From: Blastocatellia bacterium | Lineage (GTDB): Bacteria > Acidobacteriota > Blastocatellia > UBA7656 | Length of the DNA stretch: 64,000 bases | Assembly (NCBI GenBank): GCA_963737945.1 | Contig: CAVTUR010000030.1 | Coordinates: forward strand, 22,193 to 86,192 | Direction: 5' to 3' | In this document: positions 1 to 64,000 of the stretch, one piece after another | Numbering within the stretch: the first letter of the stretch is position 1 | How the letters are laid out: each line of letters begins with the position of its first letter | Notes under the pieces: generated by a model | Told to the model about the DNA's origin: nothing | Databases searched by the model: none | The model's input: the letters and a program-made list of their open reading frames with translations, nothing else | Program-made: the position numbers and the translations under genes

Positions 1-2
1 GC

Positions 3-455
3 AAACCCGATGATTTCTCTATCGCAACCGATGAAGCTACCGAGCAGTTGCTGGGATCCATCGTCAATGTTGTCGCTGCGGTGGCGTTTCCGGTAGTCGG
101 CATTTCGCTGGTCATAGGCGGGATAGTCATAATGAACATCATGCTCGCAAGTGTGACGGAACGTACACGTGAGATTGGTATACGCAAGTCACTTGGCGCG
201 ACGCGGCGTGACATACTCATGCAGTTTCTGGTCGAGTCCGCGATGATGTCGGGGATCGGCGGGCTAATCGGATTGCTGCTTGCGATCACATGCATGGCGA
301 TCCTGGGGCATTTTGTGCCGGTCCCGGTAGCGATCCCTCTGTGGGCACCGGTCATCGCGATTTCCGTATCGACGTTGGTCGGGGTGTTCTTCGGGCTCTA
401 TCCGGCAAACCGCGCAGCGCGACTCGATCCGATTACCGCCCTGAGAGCAGACTAG
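3..455 (+). CDS. MacB/FtsX-family ABC transporter permease, C-terminal part (5' end lies outside the window)
   Basis: Frame is open from position 3 (KPDDFSIATDEATEQLLG...). It contains GGIVIMNIMLASVTERTREIGIRKSLGA and ends ARLDPITALRAD, the MacB C-terminal signatures. Confidence 0.92.
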   Translation, partial: KPDDFSIATDEATEQLLGSIVNVVAAVAFPVVGISLVIGGIVIMNIMLASVTERTREIGIRKSLGATRRDILMQFLVESAMMSGIGGLIGLLLAITCMAILGHFVPVPVAIPLWAPVIAISVSTLVGVFFGLYPANRAARLDPITALRAD

Positions 456-488
456 GAAAATAGGTCATATAGGTCCTATATCTCAGTT

Positions 489-1751
489 ATGCACATTCAA
501 GAGATTGGCGAAAACGTTTTGATGGCGTTCGACACGCTCCGCACACACAAGGTGCGTTCGGCGCTTACGATGCTCGGGGTGATCGGCGGAACAATGACGG
601 TGATCGCTATCTCATCCTTCCTGACCGGGCTCAGTGAGTTTGTCCTGGAACAAACCAAACGCTTCGGTCCGGACATCGTCTTCGTAACCAAGTGGGACAA
701 CATCGGGATCCGTTTTAGCCGTCCGTCGCAATCCGAACGTTCGCGCAAGGACCTGACGATCGACGACGCGCGCGCGATCGCTGAGCTGCCGTCGGCACAA
801 AGCGTGAGCCCCACGCTGGTCGTCGGATCGTTCGGGCCGGGCGGGGTTCAGCCTGTCGTCAAACGCAAGGGCGTCGAAGCGAATCGGCCGCTGATCTTCG
901 GGGTATGGTCCAACTATGACGTAGTTCGAAACGTCTACATCAGGAGCGGGCGATTCCTAACTCAATCCGAGCAAGATCACAGGTCTCAGGTGGCGGTCGT
1001 TGGATCCGCGATCGCCGAAACTCTGTTTGGCGCGCTCGATCCGCTGGACCGCGAGATCGAGGTAGATGGCAAGATTTATCGTGTAATCGGGGTGATGGAG
1101 AAAGCGCCCGGCGGGCTCTTTGGCGGCGACCCTGTCGAAGACCGGCAACTAATCCTCCCGTTCGAGACGATCAAACGAGAGCACCCGGAGATCGATGACA
1201 TTACCATCAACGTCAAAGCAAAGCCGGATCAGTTTGGCAAGCTGGTTGATGAAATAACCGAGTTGATGCGACGCCGCCGAGGCGTGGCCAACGATAAGCC
1301 AAACGATTTTGGAATCAGCACCCCGGGCAGCATATTCGAAGTGATCTCGCAGTTCGCCGCGGTCGCGAGTTTCATCGTCTTTCCACTATCGGCGGCAGGC
1401 TTACTGGTCGGCGGGATCGGAGTGATGAACATCATGCTGGTCTCGGTTACCGAAAGGACGAAGGAAATCGGCGTGCGCCGGGCAATTGGGGCAAGGAAGG
1501 CCGACATCGTCTGGCAGTTCTTGACCGAGGCAATAACCTTAACGGCGGTAGGCGGACTGATTGGCATCTTTGCCGGCTGGGTGATAAGCCTGGCGCTCAG
1601 ACAACTTGCGCCGACTCTTCCATCCGTGATCCCCTTATGGGCCGTTCTGCTCGGGTTCTTCGTCTCATGCGCAGTGGGTTTGATCTTCGGAATGTGGCCC
1701 GCAGTGAAAGCAGCCCGCCTGAATCCAATAGATGCTCTCAGGTACGAATAG
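489..1751 (+). CDS. MacB-family ABC transporter permease (single lobe, 420 aa)
   Basis: N-terminal RSALTMLGVIGG TM helix, a periplasmic MacB domain, GGIGVMNIMLVSVTERTKEIGVRRAIGA and a C-terminal LNPIDALRYE. Confidence 0.95.
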   Translation: MHIQEIGENVLMAFDTLRTHKVRSALTMLGVIGGTMTVIAISSFLTGLSEFVLEQTKRFGPDIVFVTKWDNIGIRFSRPSQSERSRKDLTIDDARAIAELPSAQSVSPTLVVGSFGPGGVQPVVKRKGVEANRPLIFGVWSNYDVVRNVYIRSGRFLTQSEQDHRSQVAVVGSAIAETLFGALDPLDREIEVDGKIYRVIGVMEKAPGGLFGGDPVEDRQLILPFETIKREHPEIDDITINVKAKPDQFGKLVDEITELMRRRRGVANDKPNDFGISTPGSIFEVISQFAAVASFIVFPLSAAGLLVGGIGVMNIMLVSVTERTKEIGVRRAIGARKADIVWQFLTEAITLTAVGGLIGIFAGWVISLALRQLAPTLPSVIPLWAVLLGFFVSCAVGLIFGMWPAVKAARLNPIDALRYE

Positions 1752-1811
1752 CCCCTGCGGCAATCCTGCTCAGTTCACCAGTAGTTTGTGGGGCGTATTG
1801 TCGCAACGGTT

Positions 1812-2048
1812 TTAGTTCATGACCGAGTGGTGGCCAAGTTGCTTGGCGCATTTCACGTGCTCCGATGACCAGCGAGCCTCACCCGAGCCATCCAGGAGCA
1901 TCAACAGGCTGCACTCAAGGTCAGTGTAGGACGAAAGATAGAGCACCGGCCTTATCCCGCTTGCCGCTCGCTGAAACAGCATCTCTTCCATAAGATCTAC
2001 CGTATCCGTACCGAATTGGATCGGCTGCGCGGGTTTTCGCTGGTTCAT
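1812..2048 (-). CDS. small hypothetical protein (~78 aa), divergent from PadR
   Basis: ATG at 2048 (MNQRKPAQ...) preceded by GAGGAAG. It fills the intergenic gap, but no family was recognised. Confidence 0.4.
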   Translation of the reverse strand: MNQRKPAQPIQFGTDTVDLMEEMLFQRAASGIRPVLYLSSYTDLECSLLMLLDGSGEARWSSEHVKCAKQLGHHSVMN

Positions 2049-2104
2049 CTTCCTCACATTATTGATCACAAGCAATCATCGTGCCGCCTAACCCCGCGCT
2101 TCTT

Positions 2105-2159
2105 CCTATTGACATTCTATAGGTCGCAAGCGTACTCTCCCGTAGATAGTCTATAGGAG
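2105..2159 (+). promoter_or_regulatory. sigma70-type promoter of PadR-1 with two imperfect palindromic operators
   Basis: TTGACA at 2109-2114 and TACTCT at 2133-2138. Palindromes CCTATTGA-CAT-TCTATAGG (2105-2123) and CTCCCGTAGA-TAG-TCTATAGGAG (2137-2159); the second overlaps the RBS. Confidence 0.75.
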
Positions 2160-2166
2160 GTGCGGA

Positions 2167-2502
2167 ATGTCAGGAGGTACGGACGATCTTCTTCAGGGTA
2201 CTCTCGATCTATTGATCCTCAAGACGCTTGGGCTTGGTTCAAACCATGGGCTAGGGATCGCGACACGCATCAGTCAGATCACCCGGGGCACCTTTCACCC
2301 CAAACCCGGTTCGCTCTTCCCCGCGCTGCATCGGCTGGAGGAGAAGAACTGGCTCGCTTCAGAGTGGGGCGAGTCGGAGAACCGCCGCAAAGCTAAATAC
2401 TACAAACTGACCAAGGTCGGAATGCGTCAGTTGGAAAAAGAAACCGCGAACTGGGAGCGCATAGCCGGCGCGATCTTTCTCGCTCTCGAAGCGACCTCAT
2501 AG
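2167..2502 (+). CDS. PadR-family transcriptional regulator (acidobacterial subfamily)
   Basis: LLQGTLDLLILKTL...HG.GIA.RI...GSLFPALHRLEEKNWLASEWGESENRRKAKYYKLT...G..QL...W. RBS AGGAGG. Lies directly upstream of an ADOP gene. Confidence 0.95.
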   Translation: MSGGTDDLLQGTLDLLILKTLGLGSNHGLGIATRISQITRGTFHPKPGSLFPALHRLEEKNWLASEWGESENRRKAKYYKLTKVGMRQLEKETANWERIAGAIFLALEATS

Positions 2503-2631
2503 CACCCGCGTGCCCGCAGCCTTCGGACACGCCAGACGACGTCCGTGAAACGTCGGTCCGTTGGTTGGTCACCGGTTTTGACTCGTGGCGGAAACAGAAT
2601 TCTTGTCGAATCTCACCCTGGGGAGCTGAAC

Positions 2632-5277
2632 ATGCCTGTGATCTTTCGCCTTCGCAAACTGGCGTCAAACTTGTTTCGCCGAAGCCGCCTCGAACGTGAC
2701 CTCGACGACGAGATGCGCGCACACCTTGCCATGCTGGTGGATGAAAAGATAGCCGCCGGCATGGCTCCTCCAAAAGCCCGGCGAGAGGCGCTCATGGAGT
2801 TCGGAGGGGTCGACCAGGTGAAAGAGCATGTAAGAGACGCGCGGATGGGATCGATGATCGAACAGACCTTGCAGGACACAAGGTATGCGCTGCGGATGCT
2901 GCGAAAGAACCCCTCGTTCACCGCGATCGTTGTGATTACGCTCGCGCTTGGAATCGGGGTGAACACCGCAATCTTCAGTCTCGTTGACGGAATTCTGTTT
3001 CGCCCGCTGCCATATGCGCAACCCGATCGCCTGATCAGGCTGGTCCAATCGCAACGTCAGCTTGGATTGGAGAACTGGAATCTCTCGCAGGCAAGTTTCG
3101 CCGCATTGCGCGATAACAGCCGTTCACTCGAAGCGGTGGCCGCTTATTCAACCGGGGGTGCGAATCTAACTGGAGACAACAGTCCCGAACGGGTCGCCAT
3201 CGTCAACGTGAGCGCAGATTTCTTTGGGGTGCTCGGGCTTCCTCCGATTCTCGGTCGAACCTTCCGCGCCGGCGAGGACATGCCCGGCAACAATAGCGTG
3301 TGTGTTATCAGCTACGGGTTTTGGCAGCGACGGTTTGGCGGCGATTCCAAGATCATTGGCCGAACCCTGAGTCTGAACAGCAAACCGACAGAGGTGGTTG
3401 GGGTAATGCCCGCGGGATTCACCTTTCCTCGCGTTGAAACAGAGATATGGATTCCGCTTGCCTTGAATCCAACCAGGCCCGCGCCGTACTTCCTGAGAGG
3501 GATCGGGCGGCTCGGGACAGGTGTCTCGACGGCAGAGGCCCAGGCGGAAACCACCTCCACGCTTTGGGACTACGCCCGCCAGCACCCGGACATAAGCGAG
3601 AGCAGAGTGCCGCTCGACCAGGGATCCGCGTTGAGAACAATAGTCACGCCGCTGAAGAAGGCAATGGTCGGAGCGACCGAAACACCTCTATTCCTCTTGC
3701 TATGCGCGGTAGGACTGGTGTTGTTGATCGCTTGCGCGAACGTCGCGAACTTGCTGATGGCGCGCGCCACGTCGCGGGTCAGAGAAATCGCGGTGCGCTT
3801 CGCGTTGGGTGCAACCCCGTCTCGGGTTGCCCGGCAACTCCTGACCGAGAGTCTGGTGTTGGCATTCATCGGTGCCGCGGGCGGAGTGATCCTGGCGTGG
3901 CTTGGTGTGCGATTGATCGACACGATGCCCACTGGCGGCATACCCAGGATCGAAGCGGTAACCGTAGACGGACGCGTTCTTGCGTTTACCGCAGTCCTCG
4001 CGGTGCTGACCGGACTGCTGTTTGGTTTGATGCCTGCTCTGCGGGCCTATCGGATGGGGATGGTTGCGGCGATGCACGAAGGAGGGCGCGCCGCCACTTC
4101 CAGAAGCCGGTCAAACAGCGCCCTTGTTGCGGCCCAGTTCACGCTCTCGTTCGTGTTGCTGATCGGCGCGGGGTTGCTTCTGAAGAGTTTCCAGCGCATA
4201 CAATCCGTCGAACTCGGATTCAACCCGAAGGATCTGTTGACGATGTCCGTTGCTCTTTCTGCTGGCAAGTATCCAAAACCCGAACTCTCCCTTCCGTTCT
4301 ACAACGATCTGCTAGATCGACTTCACAATCTTCCGGGGGTGCGCGCGGCGGGTATTACCTCGAATATCCCAATGGCCGGCGATGACAACACGGACAATTT
4401 TATCGTTGAAGGACACGAACCCGCGCCCGGCGATGAAGGGGTACAGACTCAGTTGGTGTCGATGACCCCGGGGAATCTTCGGGCAATGGAGATACCTTTG
4501 TTGCGCGGAAGGGATTTTCTGGAATCAGACACAAGCGACTCGGAACCGATCGCGATAGTGGATGAAACCCTTGCGCGGATGTATTGGCCGGACGGAAACG
4601 CTCTTGGAAAGCGAGTTGAGACCACTGGTGATATGCAATGGATGACCATAGTGGGTGTGGTTGGTGGAATCAAACAAGAGAGTCTGTCGGAGAAGCTGCA
4701 GCCTCATATCTACGTTCCGCTGGCCCAGTCGCCGCCGCTGTGGGCTAAGCTTCTTGTTAGAACCGGAGGGCCGGCGGATCAGGTTGTTGGTACGGTGAGG
4801 GCCACGGTATCCGGCTTGGATCCCGACATCCCGGTGTACTCGATCAGGTCGATGAACGATGTCATCGGTCGGACACTCAACAGCGAGCGCCTGATGAATC
4901 TATTACTGACTTCTTTCTCGACATTGGCATTGCTGCTCGCCGCAGTCGGCATCTACGGGACCATGACACTTTTTGTGGGCAGCCGCAAAAATGAATTTGG
5001 GATACGTCTGGCGCTTGGGGCGCGACCCGGCGCGCTTCTCTTTTCGGTCCTTCGCCAGGGAATGCTCCTGACTGCCGCGGGAGTTGCGATCGGAACCGTC
5101 GGCTCGCTGCTTCTAACGAGGTCTCTTGCCAGTCTGCTGTTTGATGTTAGCCCAACCGATCCCATGATCTTCGTCGGAGTCACGTTGTTGCTGGTGTTTG
5201 TCGCGTTGGCCGCCTGCTATGCTCCGGCGCGCCGAGCATCGCGTGTCGATCCAATGGTGGCGCTGCGCTGCGAATAA
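2632..5277 (+). CDS. ADOP-type duplicated MacB permease with N-terminal prefix extension (~881 aa)
   Basis: Likely start is ATG 2632 after GGGGAG. Prefix [12 protein letters not shown]..., then [39 protein letters not shown], a second lobe, and DPMVALRCE. Confidence 0.95.
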
Positions 5278-5429
5278 AGCATTCCCAATAGACCTTTAAC
5301 AAACACTGTAGAAGCTGCCAGAGGCTTCAGCCGGGTCTGCCCGCCCCTCCAAAGACCGAGCTTCGTCGCCAACTCCGCCCCAATGAAGCCGGGAACGGTT
5401 TGCGGGCTCTTGACGACAATTCGCACTTT

Positions 5430-5483
5430 GCTGTTGATATTCTACAGGAAGCGGAGTATGCTCCTGTTGAAAAACCACAGGAG
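5430..5483 (+). promoter_or_regulatory. sigma70-type promoter of PadR-2 with two imperfect palindromic operators
   Basis: TTGATA (5434-5439), 17 bp, TATGCT (5457-5462). Palindromes GCTGTTGA-TAT-TCTACAGG (5430-5448) and CTCCTGTTGA-AAA-ACCACAGGAG (5461-5483); the second overlaps the RBS. Confidence 0.75.
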
Positions 5484-5490
5484 GAGCACG

Positions 5491-5826
5491 GTGAAGGAAG
5501 CCACCTCAGAAATCATGCAGGGCACCCTGGACTTGATGGTGCTCAAGACGCTCGAAGCCCTCGGACCGCTGCACGGCTATGGGATCGCTCGCCGCATCGA
5601 ACAAGTCAGCGAAGGCGTCTTGTCGTTGAACCAGGGAACCATCTATCCCGCGCTTCTGAGACTACAACAAAAAGGCTGGATCACGGCCGAGTGGGGTTCA
5701 TCGGAGAACAACCGTCGCGCAAAGTATTACTCACTGACCAGAACGGGCCGCAAGCAACTAGCAACCGAGACCGAAGACTGGGAGCGGATATCGGCAATCA
5801 TCGGACGCATGCTTCGCAGCGCGTAG
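5491..5826 (+). CDS. PadR-family transcriptional regulator (acidobacterial subfamily)
   Basis: GTG start at 5491 after AGGAGG. QGTLDLMVLKTLEALGPLHGYGIARRIEQ...QGTIYPALLRLQQKGWITAEWGSSENNRRAKYYSLT. Confidence 0.95.
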   Translation: MKEATSEIMQGTLDLMVLKTLEALGPLHGYGIARRIEQVSEGVLSLNQGTIYPALLRLQQKGWITAEWGSSENNRRAKYYSLTRTGRKQLATETEDWERISAIIGRMLRSA

Positions 5827-5901
5827 AGGCCGCCACAAACTCAAACACTGTCGTTCACCCGATGCGGCCATTGCGATATACGACAATTAATGAGGCTATC
5901 A

Positions 5902-8697
5902 ATGTCCACGCTTCGAGAAATCGCATCCCGGATTCGCGGATTGTTTGCCAGGGATTTCGACGACGATCTCGACGAAGAGCTTCGCTGCCATCTGGAGATG
6001 CTCATTGAAGAGAACATCGGCCGAGGAATGAACCCGGCAGAAGCCCGCAGGGCCGCAAGACGCAGCTTTGGCGGCGTGACACAAACAAAAGAAGCCTTCC
6101 GGGATCAGAGAGGATTGCCCATCGTGGAAACAACCATACAGGACCTTCGCTACGGTTTTCGAATGCTTCGAAAGAATCCAGGGTTCACCGCGGTTGCAGT
6201 GGTCACGCTCGCTCTTGGCATCGGCGCGAACTCTGCGATCTTCAGCGTTCTCGATGCGGTAATGCTCCAGACGCTACCGGTTCGGAATCCTCGACAACTC
6301 CTTCTGGTGAGGTGGACGGCAAAGGATTGGCCCCCGATAGTACAAGACCTCGAGGGCAGCAACCGCAAGGATCCGGAGAGCGGCGGGTGGCTGAGCGAGT
6401 CCGTCCCCTATCCGATGTTCGAAGGGCTCAGATCGCAGAGCACCACCTTGTCTGACGTATTTGCTTTTTCGGCGAACATAAACGGCTTTAACGTGCAGTT
6501 CGAAGGCACGCCACACTCAGCCGCAAGCGAGCCGGTGTCCGGGAACTACTTCAGCGGGCTTGGCGTCCAAACTGTTCTCGGCCGTCCGATTCTCCCAAGC
6601 GACGATGTGGCGACGGCCCCGCCTGTTGCCGTTGTCTCCTACAACTTCTGGAAGAGCAAACTTGGCGGCGACGATTCCGTAGTCGGCAAGCCCATTGCGA
6701 TCAACAGTCTTCCATTTACGATCGTGGGGGTTGCGCCGCCGCGATTCTTCGGCACTCAGCCCGGTGAGGACAATGACCTCTGGGTGACATTAAGAATGTT
6801 CCCGCGGCTGGTGCGGGCGCTGGATTTCGGCGGGCCCCCAAAGCCTGGCAGCGATGCGGAAGCGGCCGCCGCGGCCCACTGGGAGAATGCGAGCACATGG
6901 TGGTTGGTCGTGATGGGCCGTCTGAAACCAGGCGTGAGCGAGGTGCAGGCCCGCGCAGAGATCGATGTCATATTCAACCAAAGCGTAGACGCGATGATCA
7001 CCTCAGATGAGCAGAAAGAGAATCGTCCGGCGTTGAACCTCGCGGCTGGCAACAAAGGACTGGACCAGCTTCGAAGACGGTTTTCAGAGCCGCTGTTCGT
7101 ATTGATGGGCGCGGTCGGGCTGGTACTCCTGATCGCCTGTGCGAACGTGGCAGGCCTGCTGCTCGCGCGAGCAACTGCTCGTCAGAAAGAAATCGCCGTG
7201 CGCTTGAGTCTGGGTGCGCGCCGCCTGCGATTGATCCAGCAATTGCTAACCGAATCACTCCTCCTCGCTGCGATTGGTGGGACGCTCGGGTTGTTACTCT
7301 CACTCTGGATGGGCAAGTTGCTCGTCGCGTTGGTGGCAAGCGGAAGACAGAGCATTACACTTCCACTCGAGGTGAACGGACGCATGCTGATCTTCACTGC
7401 TGGTGTTGCGGTACTCACCGGCGTACTCTTCGGTCTTGCGCCCGCATTCAGCGCGACCCGGATGAGTCTCACTGGAGTGTTGAAAGAAGGCGGCGCCGGG
7501 AATCGGCTGGGGGCTCGGCGATCAAGACTCTCCAAGGCGCTGGTCGCGGCGCAGGTCGCGCTGTCGCTGGTGTTGCTCGTTGGCGCTGGACTCTTTTTGC
7601 GCACGCTGCAAAAACTCGAAAGCGTTCCACTCGGATTCGAGCGCGAGGGATTGCTTCTCTTTTCGGTAGCGCCCGGGCTAAACGGGTACAAAGGCGCGGT
7701 TCTGGCCGAGTACTACCGGCAGGTGCAGGAGCGGATCACGGCAATACCCGGAGTGAGCGCAGTTACCTTTTCGGCACACGGACCGATCGGCGATGGATCA
7801 AGTTCTTCAAGCATTAGAATTCCCGGCGTGACCACCGGCAAGGAGCGGTTTGATCTCAATCGGCATCTGGTAGGGCCGGCTTACTTCGCCACGCTCGGCA
7901 TACCGACGCTCACCGGCCGCGTTCTTGATGAGCGCGATAACGCCGCTGGGCCCCAGGTCGCTGTTGTGAACCAGACACTGGCCCGTAACGCTTTTGGCGA
8001 TGACAATCCCCTGGGCAAGATTCTGAGCTTCGGTAACGCGGCAAAGCCCCGGGATTTCCAGATCATCGGAGTCGTCGGCGACGCCAAGTACCACGACCTG
8101 CGTGAACCGGCGCCGCCGACTGCATACTTTTCACACCTGCAGGCAATCGATTCGGCAAGCTTCATGACGTTTCAGGTTCGTACCAGAACCGAACCGGAGT
8201 CCGTGGTCGCGGCGGTGCGCAACGAAGTCGCCGAAGTGGACGCAAACATTCCGATTACGAAAATCGACACCCTTCTTCAGAGAATCGACAAGGCGTTGTT
8301 GTTCGAGCGGATGTTCTCACGGCTCACCGGTTCATTCGCGCTTCTGGCGCTGGTGCTGGTATGCGTCGGCCTCTACGGAACGATGTCGTACTTCGTGGCG
8401 CGGAGAACGAATGAGATCGGGATCCGGATGGCGCTGGGCGCGCCGGCCGGTGGCGTTTTCCGGATGGTGCTCGGCGAGGGATTGAAGCTCACTTCTGCGG
8501 GCGTCGTGATTGGTCTCGCTGGAGCGGCCCTCGGCACTCGTTTGATATCGAGCGCGCTTTACGAAGTGCCGGCGCTGGACCCGCTGACCTTTGTCGTGGT
8601 AGCTGCGCTGCTAATCGCAGTAGGGCTGATTGCCTGCTATATCCCCGCTCGCCGCGCGATGAAGGTTGACCCGATGGTGGCACTTAGGTACGAGTAG
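5902..8697 (+). CDS. ADOP-type duplicated MacB permease with N-terminal prefix extension (~931 aa)
   Basis: Probable ATG at 5902 (alternative 5890). Prefix DDDLDEELRCHLEMLIEENIGRGM, then [16 protein letters not shown], two lobes, DPMVALRYE. Confidence 0.95.
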   Translation: MSTLREIASRIRGLFARDFDDDLDEELRCHLEMLIEENIGRGMNPAEARRAARRSFGGVTQTKEAFRDQRGLPIVETTIQDLRYGFRMLRKNPGFTAVAVVTLALGIGANSAIFSVLDAVMLQTLPVRNPRQLLLVRWTAKDWPPIVQDLEGSNRKDPESGGWLSESVPYPMFEGLRSQSTTLSDVFAFSANINGFNVQFEGTPHSAASEPVSGNYFSGLGVQTVLGRPILPSDDVATAPPVAVVSYNFWKSKLGGDDSVVGKPIAINSLPFTIVGVAPPRFFGTQPGEDNDLWVTLRMFPRLVRALDFGGPPKPGSDAEAAAAAHWENASTWWLVVMGRLKPGVSEVQARAEIDVIFNQSVDAMITSDEQKENRPALNLAAGNKGLDQLRRRFSEPLFVLMGAVGLVLLIACANVAGLLLARATARQKEIAVRLSLGARRLRLIQQLLTESLLLAAIGGTLGLLLSLWMGKLLVALVASGRQSITLPLEVNGRMLIFTAGVAVLTGVLFGLAPAFSATRMSLTGVLKEGGAGNRLGARRSRLSKALVAAQVALSLVLLVGAGLFLRTLQKLESVPLGFEREGLLLFSVAPGLNGYKGAVLAEYYRQVQERITAIPGVSAVTFSAHGPIGDGSSSSSIRIPGVTTGKERFDLNRHLVGPAYFATLGIPTLTGRVLDERDNAAGPQVAVVNQTLARNAFGDDNPLGKILSFGNAAKPRDFQIIGVVGDAKYHDLREPAPPTAYFSHLQAIDSASFMTFQVRTRTEPESVVAAVRNEVAEVDANIPITKIDTLLQRIDKALLFERMFSRLTGSFALLALVLVCVGLYGTMSYFVARRTNEIGIRMALGAPAGGVFRMVLGEGLKLTSAGVVIGLAGAALGTRLISSALYEVPALDPLTFVVVAALLIAVGLIACYIPARRAMKVDPMVALRYE

Positions 8698-8749
8698 AAA
8701 CCGAGCATCGGTAGATCGCCGGCTGCCGGTTCCGTGCGAACCCATGCTG

Positions 8750-8990
8750 GTTTAGAGAGATTCCGTTCGCGATTACAATAACCGTTTCACGCTCAAGAAC
8801 TCGTTCGCCTCGTTGAGCTTTAGGATTCGAGCTGTTGCCTGCAACCCCTCGTCTGTCGTTCAATCAGAATTCTTCCATCGAAAATGCTCGAACGGTCGGT
8901 TCAACCTGGACGTTCTCTTCGATGTCGATCCAGTCGGGCATAGTTGGGACAGACCGATGTGAAGGTTGGTCCGACATTGGGAAACCCTTT
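8750..8990 (-). pseudogene. possible decayed HNH-endonuclease-like fragment
   Basis: Across three minus-strand frames: EHFRW / DGRILIE / TDEG-QATARILKLNE / ERVLERETVI. This resembles the C-terminal tail of small bacterial HNH proteins (from memory, EHF..DG..I..LT..G..TARIL..N..ER..ER). The HNH core itself is not visible. Confidence 0.35.
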
Positions 8991-9250
8991 CTCGGAATCG
9001 AACAACGAGACTCACCTATCCACGTTTGAACGCTGCGGCTTCCACCTATCTGTCAACGTTTAGCGGACAAGCAACCGCTGGCACGATGATTGGTAGGTGA
9101 GGTCAGTCGTCTGGCCGGCGGCCACTATTGGTCTTTCAACTTTGAACCTCGAGACACATAGCTTTCTGGCGGCTAACACTTATGCGGCATCGAGCGTCTA
9201 CATCAAAGCGAAAAGGTAAATCTGCCATATCAGTGACTGGAGGATAGACG

Positions 9251-10168
9251 ATGAGAAAGACGATGCTCTTCTTTGCGGTTCTCGTTCTTGGTTGTTGTTT
9301 GATCTTCGAACCTGCGGGTGCGCAGGACAGACGGCACCGTAGCACCACCATCTCCACCGACGGGGAAAAGGCGATCACCGATTGCGAGCAGGTTAGGTTG
9401 CGAGTCGGTGACGGCGAGACGTTACGGTCGCAACTCGTGCAGTCGGTTCCCGCGTCTGCGATCTCCACGCTCCAGGTCCGCTCTTCCAGAAACGGAGGTG
9501 TTCACATCCAGGGCTGGAATCGCAATGAGTATTCGATCACCGCGTGCCTGGCAGCCGGGGGCGACAATGCGAACGAGGCAAAAGCGCTCCTCGATCAGCT
9601 CAAGTTATCGGTCATCGATGGCCGGGTAGCAGTCGATGGGCCGAGTTCGCAGGATTGGATCGGCTACCTGATCATCCAGGCACCCAATGGAGCCGTCCTG
9701 GACCTGTCCGGTGTAAACGGGCCTATCGGTGTGAGCGACTTTTCTGGCAACGTCCAGGCTAGTAACCAGAACGGACCGATTAGTTTTCACGACGTCAACG
9801 GCCAGGTGAAGGCTGACGTTCAGAACGGGCCGATTACCGTAACCGGCAGCAGCGGAGATTTTCGCCTGACAGCCCAAAACGGTCCGTTGACTATTGAGCT
9901 GGATGGCAGTCAGTGGTCAGGTGGCGAGCTCGAAGGAAGTACACAGAACGGGCCCCTAACGCTCAAATTGCCAGAGAGCTATCGATCATCGGTGCGAGTC
10001 GATGCGTCGAAGCATTCACCGGTTGAGTGCAGGGCGGTTCAGTGCCAGCAAGCTACACGGACCTGGGATCGCCCAAGCGTGATTCAGTTTGGCGAAGCGT
10101 CGCCTGTGATCCGGCTTTCCACCGTCAATGGACCGGTCACGATTGTGTCGCCCGGCGGGCAACGATGA
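9251..10168 (+). CDS. secreted DUF4097-like (beta-strand repeat, adhesin-type) protein
   Basis: Signal peptide, five NGP-containing repeats (VNGPI, QNGPI, QNGPI, QNGPL, QNGPL) and C-terminal IRLSTVNGPVTI. RBS GGAGG. Confidence 0.8.
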   Translation: MRKTMLFFAVLVLGCCLIFEPAGAQDRRHRSTTISTDGEKAITDCEQVRLRVGDGETLRSQLVQSVPASAISTLQVRSSRNGGVHIQGWNRNEYSITACLAAGGDNANEAKALLDQLKLSVIDGRVAVDGPSSQDWIGYLIIQAPNGAVLDLSGVNGPIGVSDFSGNVQASNQNGPISFHDVNGQVKADVQNGPITVTGSSGDFRLTAQNGPLTIELDGSQWSGGELEGSTQNGPLTLKLPESYRSSVRVDASKHSPVECRAVQCQQATRTWDRPSVIQFGEASPVIRLSTVNGPVTIVSPGGQR

Positions 10169-10220
10169 GTTGATCGTCTGGATAATTTCTCGTCCACCTG
10201 CCCGACTGATCTGTTCGGGC

Positions 10221-10335
10221 CGTCTTTGCGTCTTTGTGGGTCTTGGCGTTTTTTGCGCGAACGTGTTTATGCGGCCGGACTGAATACCTCGCGCAAAGAC
10301 GCAAAGATCCGTAAAGATCCGCAAAGATCGCCAAG
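10221..10335. repeat. inverted array of CGCAAAGA-type octamers (element G)
   Basis: Left arm GTCTTTGCGTCTTTGTGGGTCTTGGCGTTTTTTGCGCGA; right arm TCGCGCAAAGACGCAAAGATCCGTAAAGATCCGCAAAGATCGCCAAG. Confidence 0.85.
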
Positions 10336-10386
10336 CGCTTTGGCGGAACCGTCGAGTCAATCGGAAATCGACAGTGGACAAACTTA

Positions 10387-10609
10387 GTGGAAACGATTTT
10401 TCAAGATATTCGCTATGGGAGTCGCGTACTCCTGAGAAGACCTGCTCTTTTCACCATCATCGCGGTGGCAACGCTCGCGCTTGGCTAGGGGGAACACAGC
10501 GATCTCTAGCGTCGACGACGCGGTACTGCTGCGCAAGCTTCCTTATCCTGATGTGCCCGCACGCCGCGCAACCAGAGTTGATCCCATGGTCGCGCTTCGA
10601 TACGAATGA
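10387..10609 (+). pseudogene. internally deleted ADOP remnant (head fused to tail)
   Basis: GTG-ETIFQDIRYGSRVLLRRPALFTIIAVATLALG-TAG, a frameshift, then NTAISSVDDAVLLRKLPYPD joined directly to [21 protein letters not shown]. Confidence 0.9.
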
Positions 10610-10651
10610 GGATCCAGGATCGGTATTGAAGGGCAAAATGGAGGAAGAACC

Positions 10652-13072
10652 ATGAATGGTTTATTTCAAGACGCGCGTTACGGCGTTCGCGTGTTGATCA
10701 AGACTCCTTCATTCACCGTGATCGCGGTGCTCGCCCTTGCGCTTGGCATCGGGGCGAACTGTGCCATTTTCAGCGTGGTGAATGCCCTGCTGATCAGACC
10801 CCTGGCCTATGGACAATCCGATCGTCTGGTAAAAATCAATCACAGGGACTCGACGTCCAGCGCCGACAACGCTGTTTCGCCTCCCGGCTTCGTTGATTAT
10901 CGAGATCAGAGCCACTCGTACGAGAGCATGTCCGCTGTTTACTTAGGCAACACGGCGTTGAACCTCAGCGAGCAGGGGGAGCCTGAGCGGCTTCAGGACG
11001 GACGCGTCTCGGCTAACTTTTTCACAACTCTCGGCGTCCGCCCAATGCTTGGTCGCGCGTTCGTTGCCGAAGAGGATCAGCCCGGGCGAAACCGCGTCGT
11101 AGTCCTCAGCCATAGTCTCTGGCAGAGGCGATTCGCCGGCGATCGTGATCTTGTTGGGAAAAACATCACACTCAATAGCCAGAGCTTTACGATCATCGGT
11201 GTGATGCCTGCCGGCTTTCGGTGGAAGGGCGATGATCTGTGGAGGCCGCTCGCGTTGGCTCCTGAGAGTTTCGCTCCGGATCAGCGCGGGAGTGAGTACC
11301 TCAGCGTTATTGCCCGGCTCAAACCGGACGTAACGGCTGAACAAGCTCAGTCCGAGATGGATGTGATCGCAGACACAATCCGGCAGAACAATCCCGCCTT
11401 TTATTCAGGGGACCCACACTGGGGGGTGGGGGTGACGCCGCTGCGCGAAGACGTTGTCGGCAGCATCAGGCCGGCTCTGCTGGTGCTGCTGGGCGCGGTT
11501 GGACTCGTGCTGCTGATAGCCTGCGCGAACGTCGCCAGCCTGCTGCTCGCCCGCGCAGCCACGCGACAAAAGGAGATCGCTATTCGTGCCGCGCTTGGCG
11601 CGAGCCGTTTCCACCTCGTACGCCAGTTGCTAGTCGAGAGCCTGCTGCTATCGCTGATCAGCGCCGGTCTGGGCCTGTTTCTTGCCGGCTGGGGTATCGA
11701 TCTGCTGGTGGCGATCGGGGGGAATAATATCCCGAGAGCCCAGGAAATAGGCATTGATGCACGAGTTCTCGGATTTACCGGCATGGTTTCGCTCCTGACC
11801 GCGCTGCTCTTCGGTCTGTTACCGGCAATACAGACCTCAAAGACCGATCTCCAGAGTATGCTCAAAGAGGGCGGACGCGGGTCGACCGGAGGCAGACGTC
11901 GCGCGCGCGCGCTGTTGGTCGTTGCCGATGTCGCGATGTCCCTTGTGCTGCTGATTGGCGCCGGTTTGCTCATAAAGAGCTTCGCACGGTTGGAAAATGT
12001 CAGCCCGGGATTTGCGCCTGAAGGTCTCCTGACGATGCAGGTGTCGCTGCCCGCTTTCAAGTACGGCGAGCCGAACCGGGTAAAAGCTTTTTACGATGGA
12101 GTGCTGGACGAGATCAGGTCCGTACCCGGCGTGCTATCGGTTGGCGCAGTTTCCGATTTGCCGTTGAGCGGTTCGGTCCACTCAGGCAGCTTCAACATTC
12201 AGGGTCGGACGATCGCCCCCGGCGAAGATGAGCTTCACGCGGACTTGAGATCGGCGACGCCGGAGTATTTTCAAACGATGAAGATCCCGTTGCTCCGAGG
12301 TCGTTTCTTCACCGAGCAGGACAACCGGGAGGCTCGTCCCGTGGCGATCATTGACGAGACACTGGCCCAGCACTACTTCCACGATGAAGATCCAATTGGG
12401 AAACACGTCGAGTTTCAACGAGGCAAACCGATTTGGCGGGAGATAGTGGGAGTCGTCGGGCACTTGAAGCACAAAGCTTTGGATGTCGAATTCAAGGATC
12501 AACTCTATGCGCCACACGCTCAGTTATCGAATTCAAATATGTTTCTGGTGGTGCGCGCGGCGAATGATCCGATGAGCCTGGCTTCATCGGTGCGCGCCGC
12601 TGTCAAAGCAATCGACAAAGACCAACCCGTTTACAAAGTGATGACAATGGAACAAGTCCTTGAGAATTCGCTGGCGCAAAGGCGACTGTCAGTAATTCTC
12701 TTAGGAGTCTTTGCCGCCGTGGCAATGGTGTTGGCGGCAGTCGGGCTTTACGGTGTGATTTCATTCTCGGTCACGCAGCGCACGAGAGAGATAGGGATCC
12801 GAATGGCGCTCGGAGCGGAGCGGCCCGACATATTCAAGATGGTGGTGAAGCAAGGCCTGACACTTGCTCTTGCTGGAGTTGGTCTTGGTCTGGTGGTCGC
12901 ATTCGCGCTAACCCGACTGATGTCAAGCCTGCTGTTCGGCGTTACTGCTACAGATCCGATGACATTTGCGGTGGTTCCTATGTTGCTTGCAGGAGTGGCC
13001 CTTGGAGCCAGTCTCGTGCCCGCACGCCGCGCAACCAGGGTTGATCCGATGGTCGCGCTTCGATACGAATGA
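10652..13072 (+). CDS. ADOP-type duplicated MacB permease (806 aa), array gene 1
   Basis: QDARYGVRVLIKTPSF, ALGIGANCAIFS, two MacB lobes, DPMVALRYE. RBS GGAGG. Confidence 0.96.
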   Translation: MNGLFQDARYGVRVLIKTPSFTVIAVLALALGIGANCAIFSVVNALLIRPLAYGQSDRLVKINHRDSTSSADNAVSPPGFVDYRDQSHSYESMSAVYLGNTALNLSEQGEPERLQDGRVSANFFTTLGVRPMLGRAFVAEEDQPGRNRVVVLSHSLWQRRFAGDRDLVGKNITLNSQSFTIIGVMPAGFRWKGDDLWRPLALAPESFAPDQRGSEYLSVIARLKPDVTAEQAQSEMDVIADTIRQNNPAFYSGDPHWGVGVTPLREDVVGSIRPALLVLLGAVGLVLLIACANVASLLLARAATRQKEIAIRAALGASRFHLVRQLLVESLLLSLISAGLGLFLAGWGIDLLVAIGGNNIPRAQEIGIDARVLGFTGMVSLLTALLFGLLPAIQTSKTDLQSMLKEGGRGSTGGRRRARALLVVADVAMSLVLLIGAGLLIKSFARLENVSPGFAPEGLLTMQVSLPAFKYGEPNRVKAFYDGVLDEIRSVPGVLSVGAVSDLPLSGSVHSGSFNIQGRTIAPGEDELHADLRSATPEYFQTMKIPLLRGRFFTEQDNREARPVAIIDETLAQHYFHDEDPIGKHVEFQRGKPIWREIVGVVGHLKHKALDVEFKDQLYAPHAQLSNSNMFLVVRAANDPMSLASSVRAAVKAIDKDQPVYKVMTMEQVLENSLAQRRLSVILLGVFAAVAMVLAAVGLYGVISFSVTQRTREIGIRMALGAERPDIFKMVVKQGLTLALAGVGLGLVVAFALTRLMSSLLFGVTATDPMTFAVVPMLLAGVALGASLVPARRATRVDPMVALRYE

Positions 13073-13075
13073 AAT

Positions 13076-13158
13076 TGATTTGCGATTGCCGATTTGCGGT
13101 TGCCGATTTCGGCTTACTCGACTTGGTTCTCGAACACGCAGTCGGCAATCGCAAATCA
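13076..13158. repeat. inverted GATTGCC/GATTTGC heptamer array (element A)
   Basis: GATTTGC GATTGCC GATTTGC GGTTGCC from 13077. Perfect 17-bp inverted repeat TGATTTGCGATTGCCGA (13076-13092) / TCGGCAATCGCAAATCA (13142-13158). Confidence 0.9.
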
Positions 13159-13172
13159 GAACGGATGAAATT

Positions 13173-15611
13173 ATGGAAACTTTGTGGCAGGACCTGCGGT
13201 ACGGATTTCGGATGCTGACGAAGAATCCGGGCTTCACCGCGATCGCGGTGGTCTCGCTGGCGCTTGGGATTGGGGCGAACACCGCGATCTTCAGTGTGGT
13301 GAACGCGGTATTGCTGAAGGGACTACCGTTTCACGACTCGGAACGGCTGGTGATGGTTTGGGAGGATGCGTCGTTCGCCGGTTTCCCCCGAAACACTCCC
13401 GCGCCGGCTAACTATGCCGATTGGAAGTCTCGAAGTGACGCCTTTGAGGACATGGCCGCGGTAGCTCGACGGAGCTTCAATCTGACGGGCGACGGCGAGC
13501 CCGAGCGGATCGAAGCGTATGCGGCTACTGGTAGTTTCTTTTCGCTGCTCGGCACCGACCCGGTCTTAGGCCGTACCGTTCTCCCGGACGACGACACGCC
13601 CGAGGCCAACAAGGTGGTAGTGCTCAGCTACAAGCTCTGGCGGCAACGGTACGGCGGCGACGCAGCCGTCATCGGCAGGGAGGTGCTCCTTAGTGGTGAA
13701 AAGCACACGATCGTAGGTGTGATGCCCGCTCGATTTCAGTTTCTTGAAAGCGATATCCAGGCGTGGGTGCCGATGGCGTTCACGCCAGACCAACTGGCAC
13801 AACGCGGCTCTCATTACCTTCAGGTAGTCGCACGGGTGAAGCCGGGGGTTTCGACGGAACAAGCAAACGCGGAGATTCAGTCGATCCAGCGACAGATCGC
13901 TCAGGACCATCCCAACGCAGCCGGCCGCATATCGGCTTATGTGATGCCTCTACATGATCAGGTGGCGGGTGACATTCGCCGGCCGCTGTTGGTGCTGCTG
14001 GTGTCGGTGGGTTTCGTCTTGCTGATCGCTTGCGCGAACATCGCCAACCTGCTCCTCTCGCGCGCAGCCAGCCGGCAACGTGAGATAGCGGTGCGCTCGG
14101 CCCTGGGCGCCAGCCGCCTTAGAATCATCCGGCAATTGATTACCGAGGGGGTGGTTCTGTCGATCTCCGGCGCGGCGCTAGGGGTTTTGCTGGCGCTGGA
14201 GAGTTTCGCGTTCTTGAGCCGTTTGATCCCGGACTCGCTGGCTATTTCGACAAGCCTGAGTCTCGACATGAAGGTTCTCGGATATACCCTGTTGGTATCG
14301 CTTGCCACTGCCGTTATCTTCGGACTTGCGCCGGCTGTTCAGGCGGCGAGAGTCGACCTGAACGAAGCTTTGAAACAGAGCGGCGGCCGGTCGGGGCTGA
14401 GCGCCGGAGGCAACAGGTTGCGAAGCTCGATGGTGGTGGCCGAAGTCGCGCTGGCGTTGGTGTTGCTGGTGGGTGCCGGGCTACTGATTCAGACATTCGT
14501 GAACCTGCGCGCTCCGTATTCCGCTATGCGTCCCGAAAACGTGTTGGTGTTACGAACTCAACTCTCCTCCAGCAAGTATCGCGACCAGCCTCATCGCGCC
14601 GCCTTTTACAGCCAGGTCCTCGAGCGCGTGACCGCCCTGCCCGGTGTCGTGTCGGCAGGCTATACAAATTCAGTTCCTCTCGATTGGAAAGGCGGCACCA
14701 GCGGCTTCTATCCGGAAGGTCTGACGATGGATCAGGCGCGCGCGGGTGGTTTATCTTACGACGCAAATCATCGCCAGGTGAGCTCGGATTACCTGAAGAC
14801 AATGGGCATACCCCTAAAACAGGGGCGTAGTCTGGAGGATCGGGACAACGAGCTGGCGATCCCCGTCGCCCTCGTCAACGAAACTATGGCCCGCCAATAC
14901 TGGCAGGGAGAAGCGCTCGGCAAACGCTTCAAACTCGGCGACCCCGATGAACCGATACCCTGGATCACCATCGTCGGGGTGTGCGGCGATATCCGGCAGA
15001 TGGGAGTCGACGAACCGGTCAAGGCAGAGATGTATCTGCCGTACAGACAGATCAAGGACCATCAGTTCTTTGCGCCGCGCGATCTGGTCTTGCGCACCGC
15101 AGGGGATCCGGTGAACCTGGTCGCCGCGGTACGCGACGAAATTCACGCGATCGATCCGGATCAACCGATCTCGAACGTTCGAACGATGGATGAGGTGTTG
15201 GGCGAGGAAACAGCTTCCCGGCGCTTAGGCATGACCCTGTTGACGGTATTCGCGGCTCTGGCTTTGCTGCTGGCCGCTCTTGGTATCTACGGAGTGCTCG
15301 CATACTTCGTAGTGCAGCATACACCTGAGATCGGGGTAAGGGTCGCGCTGGGCGCCCCTCGCTCCGGCATCCTTGCACTGGTGTTGAAGAAAGGGATGAC
15401 CTTGGCTCTCCTGGGAGTCGCTACGGGTTTGGGCGCTTCGTTCGCCTTAACCAGGCTGATGGCAAGCCTGTTGTTTGGTATGAGCGCAACCGATCCGGGC
15501 ACCTTTGTGATGGTGGCATTGCTGCTGGTCGCAGTGGCATTGGTCGCGTGTTACTTGCCCGCGCGAAGGGCGACCAAGGTAGATCCGATGATCGCGTTGA
15601 GATACGAATGA
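13173..15611 (+). CDS. ADOP-type duplicated MacB permease (~812 aa), array gene 2
   Basis: True start [21 protein letters not shown] at 13173; two lobes; DPMIALRYE. Confidence 0.96.
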   Translation: METLWQDLRYGFRMLTKNPGFTAIAVVSLALGIGANTAIFSVVNAVLLKGLPFHDSERLVMVWEDASFAGFPRNTPAPANYADWKSRSDAFEDMAAVARRSFNLTGDGEPERIEAYAATGSFFSLLGTDPVLGRTVLPDDDTPEANKVVVLSYKLWRQRYGGDAAVIGREVLLSGEKHTIVGVMPARFQFLESDIQAWVPMAFTPDQLAQRGSHYLQVVARVKPGVSTEQANAEIQSIQRQIAQDHPNAAGRISAYVMPLHDQVAGDIRRPLLVLLVSVGFVLLIACANIANLLLSRAASRQREIAVRSALGASRLRIIRQLITEGVVLSISGAALGVLLALESFAFLSRLIPDSLAISTSLSLDMKVLGYTLLVSLATAVIFGLAPAVQAARVDLNEALKQSGGRSGLSAGGNRLRSSMVVAEVALALVLLVGAGLLIQTFVNLRAPYSAMRPENVLVLRTQLSSSKYRDQPHRAAFYSQVLERVTALPGVVSAGYTNSVPLDWKGGTSGFYPEGLTMDQARAGGLSYDANHRQVSSDYLKTMGIPLKQGRSLEDRDNELAIPVALVNETMARQYWQGEALGKRFKLGDPDEPIPWITIVGVCGDIRQMGVDEPVKAEMYLPYRQIKDHQFFAPRDLVLRTAGDPVNLVAAVRDEIHAIDPDQPISNVRTMDEVLGEETASRRLGMTLLTVFAALALLLAALGIYGVLAYFVVQHTPEIGVRVALGAPRSGILALVLKKGMTLALLGVATGLGASFALTRLMASLLFGMSATDPGTFVMVALLLVAVALVACYLPARRATKVDPMIALRYE

Positions 15612-15613
15612 AA

Positions 15614-15780
15614 GGATTTTGGATTTTAGATTTTGGATTTTGGATTGCCCGTGTGCCGGGACCCTTATCGAACCGGGGGCGGTCCGCAATCCAAAATCCA
15701 AAATTCTCGCAGGTGCCGGGACCCTTATCGAACCGGGAGCAGTCCGCAATCCAAAATCCAAAATCTAAAATCCAAAATCC
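15614..15780. repeat. inverted GGATTTT heptamer array with internal 60-bp-period duplication (element B)
   Basis: Perfect 35-bp inverted repeat at 15614-15648 / 15746-15780. A 52-bp direct repeat at 15653-15704 and 15713-15764 has 2 mismatches. Confidence 0.95.
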
Positions 15781-15795
15781 CAGTAGGGGGATAAC

Positions 15796-18219
15796 ATGAA
15801 AGAACTTACCCAGGACATTCGCTACGGTTTTCGTATGTTGAGCACGAGACCCGGCTTCACCATCGTCGCAGTCATTGCGCTGGCGCTCGGGATCGGTGCA
15901 AACACCGCGATCTTCAGCCTGATCAACTCGGTGTTGCTGCGTCCGCTGCCGTATCCCGAGCCCGACCGGCTGGTAATGCTCGAAGAGAGCGAGAAGGACG
16001 GCAAGAGTTCAACTACCTCCTACGCGACAAGCAAAGACTGGCGCGAACGAAGCCAGACCTTCGAGAGTATTTCGGTCGTCAGAGACTGGAGCATCACTCT
16101 TACCGGCGCGGGCGAGCCTGAGATGCTGCAAGGGATGCGGGTGTCGGCAAACTATTTTGGCACCCTCGCGGTAAAGCCAGCTCTGGGCCGCGAATTCCTG
16201 CCTCAGGAAGACACCCCGGCAACCCGGCGCGTAGTCATCCTGAGCGACGGGCTGTGGCGACGCCGCTTCGGATCGGATGCCGATATCGTCGGGAGGCCGA
16301 TCGCGCTTGGCGGACAGACTTTCACCGTCGCCGGAGTGATGCCCAGGGGTTTTGAGGATCTTGTTTCGGCGCGCCTGTACCAAACGGCCGATTTGTGGGC
16401 GCCGCTGGGCTACGATGAAACCCTCCCCTGGGCCTGTCGCACCTGCCGGCACATTCAAGCCATTGCTCGCCTCAAACGCGGGGTGTCCCTTGAACAGGCG
16501 GGCGTGGAGATGAACGCAATCTCGCAGAATCTCATCGTCGAGCATCCGAAGGACTACGCTTTCGCGGGAGTAACAATCATTCCGTTGCTGGATAAATTCG
16601 TGGGGGCGGTGCGTCCGGCATTGTACCTGTTGCTCGGAGCGGTCGGTCTGGTGCTGCTGATCGCTTGCGCGAACGTCGCCAACTTGCTGCTGGCCCGGGC
16701 GACACAGCGTCGAAAAGAGATTGCGATCCGGTCAGCACTCGGAGCACGTCGCAGCAGAATAGTGCGGCAGTTGTTAACCGAGAGCACAATGCTCTCCCTG
16801 CTTGGCGCGGCATTGGGGCTGGCGCTGGTCTGGTGGAGCCTCGAGCTGCTGGCCGCGTTCAGCCCGCCAACTATTCTCCGGCTCAACGAAGTGAACGTCG
16901 ATGCGCGAGTGCTCGGATTCACCCTCGCGCTCTCGCTGCTCACCGGCATCATCTTTGGCCTTGCGCCGGCGCTTCAAGCCTCGAAGCTCGATCTCAACGC
17001 GGCGCTCAAGGAAGGCGCTCGGGGTGCTGGGGGCGGCGGCGGGCATCGCCTGCGAAATCTGCTGGTTGTCTCGGAGATCGCCCTGGCGCTGGTTCTGATG
17101 GTTGGCGCCGGACTGCTGGTTAGAAGTTTCCTGCGGGTGCTCGATGTCACTCCCGGTTTTGAGCCGTCCAACGTCATAACCATGAACGTCTCGGCGAACG
17201 GAACGAGATACGCAGAGGAGGCGGACGTTCGCGCTTTCTACGATGAAGTCATCAATCGCGTAGGCCACCTCCCGGGGGTGGAGGCCGCGGCCGTTGTCAG
17301 TAATCTGCCGCTCGGCGGCAACAAGGACATGTACGGGTTTCACATTGAGGAAAAGCCGCTCGCAAATCCCGAGGAGGCGCCCAGTGTCGAGCGCTATGTG
17401 GTCAGCCCCGGCTACCTGCGCGCGATGCGAATTCCTCTGCTTGCCGGCCGTGAGTTCAATGATCACGATGCGCCAAACGCGCCCCCCGTAGTCTTGATCA
17501 GCGTCTCTACCGCGGAGAGCATCTGGCCAGGAGAAGACCCGATCGGCAAGCGCGTGAGAATGGGGGGCATGGAAGGCCCGCTGCGCACCATCGTCGGTAT
17601 TACCGGCAACGTGAGTCATTATGCGTTGGACACACCGCCCGATTTGCAGGCCTACGTTCCGGAAGCGCAGTGGACAAACTCGGACCTGCAGCTAGTCGTG
17701 CGATCTCCCATCGATCCGAAGGCTCTGATGGAAGCGGTGCGCAACGAGATCTGGGCCGTGGATAAAGACCTGCCGATCTACAGCGTGGCGACGATGGAGC
17801 AATTGGTGTCCGCCTCAGTCGCGCAGCGGCGGTTCATAGTAATCTTGCTGGCACTGATGGCAGGACTCGCGGCGACCCTTGCGGCACTCGGAATCTACAG
17901 TCTGATGTCCTATTCAGTAACCCAGCGAACCCAGGAGCTTGGAATTCGAATGGCGCTGGGGGCTCAGTCAAACGATGTCCTCAGGCTTGTCGTCGGACAA
18001 GGCATTCTGCTTGCGATGGCCGGCATTGGTGTGGGGTTGGTTGCATCGGTGGCGTTGACGCGGGTGATGTCCAGTATGTTGTTTGGGATTGGAGCAACCG
18101 ATCCGCTTACGTTCACGGTCATCTCGCTGGCAGTGGCCGGAGTGGCTCTGGGGGCCAGTTTTGTGCCGGCCCGAAGGGCGACAAAAGTGGATCCGATGGT
18201 CGCGCTGAGATGCGAATGA
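15796..18219 (+). CDS. ADOP-type duplicated MacB permease (807 aa), array gene 3
   Basis: QDIRYGFRMLSTRPGF, two lobes, DPMVALRCE. Confidence 0.96.
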   Translation: MKELTQDIRYGFRMLSTRPGFTIVAVIALALGIGANTAIFSLINSVLLRPLPYPEPDRLVMLEESEKDGKSSTTSYATSKDWRERSQTFESISVVRDWSITLTGAGEPEMLQGMRVSANYFGTLAVKPALGREFLPQEDTPATRRVVILSDGLWRRRFGSDADIVGRPIALGGQTFTVAGVMPRGFEDLVSARLYQTADLWAPLGYDETLPWACRTCRHIQAIARLKRGVSLEQAGVEMNAISQNLIVEHPKDYAFAGVTIIPLLDKFVGAVRPALYLLLGAVGLVLLIACANVANLLLARATQRRKEIAIRSALGARRSRIVRQLLTESTMLSLLGAALGLALVWWSLELLAAFSPPTILRLNEVNVDARVLGFTLALSLLTGIIFGLAPALQASKLDLNAALKEGARGAGGGGGHRLRNLLVVSEIALALVLMVGAGLLVRSFLRVLDVTPGFEPSNVITMNVSANGTRYAEEADVRAFYDEVINRVGHLPGVEAAAVVSNLPLGGNKDMYGFHIEEKPLANPEEAPSVERYVVSPGYLRAMRIPLLAGREFNDHDAPNAPPVVLISVSTAESIWPGEDPIGKRVRMGGMEGPLRTIVGITGNVSHYALDTPPDLQAYVPEAQWTNSDLQLVVRSPIDPKALMEAVRNEIWAVDKDLPIYSVATMEQLVSASVAQRRFIVILLALMAGLAATLAALGIYSLMSYSVTQRTQELGIRMALGAQSNDVLRLVVGQGILLAMAGIGVGLVASVALTRVMSSMLFGIGATDPLTFTVISLAVAGVALGASFVPARRATKVDPMVALRCE

Positions 18220-18222
18220 AGA

Positions 18223-18400
18223 CGATTTTGGATTTTAGATTTTGGATTTTGGATTACCTACGTATCGGAATCGTCGATTTTGGATTTTGGATTTTGGATT
18301 ACCCGTGTACCGGATCGTCGATTTTAGATTTTAGATTTTGGGATTTTGGATTGCCCACGTACCGGGATGGTCAATCATCCAAAATCTAAAATCCAAAATC
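18223..18400. repeat. GGATTTT heptamer element with three left arms and one right arm (element C)
   Basis: Units start at 18223, 18275 and 18319. Each is a run of (G/A/C)GATTTT heptamers, then GGATT(A/G)CC..GTA.CGG.AT.GT. The right arm is ATCC AAAATCT AAAATCC AAAATC at ~18377-18400. Confidence 0.93.
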
Positions 18401-18418
18401 ACACTCAGAGGGAAAAAG

Positions 18419-20866
18419 ATGAAAGGGCTTTCCCAGGATCTGCGCTACGGGTTTCGGACTCTTATCAGGAATCCGGGCTTTACGGCTATCGCTGTCGTTT
18501 CGCTGGCTCTCGGTATCGGTGCAAACACGGCGATCTTCAGCGTGGTAAACGCGGTGCTCCTGCGGCCGTTGCCGTTTCATGATCCGGAGCGGCTGGTGAT
18601 GGTCTGGGAAGATGCGTCGGCGATCGGCTTTCCACGCAGTGATGTGGCCGCTGCCAACTACATGGATTGGAAAGCGCAGAACAAGGTGTTTGAGGACATG
18701 GCTCCGCTCAACTGGAAGAGCTTCAATCTCACCGGCGACGGCGAGCCGGAAAGGATTCTCGGTCACGGGGTAACTTCCAATTTTCTTTCGTTGCTCGGTG
18801 TTCAACCGATAATCGGCCGAAACTTTTCTGTCGAAGAAGACAACCCCGACGCGACACGAGTTGCAATTCTCAGCTACGGGCTGTGGCAAGGTCGTTACGC
18901 CGGCGACTCGGCTATTGTCGGGCGCGACATCCTGCTCAACGACGAGAAATTCGCCGTCGTGGGAGTGATGCCCGCGGACTTCCAGGTTTTGCAGGGCGAT
19001 ATCGGTGTGTGGGTCCCTCTCGCTTTAACGCCTCGCCAGATTGCGGATCGTGATAATCACTACCTGACGATTGTAGCTCGAACAAAACCAGGCGTTTCCG
19101 TCAAACAGGCGAACGCGGACATCTTGACTATCTCTCAGCGAATCGCGCGTGACTATCCTGACGATGCCGCCAACCTGAGTTCAGCGGTGGTATCCATGCG
19201 CGAACAACTCGCGGGAAAGGTGCGTCAACCGCTTATCATGTTGCTGGTCGCGGTGGGATTTGTGCTGCTGATTGCGTGCGCCAACATAGCCGGTCTCTTG
19301 TTGTCTCGCGCCACCGCGCGTCGCAAGGAGATAGCCGTTCGGACAGCACTCGGTGCCGGCCGGTGGCGGATTATCCGGCAGTTGCTGACCGAGAGTGTTC
19401 TGCTTGCTGGCGCGGGCGGAGCGCTCGGATTGCTGGTGGCGGTGTGGAGTTTCACACTGCTGAGGCAACTGATTCCCGACGGCATGGTCTATTTGACCGA
19501 CTTGAGTTTCGATCTGCCCGTGGTGTGCTTTGCGATGGCGGTGTCCCTGCTGACCGGGATTGTTTTCGGAATAGCGCCGGCGGTACAAGCCTCCAGAATC
19601 GATCTGAACCAGGCTTTGAAACAGGGCGGAGGGCGCGCGAGCACAGGCGCCGCAGGGAACACGCTCCGCGGGGCATTGGTAATCGTTGAAGTAGCGCTGG
19701 CGATGGTGCTGCTGATCGGAGCCGGGTTGATGATTCGAACCGTTTTCAATCTGCACGGACAATATGCCGTATTTCGACCGGAGAGATTGTTGACGATGAG
19801 AACCACGCTGCCCGACAACAAGTACCGCGATCTGGGCGAGTACGTTGCAAAAGAACATGCTCGGCGCGTCGCGTTCTACGACCAGGTGCTCGAACGGGTT
19901 GGAGCGCTGCCGGGAGTCGTTGGGGCCGGATACACCACTTCAGTACCTCTTGCATGGAAGGGAGGCGCAAACGGTTTCATCCTCGAAGGCCGCCAACCCG
20001 AACCCGGCCTCGTACCAAACGCTATCCAACGCCAGATCAGCACGGCGTACTTCCAGACTCTGGGGATCAGCCTGCGCGAAGGCCGCTACTTTGATGACCT
20101 CGATGGTCCGGAGTCCCGACCCGTCGCGATCATAAATGAGTCGATGGCGCGCGCGTATTGGCCCGACGAGAATGCGGTGGGCAAGCGGTTCAAATTTGGC
20201 ACAACCGGCGCGCCGTGGATGACAATTGTTGGGATCGTCGCCGATGTCCGTCAGATGGGCATGGATGCGCCCGTAAAAGCGGAAATGTATCTGCCCTATC
20301 GCCAGGTCTCTTCGCACCCGTGGTTTGGTCCTCGCGATCTTGTTGTTCGCACTTCCGGGGATCCGATGACTCTTGCTTCAGCAGTACGCCAGGTAATTCG
20401 AACCATCGATCCGAATCAACCGGTCTCGAACATTGGAACGATGGAGGATTTACTCACCAGGGAGACGGGGTCGCGCCGTCTCGGAATGATCTTGTTGTCC
20501 GCGTATGCCGGGCTGGCATTGCTTCTCGCTTCGCTTGGGATCTACGGCGTACTTTCCTACCTTGTCGTGCAACAGACGCCGGAAATAGGAGTGCGCCTTG
20601 CCCTGGGTGCGTTGCCGCGAGACATCCTGGGATTGGTGATCAAGAAGGGCGCCGTCCTTGTTGTGAGCGGGGTAGCGATCGGCGGAATCGCGGCTCTCGC
20701 ACTGACTCGATTGATGGCGAGCCTGCTCTTCGGCGTGAGCGCCGCCGATCCTCTTGTTTTCCTCGGGATTTCGGCGCTGCTGACGGGAGTGGCTCTGGCA
20801 GCCTGTTTCGTGCCGGCTCGCCGGGCGACGAAAGTCGATCCCATGACAGCGCTTCGGTACGAATAG
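18419..20866 (+). CDS. ADOP-type duplicated MacB permease (~815 aa), array gene 4
   Basis: True start [21 protein letters not shown] at 18419; two lobes; DPMTALRYE. Confidence 0.96.
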
Positions 20867-20873
20867 GAAACCG

Positions 20874-23800
20874 ATGACAAACTTATGGCAAGACGTTCGC
20901 TACGGATTCAGGATGCTTCGGAAGCATCCGGGGTTTAGCGCCATTGCGATTGTGACGCTGGCCATGGGTATCGGCGTCAATACGTCGATTTTCAGTATCG
21001 TTAATGCGCTGTTGTTGCGCCCGATACAATTCAAGGACTCGGATCGGCTGGTTCTGTTTTGGAACCACTATCCGGGATTGGAGATCCCGCAGGACTGGCT
21101 TTCGCCCGGCGAATACACCGACGTGAAAGCCCAGTCGGATGTGTTTGAAGAGATGACGATCGCCAACGGCGGAAGCATCAACCTCAACGACGCCGGTGCT
21201 CCTGAGCGAGTCGAAGGCATTCGGGCGTCCTCGAGTTTCTTTTCATTGTTGAATATTCAACCTGTTCAGGGCCGCGCCCTGCTGCCGGACGAAGACGAAC
21301 CGGGCAAGCCGCCCACTGCCGTCATCAGCCACCGGTTGTGGCAGCGTCGATTCGGCGCAGATCCTAACTTCGTCGGCAAGACGATCTCGCTCAATGGCCA
21401 GCCGACGACAGTTGTAGGCGTTCTTCCTGCGAGCCTCTCTCTCGATAAGGAGATGCTGCCTACGGTCGCGGGGATTGAACGGGTCGATGTCATACGGCCA
21501 CTTGCCCTGGACGACGAAGACAGAAGCAATCACGCAAGTGATAACTACACTGTTATGGCACGCCTCAAACCCGGCGTTTCGATGGGCGAGGCGCAAGTCC
21601 AGGTCGACACGATAGTCGCGCGGCTCCAGCTGGCGTATCCGAAGAGTTACCCAGCAACCAGCGGATTCGCGGTAGGCGTGGTTCCGATGCTCGAGCAAGT
21701 CGTGGGCGGTGCCCGGCCCGCCGTTCTGATGTTGTTTGTGGCGGTCGGGTTCGTGTTACTCATTGCCTGCGCGAACGTCGCCAACTTGCTTCTTGCGCGA
21801 GCAGTCGGGCGAGAAAAAGAGTTTTCAATTCGCACCGCTCTCGGGGCAGGGCGTCTGCGCCTCATTCGCCAGTTGCTCGTCGAAAGCATGTTGCTCACGC
21901 TTGCGGCGACGTTAGCGCTGGGCATAGGCGCCAACACCGCGATCTTCAGCGTGGTCAATGCGATGATGCTAAAACCGCTTCCCTATTCGGACCCGACTCG
22001 GCTGGTTTCGGCAGGCTCGGTAAACAGTCTGAATCCGCAAGGTGAGGTCGATGGAGTATCGCCGGCGGATTTCTGGGACTGGAAGGATCAGAGCACGTCG
22101 TTTGAGCAACTCGCCGCTCTATCTGGTGGCGGCGGATTCAGCTTAAAAGACGCGGATCAACCGGATGTCTTCAGTGGCGCACGAGTGTCCTTCAATTTCT
22201 TTCAAACCTTTGGTGTGCAGCCGCTGCTGGGCCGTGCCTTCTCCGCCGAAGACGGGCAGCTCCACGCGCCCGAAACTGTAGTGTTGAGTCACAGGCTCTG
22301 GATGCGACGCTTTGGCGGTGACCCGGCGGTCGTTGGAAAGACTTTCAACAACGCTGACGGCGGTACGACGGTGATCGGAGTGATGGCGCCCGACTTCAAC
22401 TTTCCAAGCTACGCCGACGTATGGGTACCGCTCGCGCGCAACTCAGGCGAGATGCGCAACCGGTCCAATCGCTACTTCAGTGTTGTTGGAAGGATCAGAG
22501 CCGATCAGTCGATTGAAAGCGCCGAAGCTGAGCTTGAGACCATCGCCAGTCGATTGGAGGCCGAGCACCCGCAAGCAAACAGGGGATGGACCGCGCACCT
22601 GACGCCGCTGCGAGACAATGTGATGGGTAGCGTGAGGACTGCGCTGTTCGTGCTGCTGGGTGCGGTCGGTTGTGTCCTGCTCATCGCGTGCACAAACGTC
22701 GCGAATCTGCTGCTCGCTCGCGCGGCGTCGAGGCGGAGGGAGATGGCGATTCGGCTCGCGCTCGGCGCCGGCCGCGCCAGGATCATGAGGCAGTTGCTCA
22801 CCGAAAGCCTGGTGCTTGGCATCGCGGGCGGCGCCATCGGGTTGGCGTTTGCAGTGTGGGGTCTGGACCTGCTGATCGGAATTCTGCCCTCCAGGGAGGC
22901 ATTCCAACTCCCGGTCGAGATCCGCATCGATCGAATGGTCATGTTGTTGACCCTTGCCGTCTCGGCCCTCACCGGGATTGTGTTTGGCCTCGTCCCCGCA
23001 TGGCAGGCGTCACGGCCCGATGTTGGCGAGTGGCTGAAAGAAGGCGACCGCTCTGGATCGAGCGCCGGTCACAAGCGAACTCGCAGCGCTCTGGTCGTCG
23101 CTGAAATTGCTATTGCTCTTGTCTTGCTTGTCGGCGCCGGGCTGCTTGTCCAAAGCTTCGTCAGGTTGAGACACGTTGATCTCGGATACGACCCGATTGG
23201 TCTGATGACGATGTGGGTGCCGGCGTCGCCAGCCAGATATCCCGACAATGAAACTAAGGCGCGGTTCTATAAGCGGCTCCTCGAACGGGTTTCTCAAGTT
23301 CCCGGCACAGAAGACGTCGCGTTGAGCTCGGCGCCGTGGTTCGGCTTTCTCAATTTTCAATTCAACATCGCTGACGAAACGTTGCCGGCCGGCGATGCCA
23401 CCGTTCGTTACAGCTCAATCGCCCCGGACTACTTCAGGGTGCTCAGAGCTCAAGTTCGCTCCGGTCGCGATTTCGATGATCGGGATGACAGCAGAGCTCC
23501 GAGCGTCGCAATCATCAATGAAGCTCTTGCGCGGCGGTACTTCCCGGAGGGCAGTCCGATCGGAAGAAGGATTGTGATTGGGTATCTTGGCCGCAGATTG
23601 ACACCCGAGATAGTTGGCGTATCGGCGGACATCAAACAAGAGGAATTGGGGGCGCCAACAAAACCCGAAGTATACGTTCCATATCAGCAGGTCCCCTGGC
23701 TGGGAGCAGCACTAGTAATTCGCGCTGCGAGGGGTGACCCGATGACCCTAAAGAAAGACCTGCAGCAGGCGATTTGGGAAGTCGACAAGGACCTTCCGGT

Positions 23801-24242
23801 TTCCGAGGCGTCAACGGTCGAGGGGCACCTGTCGGATCTCGTGGCCGAGCCTCGGCTGTACACGTTGCTGCTCGGTGCGTTCGCGACTGCCGCGTTGATT
23901 CTTGCCTCGATTGGGATCTACGGTGTTATGTCGTATTCGGTAACCGAACGTACACGCGAGATAGGCATTCGCATGGCGTTGGGTGCGAAGCGTCTGGATG
24001 TGCTTACGTTCGTGGTGAGGCAGGGTTTGTTACTGGCGGTGACTGGCGTGGCGATCGGCGTTGTGTTGGCTTTCGCGTTGACTAGAGTGATTTCGAGCCA
24101 GCTGTACGGCATCTCTGCCACCGACCCGTTGACCTTTACATTGATACCGTTGCTGCTTGCATCGGTGACCGTGGCGGCCTGTTTTGTGCCGGCGCGTCGC
24201 GCAACGAAAGTCGATCCGATGATCGCACTGCGATGCGAATGA
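20874..24242 (+). CDS. chimeric ADOP permease (1122 aa; half unit fused to a near-complete unit), array gene 5
   Basis: Contains the head motif twice (MGIGVNTSIFS near residue 30 and [11 protein letters not shown] near residue 348) and [15 protein letters not shown] twice. The junction reads RQLLVESMLLTLAA|[14 protein letters not shown] at ~21897-21915. Confidence 0.92.
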   Translation: MTNLWQDVRYGFRMLRKHPGFSAIAIVTLAMGIGVNTSIFSIVNALLLRPIQFKDSDRLVLFWNHYPGLEIPQDWLSPGEYTDVKAQSDVFEEMTIANGGSINLNDAGAPERVEGIRASSSFFSLLNIQPVQGRALLPDEDEPGKPPTAVISHRLWQRRFGADPNFVGKTISLNGQPTTVVGVLPASLSLDKEMLPTVAGIERVDVIRPLALDDEDRSNHASDNYTVMARLKPGVSMGEAQVQVDTIVARLQLAYPKSYPATSGFAVGVVPMLEQVVGGARPAVLMLFVAVGFVLLIACANVANLLLARAVGREKEFSIRTALGAGRLRLIRQLLVESMLLTLAATLALGIGANTAIFSVVNAMMLKPLPYSDPTRLVSAGSVNSLNPQGEVDGVSPADFWDWKDQSTSFEQLAALSGGGGFSLKDADQPDVFSGARVSFNFFQTFGVQPLLGRAFSAEDGQLHAPETVVLSHRLWMRRFGGDPAVVGKTFNNADGGTTVIGVMAPDFNFPSYADVWVPLARNSGEMRNRSNRYFSVVGRIRADQSIESAEAELETIASRLEAEHPQANRGWTAHLTPLRDNVMGSVRTALFVLLGAVGCVLLIACTNVANLLLARAASRRREMAIRLALGAGRARIMRQLLTESLVLGIAGGAIGLAFAVWGLDLLIGILPSREAFQLPVEIRIDRMVMLLTLAVSALTGIVFGLVPAWQASRPDVGEWLKEGDRSGSSAGHKRTRSALVVAEIAIALVLLVGAGLLVQSFVRLRHVDLGYDPIGLMTMWVPASPARYPDNETKARFYKRLLERVSQVPGTEDVALSSAPWFGFLNFQFNIADETLPAGDATVRYSSIAPDYFRVLRAQVRSGRDFDDRDDSRAPSVAIINEALARRYFPEGSPIGRRIVIGYLGRRLTPEIVGVSADIKQEELGAPTKPEVYVPYQQVPWLGAALVIRAARGDPMTLKKDLQQAIWEVDKDLPVSEASTVEGHLSDLVAEPRLYTLLLGAFATAALILASIGIYGVMSYSVTERTREIGIRMALGAKRLDVLTFVVRQGLLLAVTGVAIGVVLAFALTRVISSQLYGISATDPLTFTLIPLLLASVTVAACFVPARRATKVDPMIALRCE

Positions 24243-24245
24243 ACT

Positions 24246-24305
24246 GATTGCCGATCGGCAATTGCCGATTGCCGATTGAAGGAGAAATCCCTGGCATTCG
24301 GCAAT
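24246..24305. repeat. GATTGCC heptamer array with degenerate inverted arm (element D)
   Basis: GATTGCC GATCGGC AATTGCC GATTGCC GATTGAA (24246-24280); GGCATTC GGCAAT (24293-24305). Confidence 0.8.
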
Positions 24306-24316
24306 ATAAGGGGACT

Positions 24317-26776
24317 ATGGAAACACTTTGGCAGGACTTGCGTTACAGCGCCCGAATGTTAGTAAAGAACCCTGGCTTTACCCTGATCGCCGTGATCACG
24401 CTGGCGTTGGGTATCGGCGCGACGACGGCAATTTTCAGCGTGGTCAACGGCGTCCTGTTGCGTCCGCTCGACTATCACGATCCTCAACAAATCGTCACGC
24501 TCTTGCACAAAGGACGAAGCCCGGTCTCTCCGGCGAACTTTATGGACCTCCGCGCCAGTAGCCAGAGCTTCGAGTTGATGGCGGCCGCGGAGGCATGGGG
24601 CGGCACCCTCGCAAGCGATGACCGGCCGGAAGCCGTCAGCGGGCTGCGGATGGGCGATGGTCTTTTTGATTTGCTCGGCGTTCAGCCTTTGTTGGGTCGG
24701 ACCTTGCGAGCCGAAGACTTCGAGCCCGGCAAAGATCATGTGCTGGTGCTCAGCCACAAGCTCTGGCAGCGTGCGTTTGGCGGCGACCCTTCGGTCGTCG
24801 GAAGACCTCTTGCGCTGAGCGGCGAACCCTATACCGTGGTTGGCGTGATGCCGCCACAGTTTCAATTCCCTCCGTTCTGGTCGACGCGCGCCGAGTTGTG
24901 GGCCCCGCTCGATTTGAGCAATCGCGCAACCAGCCGCGGCGGCAATTCATTGCGAGTGTTTGCCCGACTCAAACCCGGCGCAAGCCGGACCCAGGCTCAA
25001 GCTGAGATAGACGCGATCAACATTCAACTCGCCCACGCCTACCCGGACCAAAACACCGGGCTCGACATCCGGGTAGACCCGTTGAACGAGAAAGTGGTCG
25101 GCAACGTTCGTCCGGCCCTGCTGATCCTCTCGGGCGCGGTTGGATTTGTGTTGTTGATCGCCTGTGCGAATGTAGCTTGTTTGCTGCTGGCGCGCGCGGC
25201 AACCCGGCAGAAGGAAACCGCGGTGCGAGTCGCACTCGGCGCAACGCGCCGGCGCATCCTGAGACAGTTGTTGACCGAAAGCCTGCTGCTTTCTTTGTGC
25301 GGTGCGGCAGTCGGGATACTCGTGGCGGAGTGGGGTGTAGAATTGCTGACGGCGCTGCTGTCGGGCAACAGCTCCAGCTTCAGTGTTCGTTTGCCGCGGT
25401 TGAACGAGGTCAAGATTGATGCGGGGACGCTCGGCTTCACCTTCACGGTTTCGCTGGTGACCAGCGTGCTTTTTGGTCTTGCCCCGGCGCTCAGCGCGTC
25501 AAAACCGGATCTGAATCAGGTGCTCAAAGAGAGCGGGCGCGGGACGACTGGCGGACGCCGCCGGTTGCGCGAAACACTGGTCGTGGCCGAACTCGCGTTG
25601 GCGCTGGTGATGCTGATTGGCGCCGGGCTGCTGATGACCAGCTTCGTAAGGCTGCAATCGGTTGATCCCGGCTTCAACCCTCAAAAGCTGCTAACGATGA
25701 CAACGTCGCTGGCTGGCGCTTCGCAATACGTAGGGCCGGCGCGCGAGGCCTTTTACCAGCAACTGACGGATCGGCTGACCGCCCTGCCCGGCGTCGAGTC
25801 GGCTAGCGCCGTCAATCATCTGCCGCTTGCCGGTGATGTATGGGGAACTACGCTCGCAATCGAAGGGCGTCCGTTGGCGGCGCCCGGAGAGAGCATCGTC
25901 GCCGCCTTTCGCGTGAGCCGCCCGGACTACTTTCGAACGATGGGTATCCAGTTGAGCGCCGGGCGAGATTTCACCCAGCGCGACACTCCTGAGGCCCCTG
26001 GCGTGGTAATCCTCAACGAAACGCTGGCCCGGCGTTACTGGCCTGCCGAAGACCCCTTAGGCAAACGGATCACACTCGACGATCCCCGCGGCACGACGAA
26101 AACGCCGGAATGGCTCACCATTGTAGGCATGGTGAAGGACGTCAAACAGGAAAGCTGGACGGATGCGCCGTCAAATGAGATTTATTTGCCGTTCCAACAG
26201 AGTGGAGGGTTCTACAGCGGTGTGGCCAGGCAGTTCACCTCAATGACGATTGTCGTGCGCACGACGGTCGAACCGCGCGGTCTGGCGGCCGCGGTCCAGG
26301 ATACGGTCAGGACATTCGATCGCGCCATGCCGGTCTCCAATGTCATGAGCATGGAACAGGTGATTGCTGACGCTCTCTGGCAGCCGCGTTTCAATTTGCA
26401 GTTGATCGGGTTGTTCGCAGGCCTTGCGCTGGTGCTGGCAGCCATAGGGCTTTACGGAGTGATGTCGTACTCGGTGGCCCAGCGCACACACGAGGTGGGT
26501 TTGCGAATGGCGCTGGGCGCCCAGCGGGCCGACGTGATAACACTCGTCCTGAGGCAGGGCATGAAGCTGACCGTGGTAGGGGTGGCTCTCGGCTTGTTTG
26601 CGTCTGTGGCGCTGACTCGGCTGATGGCGAATCTGCTGTTCGGAGTGAGCGCAACGGACCCGAGGGTCTTTGGGGTCATCGCGCTGATACTCGTGGGCGT
26701 CGCGCTGCTTGCCTGTATTGTGCCCGCGCATCGCGCGACGAGGGTCGATCCGATGGTAGCGCTGAAATATGAATAA
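24317..26776 (+). CDS. ADOP-type duplicated MacB permease (~819 aa), array gene 6
   Basis: True start [21 protein letters not shown] at 24317; two lobes; DPMVALKYE. Confidence 0.96.
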
Positions 26777-26779
26777 AGA

Positions 26780-26874
26780 GATTGACGATTGCCGATTGGC
26801 GATTGCCGATTGAAAGAAGAAGCGTGATCTATCTTCAATCGCAAATCGGCAATCGGCAATCGCGTATCGGCAAT
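26780..26874. repeat. inverted GATTGCC heptamer array (element E)
   Basis: Five left heptamers at 26780-26814 (GATTGAC GATTGCC GATTGGC GATTGCC GATTGAA). Right arm TTCAATC GCAAATC GGCAATC GGCAATC GCGTATC GGCAAT. Confidence 0.92.
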
Positions 26875-26886
26875 GGGAGGAAATCA

Positions 26887-29322
26887 ATGGAAGCACTGTG
26901 GCAAGACTTGAAGTACGGAGCCCGAATGCTCGCCAAGAGCCCGGGATTCACATTGGTCGCCGTAATTGCGTTGGGTCTGGGTATCGGCGCAAACACCGCA
27001 ATCTTCAGCGTGGTGAACGCGGTTCTGATTCGCTCGCTTCCATTCCGTAATCCGGACCGTCTCGTCATGGTGTGGGAAAACAACCGCCCGCGGGGCCGTG
27101 ACCAGAACGTCATCTCCCCCGCAAACTACCAGGACTGGCGTGATCAAAACACGGTCTTCGATTCGATGGCAGCGATGTTCGACTCTCGCACAAACCTGAC
27201 CGGGGTTGACGATCCCGAGGAATTGGCGACACAGCTGGTTGAGCCTAACTTCTTCGATCTGCTTGGCACCAGTGCCGCGCTCGGTCGGACGTTTAACCTC
27301 GACGAAGGCCAACCGGGAAAGGATCAGGTAGTCGTATTGAGCCAGGGGTTATGGAAGCGCCGTTTTGGTGGCGACCCGGGGATCGTCGGCAAAGCCATAA
27401 AGCTCGGCGGCAGAGACTTCACCGTCGTAGGCATCGCACCGTCGGGTTTGCAGTTGATTATTCGACAAGGTTCCCTCACCGGAAAACAGGCGCAGTTGTG
27501 GATGCCCCTGGGATTGAGCCCGGCCTCACGAGTGCGTCGCGGTCGTTCCATCATGGCGATCGCGCGACTCAAACCGGGAGTAACGCTAGGGCAAGCGCAA
27601 GCCGAGATGGACGGTATCGCCGCACATCTCGAACAGCAGTATGTGGACTTTAATACCGGTTGGGGCGTGAACCTTGTCCCTTTGCAAGATCAGCTGGTCG
27701 GTGCGATTCGTCCCGCGTTGCTGGTATTGTTGGGAGCGGTCGCTTTTGTATTGTTAATCGCATGTGCAAATGTCGCAAATCTGCTGCTGGCGCGCGCGGC
27801 CACCAGACAGAGAGAGATAGCGATTCGCACCGCTCTTGGCGCCGGGCGAGGGAGAATCGTTCGCCAGTTGCTCACTGAGTCAACTGTGCTCGCGGCGTTT
27901 GGAGGATTGCTGGGTTTGTGGCTGGCGATGTGGGGAGTCGACTTGCTGCTTGCTCTGACCCCCAAGGACCTGACCGGGTTGAAGGATGTCGGGATCGATT
28001 ACCGGGTGCTCGGGTTCACAATGGCTGTTTCGGTCTTGACTGGAGTGCTGTTTGGTCTTGCTCCAGCCCTCGAAGCATCGCGGCCGAATCTAAACGAGTC
28101 GTTGAAGGAGGGTGGCCGGGGAGCGGTAACCGGCGGGCGCAGTCATCGCTGGCGTAGCGTGTTCGTTGTTGTAGAAGTCGCTTTGGCGATGGTGTTGCTT
28201 ATCGGCGCGGGGTTGATGATCCGGAGTTTCGCACGCTTGCAATCGGTGGATCCGGGCTTCGACTCGAAGAACCTTCTCACGGTGCGGCTTCTTTTGCCCT
28301 CCTCCAAGTACGGTCAGGATAGTCAACTACTAGGTTTCTTCAAACAACTTGTGGAGCGTTTGCAGTCGCTGCCTGGGGTTCGTTCGGCCGGAGCAATAAG
28401 CGTACTGCCTTTTGGCAGCGGCGGAGCGGCGACCAGCATCGAGGTCGAAGGCCGCCCGGCGCCGCCCCCCGGTCAGGATCTGGTGGGCGACGTGCGTGTA
28501 GTCGATGGGGGTTACTTCGGCACGATGGGGATTCCGCTGTTGCAGGGACGGACTTTCACCGAGCGGGAACTGGCTCAGGAGACGCACGTGGTGATCATCA
28601 ACGAGGCGATGGCGCGCGAGTTTTTCCCTGGGGAAGATCCGATCGGCAAGCGGGTAACCATCGCTATGAAGAAGGAGAACGTCCCAAACGAAATCATCGG
28701 GGTGGTTCGCGATGTGAGACACAAGGATTTGGAGACTCCGGCGCGAGCGATGACCTACTGGCCTTATCCGGAGCTCACCTATTCGGGGCTGACGCTGGTG
28801 GTGCGAACGGAGTCTGAACCGCTCGCACTTGCGGATGCAATACGCCGAGAGGTTCTGGCGCTGGACAAGGACCAGCCGATCGCCGACATAAGCACTATGG
28901 AACACCTGCTTTCGGACTCGGTGTCGGGCGCACGCTTCAGCACGATGTTACTGAGCGTTTTCGCCGGGTTGGCGCTGTTGCTGGCGGCGGTGGGGATCTT
29001 TGGTGTGATGTCTTACGGGGTGTCGGAACGCACTCACGAAATCGGGGTGCGAATGGCATTGGGCGCGCAGGCTTCGCACGTGCTCGCGCTGGTTGTACGA
29101 CAGGGGATGGTCCTGACTCTGGTCGGGATAGTGATCGGATTGGTAGCTGCCTTCGGGGTAACGAGGGTCATGGCCAGTTTGCTGTATGGAGTGAGCCCGA
29201 CCGATCCGCTGACGTTTGCGGCGATCTCGGTGCTGTTGGCATCCGTCGCGCTGTTGGCAAGTTATCTTCCCGCGAGGCGGGCGACCAAGGTTGATCCAAT
29301 GATAGCGCTGCGATACGAGTGA
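26887..29322 (+). CDS. ADOP-type duplicated MacB permease (~811 aa), array gene 7
   Basis: True start [21 protein letters not shown] at 26887 after GGGAGG; DPMIALRYE. Confidence 0.96.
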
Positions 29323-29358
29323 CCGTAATCTGTCAGCCGCGTCTATCCCAATCTCCGC

Positions 29359-29389
29359 GTCTTGGCGGATCTTGGCGTCTTTGCGCGAG
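29359..29389. repeat. single arm of the CGCAAAGA octamer family (element F)
   Basis: GTCTTGGCGGATCTTGGCGTCTTTGCGCGAG. Positions 29366-29389 are 23/24 identical to the reverse complement of 10288-10311. Confidence 0.8.
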
Positions 29390-29453
29390 CCTTTCGGCAT
29401 CCCTGCCAATCGAGGTTCGTGCATAGAACACTCACGGAACTTGGTTTTTTCTT

Positions 29454-30992
29454 ATGAAAACAACAGCCATCGAATCGCTCTTGACCAACACCCGAGCTGG
29501 TTTACCGGCAATACTGTGCGCAGCCGTTTGCATCGTATTCGCACAAGCAGGCCCACACCCGCTACAAACAACTGCGCCGCTTCGAACCAACGAGAACCTG
29601 ACGCGGATAACCGGCCGGCTTGAACGCGATCTGCCCGAGTTGATGAAACAGGCCGATGTGCCCGGCCTTTCAATCGCTCTCGTGCGCGACGGCGCGGTGG
29701 TTTGGCATCACGGGTTTGGCGTAAAGAATTCGAAGACGAAAGAGCCAGTAACAGACACCACCATTTTCGAGGCCGCGTCGCTGAGCAAACCGGTCTTCGC
29801 CTACGCCGTCATGAAACTGGTGGACGCGGGCAAGTTCGATTTGGATAAGCCGTTGAACCAGTACCTGCCGGGAAATTACGATGTCGGACCGGACTCGCGG
29901 CTCGACCTGATCACCGCGCGACGTGTCCTTTCGCACACGACCGGTTTCCCAAACTGGCGAGGAGGAAACCCGGTCCTGAAGATCTTCTTTACCCCGGGTG
30001 AAAAGTTCAGCTACTCGGGCGAGGGGTTTGTCTATTTGTCGAAGGTTATCGAACACCTCACCGGTGAGCAGTTCAATGACTTCATGACTCGGATGGTCTT
30101 TAAGCCGCTGGGAATGACCAGCAGCAGTTATGTGTGGCGAGACAGCTATGACGCCCTCAAGACGTCCCGGCACAACTCGATCGGTGAACCTTCGCCGCAG
30201 CTCAAACCGACCTCGAACGCGGCCGCCAGTCTGCACACAACCGCTCTGGACTACGGGCGGTTCATCGCCGCCCTTCTGAACGGCACTGGGCTGAAGAAAG
30301 AAACCCTTAAACAGATGTTGACCCCGCAGATCAAGGTTGACGAAGGCGGCAGCAACACAACGGGCCGCCCCGCGACTAAGCCATCACCGAATATTTCGTG
30401 GGGGCTCGGTCTGGGTCTGCAAAGCACCCCGGATGGAGTTTCATTCTGGCATTGGGGCGACAACGGCGACGCCAAGGCATACTTCGTGGCGTTCGAGCGG
30501 CAGAAGCTTGGAGTAGTGGTGTTTGCCAACAGCTCAAACGGCTTGTCCTTCATGCCTGAGCTCATCGATAAAGCCGTCGGCGGACAGCAACCGGCGCTTG
30601 CGTGGATCAAGTATGAGTCGTACAAATCGCCGCGCAGGGTGCTGCTGAAAAGGGTGCTGGACGGCGGCGCCGAGGTGGCACTGCGTGAGTATCGCGAGTG
30701 GCGAAAGGGTCGCGCGGCAACCGAGGTTTTGACCGAGGAGCAGATGAACCGTTTTGGCTACGAGCTGCTGTCCGGGCTAAAGCGCGTGAAGGACGCTATC
30801 GAGGTCTTCAAGCTGAACGTCGAAGACTATCCGGAGTCGGCCAACGCGTACGACAGTCTCGGGGAGGCATACGCAGCTGACGGAAACAACGAGCTGGCGC
30901 TCAAGAACTATCAACGGTCGATTGAATTGAACCCAAACAACACGAACGGCCTCGAGAAGCTGAAGAAGCTTCAGGATGGACACAAGAACTGA
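29454..30992 (+). CDS. secreted serine hydrolase (beta-lactamase/class C, S12-like) with C-terminal TPR
   Basis: Signal-like N-terminus, FEAASLSK (SxxK), FSYSGEG, FWHWGDN. C-terminal YPESANAYDSLGEAY...ALKNYQRSIELNP TPR. Confidence 0.9.
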   Translation: MKTTAIESLLTNTRAGLPAILCAAVCIVFAQAGPHPLQTTAPLRTNENLTRITGRLERDLPELMKQADVPGLSIALVRDGAVVWHHGFGVKNSKTKEPVTDTTIFEAASLSKPVFAYAVMKLVDAGKFDLDKPLNQYLPGNYDVGPDSRLDLITARRVLSHTTGFPNWRGGNPVLKIFFTPGEKFSYSGEGFVYLSKVIEHLTGEQFNDFMTRMVFKPLGMTSSSYVWRDSYDALKTSRHNSIGEPSPQLKPTSNAAASLHTTALDYGRFIAALLNGTGLKKETLKQMLTPQIKVDEGGSNTTGRPATKPSPNISWGLGLGLQSTPDGVSFWHWGDNGDAKAYFVAFERQKLGVVVFANSSNGLSFMPELIDKAVGGQQPALAWIKYESYKSPRRVLLKRVLDGGAEVALREYREWRKGRAATEVLTEEQMNRFGYELLSGLKRVKDAIEVFKLNVEDYPESANAYDSLGEAYAADGNNELALKNYQRSIELNPNNTNGLEKLKKLQDGHKN

Positions 30993-31201
30993 CTCTTGGG
31001 CTACGAGTATTCTGCGGTCACTTCTCTATAGAATCTCCCTTGCACACCACCCGGTTGGCCCGCGTAACAACGGATTGCCGTCAGTTTTGTATCGTCCGTT
31101 TATGTGATAGTCTCACGTTCCAACGCGATCGGCCCAACACGACGATGGATAGTCAGGTCAGGTCCCTTGAACAGAAACAACCACTACGGAGGTTCTTAGC
31201 A

Positions 31202-32005
31202 ATGAAGGCTCTATCAATCGTCACACTTTTCTGTTGTCTGTTGTACGGCTGCTCGGCACGCCCGGACTCAACCACCCGGAATCTCCTAAGCTCGGGTCAC
31301 TGGGTCGACCTGTCTCACGACTTCGCCGCCGATACGATCTATTGGCCAACAGCCGAGCCGTTCAAACTTGAGACGGTTTCCGCGGGCATGGCCGAAGGTG
31401 GCTATTATTACTCGGCGTACCAGTTCTGTGCGGCCGAGCATGGCGGAACTCACATTGACGCACCCGTTCATTTCGCGGAGGGACGCCAGTCAGTCGACCA
31501 ACTTCCAGTGGACCGTCTGATCGGGCCGGCAATCAAGGTGGACGTGTCGGCGAAAGCAAAGGCGGATCGCGACTATCTGATCAGCGTCCCTGACTTCGAA
31601 GCGTGGGAGACGCAGAACGGCAGAATACCCGACGACTCGATCGTGCTGCTTCAAACCGGCTGGTCCGAATACTGGAATGATCGGATAAAATACCTCGGCA
31701 CCGATAAGCGTGGCGCTGAAGGTGTCGCCGAGCTTCACTTCCCCGGGCTTTCGCCCGACGCCGCTCGCTGGCTTACCCAGAACCGGAAGATCAAGGCGAT
31801 CGGTCTCGACACCGCTAGCATCGACTACGGCCAGTCCAAGTTGTTCGAGAGCCACCGTGTTCTGATGGGGCAGGACATTCCGGCTTTCGAGAATGTAGCC
31901 GGTCTCGATCGGTTGTCGGCGAAGGTTGCGATGGTTATCGCGATGCCGATGAAAATCCGCGGAGGCAGCGGAGGCCCGCTTCGGATCATCGCCTTGGTCG
32001 ACTGA
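31202..32005 (+). CDS. cyclase-family (kynurenine formamidase-like) metal-dependent hydrolase, predicted lipoprotein
   Basis: EHGGTHIDAPVHF motif, GLDTASID, FENV. Likely start MKALSIVTLFCCLLYGC (lipobox-like) at 31202. Confidence 0.88.
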   Translation: MKALSIVTLFCCLLYGCSARPDSTTRNLLSSGHWVDLSHDFAADTIYWPTAEPFKLETVSAGMAEGGYYYSAYQFCAAEHGGTHIDAPVHFAEGRQSVDQLPVDRLIGPAIKVDVSAKAKADRDYLISVPDFEAWETQNGRIPDDSIVLLQTGWSEYWNDRIKYLGTDKRGAEGVAELHFPGLSPDAARWLTQNRKIKAIGLDTASIDYGQSKLFESHRVLMGQDIPAFENVAGLDRLSAKVAMVIAMPMKIRGGSGGPLRIIALVD

Positions 32006-32308
32006 GCGGGGCGCTAGTCGCCACCTGAAAATTCGAGCACCAACCTCCCGGTAGGAATCCCACATCCGAGCAACGTGTTCCCACCTTCGAAATGGCGCCG
32101 ATCCCGAGGGGACTTGGGGGATTCAATAGGATCGGACCCGATGCGTTCGTAAAGGTCATCGATCGTATCGGTTACGAGCGAATCTCCGGCGCCGGTTGTG
32201 AAGACCTTGGCAGGTACGAGGGTTGCTCCAGAGTCCTTCTCGGCTCGTTTATAGAACCCATGAGCCTCGTTATTGAACGACGAACGATGATTGTGATTGG
32301 AGGACCAG

Positions 32309-34813
32309 ATGCTTCAGGACCTGCGCTACGGTTTGCGAATGCTACTCAAGCACAAAGGCTTTACCGCGGTGGCTGTGCTATCGCTTGCGCTTGGGATTGG
32401 CGCCAACACCGCGATCTTTAGTTTAATCGACGCGGTAATGCTGAGAGCGCTTCCGGTTCAGGAACCTGATCGGCTCGTGCTCTTTGGCAACGCCGAATCG
32501 GCTGGCATCACCATAGGCTTTCCGGATTCAAGCCAGGACCTCTTCTCGTACCCGACCTATCGCGAAGTCCGCCAGCGCAATCAGGTCTTCTCCGATATCG
32601 CCGCGGTACACAGCTTCCCGAGCCGGGTTCACGGCGTCGTCCACGCAAGCGGATCAACGGGGGAACTCGAGCAAATTAACGCGCAAATGGTCAGCGGCAC
32701 TTACTTCTCCGTGCTTGGTGTGAATGCGCTTCTTGGCCGAACGCTCACGCCGGACGATGACGATACACCGGGGGGACACCCGGTTGTGGTGGCCAGCAAT
32801 TCCTGGTGGCAGCGCAGATTCGGCGGCGATCCTTCGGTGATCGGAAGCACAATCAACATCGACAAGACCGCTTACACGATAATCGGCGTTGCTCCGAGAG
32901 ATTTCTTCGGGACAACCGTCGGCGATTCGCCGGATATCTGGGTTCCGCTGTCAATGGAAGAGCAGTTACCTCCCGGGTTCAAAGGGCTGACGGACAGGAT
33001 GTTTCAATCGCTGTATCTGATCGGACGTCTGAACACCGGGGTCAGCGTGGAACGGGCGGGCGCAGAGGCCAACCTTCTGTTCAAGCAACTTCTGCTCGAG
33101 TATTCGGGGCCACAGCCCTCGGCCGAGCGATTGCAGGATATTCAGCAGGCCCATATCGAGCTGACTCCCGCAGGCCGGGGTCTCTCCGAGCTAAGAAAAG
33201 AGTTCTCGCTCCCGCTTAAGATTCTTATGGTCGTGGTTGGAGTCGTCTTGCTGATCGCCTGCGCCAACATTGCCAATCTGCTCATGGCACGTGCGGCAGC
33301 GCGGCAGCAGGAGTTCACGTTGCGTGTCGCCCTTGGCGCTAGCCCTTTACGAATCGGCCGCCAGTTGTTGACCGAGAGCCTTCTGTTGGCTCTGCTCGGC
33401 GGTGGCGCAGGTATCCTGCTCGGGTCGTGGGGCAGCAGCGCACTGATATCGATGGTTTCCACCGGGCCTCAGACGTTACCGATAAATTTAGAGCTCGACT
33501 CACGCGTTCTCGCGTTCACGCTGATCGTCTCCGTAATCTCAGCCGTGGTGTTTGGCACCGCGCCGGCCCTCCGCGCATCGCGAGTCGAGTTGAGCGGATC
33601 GCTGCGGTCAAACAGGTCTTCCTCGTCGGCGATGACCCGGAGCCGTCTCGGCAAAGCCCTGCTTGTTTCACAGGTCGCCCTATCACTGCTGCTGCTGGTC
33701 GGCGCCGGGCTATTCGTTCGCACCCTCGTCAACCTCGAGCGCGTGGACACCGGGTTTAATCAGGAACACGTCCTGTTGTTCCAGATCGACACCGACTCTA
33801 TCGGTCTGAAAGAGGATTCGCAGCTCGTAAAGCTGTACCGAGACGTCGAGGAAAAAGTCAGCGCGATTCCCGGAGTGCGTGCCGCTTCGTTTTCAATGTT
33901 CGCCTTCCACCAGGGAGGCTGGACGGGTGCGGCGTCGACGCGTGGCGACTCCTCAGGCGCGCGCACCGAGTGGCACGTTCGCAACAACAGCGTGGGACCC
34001 AAGTTCTTTGAAGCGATGGGGCTTCCGCTTCTGACCGGTCGGGGATTTGGCCCGCAAGACACCGAGACATCGCCCAAGGTGGCGGTGATCAGCGAAGCCC
34101 TCGCGCTGAAGCTGTTTCCCGGAACCTCGCCGATTGGGAGGCGCTTTGGCCGAGGAGGTCAGGAACACAGCGAAGAGATAGAGGTCATCGGTGTAGTAAA
34201 GGACGCTAAGTATGAAGACTTGATGGAAGAGCCAAGGCCAATGGCCTACTACCCTTACACCCAGAGCATAAACTTTCTAAGCAGCTTCGAGGTGAGCTAT
34301 TCGGGAGAGCCGGGCGCGATCGTCGATGAAACCCGCCGGGCAATCAAGGAAGTGAATCGAGATATCCCGATCGTGGAAGCGGTGACAATGTCCGAGCACG
34401 TGGGGCGCTCGCTCGTGCAGCAAAGGCTGATCGCCCGGCTGTCAAGCTTCTTTGGCCTTTTGGCGTTGCTGCTCGCCTCCATCGGGTTGTTCGGTATTAT
34501 GTCCTACTCAGTTGCAAAGCGGACAAATGAGATTGGCATACGCATGGCGCTTGGCGCGGCCCGCGGCGATGTTCTGAGACTGGTGATGCGCGAAGGGCTG
34601 GCGCCGGTGCTCATCGGGGTCGCTATCGGATTACCGGCAGCGATAGCGGGCGGTCGTTTGATCACCAGTCTGCTCTTTGGCCTGACGCCAGCCGATCCCC
34701 TGACAATTTGCGCAGCGACTTTGTTGCTGTTGGCAGTAGCCGCGCTCGCCGGATATCTCCCGGCAAGAAGGGCTGCGCGGGTCGACCCGATGACAGCGCT
34801 GCGCTGCGAGTGA
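32309..34813 (+). CDS. ADOP-type duplicated MacB permease (~834 aa)
   Basis: MLQDLRYGLRMLLKHKGF after GGAGG; two lobes; DPMTALRCE. Confidence 0.95.
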   Translation: MLQDLRYGLRMLLKHKGFTAVAVLSLALGIGANTAIFSLIDAVMLRALPVQEPDRLVLFGNAESAGITIGFPDSSQDLFSYPTYREVRQRNQVFSDIAAVHSFPSRVHGVVHASGSTGELEQINAQMVSGTYFSVLGVNALLGRTLTPDDDDTPGGHPVVVASNSWWQRRFGGDPSVIGSTINIDKTAYTIIGVAPRDFFGTTVGDSPDIWVPLSMEEQLPPGFKGLTDRMFQSLYLIGRLNTGVSVERAGAEANLLFKQLLLEYSGPQPSAERLQDIQQAHIELTPAGRGLSELRKEFSLPLKILMVVVGVVLLIACANIANLLMARAAARQQEFTLRVALGASPLRIGRQLLTESLLLALLGGGAGILLGSWGSSALISMVSTGPQTLPINLELDSRVLAFTLIVSVISAVVFGTAPALRASRVELSGSLRSNRSSSSAMTRSRLGKALLVSQVALSLLLLVGAGLFVRTLVNLERVDTGFNQEHVLLFQIDTDSIGLKEDSQLVKLYRDVEEKVSAIPGVRAASFSMFAFHQGGWTGAASTRGDSSGARTEWHVRNNSVGPKFFEAMGLPLLTGRGFGPQDTETSPKVAVISEALALKLFPGTSPIGRRFGRGGQEHSEEIEVIGVVKDAKYEDLMEEPRPMAYYPYTQSINFLSSFEVSYSGEPGAIVDETRRAIKEVNRDIPIVEAVTMSEHVGRSLVQQRLIARLSSFFGLLALLLASIGLFGIMSYSVAKRTNEIGIRMALGAARGDVLRLVMREGLAPVLIGVAIGLPAAIAGGRLITSLLFGLTPADPLTICAATLLLLAVAALAGYLPARRAARVDPMTALRCE

Positions 34814-34972
34814 CATAAGACGCCCACCAGCGTCCTCTCGACTGTAAAAAGCAACTTCACTCCGATAGGGGTTGAGGTTATCGGGCTTTCTCTCACTTCA
34901 CTGTTTGATGCACCAATACCGTGTGATAATCTCCAGGATTGAGGGCTTGGATACCTGACGGATGGAGGCGAT

Positions 34973-35287
34973 ATGAGCAAAGACTACGTCGATCAAGTTG
35001 GTGAAGGATATAGAGTCGCCGGCACGCGGGTGTCTCTTGATTCCGTTGTCTATTGCTTTTGGAATGGTGACTCGCCCGAGACCATCGCCCAGTCATTTCC
35101 GGCGCTCACGCTCGAGCAGGTTTACGGTGCGATCGCCTACTACCTCGACCATCGAAAAACGATCGACCAATACATCAAGCAAGGCGAAGCCGATTACGAG
35201 GCTAAACGGGAAGCAGATCGAGAGTCTGACCCAAAGTTCTATCAAGAAATGGCCGAACGCCGCCGACAGATGAAAACGAGCGTTTGA
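34973..35287 (+). CDS. DUF433-domain protein (putative antitoxin)
   Basis: RVAGTRVSLDSVV...GDSPETIAQSFPALTLEQVYGAIAYYLDH is the DUF433 helix-turn-helix pattern. Confidence 0.9.
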   Translation: MSKDYVDQVGEGYRVAGTRVSLDSVVYCFWNGDSPETIAQSFPALTLEQVYGAIAYYLDHRKTIDQYIKQGEADYEAKREADRESDPKFYQEMAERRRQMKTSV

Positions 35288-35637
35288 TGAAAGTCCGCTT
35301 TCAGGCCGATTCCGACCTTAGGCACTCGATTGTGCGAGCCACCTTGCGTCGCGAGCCAACAATTGATTTTCGAAGCGCACCGTCCGCGGATCTAGCAAGC
35401 CGCGACGACATGGAAGTGCTGGCGATCTCCGCGCAAGAAGGGCGTGTGCTGGTTTCTCATGACAGCAGAACGATGCCGAACCACTTCGCTGAGTTCATTG
35501 CGAACTATGCGAGCGCGGGCGTCGTCATTGCTCCGCAGCGGCTAGGCATAGCGGTGGTTGTAGAGGAACTGCTGCTGATATGGTCAGCATCCGACGCAAA
35601 CGAATGGGTTAACCGAATCATCCGCTTACCGCTCTAA
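35287..35637 (+). CDS. DUF5615-family PIN-like protein (putative toxin)
   Basis: MKVRFQADSDL...DDMEVLAISAQEGRVLVSHDSRTM. The ATG overlaps the DUF433 stop codon (TGATG), implying translational coupling. Confidence 0.85.
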   Translation: MKVRFQADSDLRHSIVRATLRREPTIDFRSAPSADLASRDDMEVLAISAQEGRVLVSHDSRTMPNHFAEFIANYASAGVVIAPQRLGIAVVVEELLLIWSASDANEWVNRIIRLPL

Positions 35638-35712
35638 GGGCCGATCTACCAGTAATGTTGCCACTGCTGAATTCCGGGCGTTCCAACACTGCTTGTAAGA
35701 AGTGAGTGGAAA

Positions 35713-36276
35713 ATGAGGAAGAGTCTTGCCGCGAAACTGAACGCTCGAATTCAAGCTGTAATGCAAACAGAAGACTGGCTCGGAGCCATTGAACTTGTGC
35801 AGAACCACAGCGAGACCGTTCAGTCGCACTGGGAGCTATCCTGGAATCTTGGATGGGCCTACTTCAAGCTCGACAGATTCAAGGAAGCACGAAAGTATTT
35901 GCTGACAGCCGTCAGACTCGCGCCGGAAAACCCGGTATGTCACTGGTCACTTGGCATAGTTCGCCGAAGCCTGGGAAACCATAAAGCGGCCGAAGTGGCT
36001 CTCAAACGAGCGCTGAGAATAAGAGACTCGTACCTAGCCCGGATCGCCCTCGCGTTGACATACATGGACCAGGATAAGCTTGACGAGGCTGAGGACGTGC
36101 ACCTCGAAGGACTCAGGCTGAAGCCAACTGCCGAGAGATACAAAGCGTATGCAGACTTCCTCTCGGATGTCGGTCGCGAAGACGAGGCTCAGCGTATTTA
36201 TCGGAAGGCCCGAAGGCTACGAGCGAACAGTATAGACCGCCGGACCGGAGCTCAGAAATTGCTCCGTGAAGGGTGA
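35713..36276 (+). CDS. tetratricopeptide-repeat protein
   Basis: NLGWAYFKLDRFKEARKYLLTAVRLAPEN...SLGIVRRSLGNHKAAEVALKRAL TPR-like helices. Confidence 0.8.
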   Translation: MRKSLAAKLNARIQAVMQTEDWLGAIELVQNHSETVQSHWELSWNLGWAYFKLDRFKEARKYLLTAVRLAPENPVCHWSLGIVRRSLGNHKAAEVALKRALRIRDSYLARIALALTYMDQDKLDEAEDVHLEGLRLKPTAERYKAYADFLSDVGREDEAQRIYRKARRLRANSIDRRTGAQKLLREG

Positions 36277-36332
36277 CTGCCGGTCCAGTCGAGATCGCTC
36301 ATAACGTGGCTTGAGCAAAGGCACGATCACCA

Positions 36333-36974
36333 GTGACAAATCGCTCCGATCGTCTTACCACCTTGCTATTCGACTGGGACGGAACGCTTTTCGACTCGGC
36401 GTGCTCTGGGCTGCTAGCGTTTCAGAAAACCTTCGATGATCTGGGTATTACCTTCACCCAGGAGTTCTACGATACCCACTACTCTCCAAACTGGTACGCG
36501 ATGTATGAAGCGCTGAACCTGCCAAAGGACAGCTGGAAGACCGCGGATGAACTATGGCTCAAGCATTACGGCGAGCAGCCACCCAAGCTGGTGGAGGGAG
36601 CTGGTTCAACGATCGATGAACTTCATTCGAGAGGCTATCGCCTGGGGATCGTCACCAGCGGCACCGAGCGGAGAGTGACCCGCGAGCTTGATCAACTGGG
36701 CTTGAGGTCCCTGTTTGAAGCGGTGATTTGCAATGAACACATCGTGAATAAGAAGCCGCACCCCGAAGGTTTGGAGAAGGCGATGCGACTACTGGCAAGC
36801 GCGCCGGGCGTTTGTTCTTACATAGGCGACGCACCCGAAGACGTGCAGATGGGAAAGACTGCGCGGGTCTTCACCGTCGGTGTTCGAAGCGCTTATCCCA
36901 CCAGCAAGCTGCTGCTCAGTGAACGACCTGATATTCATCTCGAATCGATCGGCGAACTGCTGTTGCACTTCTGA
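36333..36974 (+). CDS. HAD-superfamily hydrolase (phosphoglycolate-phosphatase-like)
   Basis: Motif I FDWDGT, motif II IVTS, KKPHPEG, YIGDAPED. Confidence 0.92.
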   Translation: MTNRSDRLTTLLFDWDGTLFDSACSGLLAFQKTFDDLGITFTQEFYDTHYSPNWYAMYEALNLPKDSWKTADELWLKHYGEQPPKLVEGAGSTIDELHSRGYRLGIVTSGTERRVTRELDQLGLRSLFEAVICNEHIVNKKPHPEGLEKAMRLLASAPGVCSYIGDAPEDVQMGKTARVFTVGVRSAYPTSKLLLSERPDIHLESIGELLLHF

Positions 36975-37050
36975 AAGATCGGAGAGGTTTACCGCAGAGG
37001 GTACGCTTCGGACCTCTTTAACAGGATTGCCGGAAAGGATCCGAGTTGCT

Positions 37051-37323
37051 TCAAAACCTCCCCGTGAGGATCAACACCCCAATCACAATAAAGGCAACAG
37101 CCGCTACTCGTTTGATCCAGACAAGTGGCAAGTACTGACCAAGCGTTCCTCCCACCGCAACGCCTATCCCGGACACACAGACAAGGGCGAGCGACGCGCC
37201 TATCAGCACTGCCCACGGCTTCTTGCTCTGGGCGGCCATGGTCATCGCGGCGAGCTGAGTTTTGTCGCCCATCTCGGCCAGGAAGATCACCCCAAAAGTC
37301 GTAAGGAAAACTCGCCAGTCCAT
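37051..37323 (-). CDS. TMEM165/GDT1 (UPF0016) family membrane protein, single-repeat form (90 aa)
   Basis: FLAEMGDKTQLA (E-x-G-D-K-T motif) with three hydrophobic segments. Confidence 0.92.
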   Translation of the reverse strand: MDWRVFLTTFGVIFLAEMGDKTQLAAMTMAAQSKKPWAVLIGASLALVCVSGIGVAVGGTLGQYLPLVWIKRVAAVAFIVIGVLILTGRF

Positions 37324-37344
37324 TCCCCCTCCATTGTCTCTGAA

Positions 37345-37405
37345 ACCGCGGAGAGCACGGTGAAACGCGGAGAATCTTCCCTCCGGTCCTCCGCGCCCTC
37401 TGCGA
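37345..37405. repeat. CGCGGAG/CTCCGCG-type inverted short-repeat element (element H)
   Basis: CGCGGAG at 37347 and 37366; CTCCGCG at 37389 and CTCTGCG at 37398. Confidence 0.6.
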
Positions 37406-37431
37406 TCGCTATTCCGATGATTGTTGCTTTG

Positions 37432-37776
37432 CTACTCGGAAACCTGCCGCGCCAGCGCTTCGTCGACATCGATCTCCATGCGAAGCAGGGCCGCGCTGTA
37501 AGTTTTCCCCTGCGCGTCGGTCTTGAGCGACAACGTGCCTCCACCGTCCAGACTCTCGTGAAGCAGAAAGTTCAGCGCATGCAGGTTGGGCACCTCGAAG
37601 CGTTCCACCTCTCCAAGGCATATCCCCTTGAAGTGGGCTTTCACTCGCTCGGCGGTAACCTGTTCGACCAGCATCGAATAGTATTCGGGTTTGAGCGCTA
37701 TCAGACCAACATTAGCAGTGTCTCCTTTATCACCCGAACGCGCGTGCGCGAGCTGCAACAGTTTCACTCTTGCCAT
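37432..37776 (-). CDS. small AtuA-related protein
   Basis: AHARSGDKGD.ANVGLIA...VERFEVPNLHALNFLLHESLDGGGTLSLKTDAQGK; coupled to the upstream AtuA-family gene. Confidence 0.8.
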   Translation of the reverse strand: MARVKLLQLAHARSGDKGDTANVGLIALKPEYYSMLVEQVTAERVKAHFKGICLGEVERFEVPNLHALNFLLHESLDGGGTLSLKTDAQGKTYSAALLRMEIDVDEALARQVSE

Positions 37777-37777
37777 A

Positions 37778-39142
37778 TCAAGCCTCGATCACTGAAACCT
37801 CGGAATGGACTTCGCTCTTTGGGAGTAGCGCCGGCCAGTAAGCGATTATTTCCTCAAGCTTAGGGCGCCCGGCCGCGAACCCGGTCACCGTAGGCGGGCC
37901 GTTGAGCACCAGGGGCGCAACCTCGCGCGTGAATCGCTCGACCGCGCGTTTGTCCTCGGAGCGCACCCCAATGCGAAACGCAACTTCGGCGATGTCCGGC
38001 GACGGCGCTCCGGAAAGAGCGCCGTGGCAGGCATCGACTCCGACGAATTCGGTGAGCACTGAATCAAAATGCAAGCCGAGCCTATCGAGTCTCTCTCTCA
38101 CCACGCGATCGGCGGCCTGCGCTTTCCTGTAAGCGTCGGGCCAGCCGTACACCAGCGATCCGACGGCCTTCCAACCCGCGGAGTAGCTCACGCTCACTTT
38201 GTACAAATCGGTTGCCGGGCGTCCCTTGATCCCCGAGAATCGCACGCGATCCGCTCCCGCTTGTTCGAGATGAATGGTCGTGAAGTCGGCGACGCAATCC
38301 GGCGTTATGTATTCACGAGGATCGCCCATCTCGTACAGAAGCTGTTCTTTGATCGTTGGCACGGTGATGCGGCCGCCCGTGCCGGAATGTTTTGTGATGA
38401 CGAACGTACCGTCCGATTGCGCTTCGATGATCGGGTATCCGATGTCCGCGATATTGGGAATCGTCTCCCAATCGATCAGACAGTTTCCCCCGGTGCATTG
38501 AGCTCCGCATTCAACGGTGTGTCCGGCGATCGTTCCGGCAGCAAGTCGATCCCAATCATCGCGAGCCCATCCAAACTCGTGAATCATCGGACCGAGCGCC
38601 AAACCTGTATCGGTTACTCGACCGGCGATGATGATCTGCCCTCCTGCATCGAGGGCGTCGGCGACATCCCGTCCGCCAAAGTAAACGTTGGCACTCTGAA
38701 CGCGCGATCGAACCGAGGCCAGCGGCTCGCCTGTCTCCTGGTTCCTCAGTTCAACCCCTCTACTGATGAAATCGTCCAGCCGCGCCATTATGTCGTCGCC
38801 GGCCACGACGCCTATCTTGATCTTACCGCCAAAGCCACGCCGGCGGGCGGCGTCGATCACCGCATCGCGGCAGGCTTCGGGATTCACACCGCCGGCATTG
38901 GCTACGACTTTGATGTTGCGTTCGACGAGATCAGGCAACACTTCTTCGATCATCGACACGAAATCGCGCGCATAACCCGACTTCGGATCGCGCGCGCGCT
39001 GCTTCTGCATGATCGACATCGTGATCTCGGCGAGGTAATCGAGCGTGAGGTAGTCGATTGGCCCGCGCCGGACCTGTTCGATGGGGGCTTGCAGTGAGTC
39101 GCCCCAGAAACCCTGCCCGTTTGCGATTCTGACTGTCTTCAT
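37778..39142 (-). CDS. acyclic terpene utilization AtuA-family (DUF1446) protein
   Basis: [12 protein letters not shown]...[44 protein letters not shown]. Confidence 0.9.
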
Positions 39143-39196
39143 TGTTCTTTCACATCAGTTCTCCGCCACCACCATTAAGGACCCTACAATCGCCGA

Positions 39197-39442
39197 CTAC
39201 AGCTTTGGCGCTGGCGGGGGAAGCTCTCGAGCCTCGACTTCGGATTGGAATCCCACCCGTGCGTGAGTCCCATCACAGAACGGCTTGTTCTGCGAATGGC
39301 CACAGCGGCAAAGCGAGATCACAGTCCGCCCGGCAAGACCGAACGTGTTTCCAGCCGCGTCCTTGATCGTGATGTTGTCGCCGATTATGCGATACGGGCC
39401 GTTGTTGATTACTATTGTGGAACTTTCATTTTGATCGCTCAT
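39197..39442 (-). CDS. CDGSH iron-sulfur domain protein
   Basis: NGPY...LCRCGHSQNKPFCDGTH (C-x-C-x2-S/H-x3-P-x-C-D-G-S/T-H). Confidence 0.93.
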   Translation of the reverse strand: MSDQNESSTIVINNGPYRIIGDNITIKDAAGNTFGLAGRTVISLCRCGHSQNKPFCDGTHARVGFQSEVEARELPPPAPKL

Positions 39443-39551
39443 TGCTTTTGCTCTCCTCCAATTTCAAACAAGTCCGGTTGGCCATTGTAGCGCACACGCA
39501 GGCCGATCAGAAAGCAGAGCCAACAGTTGAGGGATTTTCAAAGCTTGCCGT

Positions 39552-39613
39552 CCCGACAAACGTCGGTTTGTCGACTTCGGGCCCGCACAACGACAAACTG
39601 AAGTTTTGTCGGA
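39552..39613. repeat. REP doublet (REPIN-like), CGACAAAC-N4-GTTTGTCG family (element J)
   Basis: CGACAAAC-GTCG-GTTTGTCG (39554-39573) and CGACAAAC-TGAA-GTTTTGTCGGA (39591-39613). Confidence 0.85.
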
Positions 39614-39690
39614 CATCTCAATTTGTAGAAACGCATCTTGACCACTAGTATTCTCGCGCCTCGTGAATCGAAGCGAGCAAGGCGCACGAA

Positions 39691-41013
39691 ATGGCTGAAC
39701 CGACAAAGGAAGGTCTGATCCGCGGAATCCGCCGGTGGGATCTCGTGGCGATGGCGGTCAACGCGATTATCGGCGCGGGTATTTTCGGATTGCCGTCCGA
39801 GGTCTTCAGCCGGATCGGAGGGTACTCGCTGTTTGCCTTTGCCGCGTGCGCGCTGGTCGTGCTGGTCATCATCCTCTGCTTTTGCGAAGTCGGCAGTCGA
39901 TTCAGCGATACAGGCGGACCATATCTCTATGCGCGCGAGGCATTTGGTAAGATTGTCGGATTTGAGGTTGGATGGTTGATCTGGATCGCGAGGCTGACCG
40001 CGTTCGCAGCAAATTGCAACCTGCTCATCGGATACCTGAGCTTCTTCTGGCCTGCCGCCGGCGCCGGCGCAACACGAGCCGTTACCATAACGGTTATCGT
40101 CGTGCTGATCTCATTTGTCAACATCGCCGGGGTTCGCAATGCGGCGCTCGTCAGCAACCTATTCACTGTGGGTAAGCTGATACCGCTGGTGTTTTTCATA
40201 GCCGTCGGTCTGTTCTTTATTCAACCCGCAAACTTCGCGCTTGAAGCGGCGCCCGGCTACGGCGCGTTCTCAGGGTCGTGCCTCGTGCTGATTTACGCGT
40301 TCAGCGGTTTCGAGATGATTATGATTCCGGCCGGTGAGGCTCGCGAACCGCGGCGCAACACCCCGTTTGCGCTGCTCACGGCGGTGGGAGTAGTCGCGGT
40401 CATTTACATGCTGATCCAGCTTGTTTCAATCGGGACGCTCCCGGAGCTTGCCGCGTCAAAGCGCCCGCTTGCCGATGCCGCGACCACTTTCCTCGGGTCG
40501 GCCGGCGGGGCAATTATCTCGGCCGGCGCATTGGTTTCAATCTTCGGAAACCTGAACGTGATCCTGCTGGCCGGTTCGCGATTGCCGTTTGCTATGTCAG
40601 AACGAAACGAGCTTCCAGAATTCCTGGCGCACGTCCATCGCCGGTTCCGTACGCCAGACGTTTCGATATCAATCACCGCCGCTGTGATGCTTGCTTTGAC
40701 ACTGTCGGGCACATTTGTCTATGCGGCGACAATCAGCGCGATTGCACGATTGCTGACGTATGCAGCGACCTGTGCGGCATTGCCGGTGCTGCGTCGTAAA
40801 GAAGCGGAACTCCCGGCGCTGTTTCGAGCACCCGCCGGTGTTGCCCTTTCGATCTTCGCTCTGCTGCTCGCGGCGTGGCTGCTCTCAAATAGCACGAGCC
40901 AACAAGCTCGTGACTCAGTGATCGCTGCCGCCGTTGGTCTTTTGATTTACTTCGCCTACAGAGCCGGCCGTAAGAAAGCGGTGGTTGACGAAATTCCAGT
41001 TGAGCCAGGATGA
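39691..41013 (+). CDS. APC-family amino acid/polyamine permease
   Basis: NAIIGAGIFGLP, GGPYLYAREAFG, YAFSGFE and about 12 TM segments. Confidence 0.93.
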   Translation: MAEPTKEGLIRGIRRWDLVAMAVNAIIGAGIFGLPSEVFSRIGGYSLFAFAACALVVLVIILCFCEVGSRFSDTGGPYLYAREAFGKIVGFEVGWLIWIARLTAFAANCNLLIGYLSFFWPAAGAGATRAVTITVIVVLISFVNIAGVRNAALVSNLFTVGKLIPLVFFIAVGLFFIQPANFALEAAPGYGAFSGSCLVLIYAFSGFEMIMIPAGEAREPRRNTPFALLTAVGVVAVIYMLIQLVSIGTLPELAASKRPLADAATTFLGSAGGAIISAGALVSIFGNLNVILLAGSRLPFAMSERNELPEFLAHVHRRFRTPDVSISITAAVMLALTLSGTFVYAATISAIARLLTYAATCAALPVLRRKEAELPALFRAPAGVALSIFALLLAAWLLSNSTSQQARDSVIAAAVGLLIYFAYRAGRKKAVVDEIPVEPG

Positions 41014-41043
41014 GGGCTTCAAATCTGAGGTCGGAGACTCACC

Positions 41044-41550
41044 CTAAATCTCCCAGTCAGCGCGATCTCGCTCCTTAGCGATTCCACCTTCGATGATCGG
41101 CTTCCGTCTTTTGATCGAGCCACAGATCGGATCGCCCTTCTTGCCTGTCATGTCGATTACTACTTTTAGCGGGCGGTTCTTGTCGAGTGCGGCCTGAAGG
41201 TGATCCCAAGTCAGATGGTTCAGGTGGATCTTCGCCCGTCGAAACATTGCGAACTCACCATTGGGGCCCATCACTCCCCACGATAGATAGAAGAACCTCT
41301 CCTGAGGCGTACCCTTTGCAAATGGCCCCAGGAAGTTTGGAGACCCGCCGGGTTGTCTTGTGATCCTGAACACCGGACGAAATGTCACTTTCTTTCGATC
41401 GGCCGGCACCGCTTCTATTACTTCGTTACCTTTCTGAATCCCGAGATAAACCGGCTCGTGTTTTCCAGCTGCAGTATTGTAAGGATCCACGAAACAGCTC
41501 CCCGGAAGATTGCGACATATTACTTCAATTGTCACCTCACCGTTTTCCAT
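41044..41550 (-). CDS. DUF5990-like protein
   Basis: Likely start MENGEVTIEVICRNLPG. VYLGIQKG..., NFLGPFAKGTPQERFFYLSWG...FAMFRRAKI resembles DUF5990. Confidence 0.65.
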   Translation of the reverse strand: MENGEVTIEVICRNLPGSCFVDPYNTAAGKHEPVYLGIQKGNEVIEAVPADRKKVTFRPVFRITRQPGGSPNFLGPFAKGTPQERFFYLSWGVMGPNGEFAMFRRAKIHLNHLTWDHLQAALDKNRPLKVVIDMTGKKGDPICGSIKRRKPIIEGGIAKERDRADWEI

Positions 41551-41597
41551 CCACTCTTCTCCGCAACACAGGATCAACAAAACGAGATTAGAAAACC

Positions 41598-44399
41598 TTA
41601 CAGCTCTACCTTACGCAGTCGCAACGCGTTGCCGATGACCGACACTGAGCTGAAACTCATCGCGGCGCTTGCGATCATAGGACTCAACAGAAGCCCAAAC
41701 ACTGGATAGAGCGCTCCAGCAGCGATGGGGATTCCAAGAGCGTTATAAATGAACGCGAAGAAAAGATTCTGCCGGATGTTGCCCATGGTCGCCCGGCTCA
41801 GCTTGCGTGCGCGCGCGATGCCCCTCAGGTCGCCCTTTAAGAGGGTGATGCCCGCGCTCTCGATAGCCACGTCCGTGCCCGTGCCCATCGCAATTCCAAC
41901 CTGAGCCTGAGCCAGGGCCGGCGCATCGTTTACGCCGTCGCCGGCCATCGCCACCAGGCGACCCTGAGCCTGGAGACGTTTCACCACCTCGCCCTTCTGT
42001 TTGGGCAAAACGTCGGCTTCAAAGTCATCTATGCCCAGCTTTCGAGCGACCGCCTCGGCAGTCGTCCGATTATCGCCGGTGACCATTACGATGCGTATCC
42101 CATCCTCGTGCAGCTCTCGAATTGCCTCGGCCGTAGACTCCTTGATCGGATCAGCAACGGCCAGCAAACCGGCGAGCCGGCCGTCCACGGCGACAAACAT
42201 CACCGTCTCGCCCTCTTTGCGCAAAGCTTCTGCGCGCTCGCTCAAACTGCCAGCATCGATTTTCAGTTGCTCCAGCAGCTTGCTATTGCCGAGGGCAACA
42301 AGGTGACCGTCGATCTTTCCAACAACGCCCTTTCCGGTTATGGATTGAAAGTCCTCGGCTTCAGACAGCTCCAATTCTCTCTGTTCCGCGCCGGCTATGA
42401 TTGCCGCGGCCAGCGGATGCTCGCTTCCCCGCTCGATGCTGGCGGCCAGCCGCAACAACTCCGACTCACCAATCCCATTCAAAGGCAGCACCGAGGTAAG
42501 TCGGGGTTTGCCTTCGGTCAACGTACCGGTCTTATCCACAATGAGCGTGTCGATCTTCTCCAGCACCTCGAGGGCTTCTGCATTCTTGATGAGCACGCCT
42601 GCTGTAGCGCCGCGGCCTGTTCCCACCATGATCGACATCGGCGTCGCAAGCCCCAGCGCGCACGGGCACGCGACTATCAGCACAGCTACCGCATTGACGA
42701 TGGCGTGGGCCAGCCGTGGCTCAGGTCCTGCGAGACTCCACACGACAAACGTGATGATGGCCGACACAATGACGGCCGGAACAAAGTAGGATGAGACCGT
42801 ATCGGCGAGACGCTGAATCGGGGCGCGGCTGCGTTGAGCCTCGCTCACCATCCGGACGATCTGAGCCAGAAGCGTTTCGCTGCCGACCCGCTCCGCACGC
42901 ATTATGAAGCTGCCTGTTCCATTGACAGTACCACCCGTGACCTTATTCTCTTTGCTCTTCTCCACGGGAATGGACTCGCCGGTCACCATCGACTCGTCTA
43001 CGGAACTCTTGCCTTCGAGGATTATTCCATCCACGGGGACCTTTTCTCCGGGGCGAACTCGGAGCGTGTCACCCGGTTTAATGACATCCAAAGAGATCTG
43101 TTCTTCTGCCCCGTCATCGCGGATGACTCTCGCGGTTTTGGGAGACAGTCCGAGCAGGGCTTTGATCGCGCTGCTCGTCTTGCTGCGCGCCCGCAGTTCG
43201 AGAACCTGTCCCAACAGCACCAAAACGACGATCACCGCGGAGGTTTCAAAATAGACCCCTACTTGACCGCCGTGCCCGCGCAACGAAGCCGGGAAGATGC
43301 TCGGAAAGAAGGTAGCAATGACGCTATACCAGTAGGCCACTCCGGTGCCGATGGCGATGAGCGTGAACATATTGAGGCTCCGATTGACGATCGAGGCCCA
43401 ACCTCGCTGAAAAAACGGCCAGCCTCCCCACAACACGACAGGTGTTGCGAGGGCCAACTGGAAAAGCGTAAGCAACCGCATCGAGACCGCGTGCTGCAGG
43501 GGCTGACCCGGGATCAAATCCGACATCGCGACGAGGAGCAACGGGGCGGTCAGATACAAGCCGATCTTGAACCGGCGGGTCATATCTTCGAGCTCTTCGT
43601 TCTTCTCTTCACCGCCACCGACGGTTCTTGGTTCCAGGGCCATTCCGCAAATCGGACACGAGCCAGGCGCCTCCCTCACGATCTCCGGGTGCATCGGGCA
43701 GGTGTATTCCGTTCTAGTCGCTGGAATTGAAACCGATGGTGGGTCAAGGGCCATGCCACACTTAGGACATGAGCCTCGTCCCGGCCGGTGAACCTCCGGA
43801 TGCATCGGGCAGGTGTACTCCCCTTTAGTCTTCGACGGGGTAATAACCAGGGGTTCCAGCGACATCCCACACTTGGGGCATGCGCCGGGGCTGCTTTGGT
43901 GAACCTCCGGGTGCATTGGGCAGCTAAATTCGGATTTCGGCGGCGCCGGTCCACTGCCCGGGAGTTCAAGCGACATCCCACACTTCGGGCATTTTCCCGG
44001 ATTGCTTTGGTGAACTTCGGGGTGCATCGGGCAGCTATATTCGGGTTTCGCCGGCGCCGGTCCAGTGCCTGAGAGTTCAAGCGACATCCCGCACTTGGGG
44101 CATTTGCCCTGATGCCTCTGGTGAACCTCCGGATGCATTGGGCAGCCATATTCAGGCTGTATCTGCGCGGCTCGAGGGTCTAACCTTTGGAGTAACATTC
44201 CGCACTTCGGACATGCGCCCGGAGTCGCCTGGTGAACCTCCGGATGCATCGGGCAGGTGTATTCCGCATTCCCGGCCGGCGAAGCGGGCACCATCGAATC
44301 AAGAGCCATCCCACACTTCGGGCACGACCCCGGGCTATCCTGGCGAACCTCCGGGTGCATAGGGCAGATGTGTTCGTTGCTGTTCTTTTCAGCGTCCAT
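41598..44399 (-). CDS. copA: Cu(I)/Ag(I)-translocating P1B-type ATPase with seven N-terminal CPMHPE..CPxCGM repeats
   Basis: [33 protein letters not shown] (TM7) and MSFSS (TM8), the P1B-1 signatures. Confidence 0.95.
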
Positions 44400-44424
44400 C
44401 GATCTCCGTTGTCATCCTGTGTTC

Positions 44425-44442
44425 TGTGAGCCGAAGCTCACA
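44425..44442 (-). other. perfect hairpin with C(UUCG)G tetraloop just upstream of copA
   Basis: The minus strand reads TGTGAGC-TTCG-GCTCACA, 26 nt before the copA ATG. Confidence 0.55.
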
Positions 44443-44656
44443 AGTGCAACAGGTCGGCTTATGACTCGGCGCAGCTTATCGTTTACCTTGCTAGCCGTCG
44501 ACGAGCCTGGAATTGCCAATTTGCGGTTCTCGCGAGTCACCTTACTTTCATTCGAGCCCGCAGTGAAATGCTAAGAGCAAGGCTACGACGAAGCGCGTGT
44601 TCGAGCGCTCGAGCCCTCGTCTCTTTGCGTCTGTTTCTCGTGAGCCCTGGACGTTT

Positions 44657-45382
44657 TCACTGCACCAGGATTTTTCCGCGCAGCATACCAATACCGCAAG
44701 TAAAGGCAAATTCGCCCGACTTACGCGGCGTGAGCTGAATGACAACCGGTTCGTTCAACGGTAGCTCTTGCTTTTTGTCATAGTCAGGAATCAACACCGC
44801 GGTACCGCAGGTAGTCTTTGACTCACGCACAAAGGTAATGCGAGCCGTAACACCCCGCTTTAGTTCCAGGCTGGCCGGTTCATATCCACCGTCTGTCACC
44901 TTGACGGTGAACGCCTGGATCTCGGAGTCATCCTGGCCGGCGGGTTTCTGGTGTTGGGCGAATGGTTGCTTTGCTTCCGACTCAACGACTTCAATGGAGT
45001 CTACTTTGAGATACCGCTTGCCGTCAGCTTCACGCGTAATTCCAGTGGCTTTCACCTGTTTAGCAATGTAGTCGAGCCAGTCCCCTCGTTGTGGCGCCAG
45101 TTTGCCCGTCTCAAGCAAATACAGCGTGATTCCGTTCGCGCCCGCAACGGCGAGCGCTTGTGCCTTGCCCTTCCTGGCACAGTCCACGGCACACTTCAGA
45201 TCGCCGTCGTTGCCGTATGGGGTCACCTTTCGATCTGCTTCGAACCAGCACGAAGAGCAAACCACCTGCCCTTCAAGCGTAACCGAAGCCTCGGCCTTTT
45301 CCTGAGCTATCGTTGCGTTGCCAAACAGCGCAAGCGTCACACACAACGCAATGCTGATCAATAACAATTTCTTCGTTCTCAT
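44657..45382 (-). CDS. secreted Cys-motif protein with C-terminal cupredoxin-like domain
   Basis: Start MRTKKLLLISIAL... after AGGAGA. GQVVCSSCW...CAVDCARKG, then VKVTDGGYEP..LELKRG...TCG...FTCGIGMLRGKILV. Confidence 0.8.
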   Translation of the reverse strand: MRTKKLLLISIALCVTLALFGNATIAQEKAEASVTLEGQVVCSSCWFEADRKVTPYGNDGDLKCAVDCARKGKAQALAVAGANGITLYLLETGKLAPQRGDWLDYIAKQVKATGITREADGKRYLKVDSIEVVESEAKQPFAQHQKPAGQDDSEIQAFTVKVTDGGYEPASLELKRGVTARITFVRESKTTCGTAVLIPDYDKKQELPLNEPVVIQLTPRKSGEFAFTCGIGMLRGKILVQ

Positions 45383-45431
45383 TGTTCTTCTCCTCTGTTG
45401 ATATGATCCCGACCTCCTGGTCTCTCTGAGG

Positions 45432-47312
45432 TCAGTGATGCATCTTCCCCGGCCGGAAGCGCAAGAAGACATGAAAGCTCGTCGGGTTTGAACCGTAGCC
45501 TGACTCTAAGGCTGTTGGCACGTGGTAGACCGTCACATCCGCCCCAACACCCACTCGCAGTTTGGTGTCGGCAATGATGTCGCGCACTCCTCCAAAAGTA
45601 AATGCGCCAACCCGAAAGGACTGCTCAAAGCGGTCGCCTATTTGGAAGCCACCTCCGATCGGGTGAAACCCATCAAGACCCGGTCGGCCGAATATGTTTT
45701 CCTCGAGCAGTCCTTGCTTGTCCACCAGCTCCATCCTCGTGTACAGGTAGTTCCTATCAAGAAAGTTCGCCGTCGACTCGAGCAAATAGGCGTTCGAGTT
45801 ACCGTGACGCTCGTGATTGCGGCCCCAGATCAGACTCGACGCCCAGTTCCCATCATCCCACGAACGATTGTGAGAAACCGAGGCAGTCACCCGCCGCAGG
45901 ATGCCAGGTTCGAGTATTTCCGGATTGACCAGGTGGCCATACGAAACCTGCATCGTCCAGTCCGGTGTTGGCGTAAACCAGACTCGACCGCTCCATGAAT
46001 CGAGCTTGCCCATTTCAATGTCTTTGCGATTCTCATCGGGCTCTGCACCGCGAAATAGCGAGCTTTCAACCCGGAATCGCCACGCTGTCACTCCGGCAGT
46101 GATCACCCCGTGGCTTATGTGTGTGGAGTCTTGCCAATGATGTCCAAGCGGCGCCGCCGGATTCTCCGCCGCCGACATTCGATGCATGAATGCCGTCGGC
46201 CCGAGCGCCGGCTCGGCGACAGGCCCGCCGTAGAAGTTGAGAGCGACATGCTCGGACAACCTAATGTTGTAGGCGGCAGCGAGTTCCATAAAGAGGTCGT
46301 GCGGGTGTTGGGCGTCGATGATGGGCCGCCCCTCGAAGGTTTCTCCTGTCTGGAAAAGCTCAGGAAAGCCGCGCCTCGGTGTAGTCCACGGTTCGGCTGA
46401 AACCATTCCGCGCAACATCAACTGACCCACGCCTGCCTTTCGCTCCGCCATGATCATAAACCAGTTTTGCGACTCAGCCTTGTTCACACCGCGCGGACCG
46501 CCCTGATGATTGAACCCCGCGATCAGGTTGCCGTGAGCCATGATCATCCAGTCATCTTTCATCCAATGCCACATATGTCCCGGCGCGCTCGCCGGCATGA
46601 GGCTAGTCCCCGAACCGACGGCAGACATGGAGCGAAACGGCCCGCCGGTGATCGTGCTCATCATTGCACTCATGTCATGCCCTGTGTGCGCGTCGCCAGT
46701 ACCCGCCTTCTCCGTGCCCATTGTCGACATGTCGTGCCCTGTGTGCGCGTCCTGAGTGCCTGCCTTCTCCTTGTCCATCGTCGACATGTCATGAGCCTCG
46801 GGCTCCGGATGGTGGTGTTCATCTCCGTTGCCATCGCCATGCTTGTGGCGTGCACTCGGAGGCACTGCTGCTTCGAGCTTTTTTCTACCTTCGGGTGTGA
46901 GCTTTGGAAGTGCCCTGAGAAACAAGATCGTCTGCCAAATCTCCGTCGGGTTGTGAGTCTTACCAAAAGCCGGCATGGCTGTGCCTGGAACGCCGCGAGA
47001 AATCTGGCGAAACAATTCGGCATCCGATCTAGACTGCACCTTGCCGGAAGTAAGGTCGACCGCGCCGACAGCTCTCCCCTTCTCGATATCGGCTTTGCCG
47101 GTTGAGCCATGACAGCTAGCACAGTGCGCGTCAAAGTGGTCGAGCCCCAATGCTGTGTTCTTCTCGGTCGGATGAAGCGGGTTTCCGGTCTGAGGCCCAT
47201 TCGTAAGCGAGACGGCGTACGTAGTTCCCCGGTGTACGAAGTGTCCTGGCGCCAGTGCGGAAACCACAATCATTACCGCGAGCCTGATGACCCGCGTCTG
47301 CTGCGACCTCAC
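45432..47312 (-). CDS. cytochrome c / His-Met-rich linker / probable outer-membrane beta-barrel fusion protein
   Basis: Probable GTG start at 47312 after AAGGAG. CASCH heme motif with GTAMPAF distal Met; HKHGDGNGDEHHH and HDMS repeats; aromatic-rich beta region (GFNHQGGPRG, QHPHDLFMEL, HHWQDSTHI) ending HVFLRFRP. Confidence 0.75.
   Translation of the reverse strand: MRSQQTRVIRLAVMIVVSALAPGHFVHRGTTYAVSLTNGPQTGNPLHPTEKNTALGLDHFDAHCASCHGSTGKADIEKGRAVGAVDLTSGKVQSRSDAELFRQISRGVPGTAMPAFGKTHNPTEIWQTILFLRALPKLTPEGRKKLEAAVPPSARHKHGDGNGDEHHHPEPEAHDMSTMDKEKAGTQDAHTGHDMSTMGTEKAGTGDAHTGHDMSAMMSTITGGPFRSMSAVGSGTSLMPASAPGHMWHWMKDDWMIMAHGNLIAGFNHQGGPRGVNKAESQNWFMIMAERKAGVGQLMLRGMVSAEPWTTPRRGFPELFQTGETFEGRPIIDAQHPHDLFMELAAAYNIRLSEHVALNFYGGPVAEPALGPTAFMHRMSAAENPAAPLGHHWQDSTHISHGVITAGVTAWRFRVESSLFRGAEPDENRKDIEMGKLDSWSGRVWFTPTPDWTMQVSYGHLVNPEILEPGILRRVTASVSHNRSWDDGNWASSLIWGRNHERHGNSNAYLLESTANFLDRNYLYTRMELVDKQGLLEENIFGRPGLDGFHPIGGGFQIGDRFEQSFRVGAFTFGGVRDIIADTKLRVGVGADVTVYHVPTALESGYGSNPTSFHVFLRFRPGKMHH
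46671..46793 (-). repeat. 57-bp tandem repeat encoding His/Met-rich 19-aa units
   Basis: CATGTC(A/G)TG at 46671, 46728 and 46785. The protein reads HDMSTMDKEKAGTQDAHTG / HDMSTMGTEKAGTGDAHTG / HDMSAMM. Confidence 0.9.
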
Positions 47313-47401
47313 AGAGTTCTCCTTCCATAAAAACAATTCACATTTTCCTTCGGCGATTCTTCTCGCCTTTCATTAATCTTTGCCAAAGTGCCTGCAGAGC
47401 A

Positions 47402-49093
47402 TCATCGCACCACGATTTTTCCGCTGAGCATCTTCATTCCGCAGGTGAAATCGAACACACCCGCTTTCGCGGGCAAAAACTCAATCACCACCGGTTCCTT
47501 AACCGGCAGATCCCTTTTGATACTGAACTCAGGGATCGCGACCGATGTGGCGCAGGTCTCTTCGATCTCTCGCACAAAGGTCAATCGAGCGGGAATGCCT
47601 CGCTTTAGCTCGACCCTGTCTGGCTGAAACCCCTTGTCGGTGACTTTTACGGTAACGACCTGTACCCCGGCTTCTGGTTGCGCCCCCCGAGCAGCGATTT
47701 GCGACTGGTCGACCGGTGGGATGGAAGAAGGGGAAGCCGGCGATGTTGACTGAGCGGGGTTCAGCTTCAGGCTCTCAGCTCGAAGCAGAAAACTACCTTC
47801 GGTCACGACTCGCTCGCCTGCATTCACCCCGGTGTACACCGGCAGCATGCCATTGACCTCTTGTCCGGTGGAGACCTCGCGTTGCACAAATGAGCCCGGC
47901 TGATCAGTGGCCACAAAGACTATTTGCTTTGCGCCGATGGTCTGGACCGCCGAACCAGGCACCGTCGGAACTGCGTGCGGGCTCGTCACTGCTTGAACAG
48001 CGCTGCTGAAGTTCACGTCGACAAACATTCCCAGACGGAGCACCTCTCTCGGATTTGCTAGCTCTACGCGAACCTGAGCAGTGCGGGTTTGCGGATCGAC
48101 TCGGGGGTCGATGTAGGAAACACGCCCCTTAAAGGCTCGCGCGGGATAAGCCGAGGCCGTTATCAGCGCAGGCGTTCCGATCCGGACCGTCTGGAAGTCC
48201 TTCTCGTAGACTTGTGCGATAACCCACACCAATGACAAGTCAGCAACGCGGAACATCTCCTTGCCCATCATTACTACTTCTCCGGTATTGACCGATCGCG
48301 CGATCAAGGTCCCCGATCCTGGAGACTCGACACCGATAAGTGGCTTCGAGATCTTCTGCGCAATGCGAATCTCATCGACTTGTTTCTCACTAAGACCGAG
48401 TAGAATTAACCGCTCTCTCGCGGAGGCGAGGTTTGCCTCCGCGTTCTTTCTCATTCTAGTGGTCTGCTCGAGTTCTTCCCGGCTTGCCGCACCAATCTCA
48501 ACAAGTTCTATCGTGCGCATGTGGTGCTGGTGGTGCTCTTCGACTTCGGCGGCCATTTTCAGATACGCCGCCTCCGCATCAGCTAACTCACTGCTGAAAA
48601 TCGTTGCGAGGGTCTGTCCCTTGACAACACTATTGCCCAGCTCGACATCGATCCGTCTTACTATGCCGCCCACGATCGGAAAGACAGGCACTTCCTTGTA
48701 TGCGTTGGACTCAACGGTTCCGGTTGTGCGAATGCCGGTGGAGCCCTCAGCAGGCATATCCATCTGGTCGACGACAACCTCGATCTTTAGCTGGGCGTTC
48801 GCCAGTTTGTCCGGAGACAGCGTGACCAGCGTTTCACCTGGCCTGGCAGCGGTCCCGGTTGGCGACCCATCCGGACCCGGCACGGACTCCTCGGCCGGCG
48901 CGGGAACAGGGCGGCCGGCGATTGGACCCTGACTCGATCCACGCGTCAGCGACCACGCCGCCACGATCGCGAGCGCAGCCAAAAGCACTATTGCCACCAC
49001 TACCCATCGCTTGAGCACAAAAGATCGCTGAACCTGCGGCTCCTCTTTTGTCTCACCATGATTCTCAACGTTGTCCTGATCGTCCATTGTCAT
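47402..49093 (-). CDS. heavy-metal RND efflux periplasmic adaptor (CusB/CzcB family) with C-terminal cupredoxin-like domain
   Basis: N-terminal TM anchor; GQTLATIFSSELADAE, VADLSLVWVIAQVYEKD, IDPRVDPQTRT, LRLGMFV. C-terminal VKVTDKGFQP...TCA...FTCGMKMLSGKIVV. Confidence 0.9.
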   Translation of the reverse strand: MTMDDQDNVENHGETKEEPQVQRSFVLKRWVVVAIVLLAALAIVAAWSLTRGSSQGPIAGRPVPAPAEESVPGPDGSPTGTAARPGETLVTLSPDKLANAQLKIEVVVDQMDMPAEGSTGIRTTGTVESNAYKEVPVFPIVGGIVRRIDVELGNSVVKGQTLATIFSSELADAEAAYLKMAAEVEEHHQHHMRTIELVEIGAASREELEQTTRMRKNAEANLASARERLILLGLSEKQVDEIRIAQKISKPLIGVESPGSGTLIARSVNTGEVVMMGKEMFRVADLSLVWVIAQVYEKDFQTVRIGTPALITASAYPARAFKGRVSYIDPRVDPQTRTAQVRVELANPREVLRLGMFVDVNFSSAVQAVTSPHAVPTVPGSAVQTIGAKQIVFVATDQPGSFVQREVSTGQEVNGMLPVYTGVNAGERVVTEGSFLLRAESLKLNPAQSTSPASPSSIPPVDQSQIAARGAQPEAGVQVVTVKVTDKGFQPDRVELKRGIPARLTFVREIEETCATSVAIPEFSIKRDLPVKEPVVIEFLPAKAGVFDFTCGMKMLSGKIVVR

Positions 49094-49111
49094 CGCCTCG
49101 CGCTTCGATTG

Positions 49112-49186
49112 TCCGACAAACTTCAGTTTGTCGTTCCAATTCGTCGGCTCACTCCTCGCAATTTCGACAAACTGAAGTTTGTCGGA
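49112..49186. repeat. REP doublet (REPIN-like), same family as element J (element K)
   Basis: TCCGACAAACTTCAGTTTGTCG (49112-49133) and its exact reverse complement CGACAAACTGAAGTTTGTCGGA (49165-49186). Each copy is itself a hairpin. Confidence 0.92.
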
Positions 49187-49187
49187 C

Positions 49188-50585
49188 TTACGCCGAAGGA
49201 ACCGGCGTGCCTGCTACGCGTTCTATTTCCACGAACGCGTTGAAGTACTCCTTGAGTACCTCGGTGTATCCGGTCTCGACTTCAATAAACCGTCTCTGCT
49301 CGCTGATATAGTCGAGGGCGCTTTTCTGGCCAAGCGTGTAAGTCTGATGGATCACATCGAGATTGCGCTGGGCCTGACCGCGAACGCCATCGCGATAGAC
49401 CTCAAGCGCTGCCTGGGCTCCCGCAAACCGCGCGTACGCAGCGGCCACCTCGTTCCGCACAACTAGCTCGGCAAACTCGCGTCGCGCGCGCGCTGCCTCG
49501 GCCGTTGCAAGCGCAGCTTCGATGTTGCCCTCATTCCTGTTTCTTACCGGCAGGCTCAATCGAACGCCAAAGGTTAGATTGTGAAAAACTCCCATCACCG
49601 GAACGCGCGCCCCGGCATCATTGAAGCCAAACACGCCGTATCCGCTGCTCATTCTCTCGTAGCCGGCGAAGATGCTTGCATCAACTTTGCCTTCGGTGCG
49701 AGCTTGCTCGATCTGCGCGGCCGCGAGCTGCTCGGCGGCGCGAGCCGCCGACAGATCAGGCCGGGTTTCGAGCGCGTTCCGTACCGCGTCGCTCTTCAGC
49801 GCCGGTTGTCGCGTGGCATCGAACTCACCTCGCAAACGCAACGGCTCGCCGGCAGGCATACCAATCACTCTCTTGAGTTCGAGGAGCGCCACCTCGGCGC
49901 GGCTCTCGAAGCCGATGCGCATCCCGTCAACCCGATTCACCTCGACAAGCAGAAGGTTTTGCTCGAGCGGCGCCGTCTTGCCAAGATCGACCCGCGCCTT
50001 AACGAGTCGATGCGAGTCTCGAGTGAGCGCAAGCAAATCTTCGGTGAATTTCAGATTACGAGCGGCGGCTATGGCATCGGCATACTTCACTCGCGTTTCG
50101 GCGGACAGCTTGCGCGCGAAATCGCCTATTTCGCTCTCACGCATTTCAAGCTCCGCGGAAGCGACGACAACTCTTGCGCTTCGTCTTCCGCCAAGCTCCA
50201 GGGGCAGCTCCGCTCCGATCATCGCCTTGTTACCTGGCGTGTTTGCCGCGTGCATACCGCTCGCTTCGAGGATCGGGTTCGGTTTGAGACCCGCCTGGCG
50301 AAGCCGTCCTCGCGCCTCGGCGATCATCTGCCTCGCTGCCGAGAGCTCCCCGTTGTGCGCAAGCGCGTAACGAACAAGCGCATCCGCGGTGAGCCCGTTC
50401 ACCGAGTCAATATATTGCGAGTACATCGACCGCGGCTCGGCAATTTCAGAGTTCGTTGACGGCTTTAGACCGAGGACAAGGCCGACGTCTTGTCCGCCCG
50501 ATTGCGATTGAGCGATTGGCGCCGAAAGCATCAGCAAAAACAGCGCTCCAGTTGGTTTGAATAAAACGTTCATCATCAGCTCCAT
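49188..50585 (-). CDS. TolC-family outer-membrane efflux protein (CusC/CzcC-like)
   Basis: Likely start MELMMNV at 50585. QAGLKPNP, LSLPVRNRNEGNI and YTLGQKSALDYI TolC repeats; located between the RND pump and the adaptor. Confidence 0.9.
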   Translation of the reverse strand: MELMMNVLFKPTGALFLLMLSAPIAQSQSGGQDVGLVLGLKPSTNSEIAEPRSMYSQYIDSVNGLTADALVRYALAHNGELSAARQMIAEARGRLRQAGLKPNPILEASGMHAANTPGNKAMIGAELPLELGGRRSARVVVASAELEMRESEIGDFARKLSAETRVKYADAIAAARNLKFTEDLLALTRDSHRLVKARVDLGKTAPLEQNLLLVEVNRVDGMRIGFESRAEVALLELKRVIGMPAGEPLRLRGEFDATRQPALKSDAVRNALETRPDLSAARAAEQLAAAQIEQARTEGKVDASIFAGYERMSSGYGVFGFNDAGARVPVMGVFHNLTFGVRLSLPVRNRNEGNIEAALATAEAARARREFAELVVRNEVAAAYARFAGAQAALEVYRDGVRGQAQRNLDVIHQTYTLGQKSALDYISEQRRFIEVETGYTEVLKEYFNAFVEIERVAGTPVPSA

Positions 50586-50586
50586 A

Positions 50587-50653
50587 TTCTTTGCGTTCTG
50601 TGCGAAGAGAATTCTCCGCGCCAAGGCGCCAAGAACCGCAAAGAACGCAAAGA
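50587..50653. repeat. inverted CGCAAAGA octamer element (element L)
   Basis: TCTTTGCGTTCTGTGCG (50588-50604) versus CGCAAAGAACGCAAAGA (50637-50653), a 16/17 inverted match. Confidence 0.85.
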
Positions 50654-50658
50654 CAACC

Positions 50659-53600
50659 TCAGTCATTCTCGCTTCGCTTTATCTCCCGCTCGCGAAGCCA
50701 GTAGAAGATCACCGGGGTCACAATCAACACGTGAAGCAGCGATGACACCATCCCGCCGAGCACCGGAGTCGCCAGCGGTTTCATCACTTCGGCGCCGGCA
50801 CTCGTGCTCCACATTATCGGCAGCAGTCCCGCGACCACCGTGCTAACCGTCATCACTTTCGGACGCAGCCTTAGTAGCGCTCCTTCCATCACCGCTTGCT
50901 TGAGTTGCCCGCGCGTCAGCGTTCCATCGTGTCCCTGCTTCTTGCGCTCAACCGCCTCTTCCAAATAGATCACCATAACCATGCCGGTCTGAACCGCTGT
51001 GCCAAACAACGCGATGAATCCAACCCACACTGCAACTGAAAAGTTGTAGCCCAGCAGGTAAAGGAGATACACGCCGCCGGTAAGCGCGAACGGCACTGCG
51101 AGCAATACATGCGCAGCTTCGATAAACGAGTGATAGGTCAAGTACAGCAGCACAAAGATCACGATCAGCACGATCGGCATCACCAGCAGCAAGCGAGCCC
51201 GCGCCCGCAGCTGGTCCTCATACTGCCCGCTCCATTCGATGTAGTAACCCGCCGGGAGCTGGACCCGATCACGCAGCGCCGTGGTCGCTTCTTCGACGAA
51301 GCTGCCCACGTCGCGGCCCCTGACGTTTAGCAGCACCGTGCCCCGCAGCAACCCGTTCTCGCTCGAGATCATCGACGCGCCGTTGACTTGCTTTATGCTT
51401 GCCAACTGGGCAAGGGGTATCTGCGCGCCGCCGGGCGCCGGCACAAGCAATTCGCCGAGCGCCTCAGCGTTCGCTCGAAACTCCTGCGCGTAACGCACTC
51501 GCGCCGGGAATCTTCGTCGTCCTTCTATAGTCACGGTAAGGTCGGTTTCCCCGATGCCGGTATCCACGATGGTCTGGATCGCGCCGACGTCGATGCCGTA
51601 TCGCGCGGCAGCCTGCCGGTCGATCTTGATGTCGATGTAAGGCTGGCCGGTGAGCGGCTCGGGTGAAACATTCGCCGCGCCCGGTACCGTCTGCAACACC
51701 GAAGCAACCTCGCGCGACTGTCGCTCGAGCTCGGCCAGGTCGCTTCCGTAGATCTTCACACCGATCTCGGTGCGTATCCCGGTCGTCAGCATCTCGATGC
51801 GATTGATGATCGGCTGCGTCCAGATATTAGTCACGCCGGGCATCGTCAGTTTGTCATTCATCTCTCCGATGAGCTTTTCGCGAGTCATCCCGGGGCGCCA
51901 GTGGTCGGGCTGTTTCAGATGAATAATGGTCTCGTTCATGTCGACCGGAGCGGGATCGGTCGAGGTCTCCGCTCTGCCGGCCTTGCCGGTCACCCATTCA
52001 ACCTCGGGAAATGACTTGATCGTTCGATCCTGCATCTGCATTACGCGCAAGGCCTCGTCAATCGAAATAGCCGGATCGGTGATCGGCATGTACATCAAGT
52101 CGCCCTCGTTGAGCTCAGGCATGAACTCGCTTCCGATCGGGTGAATCGTCTTAACGAGCGGTCCTACGATGGGGATGTTCGCGGTAGCAGATCGCGCCTG
52201 CGGCAACCAGCTTGCCGAAGTCGCAAGCAACACTGCGACGGAGAAAAAGAACAACGCGCATGCAAGCGTCAACGCTCGATGAGCGAGCGCCAACGTCAGC
52301 ACCGGACGATAACCTCGCTGCAACACACGCATCACCAGGTTTTCTTCTTCAGAATGAAATCGTCCGCGCAAGAGCAACGTGCACAATACCGGCACAAGGG
52401 TCACCGCGATAATCGTCGCCGCCAGCATCGCAAATGTCTTGGTAAACGCGAGCGGATGAAAGAGCTTCCCTTCCCGCCCGGTCAACGCGAACACTGGGAC
52501 AAAGGCGAGGATGATGATCGTCATCGAAAAGAAAATCGGACGCCCGACCAATCGAGTCGAATCGAGAACCGTTTCCCATACCCTTTGTCTGTCACGCGGA
52601 TCCACGTGCCGCTTTTCCAGATAACGAAATGCGTTTTCGGTGACTACTATCCCGGCGTCGACCAGCACTCCAATGGCGATCGCGATGCCCGATAACGACA
52701 TCAGGTTTGAACTGATTCCCAGGTTGTGCATGAAAAGAAAGGATAGGAGCACCGCCAACGGCAGCGGGATCGTCACGATCAGAATCGAGCGGAAGTGAAA
52801 GAGAAAGATTATGTGAGCGAGCGTCACCAGCAACAGCTCTTCGATGAGAGCGCGCTTGAGCGTAGTGGTCGCCCGGAGGATCAACTCGGTTCGGTCGTAA
52901 AACGGTGTGACACTCACTCCCTGCGGCAGGCCAGGTTTGAGCACTTCCAGCTTTGCTTTTACAGCGTCAATCACCTCGAGGGTGTTCACCCCGTATCGGG
53001 CAATCACGACGCCACCAACTGCTTCCTTGCCGTCACGGTCGAGCGCTCCAACTCGAAAGGCGTTGCCAATACTCACATCAGCAACATTGCGGACGAAGAC
53101 CGGAGTCCCGTCCGAGCCTCCGATCACGATGTTCCCGAAGTCCGCCACCGATTCGATTAACCCGACACCGCGCACGATGGACCACTGGCCGTTTTGTTCG
53201 ATGACATTCCCGCCGACATTTGAATTACTCCGCTGGACCGCTTCTATGACTGTCGAGAGCGGGATCGAATAAGCACGAAGCCGATTCGGATCGACGTCGA
53301 TCTGATATTGCTGAACATGGCCTCCAACGGACGCCACTTCGGCTACACCGGGAACCGAATTGAGCTGATAGCGAAGAAACCAGTCTTGAAGCGAGCGGAG
53401 ATCGCGCAAGCTGTAGCCTTCGCCGTCAACCGTGTACCAGAAAACCTGTCCGACGCCGGTCGCGTCAGGGCCTAACGTGGGCAGGACGCCTTCGGGGAGT
53501 TGTTTTGCTGCGAGGTTCAACCTCTCCGCGACTCGAGTGCGGGCCCAGTAGAGATCGATCGAGTCTTCGAAAATCACGTTGATCATCGAGAACCCAAACG

Positions 53601-53859
53601 CCGATTGCCCGCGAACCGCTCTGACCCCGGGCAAGCCTTGCAGCACCGTGGTCAGCGGATACGTAACCTGGTCCTCGACCTCTTGCGGGCTGCGGCCAAT
53701 CCAATCGCTAAAGACGATCACCTGGTTATCGGACAGATCCGGGATCGCATCGACCGGAGTCCGGATAAGTGCCCAGTAGCCCCACCCCGCGAGCAGCACG
53801 TATGCCGCGACGATGATAAAGCGGTTCTTGAGAGAGAATTCTATAATGCGATTGATCAT
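50659..53859 (-). CDS. cusA: CusA/SilA-type heavy-metal RND efflux pump
   Basis: [36 protein letters not shown]. Met positions in GDLMYMP, PVDMNET and RIEMLTTG match the CusA Cu/Ag Met triad context. Confidence 0.92.
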
Positions 53860-53866
53860 CGGTTAG

Positions 53867-53964
53867 TCAGTGGTCCGTAGTCCGTAGTCCGTAGTCCGTA
53901 GTTCTTAAGTGCGCAGTCAAGGTTGACTTCGAGCTACGGACTACGGACCACGGACTACGGACTA
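53867..53964. repeat. inverted TCCGTAG heptamer array (element M)
   Basis: TCCGTAG x4 (53874-53901); CTACGGA CTACGGA CCACGGA CTACGGA (53934-53961). Confidence 0.95.
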
Positions 53965-54387
53965 TTTCGCGTTCACGCTCATCGTCGCGTGTTCAGTCCC
54001 GCGCGATCCCTGAAAGCTAATCATCGCTTCCCAGCTCCCACCACTCTCCACACTGACGCGAACCTTGAACCTGCCCGGCGTATCGGTTGTGGTCAGTGCC
54101 GCGACCTCGTTCATCTCGGCCATTGAACCCATCGCTGGCATATGAAACTTGAGCGAGGCAGCCGGAGTGTCGACGGGCTTGCCAGACTCATCGGTGAATG
54201 AAAGCGTGAGATCGTTCTCCCCGCTTTTGATCTCGCCGTTGCCGCTCGAAAGCGCGATCGTCGTATCGCCTGACTTCGTCGACTTGATTACCTTTTCGGC
54301 GTTTGAAGAGCCGGACCGCTCACACGCGCTCAAGACTAGAAGGGGAACCGCGATCGCGAAAAATATGACAAAGACTCTGGACTTCAC
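53962..54387 (-). CDS. FixH/YtkA-like lipoprotein
   Basis: GTG at 54387 after GGGAGG; lipobox LSAC; LKFHMPAMGSMAEM...GRFKV...GGSWEA. Confidence 0.75.
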   Translation of the reverse strand: MKSRVFVIFFAIAVPLLVLSACERSGSSNAEKVIKSTKSGDTTIALSSGNGEIKSGENDLTLSFTDESGKPVDTPAASLKFHMPAMGSMAEMNEVAALTTTDTPGRFKVRVSVESGGSWEAMISFQGSRGTEHATMSVNAK

Positions 54388-54598
54388 TGAAAACCTCCCG
54401 AAAGGATGAGCGTCTGGTGTCTGGCACTTACGCTCGTCAAACAATGTGACTCGTCAATCAATGTTGCGACCAGGGTCGTGCGCTCTGGACGCCATGACAG
54501 ATCTACAGCAGCATGGACCCCGAACGTCGTCGGTACTCAAATCGATGTGAGCGTTTTTTGAAGGGTAGTTTGTGCCGCGAATGGGCACACTTCGGCTT

Positions 54599-54967
54599 TT
54601 AGATCAGGAGAATGCCGATTCTGAGGTATAGGTGTGTCGACTGAGCGATGGTGCGAGGTGGGGCGAGTAGAGATCCTGATGGCTGCGTCGAATAAGAGCT
54701 GGCCGAGCCAACATTGACCGGTGAAGGACTCTGATCGTGGCGCTGGGTGCGGTTCAGGCTTGCCGCGGGCGACGGTTGACTCTCACCGTGCTGATTGCAT
54801 TCGGTAAGACAACGAACCTTCGAAGGGCTCACTTGCGGAGCCATACGCCGAGTTGCGCAACAGGTACCGCAGCCACTATCACATTCGACGGCGGCGATGG
54901 CCGCGGCCGCGAGAGAGTTGCCAGCGACCAACAGCGTAAGCGTAAAGATTAGCAGCCTTCGAATCAT
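54599..54967 (-). CDS. small exported Cys-rich protein leading the metal-efflux genes
   Basis: MIRRLLIFTLTLLVAGNSLAAAA...CDSGCGTCC...CLTEC; C-terminal PPR...LYLRIGILLI. Confidence 0.65.
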   Translation of the reverse strand: MIRRLLIFTLTLLVAGNSLAAAAIAAVECDSGCGTCCATRRMAPQVSPSKVRCLTECNQHGESQPSPAASLNRTQRHDQSPSPVNVGSASSYSTQPSGSLLAPPRTIAQSTHLYLRIGILLI

Positions 54968-55227
54968 TAACGGCTCCAGTCTATCAGCGCTTCGGGTGAG
55001 GGTCAATTCCGGTCCTAATTCCGAATGAAGCTGAGTTTCGCATTAGCTGGAGTGGCGCGACGGATCGATGCTTCGTGTGACACGGCTCTCGAACCTTTGT
55101 CAAGAGGGCTGACTACGATCACTTCGCTTCGGTCGGGTAGGCCACATAGCGGCTGCCTATCGCTAGACCCAAGACAGCATTCGCCCAAGTACGTAATCGC
55201 ACACATCCAAAATACTCGCACCCGAAA

Positions 55228-58200
55228 TCACTGACAGATGCAGCTATTGTCCCGGGTGTTTCTGTCGGTGAGCGTACACCTCACCGTACCAGGCGGCGCG
55301 CTCATGCTTCCCGAACCTTTGTGTGTTGCCTCGTCGTCTTTCACCAACACTCGTCTGTCTCCCGGATTGTGTTCCAGCGTATAGAGGCTCCCTCTTATCG
55401 TCATTGTCCCCTTACCCGTATATGTCACTCCGTGGCAACAGAACCTATAGTCTCCGGTAACCGAGTTGATCAATACGACCGTGCTCGGATCGCTATCATC
55501 CTGTACACACAGATCGAACACATTCACCCGGAACGTGCACATCGCCGTATTCCCCGATACATCTGTCGCCGTGCAGGTGACAGTGTTAACTCCGAGCGGG
55601 AAGCAGCTTCCGGACGGAGGCGTGCAAACCACGCTCACTCCGGGACAGTTATCCGCCGCTGCCGGGGCCGGGTAGTTCACCGCCACGCAGGAGTTCCCTG
55701 CCTGGGCTGTCTTTGTCGTTATGTTCGCCGGGCAGGTGATCGATGGCGGCTGCATGTCGTTAACCATTACCGTAAAGCTGCAATTCGCGTCAGGCGCTAT
55801 TCCGTTAGTCGCCGTGCAGTTGACCATCGTACCGCCCTTCGGAAACACGCTTCCTGACGGAGGCGTGCAAGTCACGGTCGGCGTCGGCAGACCGGTTGCT
55901 GTAACACTGAAGGTCACAGTAGTCGAGCATTGATCCGGCGCAGTGTTGGCTACAACCGGACTGCTCGGGCAGTTTATCGCCGGCGGTATGCCTATTTGGA
56001 TGGTCACATCCGCTTGTGAAGACGGACATGGCGGATTGGAGATCGTCCATCGCAACACTATCTGTCCGCTACCCCCTGTATGAGTAAATGTCGCATTCGG
56101 GGTTGAAGCGGTCGGGTTGAAGACGCCGCTCGCTCCACCGGTGACTATCGTCCACAAGCCGGTCCCTATCGCGGGGCTGTTACCGCCAAGCGGCGCGGTC
56201 GTACCGTTCGGAGGAATGATTTGATTCGAACCGGCGGTAGCAGTGGTCGGTGGCTGAGTGATCATAAGAATCACATCGGCGCTAGCGCTGGAGCAGGGAG
56301 GATTGACCACAGTCCACCTCACAGTTATCGGGCCGGAGCCGCCGCTGTGCGTGAACGTAGCGCCGGGCGTATTGGCGTTCGGATTAAACGTTCCCTTGGC
56401 TCCGGCTGTGACTATTGACCATGTGCCGATCGCCCCGCCCGTCGGGGTATTGCCACCAAGGGAGGAGCTTGTGCCACCCGCGCAGATTGTCTGCGGCCCC
56501 CCAGCGGTTGCGATGGGCTGCTGCTTGACGGTGATCGTTACGTCCGCGAATGAATCAGGACACGGCGGATTAGAGATCGTCCACCTTACGACGATCACGC
56601 CTGCTCCGCTTGTCGGTGTAAAAGTGGCGCCTGGGGAGTTCGCGCTCGGACTGAAAGTTCCAGTTGCTCCGCCGGTCACGATCGTCCAGAGCCCTGTTCC
56701 CGAGGACGGCGAGTTGCCTCCAAGCGTAGCAGTAGCGCTGCCTTCGCAGATTGTCTGAGGCCCTCCGGCAGTTGCGGTCGTCGGAGGTTGCTTGACCGTC
56801 ACCGTCGTCACCGCGGATGGAGCGCCGGTGCAACCGTTGGTCGTAACCGTCACGGTGTAATCACCCGACGCGGTTGCGACATATTGTTGAGCTGTCGCTC
56901 CCCCAATCGGATTACCATTGAGCAACCATTGATTGCCGGTCGCGCTGCTCGAGGTTAACGTCACGCTGTCCCCCGCGCAGAAGGTTGTCCCGCTGCCCGG
57001 CGTGATCGTGGGAGTCGCAGGAATCGGGTTGACTGTCACCACGGTGGGGGCCGAAGGAGCGCTGGTGCATCCGGTTGTTGTAACCGTGACCGTGTAAGCT
57101 CCCGATGCGGTGGCGATATACGTCTGATTCGTGGCACCGCCGATGGGATTGCTATTCAGGTACCATTGATTGCCGCTGGCGCTGCTCGAGGTCAGCGTCA
57201 CGCTACCCCCCGCACAGAAAGTCGTCGGGCCGCCAGGCGTGATCGTTGGAGTCGCCGGAATCGGGTTAACTGTAACCGCCACCGGAGCCGACGGATCGCC
57301 GGTGCAACCGCTCAGTGTAACCGTCACCGAATAGTCCCCTGAGGCGGTGGCGACATAGGTCTGGTTGACCGCGCCGCCGATAGGGTTGCCATTGAGGAAC
57401 CATTGATTGCCGACCGCGCCGCTCGAGGTCAGGGTGACGCTGCCCCCGGCGCAGAAGGTCGTCGGGCCTCCAGGAGTGATCGTGGGTGTCGCCGGAATCG
57501 GGTTGACCGTTACGACTGTGGGCGCCGAAGGAGCGCTGATGCATCCGGTTGTTGTCACAGTTACCGTGTAAGCTCCCGAAGCGGTGGCAACATACGTCTG
57601 ATTGGTGGCGCCGCCGATTGGATTGCCATTCAAGTACCACTGATTGCCAGTCGCATTGCTCGAGGTAAGAGTAACGCTGCCTCCCGTGCAAAAAGTCGTC
57701 GGGCCTCCAGGCGTGACCGTCGGCGTAGCCGGAATCGGATTGACTGTCACAGTTGTTGGGGCCGAGACGCCGCCGCTGCACCCACTCGTCGTTACCTGAA
57801 CGGTATAGTCACCGGAGGCGGTGGCGACATAGGCCTGAGATGTCGAGCCCCCAATGGGGTCGCCGTTGAGAAACCATTGATTGCCGCTGGCGCTGCTTGA
57901 GGTCAGCGTCACGCTGCCGCCGGCGCAAAAAGTCGTCGGGCCGCCGGGAGTGATCGTCGGAGTCGGCGGGGTCGGTGTGATCGTGATGCTCACCTCCGCG
58001 AATGAATCCACACAAGGCGGATTTGAAATCGTCCATCTCAAGACGATCGGTCCGGTTCCGCTCGTGTGTGTGAATGTGGCAGCCGCGGAGCCTGCGCTCG
58101 GGATAAAGGTCCCCGTCCCGCCGCTCTGCACCGTCCAGGTTCCTGTTCCAATTGCGGGAGCGTTGCCGCCAAGCGTAGCAGTCGTGCCGAGAGCGCAGAT

Positions 58201-61200
58201 TGTCTGCGGCGCGCCAACTGTCGCCGGCGTCGGGGGTTTCTTGACGGTCACCATAGTGGCGGGTGAACTTGTGTTGTTGGCGCTATTCTGATCGGGTGTC
58301 GTGGAAGTGACGCTCGCCGTATTTGACAGGATCGTTCCATCAGATACCGCGCCGTCAATACTCACGATGACCGTGAACGTGGCGGCGTCGGCGTTCGGAG
58401 ACGAACCCGTCCTCGCGAACATGAGAGCGCCGTTACCACCTGCCACGACGCCGTCAGTACGGGTCCAGTTGGCCGGGGCGGGCGCGGATACGAGGCTTGT
58501 GCCGGCGGGCATCACATCGCTCACCACTACGCCGGTGGCCGCGCTTGGCCCGGCATTGGTGAAGTTGATCGTGTAGGTAATGTTGGCGGTTGAGCAAATG
58601 GAGCCCGATCCGGCGGACTTGGTCACACCCACGTCAGCGCACGTAACCGTCGTCATCACAGTATTCGAGGTGTTGTTCCCCGGATTGGAGTCGGTGGTAG
58701 TTGTGGAGATGCTGGCGGTGTTACTCACGCTCGGCGCGCAGCCCGGGTTCGCCGTCGCCATTATCGTTATCGTCGCGGAAATCCCGGACGCAAGTGACGG
58801 GAAGGTCACCGTCCGGTTGGCGCCAGCCCCGCCGCAGACTCCTCCCATGTCCGAATTGCACGAGATAACGGTTAAGCAGGCCGGTAGATCGTCAGTCACT
58901 ACGACATTGGCGGCCGCGCCAGGACCCAGATTACTTGCGGTCAGCGTGTAGCTGATCGTGTCGCCGCAGGAAGCCGTCGCCGGCCCGCTCTTGGTTATGG
59001 TTACGTCAGCGCAAGTGTTAACCGTCACCGTCTTGCTGCAAGTGCTGCTGCACGAGAGAGACGTATCATTCACCATCAGCATCAGGTTGTAGGAGCCTGC
59101 CAGGCCCGCCGTGACATTCACGGACTGGCTTGTGGTCGAACCTACAATCGAACCATTGCCAGTGATCGACCACACATAGGTCAGATTTGCTCCGGACGGC
59201 GCGGTGTAAGTATTGTTGGCAGTAGCTTCGCAAACCGGATCGGGTCCGTCGATCGTGCAACTGACCGTGGCGAAGTTCAAACACCATCCATCCGCTATTT
59301 GCCCCGTCCCTCCCAGTGCGTCATCCACGACATAGAGACTCCACACGCCGTTTGGATCGGACCCGGAGAAGGCGGCCGCAAGCGTCGTGTTCGATCCTGG
59401 CGTCGGAGCCGGCGATGGGAACGAATCTATGACCTCGAAATTCGTCGGCTTAAAGGTCCCGCTGACCAGCGGGCTGCCATCCGGGAGCGAGTTCGAGGCG
59501 GCATCGCTAAAGGTCAAATTCAGACCGCTCACATCGGCTGCCCCGCCCACGTCCGACATCAGGATGATGTTTTGGCCGTTCGGTCCAACCAGCAGGATAT
59601 CTATGTCGTCCGGATCGGCGTGCGACAGATTGCTGAGCGAGACTGTCAGCGAGCAGATTGAGCTCAGACCAGAAACAAAAATGCGAGAGGGATACGGTCG
59701 CGCAATACCGCCGCCGGTTACGTTTGACGAGTCGGGAATTGAAATCACGCCGGGGTTGCAGAACTGATTGCCGCTTATCGTGGTGTGATTGTTGATCTGT
59801 TGTGTCAACGAACTGCTGCTAGTGTTGAACTGGCCGGGGGCTCCGCTGTAATTAGCCATGATGATGCGGTCACCCTCAGTGGCGAAGCTGGTAATGCAGC
59901 TGGCGTGACCGGCCCCATCGAGCGGGACGTTTGCGCAGATTGTTGCTCCGGTGGACGCGTCCACAAAGCTAACCGTGCCCACCGTGACCGGGTTGCCGCC
60001 GCTTGTGACGGTCGCGCTGAAGGTGGTCGAGTCGTTAGGTGACGTCGTAAACGAAGGATTGACGGACGATGTGAGCGACGTACTGCTCACGGCGTCCCCA
60101 GTGGTGGTGAACGTTAAACACCAGCCGCCCGCGAAGGTGTTGGTGTCGAACCCGCTGTCATCAAATACATAAAGGCTCCACGTGCCATTTGGGTTGGCCC
60201 CGTTGAAAACGGACCCCAGAGTAGCAGAACCGACTGGCGCGGGGTTGTTCGAGACGCTTGGGGCGGGCGACGGAAACGTATCTCCTACGCCGTAATTCAC
60301 TGGTTTGCTCGACACGGTGCTGTTCGGCGCTCCCCAGGGCGTCATGCTCGCGCCAAGAGCCGAACCTGCTAAATCGTCAAGATTCACCGTGACGTTTGTG
60401 TTCGTTGAGTTCTCGCCGGCGTCGGAGACGAGAATGATGTTCTGCCCGAGCGGGCCGACCAGCAAGATGTCGAGATCGCCCGGGTTGACATGGGTGGCGT
60501 TCTTGAGAGTGACCACGAGGTGGGAAATACTGCCGCCCAGACCGGACACACTGATATGCGAGGGGTAGGGCACGCCCGTGCCGCCGCCCGGTCCAGGCGT
60601 GGCCATACTATTTGTGTTGCAGTACATGCCGGTGCTCGGGTTTGAGGTTGGGAAATCGACGGTCTGCGTTACACTCGCACTGCTCCCGAAAAACGACGGG
60701 TCGGGATTGTAGGTCGCGGTGATTACGTGGCTGCGTTCGGTGAGGCTGTTGGCAGGAGCAGCATACTGAGCTTGACCGGTGCCGTTCAGCGCGACATTTG
60801 CGGCCAGTGTTGTCCCAAGCGTGGTGTCGCTAAAACTCACCGTACCGACAGTCACATTGCTGCTATCGCTGGTCTTCACAACGTGCGCCGTAAAGGTAAC
60901 GGCATTTGTAGTCATCGATGGATTCAGCGACGACACGACCGTCGTCGTTGTCGGTGAAGCCGCCACAGCAGTCGTTATGTTCAGGGTCCAGCCACTATCG
61001 CAAGCCCCGCCGTCGCCGCCGGCATCGTCGAAAATATACAGGCTCCAATTGCCGTTCGGATTCGTGCCCGCAAAGACCGATGTAAGGGTTGCGCTTCCCG
61101 TCGGCGCCGCGTTGTTGTACGGTGAGCCCGGAGCCCCGGGGAAACTGTCCCCCACCCCGACCGGATTATCGTAGTTGGTCGGCTTGTATGTTGCGGTGGC

Positions 61201-62928
61201 GCTGATAACCGTGTTCGGCGCGATCCCTGCCGCCGAGTCATCGAAGGTCAAGTCAAATATCGCCGCCGACCCGGCTCCGCCCATGTCCGACATGAAGACG
61301 AGAGATGCACCGGTCGGTCCTATGAGCACCGCATCGACATCCTTCTGGCCTGCGTGATGAAAAGAATTGAGCTTGACAGTGATCGCAGAGATGCTGCCGG
61401 TCAACGATGAGACGTTGATCACCGACGGATATGGAGAAGCCGCGGCCGGCGAAGCAGACGGCGCCGCAGGTATGGTGATGGCCGCGCTGTTTGTGAACGT
61501 CGATGCTGGAGCTTGCGTTCTGAAGGAACTGCCCGCTGGAAGCAGAATAGCTGGCGCGGCTTGTCCCTTTCTCAAGACCGCCAGCCCGGTTTGACCAAAC
61601 TGCGGCATCAAGATGGGCAGCGTAGCCAACGGTGATCCTTCCACGTCGAGCGTCGCGGCGAGTCGAAGTGCGATGGACGAGGAATCGCTCGCCACGGCGT
61701 TGGCGTTGTTGATAATGACGTGAATGCGGCTCTCATCCGGAATCACCACGAGCAAATCATCAGTTGGTTGATCAGAGAGCCGCGCCGTCGTAAGCAGCGA
61801 CTGTGAGGCCCCTCGCCGCACGGCCGCTCTCACAGAGGCCCGCGATGCGACCTGGATTGCGCCAGCTTCCTTCCATCCCGCCTGGTTCAAAACCATCTGT
61901 GCGTGCTCAACTGTCGAGCTGCTCATTCCACCTCGGGCAAGCAGATGAACTCGCCCGTCATCGCCCAATGCGGCGATCTGCGCACGATGATCCCCGTCGC
62001 CGACGAAGTCGCCCGAAGTGACGGCCCATACCCGAAAAGGAAGGTCGACTCTTTCAACCGCCTTCGCGATATCACGCCGGCCGAGCCCGCCGTGAATCAA
62101 CACGACAGTGCCGCCGCTGGCAACAGCCAAATCCGCGTATGCATCCCCATCCAACCGGCCGACCGCAAGCGAGGCGACTTCCGACGGAACCTCGTACTGT
62201 GTCGGCTCAGCTATAAACGGGGCCTCCGGGGCGTCGAAAACCAATACCCGAGCGCCGGCCGATGCGCTGATCGCCACCGCGACATCCGCGAGCCCATCCC
62301 GGTGGTTCAGATCGCCAATCGCCATCGCGGTTACTATTCCCGGGAGACCAATGGCGATCGGCGGACCAAGCCTCCCCGCGCCGTCGCCAGCCAGCAGATA
62401 CAGCTCGCCTCCACCCTTCGTGGCACAAATCACATCAAGGAACCCGTCTCGATTGAAATCTCCAACCCCCAGAAAATCAGGCGCGGTGGGTATCGCGAAA
62501 ACACTCGCCGAAGACTGAAACGGCAAGGCCCGTGTCTTTGAAGAGGCTTCCAAAGCTGATTCGTTGTGCGCACCCGCGACGGCGGCGCCCAGATGCATCA
62601 CGATCAATCCGCCTTCCGGACCAGAGTAGCCGCCAACAAGATCGATGACGTCGTCTCCGTTAAAATCGCCGGCAGCAATCGCGACCGGTTTTGCATCGCC
62701 GCTTTGCATGGTCTTCGAGGAAACACCTGTGAAGTCCGCGTGCAAATCCAGGCCGTCGGTCAGGTTGATGTGCGGGTTGCCGCGCCCGGCTGCATGAACG
62801 GCGACGGCCTTTCCATCTTTTGAGTCCACCGAGAACGATCTGACGGGCCCGATGAGGAGAGCGATAGCGATAAAGATCGCGCCGGCTATAAGCGCCGTAC
62901 GGACCTCGCGAGTGGAGATTGGATTCAC
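55228..62928 (-). CDS. giant secreted multidomain protein (FG-GAP repeats, 3 P-domain-like, 2 Big_3-like, 2 DUF11-like, 9 Ig/PKD-like, 2 HYR, Cys-rich C-terminal domain)
   Basis: Probable GTG start at 62928 (ORF open from 62964) with signal peptide. GDFNGDDVIDLV / GDFNRDGFLDVI / GDLNHRDGLADV / GRLDGDAYADLA; PYPS.I.VS.L...GPxG...W.L...DD three times; ADV.ITKS twice; PP.I.CP twice. Confidence 0.9.
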   Translation of the reverse strand: MNPISTREVRTALIAGAIFIAIALLIGPVRSFSVDSKDGKAVAVHAAGRGNPHINLTDGLDLHADFTGVSSKTMQSGDAKPVAIAAGDFNGDDVIDLVGGYSGPEGGLIVMHLGAAVAGAHNESALEASSKTRALPFQSSASVFAIPTAPDFLGVGDFNRDGFLDVICATKGGGELYLLAGDGAGRLGPPIAIGLPGIVTAMAIGDLNHRDGLADVAVAISASAGARVLVFDAPEAPFIAEPTQYEVPSEVASLAVGRLDGDAYADLAVASGGTVVLIHGGLGRRDIAKAVERVDLPFRVWAVTSGDFVGDGDHRAQIAALGDDGRVHLLARGGMSSSTVEHAQMVLNQAGWKEAGAIQVASRASVRAAVRRGASQSLLTTARLSDQPTDDLLVVIPDESRIHVIINNANAVASDSSSIALRLAATLDVEGSPLATLPILMPQFGQTGLAVLRKGQAAPAILLPAGSSFRTQAPASTFTNSAAITIPAAPSASPAAASPYPSVINVSSLTGSISAITVKLNSFHHAGQKDVDAVLIGPTGASLVFMSDMGGAGSAAIFDLTFDDSAAGIAPNTVISATATYKPTNYDNPVGVGDSFPGAPGSPYNNAAPTGSATLTSVFAGTNPNGNWSLYIFDDAGGDGGACDSGWTLNITTAVAASPTTTTVVSSLNPSMTTNAVTFTAHVVKTSDSSNVTVGTVSFSDTTLGTTLAANVALNGTGQAQYAAPANSLTERSHVITATYNPDPSFFGSSASVTQTVDFPTSNPSTGMYCNTNSMATPGPGGGTGVPYPSHISVSGLGGSISHLVVTLKNATHVNPGDLDILLVGPLGQNIILVSDAGENSTNTNVTVNLDDLAGSALGASMTPWGAPNSTVSSKPVNYGVGDTFPSPAPSVSNNPAPVGSATLGSVFNGANPNGTWSLYVFDDSGFDTNTFAGGWCLTFTTTGDAVSSTSLTSSVNPSFTTSPNDSTTFSATVTSGGNPVTVGTVSFVDASTGATICANVPLDGAGHASCITSFATEGDRIIMANYSGAPGQFNTSSSSLTQQINNHTTISGNQFCNPGVISIPDSSNVTGGGIARPYPSRIFVSGLSSICSLTVSLSNLSHADPDDIDILLVGPNGQNIILMSDVGGAADVSGLNLTFSDAASNSLPDGSPLVSGTFKPTNFEVIDSFPSPAPTPGSNTTLAAAFSGSDPNGVWSLYVVDDALGGTGQIADGWCLNFATVSCTIDGPDPVCEATANNTYTAPSGANLTYVWSITGNGSIVGSTTSQSVNVTAGLAGSYNLMLMVNDTSLSCSSTCSKTVTVNTCADVTITKSGPATASCGDTISYTLTASNLGPGAAANVVVTDDLPACLTVISCNSDMGGVCGGAGANRTVTFPSLASGISATITIMATANPGCAPSVSNTASISTTTTDSNPGNNTSNTVMTTVTCADVGVTKSAGSGSICSTANITYTINFTNAGPSAATGVVVSDVMPAGTSLVSAPAPANWTRTDGVVAGGNGALMFARTGSSPNADAATFTVIVSIDGAVSDGTILSNTASVTSTTPDQNSANNTSSPATMVTVKKPPTPATVGAPQTICALGTTATLGGNAPAIGTGTWTVQSGGTGTFIPSAGSAAATFTHTSGTGPIVLRWTISNPPCVDSFAEVSITITPTPPTPTITPGGPTTFCAGGSVTLTSSSASGNQWFLNGDPIGGSTSQAYVATASGDYTVQVTTSGCSGGVSAPTTVTVNPIPATPTVTPGGPTTFCTGGSVTLTSSNATGNQWYLNGNPIGGATNQTYVATASGAYTVTVTTTGCISAPSAPTVVTVNPIPATPTITPGGPTTFCAGGSVTLTSSGAVGNQWFLNGNPIGGAVNQTYVATASGDYSVTVTLSGCTGDPSAPVAVTVNPIPATPTITPGGPTTFCAGGSVTLTSSSASGNQWYLNSNPIGGATNQTYIATASGAYTVTVTTTGCTSAPSAPTVVTVNPIPATPTITPGSGTTFCAGDSVTLTSSSATGNQWLLNGNPIGGATAQQYVATASGDYTVTVTTNGCTGAPSAVTTVTVKQPPTTATAGGPQTICEGSATATLGGNSPSSGTGLWTIVTGGATGTFSPSANSPGATFTPTSGAGVIVVRWTISNPPCPDSFADVTITVKQQPIATAGGPQTICAGGTSSSLGGNTPTGGAIGTWSIVTAGAKGTFNPNANTPGATFTHSGGSGPITVRWTVVNPPCSSASADVILMITQPPTTATAGSNQIIPPNGTTAPLGGNSPAIGTGLWTIVTGGASGVFNPTASTPNATFTHTGGSGQIVLRWTISNPPCPSSQADVTIQIGIPPAINCPSSPVVANTAPDQCSTTVTFSVTATGLPTPTVTCTPPSGSVFPKGGTMVNCTATNGIAPDANCSFTVMVNDMQPPSITCPANITTKTAQAGNSCVAVNYPAPAAADNCPGVSVVCTPPSGSCFPLGVNTVTCTATDVSGNTAMCTFRVNVFDLCVQDDSDPSTVVLINSVTGDYRFCCHGVTYTGKGTMTIRGSLYTLEHNPGDRRVLVKDDEATHKGSGSMSAPPGTVRCTLTDRNTRDNSCICQ
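56780..57975 (-). repeat. five tandem 237-bp (79-aa) Ig-like repeats within the giant protein
   Basis: Equivalent positions at 57011, 57248, 57485, 57722 and 57959. Unit: PATPTITPGGPTTFCAGGSVTLTSS..GNQW.LNG.PIGG....Y.ATASG.YTV...GC. Confidence 0.93.
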
Positions 62929-63051
62929 GAAGTTCTTTCCTTCCTCTTTGTTGGGACGAATCACAAAGCGCTTTGGGGGTTAAGTTGGACGCTCAAAATG
63001 ATTAATTGAAGGCACTGCGTGCTGCTTTCCAACGCATCTTTGAGCGTCGGG

Positions 63052-63080
63052 ATTCTATCGGCGGGCTGCTCTCTCGTCAA
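63052..63080 (-). promoter_or_regulatory. sigma70-type promoter for the giant surface protein
   Basis: Minus strand: TTGACG (63080-63075), 17 bp, TAGAAT (63057-63052). Confidence 0.7.
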
Positions 63081-63149
63081 GCTTGCCTATTTTTTGATCG
63101 GTCCTGCCCGTTGACTTGCTTTTTTGCTTCCTGTCTAATCGATTCGCCA

Positions 63150-64000
63150 ATGGCCAAGTCCATCTACACTGCCGAGTGGGTGTTGCCGATCAGCGCTCCA
63201 CCCGTCCCCGATGGCGCCGTTGTGGTCGAGCGCGATCGAATCATCTTTGCAGGCGCTCGAAGTGAAGCCGAGTCGCGCGCGGAGTTCAGAGATGCCAATT
63301 GGCTGACCTTCGGACATGCTGCGATCCTGCCCGGCTTTGTGAATGCTCACACCCATCTCGAACTAACGTTGATGCGCGGCTTTCTCGAAGACCTGACGTT
63401 TCGCGATTGGATCGTGAAGCTGACTCGCACTAAGTATGACCGGATTTCAAGCGACGACTTGAACGCGTCCGCATTGTTAGGAGCGGCTGAGGCGATTCGT
63501 GCCGGAGTGACAACCATTGCAGATACCGGCGACTCGGCCTCTGCTTTTGACGCGCTGCTCGAAAGCGGGCTGCGCGGCGTCGCTTATCGAGAGGTGTTTG
63601 GTCCGAATCCTGACGACGCGCAGCACAGCGTTGACGGACTCCGCGAAAAGATCGGGGTAATGCGCGCGCGCGAAACAGATCTCGTGCAGGTGGGCGTCTC
63701 TCCGCACGCTCCTTACACCGTGTCCCCTGACCTGTTTCGACTCATTGCTGAATATGCTCATGCGGACTCCCTCGATATCTGCATTCACACAGCCGAGTCC
63801 GAAGCCGAACAGCAGATGATGATCTCGGGCGATGGCGAGTTCGCACACGGATTGCGAGATCGAGGCATCAGTTGGAACGCGCCCGGAGTGTCGACGATCA
63901 AGTACTTCGAGTCGCTCGGCGTGTTGGAAGCGAGCCCGCTGCTTGTACACTGCGTAAAGGCAGATGACGAGGACATTGCGCTAATGTTCGCCCGCCAAGC
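63150..64000 (+). CDS. amidohydrolase-family metallo-deaminase (MtaD/MqnF-like), runs off the window; absent from the ORF track
   Basis: ATG at 63150: [26 protein letters not shown]...[14 protein letters not shown]...[12 protein letters not shown]...[10 protein letters not shown]...IHTAES. No stop codon before 64000. Confidence 0.92.

Follow-up and report, generated by a model that had tools for sequence, protein, structure and literature searches.

A c-type cytochrome joined by a His/Met-rich tether to a predicted outer-membrane barrel of a large unnamed family, encoded in a copper gene run of a soil acidobacterium

Introduction

In the MtrAB and Pcc complexes, a multiheme cytochrome is threaded through a large barrel that comes from a separate gene. 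The Fe(II) oxidase Cyc2 has its own plan, with a signature motif upstream of the heme-attachment motif CXXCH (PMC8406198). In copper resistance, Cu efflux depends on the disordered His/Met domain at the N-terminus of PcoB, a domain that may also be where the Cu(I) oxidase PcoA docks (PMC12509749). The direction in which PcoB transports copper is disputed: against the efflux role of that study (PMC12509749) stands the view of the authors of the PcoB structure, who take the protein to import Cu(II), since it is hard to see how passive export could run against a gradient (PMC9210255).

Here we describe a protein of 626 amino acids, encoded by a soil acidobacterium in the window analysed (the whole stretch of 64,000 nucleotides), which carries a c-type cytochrome, a His/Met-rich tether and a barrel in a single chain. 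A 100% identical entry is already on record. Our search of the literature on copper-resistance cytochrome-porins, and on copper, cytochrome c and CopB in Acidobacteria, found nothing relevant on this architecture. The earlier note on this DNA had called the architecture foreign to the characterised Cop/Cus/Pco proteins, and this proved right; it had left out two precedents, Cyc2 with its fused cytochrome and porin, and PcoB with a disordered His/Met domain ahead of its barrel. The protein touches on two questions: by which route copper passes through the outer membrane, and how cells without O2 render Cu(I) in the periplasm harmless.

Protein architecture

The protein is encoded by a single intact open reading frame on the minus strand (45432..47312, with the stop codon at 45432-45434), which begins with GTG and has a good Shine-Dalgarno sequence, GGAAGGAGAA, about 6 nt 5' of the start codon. 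A predicted Sec signal peptide, read from the sequence, covers residues 1 to about 33 (47214..47312), with an R-rich n-region, the hydrophobic core LAVMIVVSALA and a putative cleavage site between TYA and VS; the AlphaFold2 (AF2) model has a helix at residues 4-27 here, followed by disorder at 27-40. Next comes a class-I monoheme c-type cytochrome domain (residues ~41-150; 46863..47192), modelled with a pLDDT of ~95, in which residues 54-135 match PF13442 (Cytochrome_CBB3; 37.4 bits, cut-off 27) and PF00034 (Cytochrom_C; 23.0 bits, cut-off 21.3) and whose relatives in the PDB include cytochrome c-552 of Kuenenia and ACIII ActE. Both class-I cytochrome c motifs are present: the heme-attachment motif CASCH at residues 64-68 (47109..47123), the only CXXCH in the whole 626-residue chain, and, ~45 residues downstream, GTAMP at residues 110-114 (46971..46985), with Met113 as the candidate distal heme ligand.

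The cytochrome is joined to the barrel by a disordered tether rich in His, Met and Asp (residues 151-234; 46611..46862), recognised from its composition and from a pLDDT of 30-46 across residues 161-230. At 84 residues (about 70-90, depending on where its ends are set), it holds 10 His, 8 Met and 8 Asp, and its His+Met content of 21% compares with 5-9% in the remaining parts of the protein. Within it lie HKHGDGNGDEHHH at residues 156-168 and three copies of HDMS, at residues 174, 193 and 212, with a period of 19 amino acids; these HDMS(T/A)M repeats are encoded by a 57-bp tandem repeat of 2.2 copies with 84% matches (46671..46793), found by TRF.

The C-terminal 392 residues (235-626; 45435..46610) form a beta-barrel in the AF2 model, with a pLDDT of 93.8, a pTM of 0.91 and about 18 strands (19 DSSP segments). 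A Foldseek search of the PDB gave outer-membrane porins as the best matches (best E 4.8e-12, TM 0.5-0.68), headed by BpsOmp38, OmpF and OmpU with E values from 5e-12 to 5e-9; there were 251 PDB chains at E <= 0.001, and the best 50 of them were all outer-membrane porins or constructs on an OmpF scaffold. Profile searches with the barrel gave zero matches to Pfam or NCBIfam models, and a profile search of the PDB with its family alignment (A2) gave 0 matches at E <= 10. With the sequence searches empty, fold comparison alone was informative. The predicted signal peptide, CASCH, the distal GTAMP and the 19-residue HDMS repeats that the earlier note had pointed out are thus all in place by sequence position, Pfam and TRF, and the barrel of about 400 residues that it had guessed at from the letters is borne out by the model and its porin matches.

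The barrel carries two conserved features. The family signature QHPHD (residues 335-339; 46296..46310) forms a tight turn joining two strands; Q335, H336 and H338 are invariant in alignment A3, as are Q101 and H102 in alignment A2. The second is a long His-rich loop (residues 362-401; 46110..46229) of the form GGPV.EPALGP.AFMHR...APLGHHWQDSTHI.H, which the AF2 model draws as a 33-residue inter-strand connection with short helices and in which H377, H391, H392 and H398 are invariant in barrel relatives. If, as we infer from the model, this loop lies in the lumen, it would be a candidate constriction or metal site within the barrel. Strand parity in the model likewise hints that the conserved segment ahead of the barrel may run inside the lumen. 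Closer relatives of the barrel have a mean column identity of 63%.

The barrel family

By its sequence, the barrel is one of a very large family of porins, unnamed and apparently metal-linked; this membership is the more notable point about the protein and one that the earlier note missed. The family, defined by alignment A2 and its invariant segments QHPHD and HHWQDSTHI, forms 3,102 clusters when grouped at 50% identity, is found widely among soil phyla, and is represented in at least 595 species genomes by the pattern DxQHPH[DN] alone. The 626-residue protein matches the A2 profile with 593.7 bits (E 3.7e-178) over profile positions 33-435 of 436. There is no Pfam or NCBIfam model for the family and no relative of solved structure that can be found by sequence; 2 of 54 members have a weak match to Porin_4 and 1 of 54 matches BBP2, and the family entries that were looked up are named only "hypothetical protein" or "c-type cytochrome". 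The N-terminal additions vary and include His/Met tails, Cys-rich domains, HMBD and cytochrome c.

The neighbours of the family are often copper or other metal genes. A P1B ATPase adjoins the barrel in 20 of the 83 loci of relatives, and MerR, PCYCGC, Redoxin and YtkA proteins are found among the other neighbours. In Pyrinomonadaceae the barrel is accompanied by thioredoxin-like, PCYCGC and YtkA-type proteins, a setting equally compatible with the supply of copper to cuproenzymes, and a few loci (L007 and L030) have multiheme cytochromes close to the barrel. A cytochrome is fused or adjacent to the barrel in about 9 of the 83 loci and most family members have none; redox chemistry is therefore not inherent in the barrel but an accessory to it.

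In the 94.75%-complete genome that carries the fusion, there is no match to CopB (PF05275) and none to the multicopper-oxidase N-domain PF07732 (Cu-oxidase_3), and among 61 relatives CopB was found in 1 and the QHPHD barrel in 33. A test of the barrel against strong PF07732 matches in the same 61 relatives, with phylogeny ignored, gave no significant association (odds ratio 0.43, Fisher p = 0.17), and the idea that the barrel replaces multicopper oxidases is unsupported beyond this one genome.

Authenticity of the fusion

A fusion of this kind could in principle be two genes joined by a frameshift or by misassembly, and the 57-bp tandem repeat in the tether is of a type prone to misassembly, the sole cause for suspicion. 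There is next to no chance that this is the explanation. The same architecture, over the full length and in a continuous open reading frame, is found in more than 100 independent proteins from metagenomes and MAGs (NCBI, JGI, ENA and Logan assemblies), which are 53-82% identical to the protein, and relatives in the same genus and family have frames of 520-708 residues without internal stops; the good Shine-Dalgarno sequence ahead of the GTG start also speaks against an artefact. In these relatives the tether varies from 68 to 169 residues and is always in frame; its composition (His+Met 11-23%) is conserved, whereas its sequence and length are not. CXXCH precedes the barrel in 109 of the proteins retrieved, and the distal-Met motif xMP[AG]F is kept in 98 of these 109.

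The two halves also occur apart. At one locus (L004), a stand-alone barrel is accompanied by a free cytochrome c gene two genes downstream, whose product shares 39% identity with the cytochrome domain of the fusion (E 2e-24). At two other loci, one from Pyrinomonadaceae (L017) and one from Thermoanaerobaculia (L076), the gene that directly follows the barrel encodes a cytochrome c. A tree of the barrel domain requires at least 5 gains or losses of the fusion. Because of the more than 100 relatives, the retained Met motif, the constant His+Met content, the split form and the repeated gains or losses, the fusion is, on the evidence of the sequences, genuine and under selection.

The copper gene run

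The gene lies in a run of minus-strand genes with clear links to copper. At or near the head of the run is a YtkA/FixH-like exported protein (53962..54444; PF13115, E 1e-10), followed by a heavy-metal RND pump of the CusA/CzcA family (50659..53859; TIGR00914, 1141 bits, cut-off 701), an OEP outer-membrane factor of the TolC/CusC type (49188..50666; PF02321, E 6e-38) and, immediately upstream of the fusion, an RND adaptor of the CusB/CzcB type (47402..49093; profile search) with a C-terminal cupredoxin-like domain (FTCGMKM). Downstream of the fusion, an exported protein combines a Cys-containing N-domain with a CupA-like cupredoxin Cu(I)-chaperone domain (44657..45382; PF13473, 63 bits); its ATG at 45382 is preceded by a Shine-Dalgarno sequence, and its C-terminal domain matches the CupA structures 2MRY and 4F2E with an E value of 3.2e-17. 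Two CupA-like domains, one in this gene and one in the CusB-type adaptor, are therefore found near the fusion. The run continues with a Cu-type P1B ATPase with 7 HMBD repeats and a CPC motif (41598..44399; TIGR01511, 620 bits, cut-off 397).

With the RND pump, the outer-membrane factor, the adaptor, the CupA-like protein and the ATPase all identified, the copper operon in which the gene had been placed is confirmed as its context, just as the one-chain fusion held when it was searched for in other genomes (more than 100 assemblies, 53-82% identical) and no frameshift or assembly artefact came to light. A promoter scan of the run gave promoter-like sites that were no commoner than in shuffled sequences, and a terminator scan gave no terminator-like site marking a clear operon boundary. 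A possible link between the downstream cupredoxin protein and the DUF5818 gene beside the split form was rejected, the N-domain of the former having zero similarity to the latter.

Discussion

The 626-residue protein probably handles copper in the cell envelope, and the best explanation of its parts, to which we would give about an even chance, is that it acts as a single-chain device of the PcoA/PcoB kind that oxidises copper and releases it, alongside CusCBA, the CupA-like domains and the Cu-ATPase. The cytochrome would be on the periplasmic side. Cu(I) there, which the ATPase or the CupA-like proteins would supply, would be caught by the soft Met/His tether; the neighbouring ferric heme would accept one electron, converting Cu(I) to Cu(II), and would pass it on to the respiratory chain; and the Cu(II), which favours His, Asp and Glu ligands, would leave through the His- and acid-lined barrel. 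The potential of aqueous Cu(II)/Cu(I), about +0.15 V, is below that of typical class-I cytochromes c, so that Cu(I) is able to reduce ferricytochrome c. With heme as the oxidant, copper detoxification would be independent of an O2-using multicopper oxidase. This functional reading of the heme and the His/Met tether fits the gene context and the PcoA/PcoB precedent; we infer from these the localisation and topology of the protein, its copper binding and the directions of electron flow and of transport.

One difficulty of release through the barrel is that an outer-membrane barrel has no energy source, which makes export against a gradient problematic, and the same parts may be imagined to work the other way round. 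In this reading the protein would be a channel for copper entry that carries a cupric reductase on a tether: Cu(II) would come in through the barrel, the reduced cytochrome would turn it into Cu(I) on the Met/His tether, and CupA-like chaperones would take the Cu(I) over, for delivery either to cuproenzymes under assembly or to CusCBA, a pump specific for Cu(I). This would suit the preference of the authors of the PcoB structure for Cu(II) import, passive export being problematic (PMC9210255), as well as the fact that Cu(I) is the form handled by CusCBA and by proteins of the CupA type, with two CupA-like domains flanking the gene, and the Redoxin/TlpA-like, PCYCGC and YtkA-type neighbours of the family would be at home in cuproenzyme biogenesis. 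However, the gene sits within an efflux run and relatives are accompanied by MerR-type regulators; an uptake pore co-expressed with efflux pumps would oppose them; and soft Met-rich tethers are typical of detoxification proteins (PcoB, CopA-type multicopper oxidases, CusF), the canonical copA-copB pair of a relative carrying very similar PHDMKNM repeats. We regard import as rather unlikely.

Two further readings, both improbable in our view, give the barrel a part in electron transfer itself. The protein may be an electron conduit across the outer membrane in the manner of Cyc2, its heme lodged inside the barrel or past it. Metal outside the cell would be reduced, or Fe(II), Cu(I) or Mn there oxidised, and the gain would be either energy or detoxification at the cell surface. 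The shared plan of a signal peptide, one CXXCH and a porin barrel (PMC8406198) points that way, as do a strand parity in the model that permits the chain to enter the first strand from inside or above the lumen and the multiheme cytochromes near the barrel at L007 and L030. Nonetheless, the motifs PXFAR[Q/K][T/Y] and PXL are absent from all 109 fusions, a full-size globular class-I heme domain of ~110 residues and a disordered tether of 68-169 residues precede the barrel, the barrel family is mostly free of cytochromes, and the context is copper efflux and not a respiratory or rus-like operon. At a similarly low probability, the barrel itself would be an outer-membrane metalloenzyme with a redox metal centre in its His cluster, the cytochrome being a mere electron donor or acceptor and copper transport playing no role. 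The unusual number of invariant His residues (H336, H338, H377, H391, H392 and H398) together with acidic and Arg residues, the 63% mean column identity among closer relatives and the recurrence of cytochrome partners are what one would look for in such an enzyme, but most members have metal-binding tails only, with no redox partner, and the Foldseek matches are solely diffusion porins. Among proteins with a porin fold, no redox metalloenzyme is known to us.

Compared with oxidation and release by this one protein, a much wider reading is possible but doubtful. The QHPHD barrel may found a new and very large class of outer-membrane copper or metal channels that replaces CopB/PcoB in Acidobacteriota, non-photosynthetic Cyanobacteriota, Armatimonadota and other phyla, in which case the fused forms would be O2-free heme Cu(I) oxidases, wired to the respiratory chain, that do the job of a multicopper oxidase within the polypeptide of the exit pore. 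The unannotated family merits a family model, and its presence in soil metagenomes may serve to mark metal resistance.

Comparison with known systems

The diffusion porins (OmpF, OmpC, OmpU and BpsOmp38; the Porin_4 clan) are the best structural matches of the barrel, and its long conserved inter-strand loop could act as an L3 constriction loop. The barrel differs from them in the lack of a match at the sequence level, in its larger size (392 residues, ~18 strands), and in its invariant His cluster, its metal-binding N-terminal modules and its setting in metal loci, which is not that of a housekeeping porin. The chaperone domains nearby resemble the CupA and CopA-MBD chaperones of Streptococcus pneumoniae (PDB 4F2E, 2MRY and 4F2F): the domain of the downstream gene aligns over its full length (E 3e-17) and the homologous domain of the CusB-like adaptor keeps the CxMxM motif, although in the window these domains are exported, are fused to other modules and belong to an envelope of the gram-negative type. 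An arrangement of the MtrAB or Pcc type is ruled out by the single heme motif, the barrel of ~18 strands and the single chain.

Cyc2, the Fe(II) oxidase of Acidithiobacillus, Zetaproteobacteria and Gallionellaceae, resembles the protein in plan: a single chain runs from a signal peptide through one CXXCH to a porin barrel at the C-terminus, and both proteins are tied to metal redox chemistry. The protein is nevertheless not a Cyc2. The motif AXPXFAR[Q/K][T/Y], found 5 residues upstream of CXXCH in Cyc2, is absent in 109 of 109 fusions, and PXL, 4 residues downstream, is present in 0 of 109; the corresponding stretches here are ALGLDHFDAH and GSTGKAD. Cyc2 joins a 16-stranded barrel directly to a short cytochrome, whereas here a cytochrome of ~110 residues, which is a full PF13442 class-I domain with its Met ligand motif, is followed by an 84-residue disordered tether and ~18 strands. 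The barrel is of another, well conserved and mostly heme-free family, and the context is Cu efflux in place of an iron respiration operon.

PcoB/CopB offers a parallel from copper resistance. Both systems have a poorly conserved, disordered, His/Met-rich N-terminal region followed by an outer-membrane barrel, both lie in copper-resistance loci and each has a redox protein of the periplasm coupled to it; the HDMSTM repeats of the tether are even similar to PHDMKNM repeats in the CopA-type oxidase encoded beside copB in a relative. An identity with CopB/PcoB was rejected, as there was no PF05275 match at E <= 0.01 in Pfam and hhalign of A2 against the CopB alignment A4 gave a probability of 37% over just 17 columns. 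The PcoB barrel has 12 strands (PMC12509749) against the ~18 of the porin fold seen here, and its partner PcoA/CopA is a separate, Tat-exported multicopper oxidase, whereas the redox partner in the acidobacterial protein is a fused heme cytochrome c. As redox module, metal-catching tether and pore are covalently joined in it, the coupling of oxidation state to passage across the outer membrane becomes directly testable in one polypeptide.

A cytochrome fused to a barrel in one gene

The gene at window positions 45432–47312 (minus strand) is one open reading frame of 626 codons, with its GTG start codon about 6 nt past GGAAGGAGAA. Every sequence element named in the earlier note was found again in the product: a hydrophobic, signal-like N-terminal segment, CASCH (residues 64–68), GTAMP (residues 110–114), HKHGDGNGDEHHH (residues 156–168) and three HDMS(T/A)M units at residues 174, 193 and 212, a 19-residue spacing whose DNA counterpart is a 57-bp repeat of 2.2 copies (window positions 46671–46793). 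His and Met together account for 21% of residues 151–234, against 5–9% in the remaining parts. The cytochrome is the sole part recognised by Pfam (PF13442, 37.4 bits, and PF00034, 23 bits; residues 54–135), and by sequence its closest relatives of solved structure are small soluble cytochromes of class I: Kuenenia c-552 and ActE, a subunit of alternative complex III. A full-length structural model places the signal peptide as a helix at residues 4–27, a well-folded cytochrome at 45–150 (pLDDT about 95), a disordered stretch at 161–230 (pLDDT 30–46) and the barrel at 240–626.

Of the 8,000 candidates scored in the homology search, 7,781 reached E ≤ 0.001. Many of the best 120 are full-length and 53–82% identical, and they come from independent NCBI, JGI, ENA and Logan assemblies. 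Most of these full-length relatives come from MAGs of Blastocatellia or other Acidobacteriota and are annotated as "c-type cytochrome", nothing more. A CXXCH precedes the barrel in 109 retrieved sequences, 98 of which keep the distal-Met motif; their tethers vary from 68 to 169 residues while His plus Met stays at 11–23%, the pattern of a disordered metal-binding region under selection and not of a frameshift product. In the nearest fusion-free clade (protein P0121, locus L004) the barrel gene stands alone and has two cytochrome c genes after it, the product of one matching the fused domain at 39% identity (E 2e-24); the fused and split arrangements are a gene pair of the "Rosetta stone" type. 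Two further loci, one from Pyrinomonadaceae (L017) and one from Thermoanaerobaculia (L076), have a homologous cytochrome c gene immediately 3' of the barrel, and a FastTree phylogeny of the barrel domain requires at least five gains or losses of the cytochrome fusion. With fused relatives, split and adjacent cytochromes and recurrent fusion, a frameshift or assembly artefact is ruled out.

The barrel and its family

Pfam and NCBIfam searches gave zero matches for the last 392 residues, and a PDB search with the profile of the barrel family gave none. An AlphaFold2 model of the barrel, built from an alignment of 54 diverse relatives, is all-beta and of very high confidence (mean pLDDT 93.8, pTM 0.91; 19 DSSP strand segments). 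Foldseek found 251 PDB matches for it at E ≤ 0.001, and the top 50 consist entirely of outer-membrane porins and OmpF-scaffold constructs (BpsOmp38, OmpF, OmpU, OmpK36), with a best E of 4.8e-12 and TM-scores of 0.5–0.68. The C-terminal beta-barrel proposed from sequence is thereby borne out and the non-barrel possibility fails. The connections between strands alternate between short and long, as expected of periplasmic turns and external loops, which implies about 18 membrane strands; in the model the last strand and the short first one probably make up a single complete strand, as in OmpF.

The family is large. A barrel-only search of 1.84 billion representative proteins returned 3,102 clusters (50% identity) at E ≤ 1e-3, 726 of them reaching E ≤ 1e-30, and a scan for the signature DxQHPH[DN] found it in at least 595 species genomes. 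The matches listed include, within Acidobacteriota, Blastocatellia, Pyrinomonadaceae, Terriglobia, Bryobacteraceae and Thermoanaerobaculia, and also Melainabacteria, Sericytochromatia, Chthonomonadaceae, Binatia and Verrucomicrobia. All ten representative clusters looked up are unnamed or called "hypothetical protein". Since Porin_4 is matched weakly by 2 of the 54 aligned members and BBP2 by one, the family is a diverged lineage within the porin superfamily. Its core is strongly conserved, with Q335, H336, H338, H377, R378, H391, H392, D395 and H398 among the invariants, and many invariant residues fall in the QHPHD tight turn and in a 33-residue loop between strands that contains short helices. 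This loop is a candidate constriction or metal site.

What precedes this core varies: a short or long His/Met-rich tail in the majority, and in some members cytochrome c, cytochrome c plus an HMBD motif, or a domain of about 250 residues with 16–17 cysteines. The last, seen in P0123, P0138, P0144 and the genes at L088 996–3161 (minus) and L089 2683–4587 (plus), shows repeated CC...C..C...C.C...C..C patterns, is not matched by Pfam and could be a metal-cluster domain of a new kind; in both loci the gene directly 5' encodes a long YtkA-like protein. Other members carry, in place of an N-terminal add-on, a C-terminal extension of about 150–200 residues, which is His/Met-rich in the representative proteins P0162, P0163, P0165, P0189 and P0190 and weakly matches the STI1/HOP DP domain (27.7 bits, under the cut-off).

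Genomic context

The fusion gene lies in a co-oriented run on the minus strand. This copper run opens with a small exported Cys-rich protein (54599–55006; CDSGCGTCC and C...C motifs, no Pfam match) and continues with a YtkA-like protein, a CusA/CzcA RND pump (TIGR00914, 1141 bits), an OEP outer-membrane factor and a CusB-type adaptor (47402–49093) whose C-terminal cupredoxin-like (CupA-like) domain keeps FTCGMKM. Beyond the fusion gene follow an exported CupA-like protein (44657–45382; FTCGIGM), whose C-terminal domain aligns end-to-end with the Cu(I) chaperone CupA (PDB 2MRY/4F2E, E 3e-17), and a Cu-type P1B ATPase (41598–44399; TIGR01511, 620 bits; CPC motif). The fusion is thus flanked on either side by a CupA-like cupredoxin domain. 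The Cys-containing N-domain of the exported protein has no Pfam match and recurs immediately 3' of the barrel in three relatives' loci (L009, L014, L033). The ATPase begins with seven tandem HMBD repeats (CPMHPE...CPKCGM; Pfam HMBD, 7 stretches, 247 bits), an unusually high number, and is followed on the same strand by a DUF5990 gene (41044–41580). The sole promoter-like site suitably placed on the minus strand, 55006–54978, is not above chance. Just upstream of the copper run, at 55228–62964 (minus), a giant protein of 2,578 residues (DUF11, HYR, P-proprotein, Big_3_5, Ig_7, FG-GAP) seems to be of surface or adhesin type and unconnected with the fusion.

Among relatives, P0012 has a CusB/CusA pair on one side and an HMBD-ATPase on the other, and the gene immediately 3' of P0086 encodes an HMBD-ATPase. 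A P1B ATPase accompanies the barrel in 20 of 83 loci and CusA in 9; neighbours recurring in the Pyrinomonadaceae group are, among the same 83, a Redoxin-type thioredoxin (19), small Cys-rich exported proteins (18), a PCYCGC protein (16) and a MerR regulator (10). Many Terriglobia loci in this survey have none of these neighbours. In the Pyrinomonadaceae loci L008–L040, conserved neighbours about 1–3 kb from the barrel gene are a small exported CC-motif protein (about 106 residues), a 164-residue protein with a terminal CCC motif, a Redoxin/TlpA-like thioredoxin, a PCYCGC (PF13798) protein, a MerR regulator and a P1B ATPase, in what looks like a compact, mostly unannotated metal island.

The barrel gene is accessory and patchily distributed: of 61 genomes of the class, 33 carry it, and the present genome has a single copy. 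Neither CopB nor the multicopper-oxidase N-domain was found in the target's genome, and CopB occurs in one of the 61 relatives. Among the relatives, barrel and multicopper oxidase show no significant complementarity (odds ratio 0.43, p = 0.17), and we therefore claim no general replacement. The only relative with canonical CopB, G060, has a classic overlapping copA (multicopper oxidase) and copB pair (L087 11–1255 and 1252–2136), and the oxidase carries PHDMKNMPGM repeats that are very similar to the HDMSTM repeats in the target's tether.

Proposed function and comparison with known systems

The earlier note read the protein as a redox-coupled metal channel, a reading that the analysis supports in part. 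Architecture, fold, disorder, conservation and copper context are shown, and from them we infer an envelope copper device. As a rule, c-type cytochromes receive their heme in the periplasm, the compartment towards which barrel termini point, so cytochrome and tether should be periplasmic. The aqueous Cu(II)/Cu(I) potential is below that of typical class-I cytochromes, which favours electron flow from Cu(I) to ferric heme. In this reading Cu(I) would hand its electron to the ferric heme, Cu(II) would then leave through the pore, presumably lined by His and acidic residues, and the electron would pass to the respiratory chain.

An energetic objection to passive export across the outer membrane prompted an import model for PcoB (PMC9210255), and it is because this objection applies here too that we retain three other readings. 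The first, a copper uptake/cupric reductase device, we hold to be unlikely. A Cyc2-like protein moving electrons across the membrane would share the plan of signal peptide, single heme and porin, but the Cyc2-defining motifs AXPXFAR[Q/K][T/Y] and PXL (PMC8406198) are missing from all 109 fusions, and a full class-I cytochrome domain, a long tether and another barrel family set the target apart; we give this reading little credence. That the barrel is itself a metalloenzyme seems quite improbable. General porins are the best match to its fold, with no match at the sequence level.

For the envelope copper device, the nearest functional precedent is PcoA/PcoB. CopB/PcoB likewise combines tether, barrel and redox partner in a copper locus, but has 12 strands instead of about 18, and the target's redox partner is a heme protein on the same chain as the barrel. 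Membership of that family was rejected (no PF05275 match; hhalign probability 37% over 17 columns). Literature searches returned no description of this architecture or barrel family. The protein joins two known designs, the tethered copper barrel of PcoB type and the cytochrome–porin fusion of Cyc2 type, and builds them on a barrel whose very large family is undescribed.
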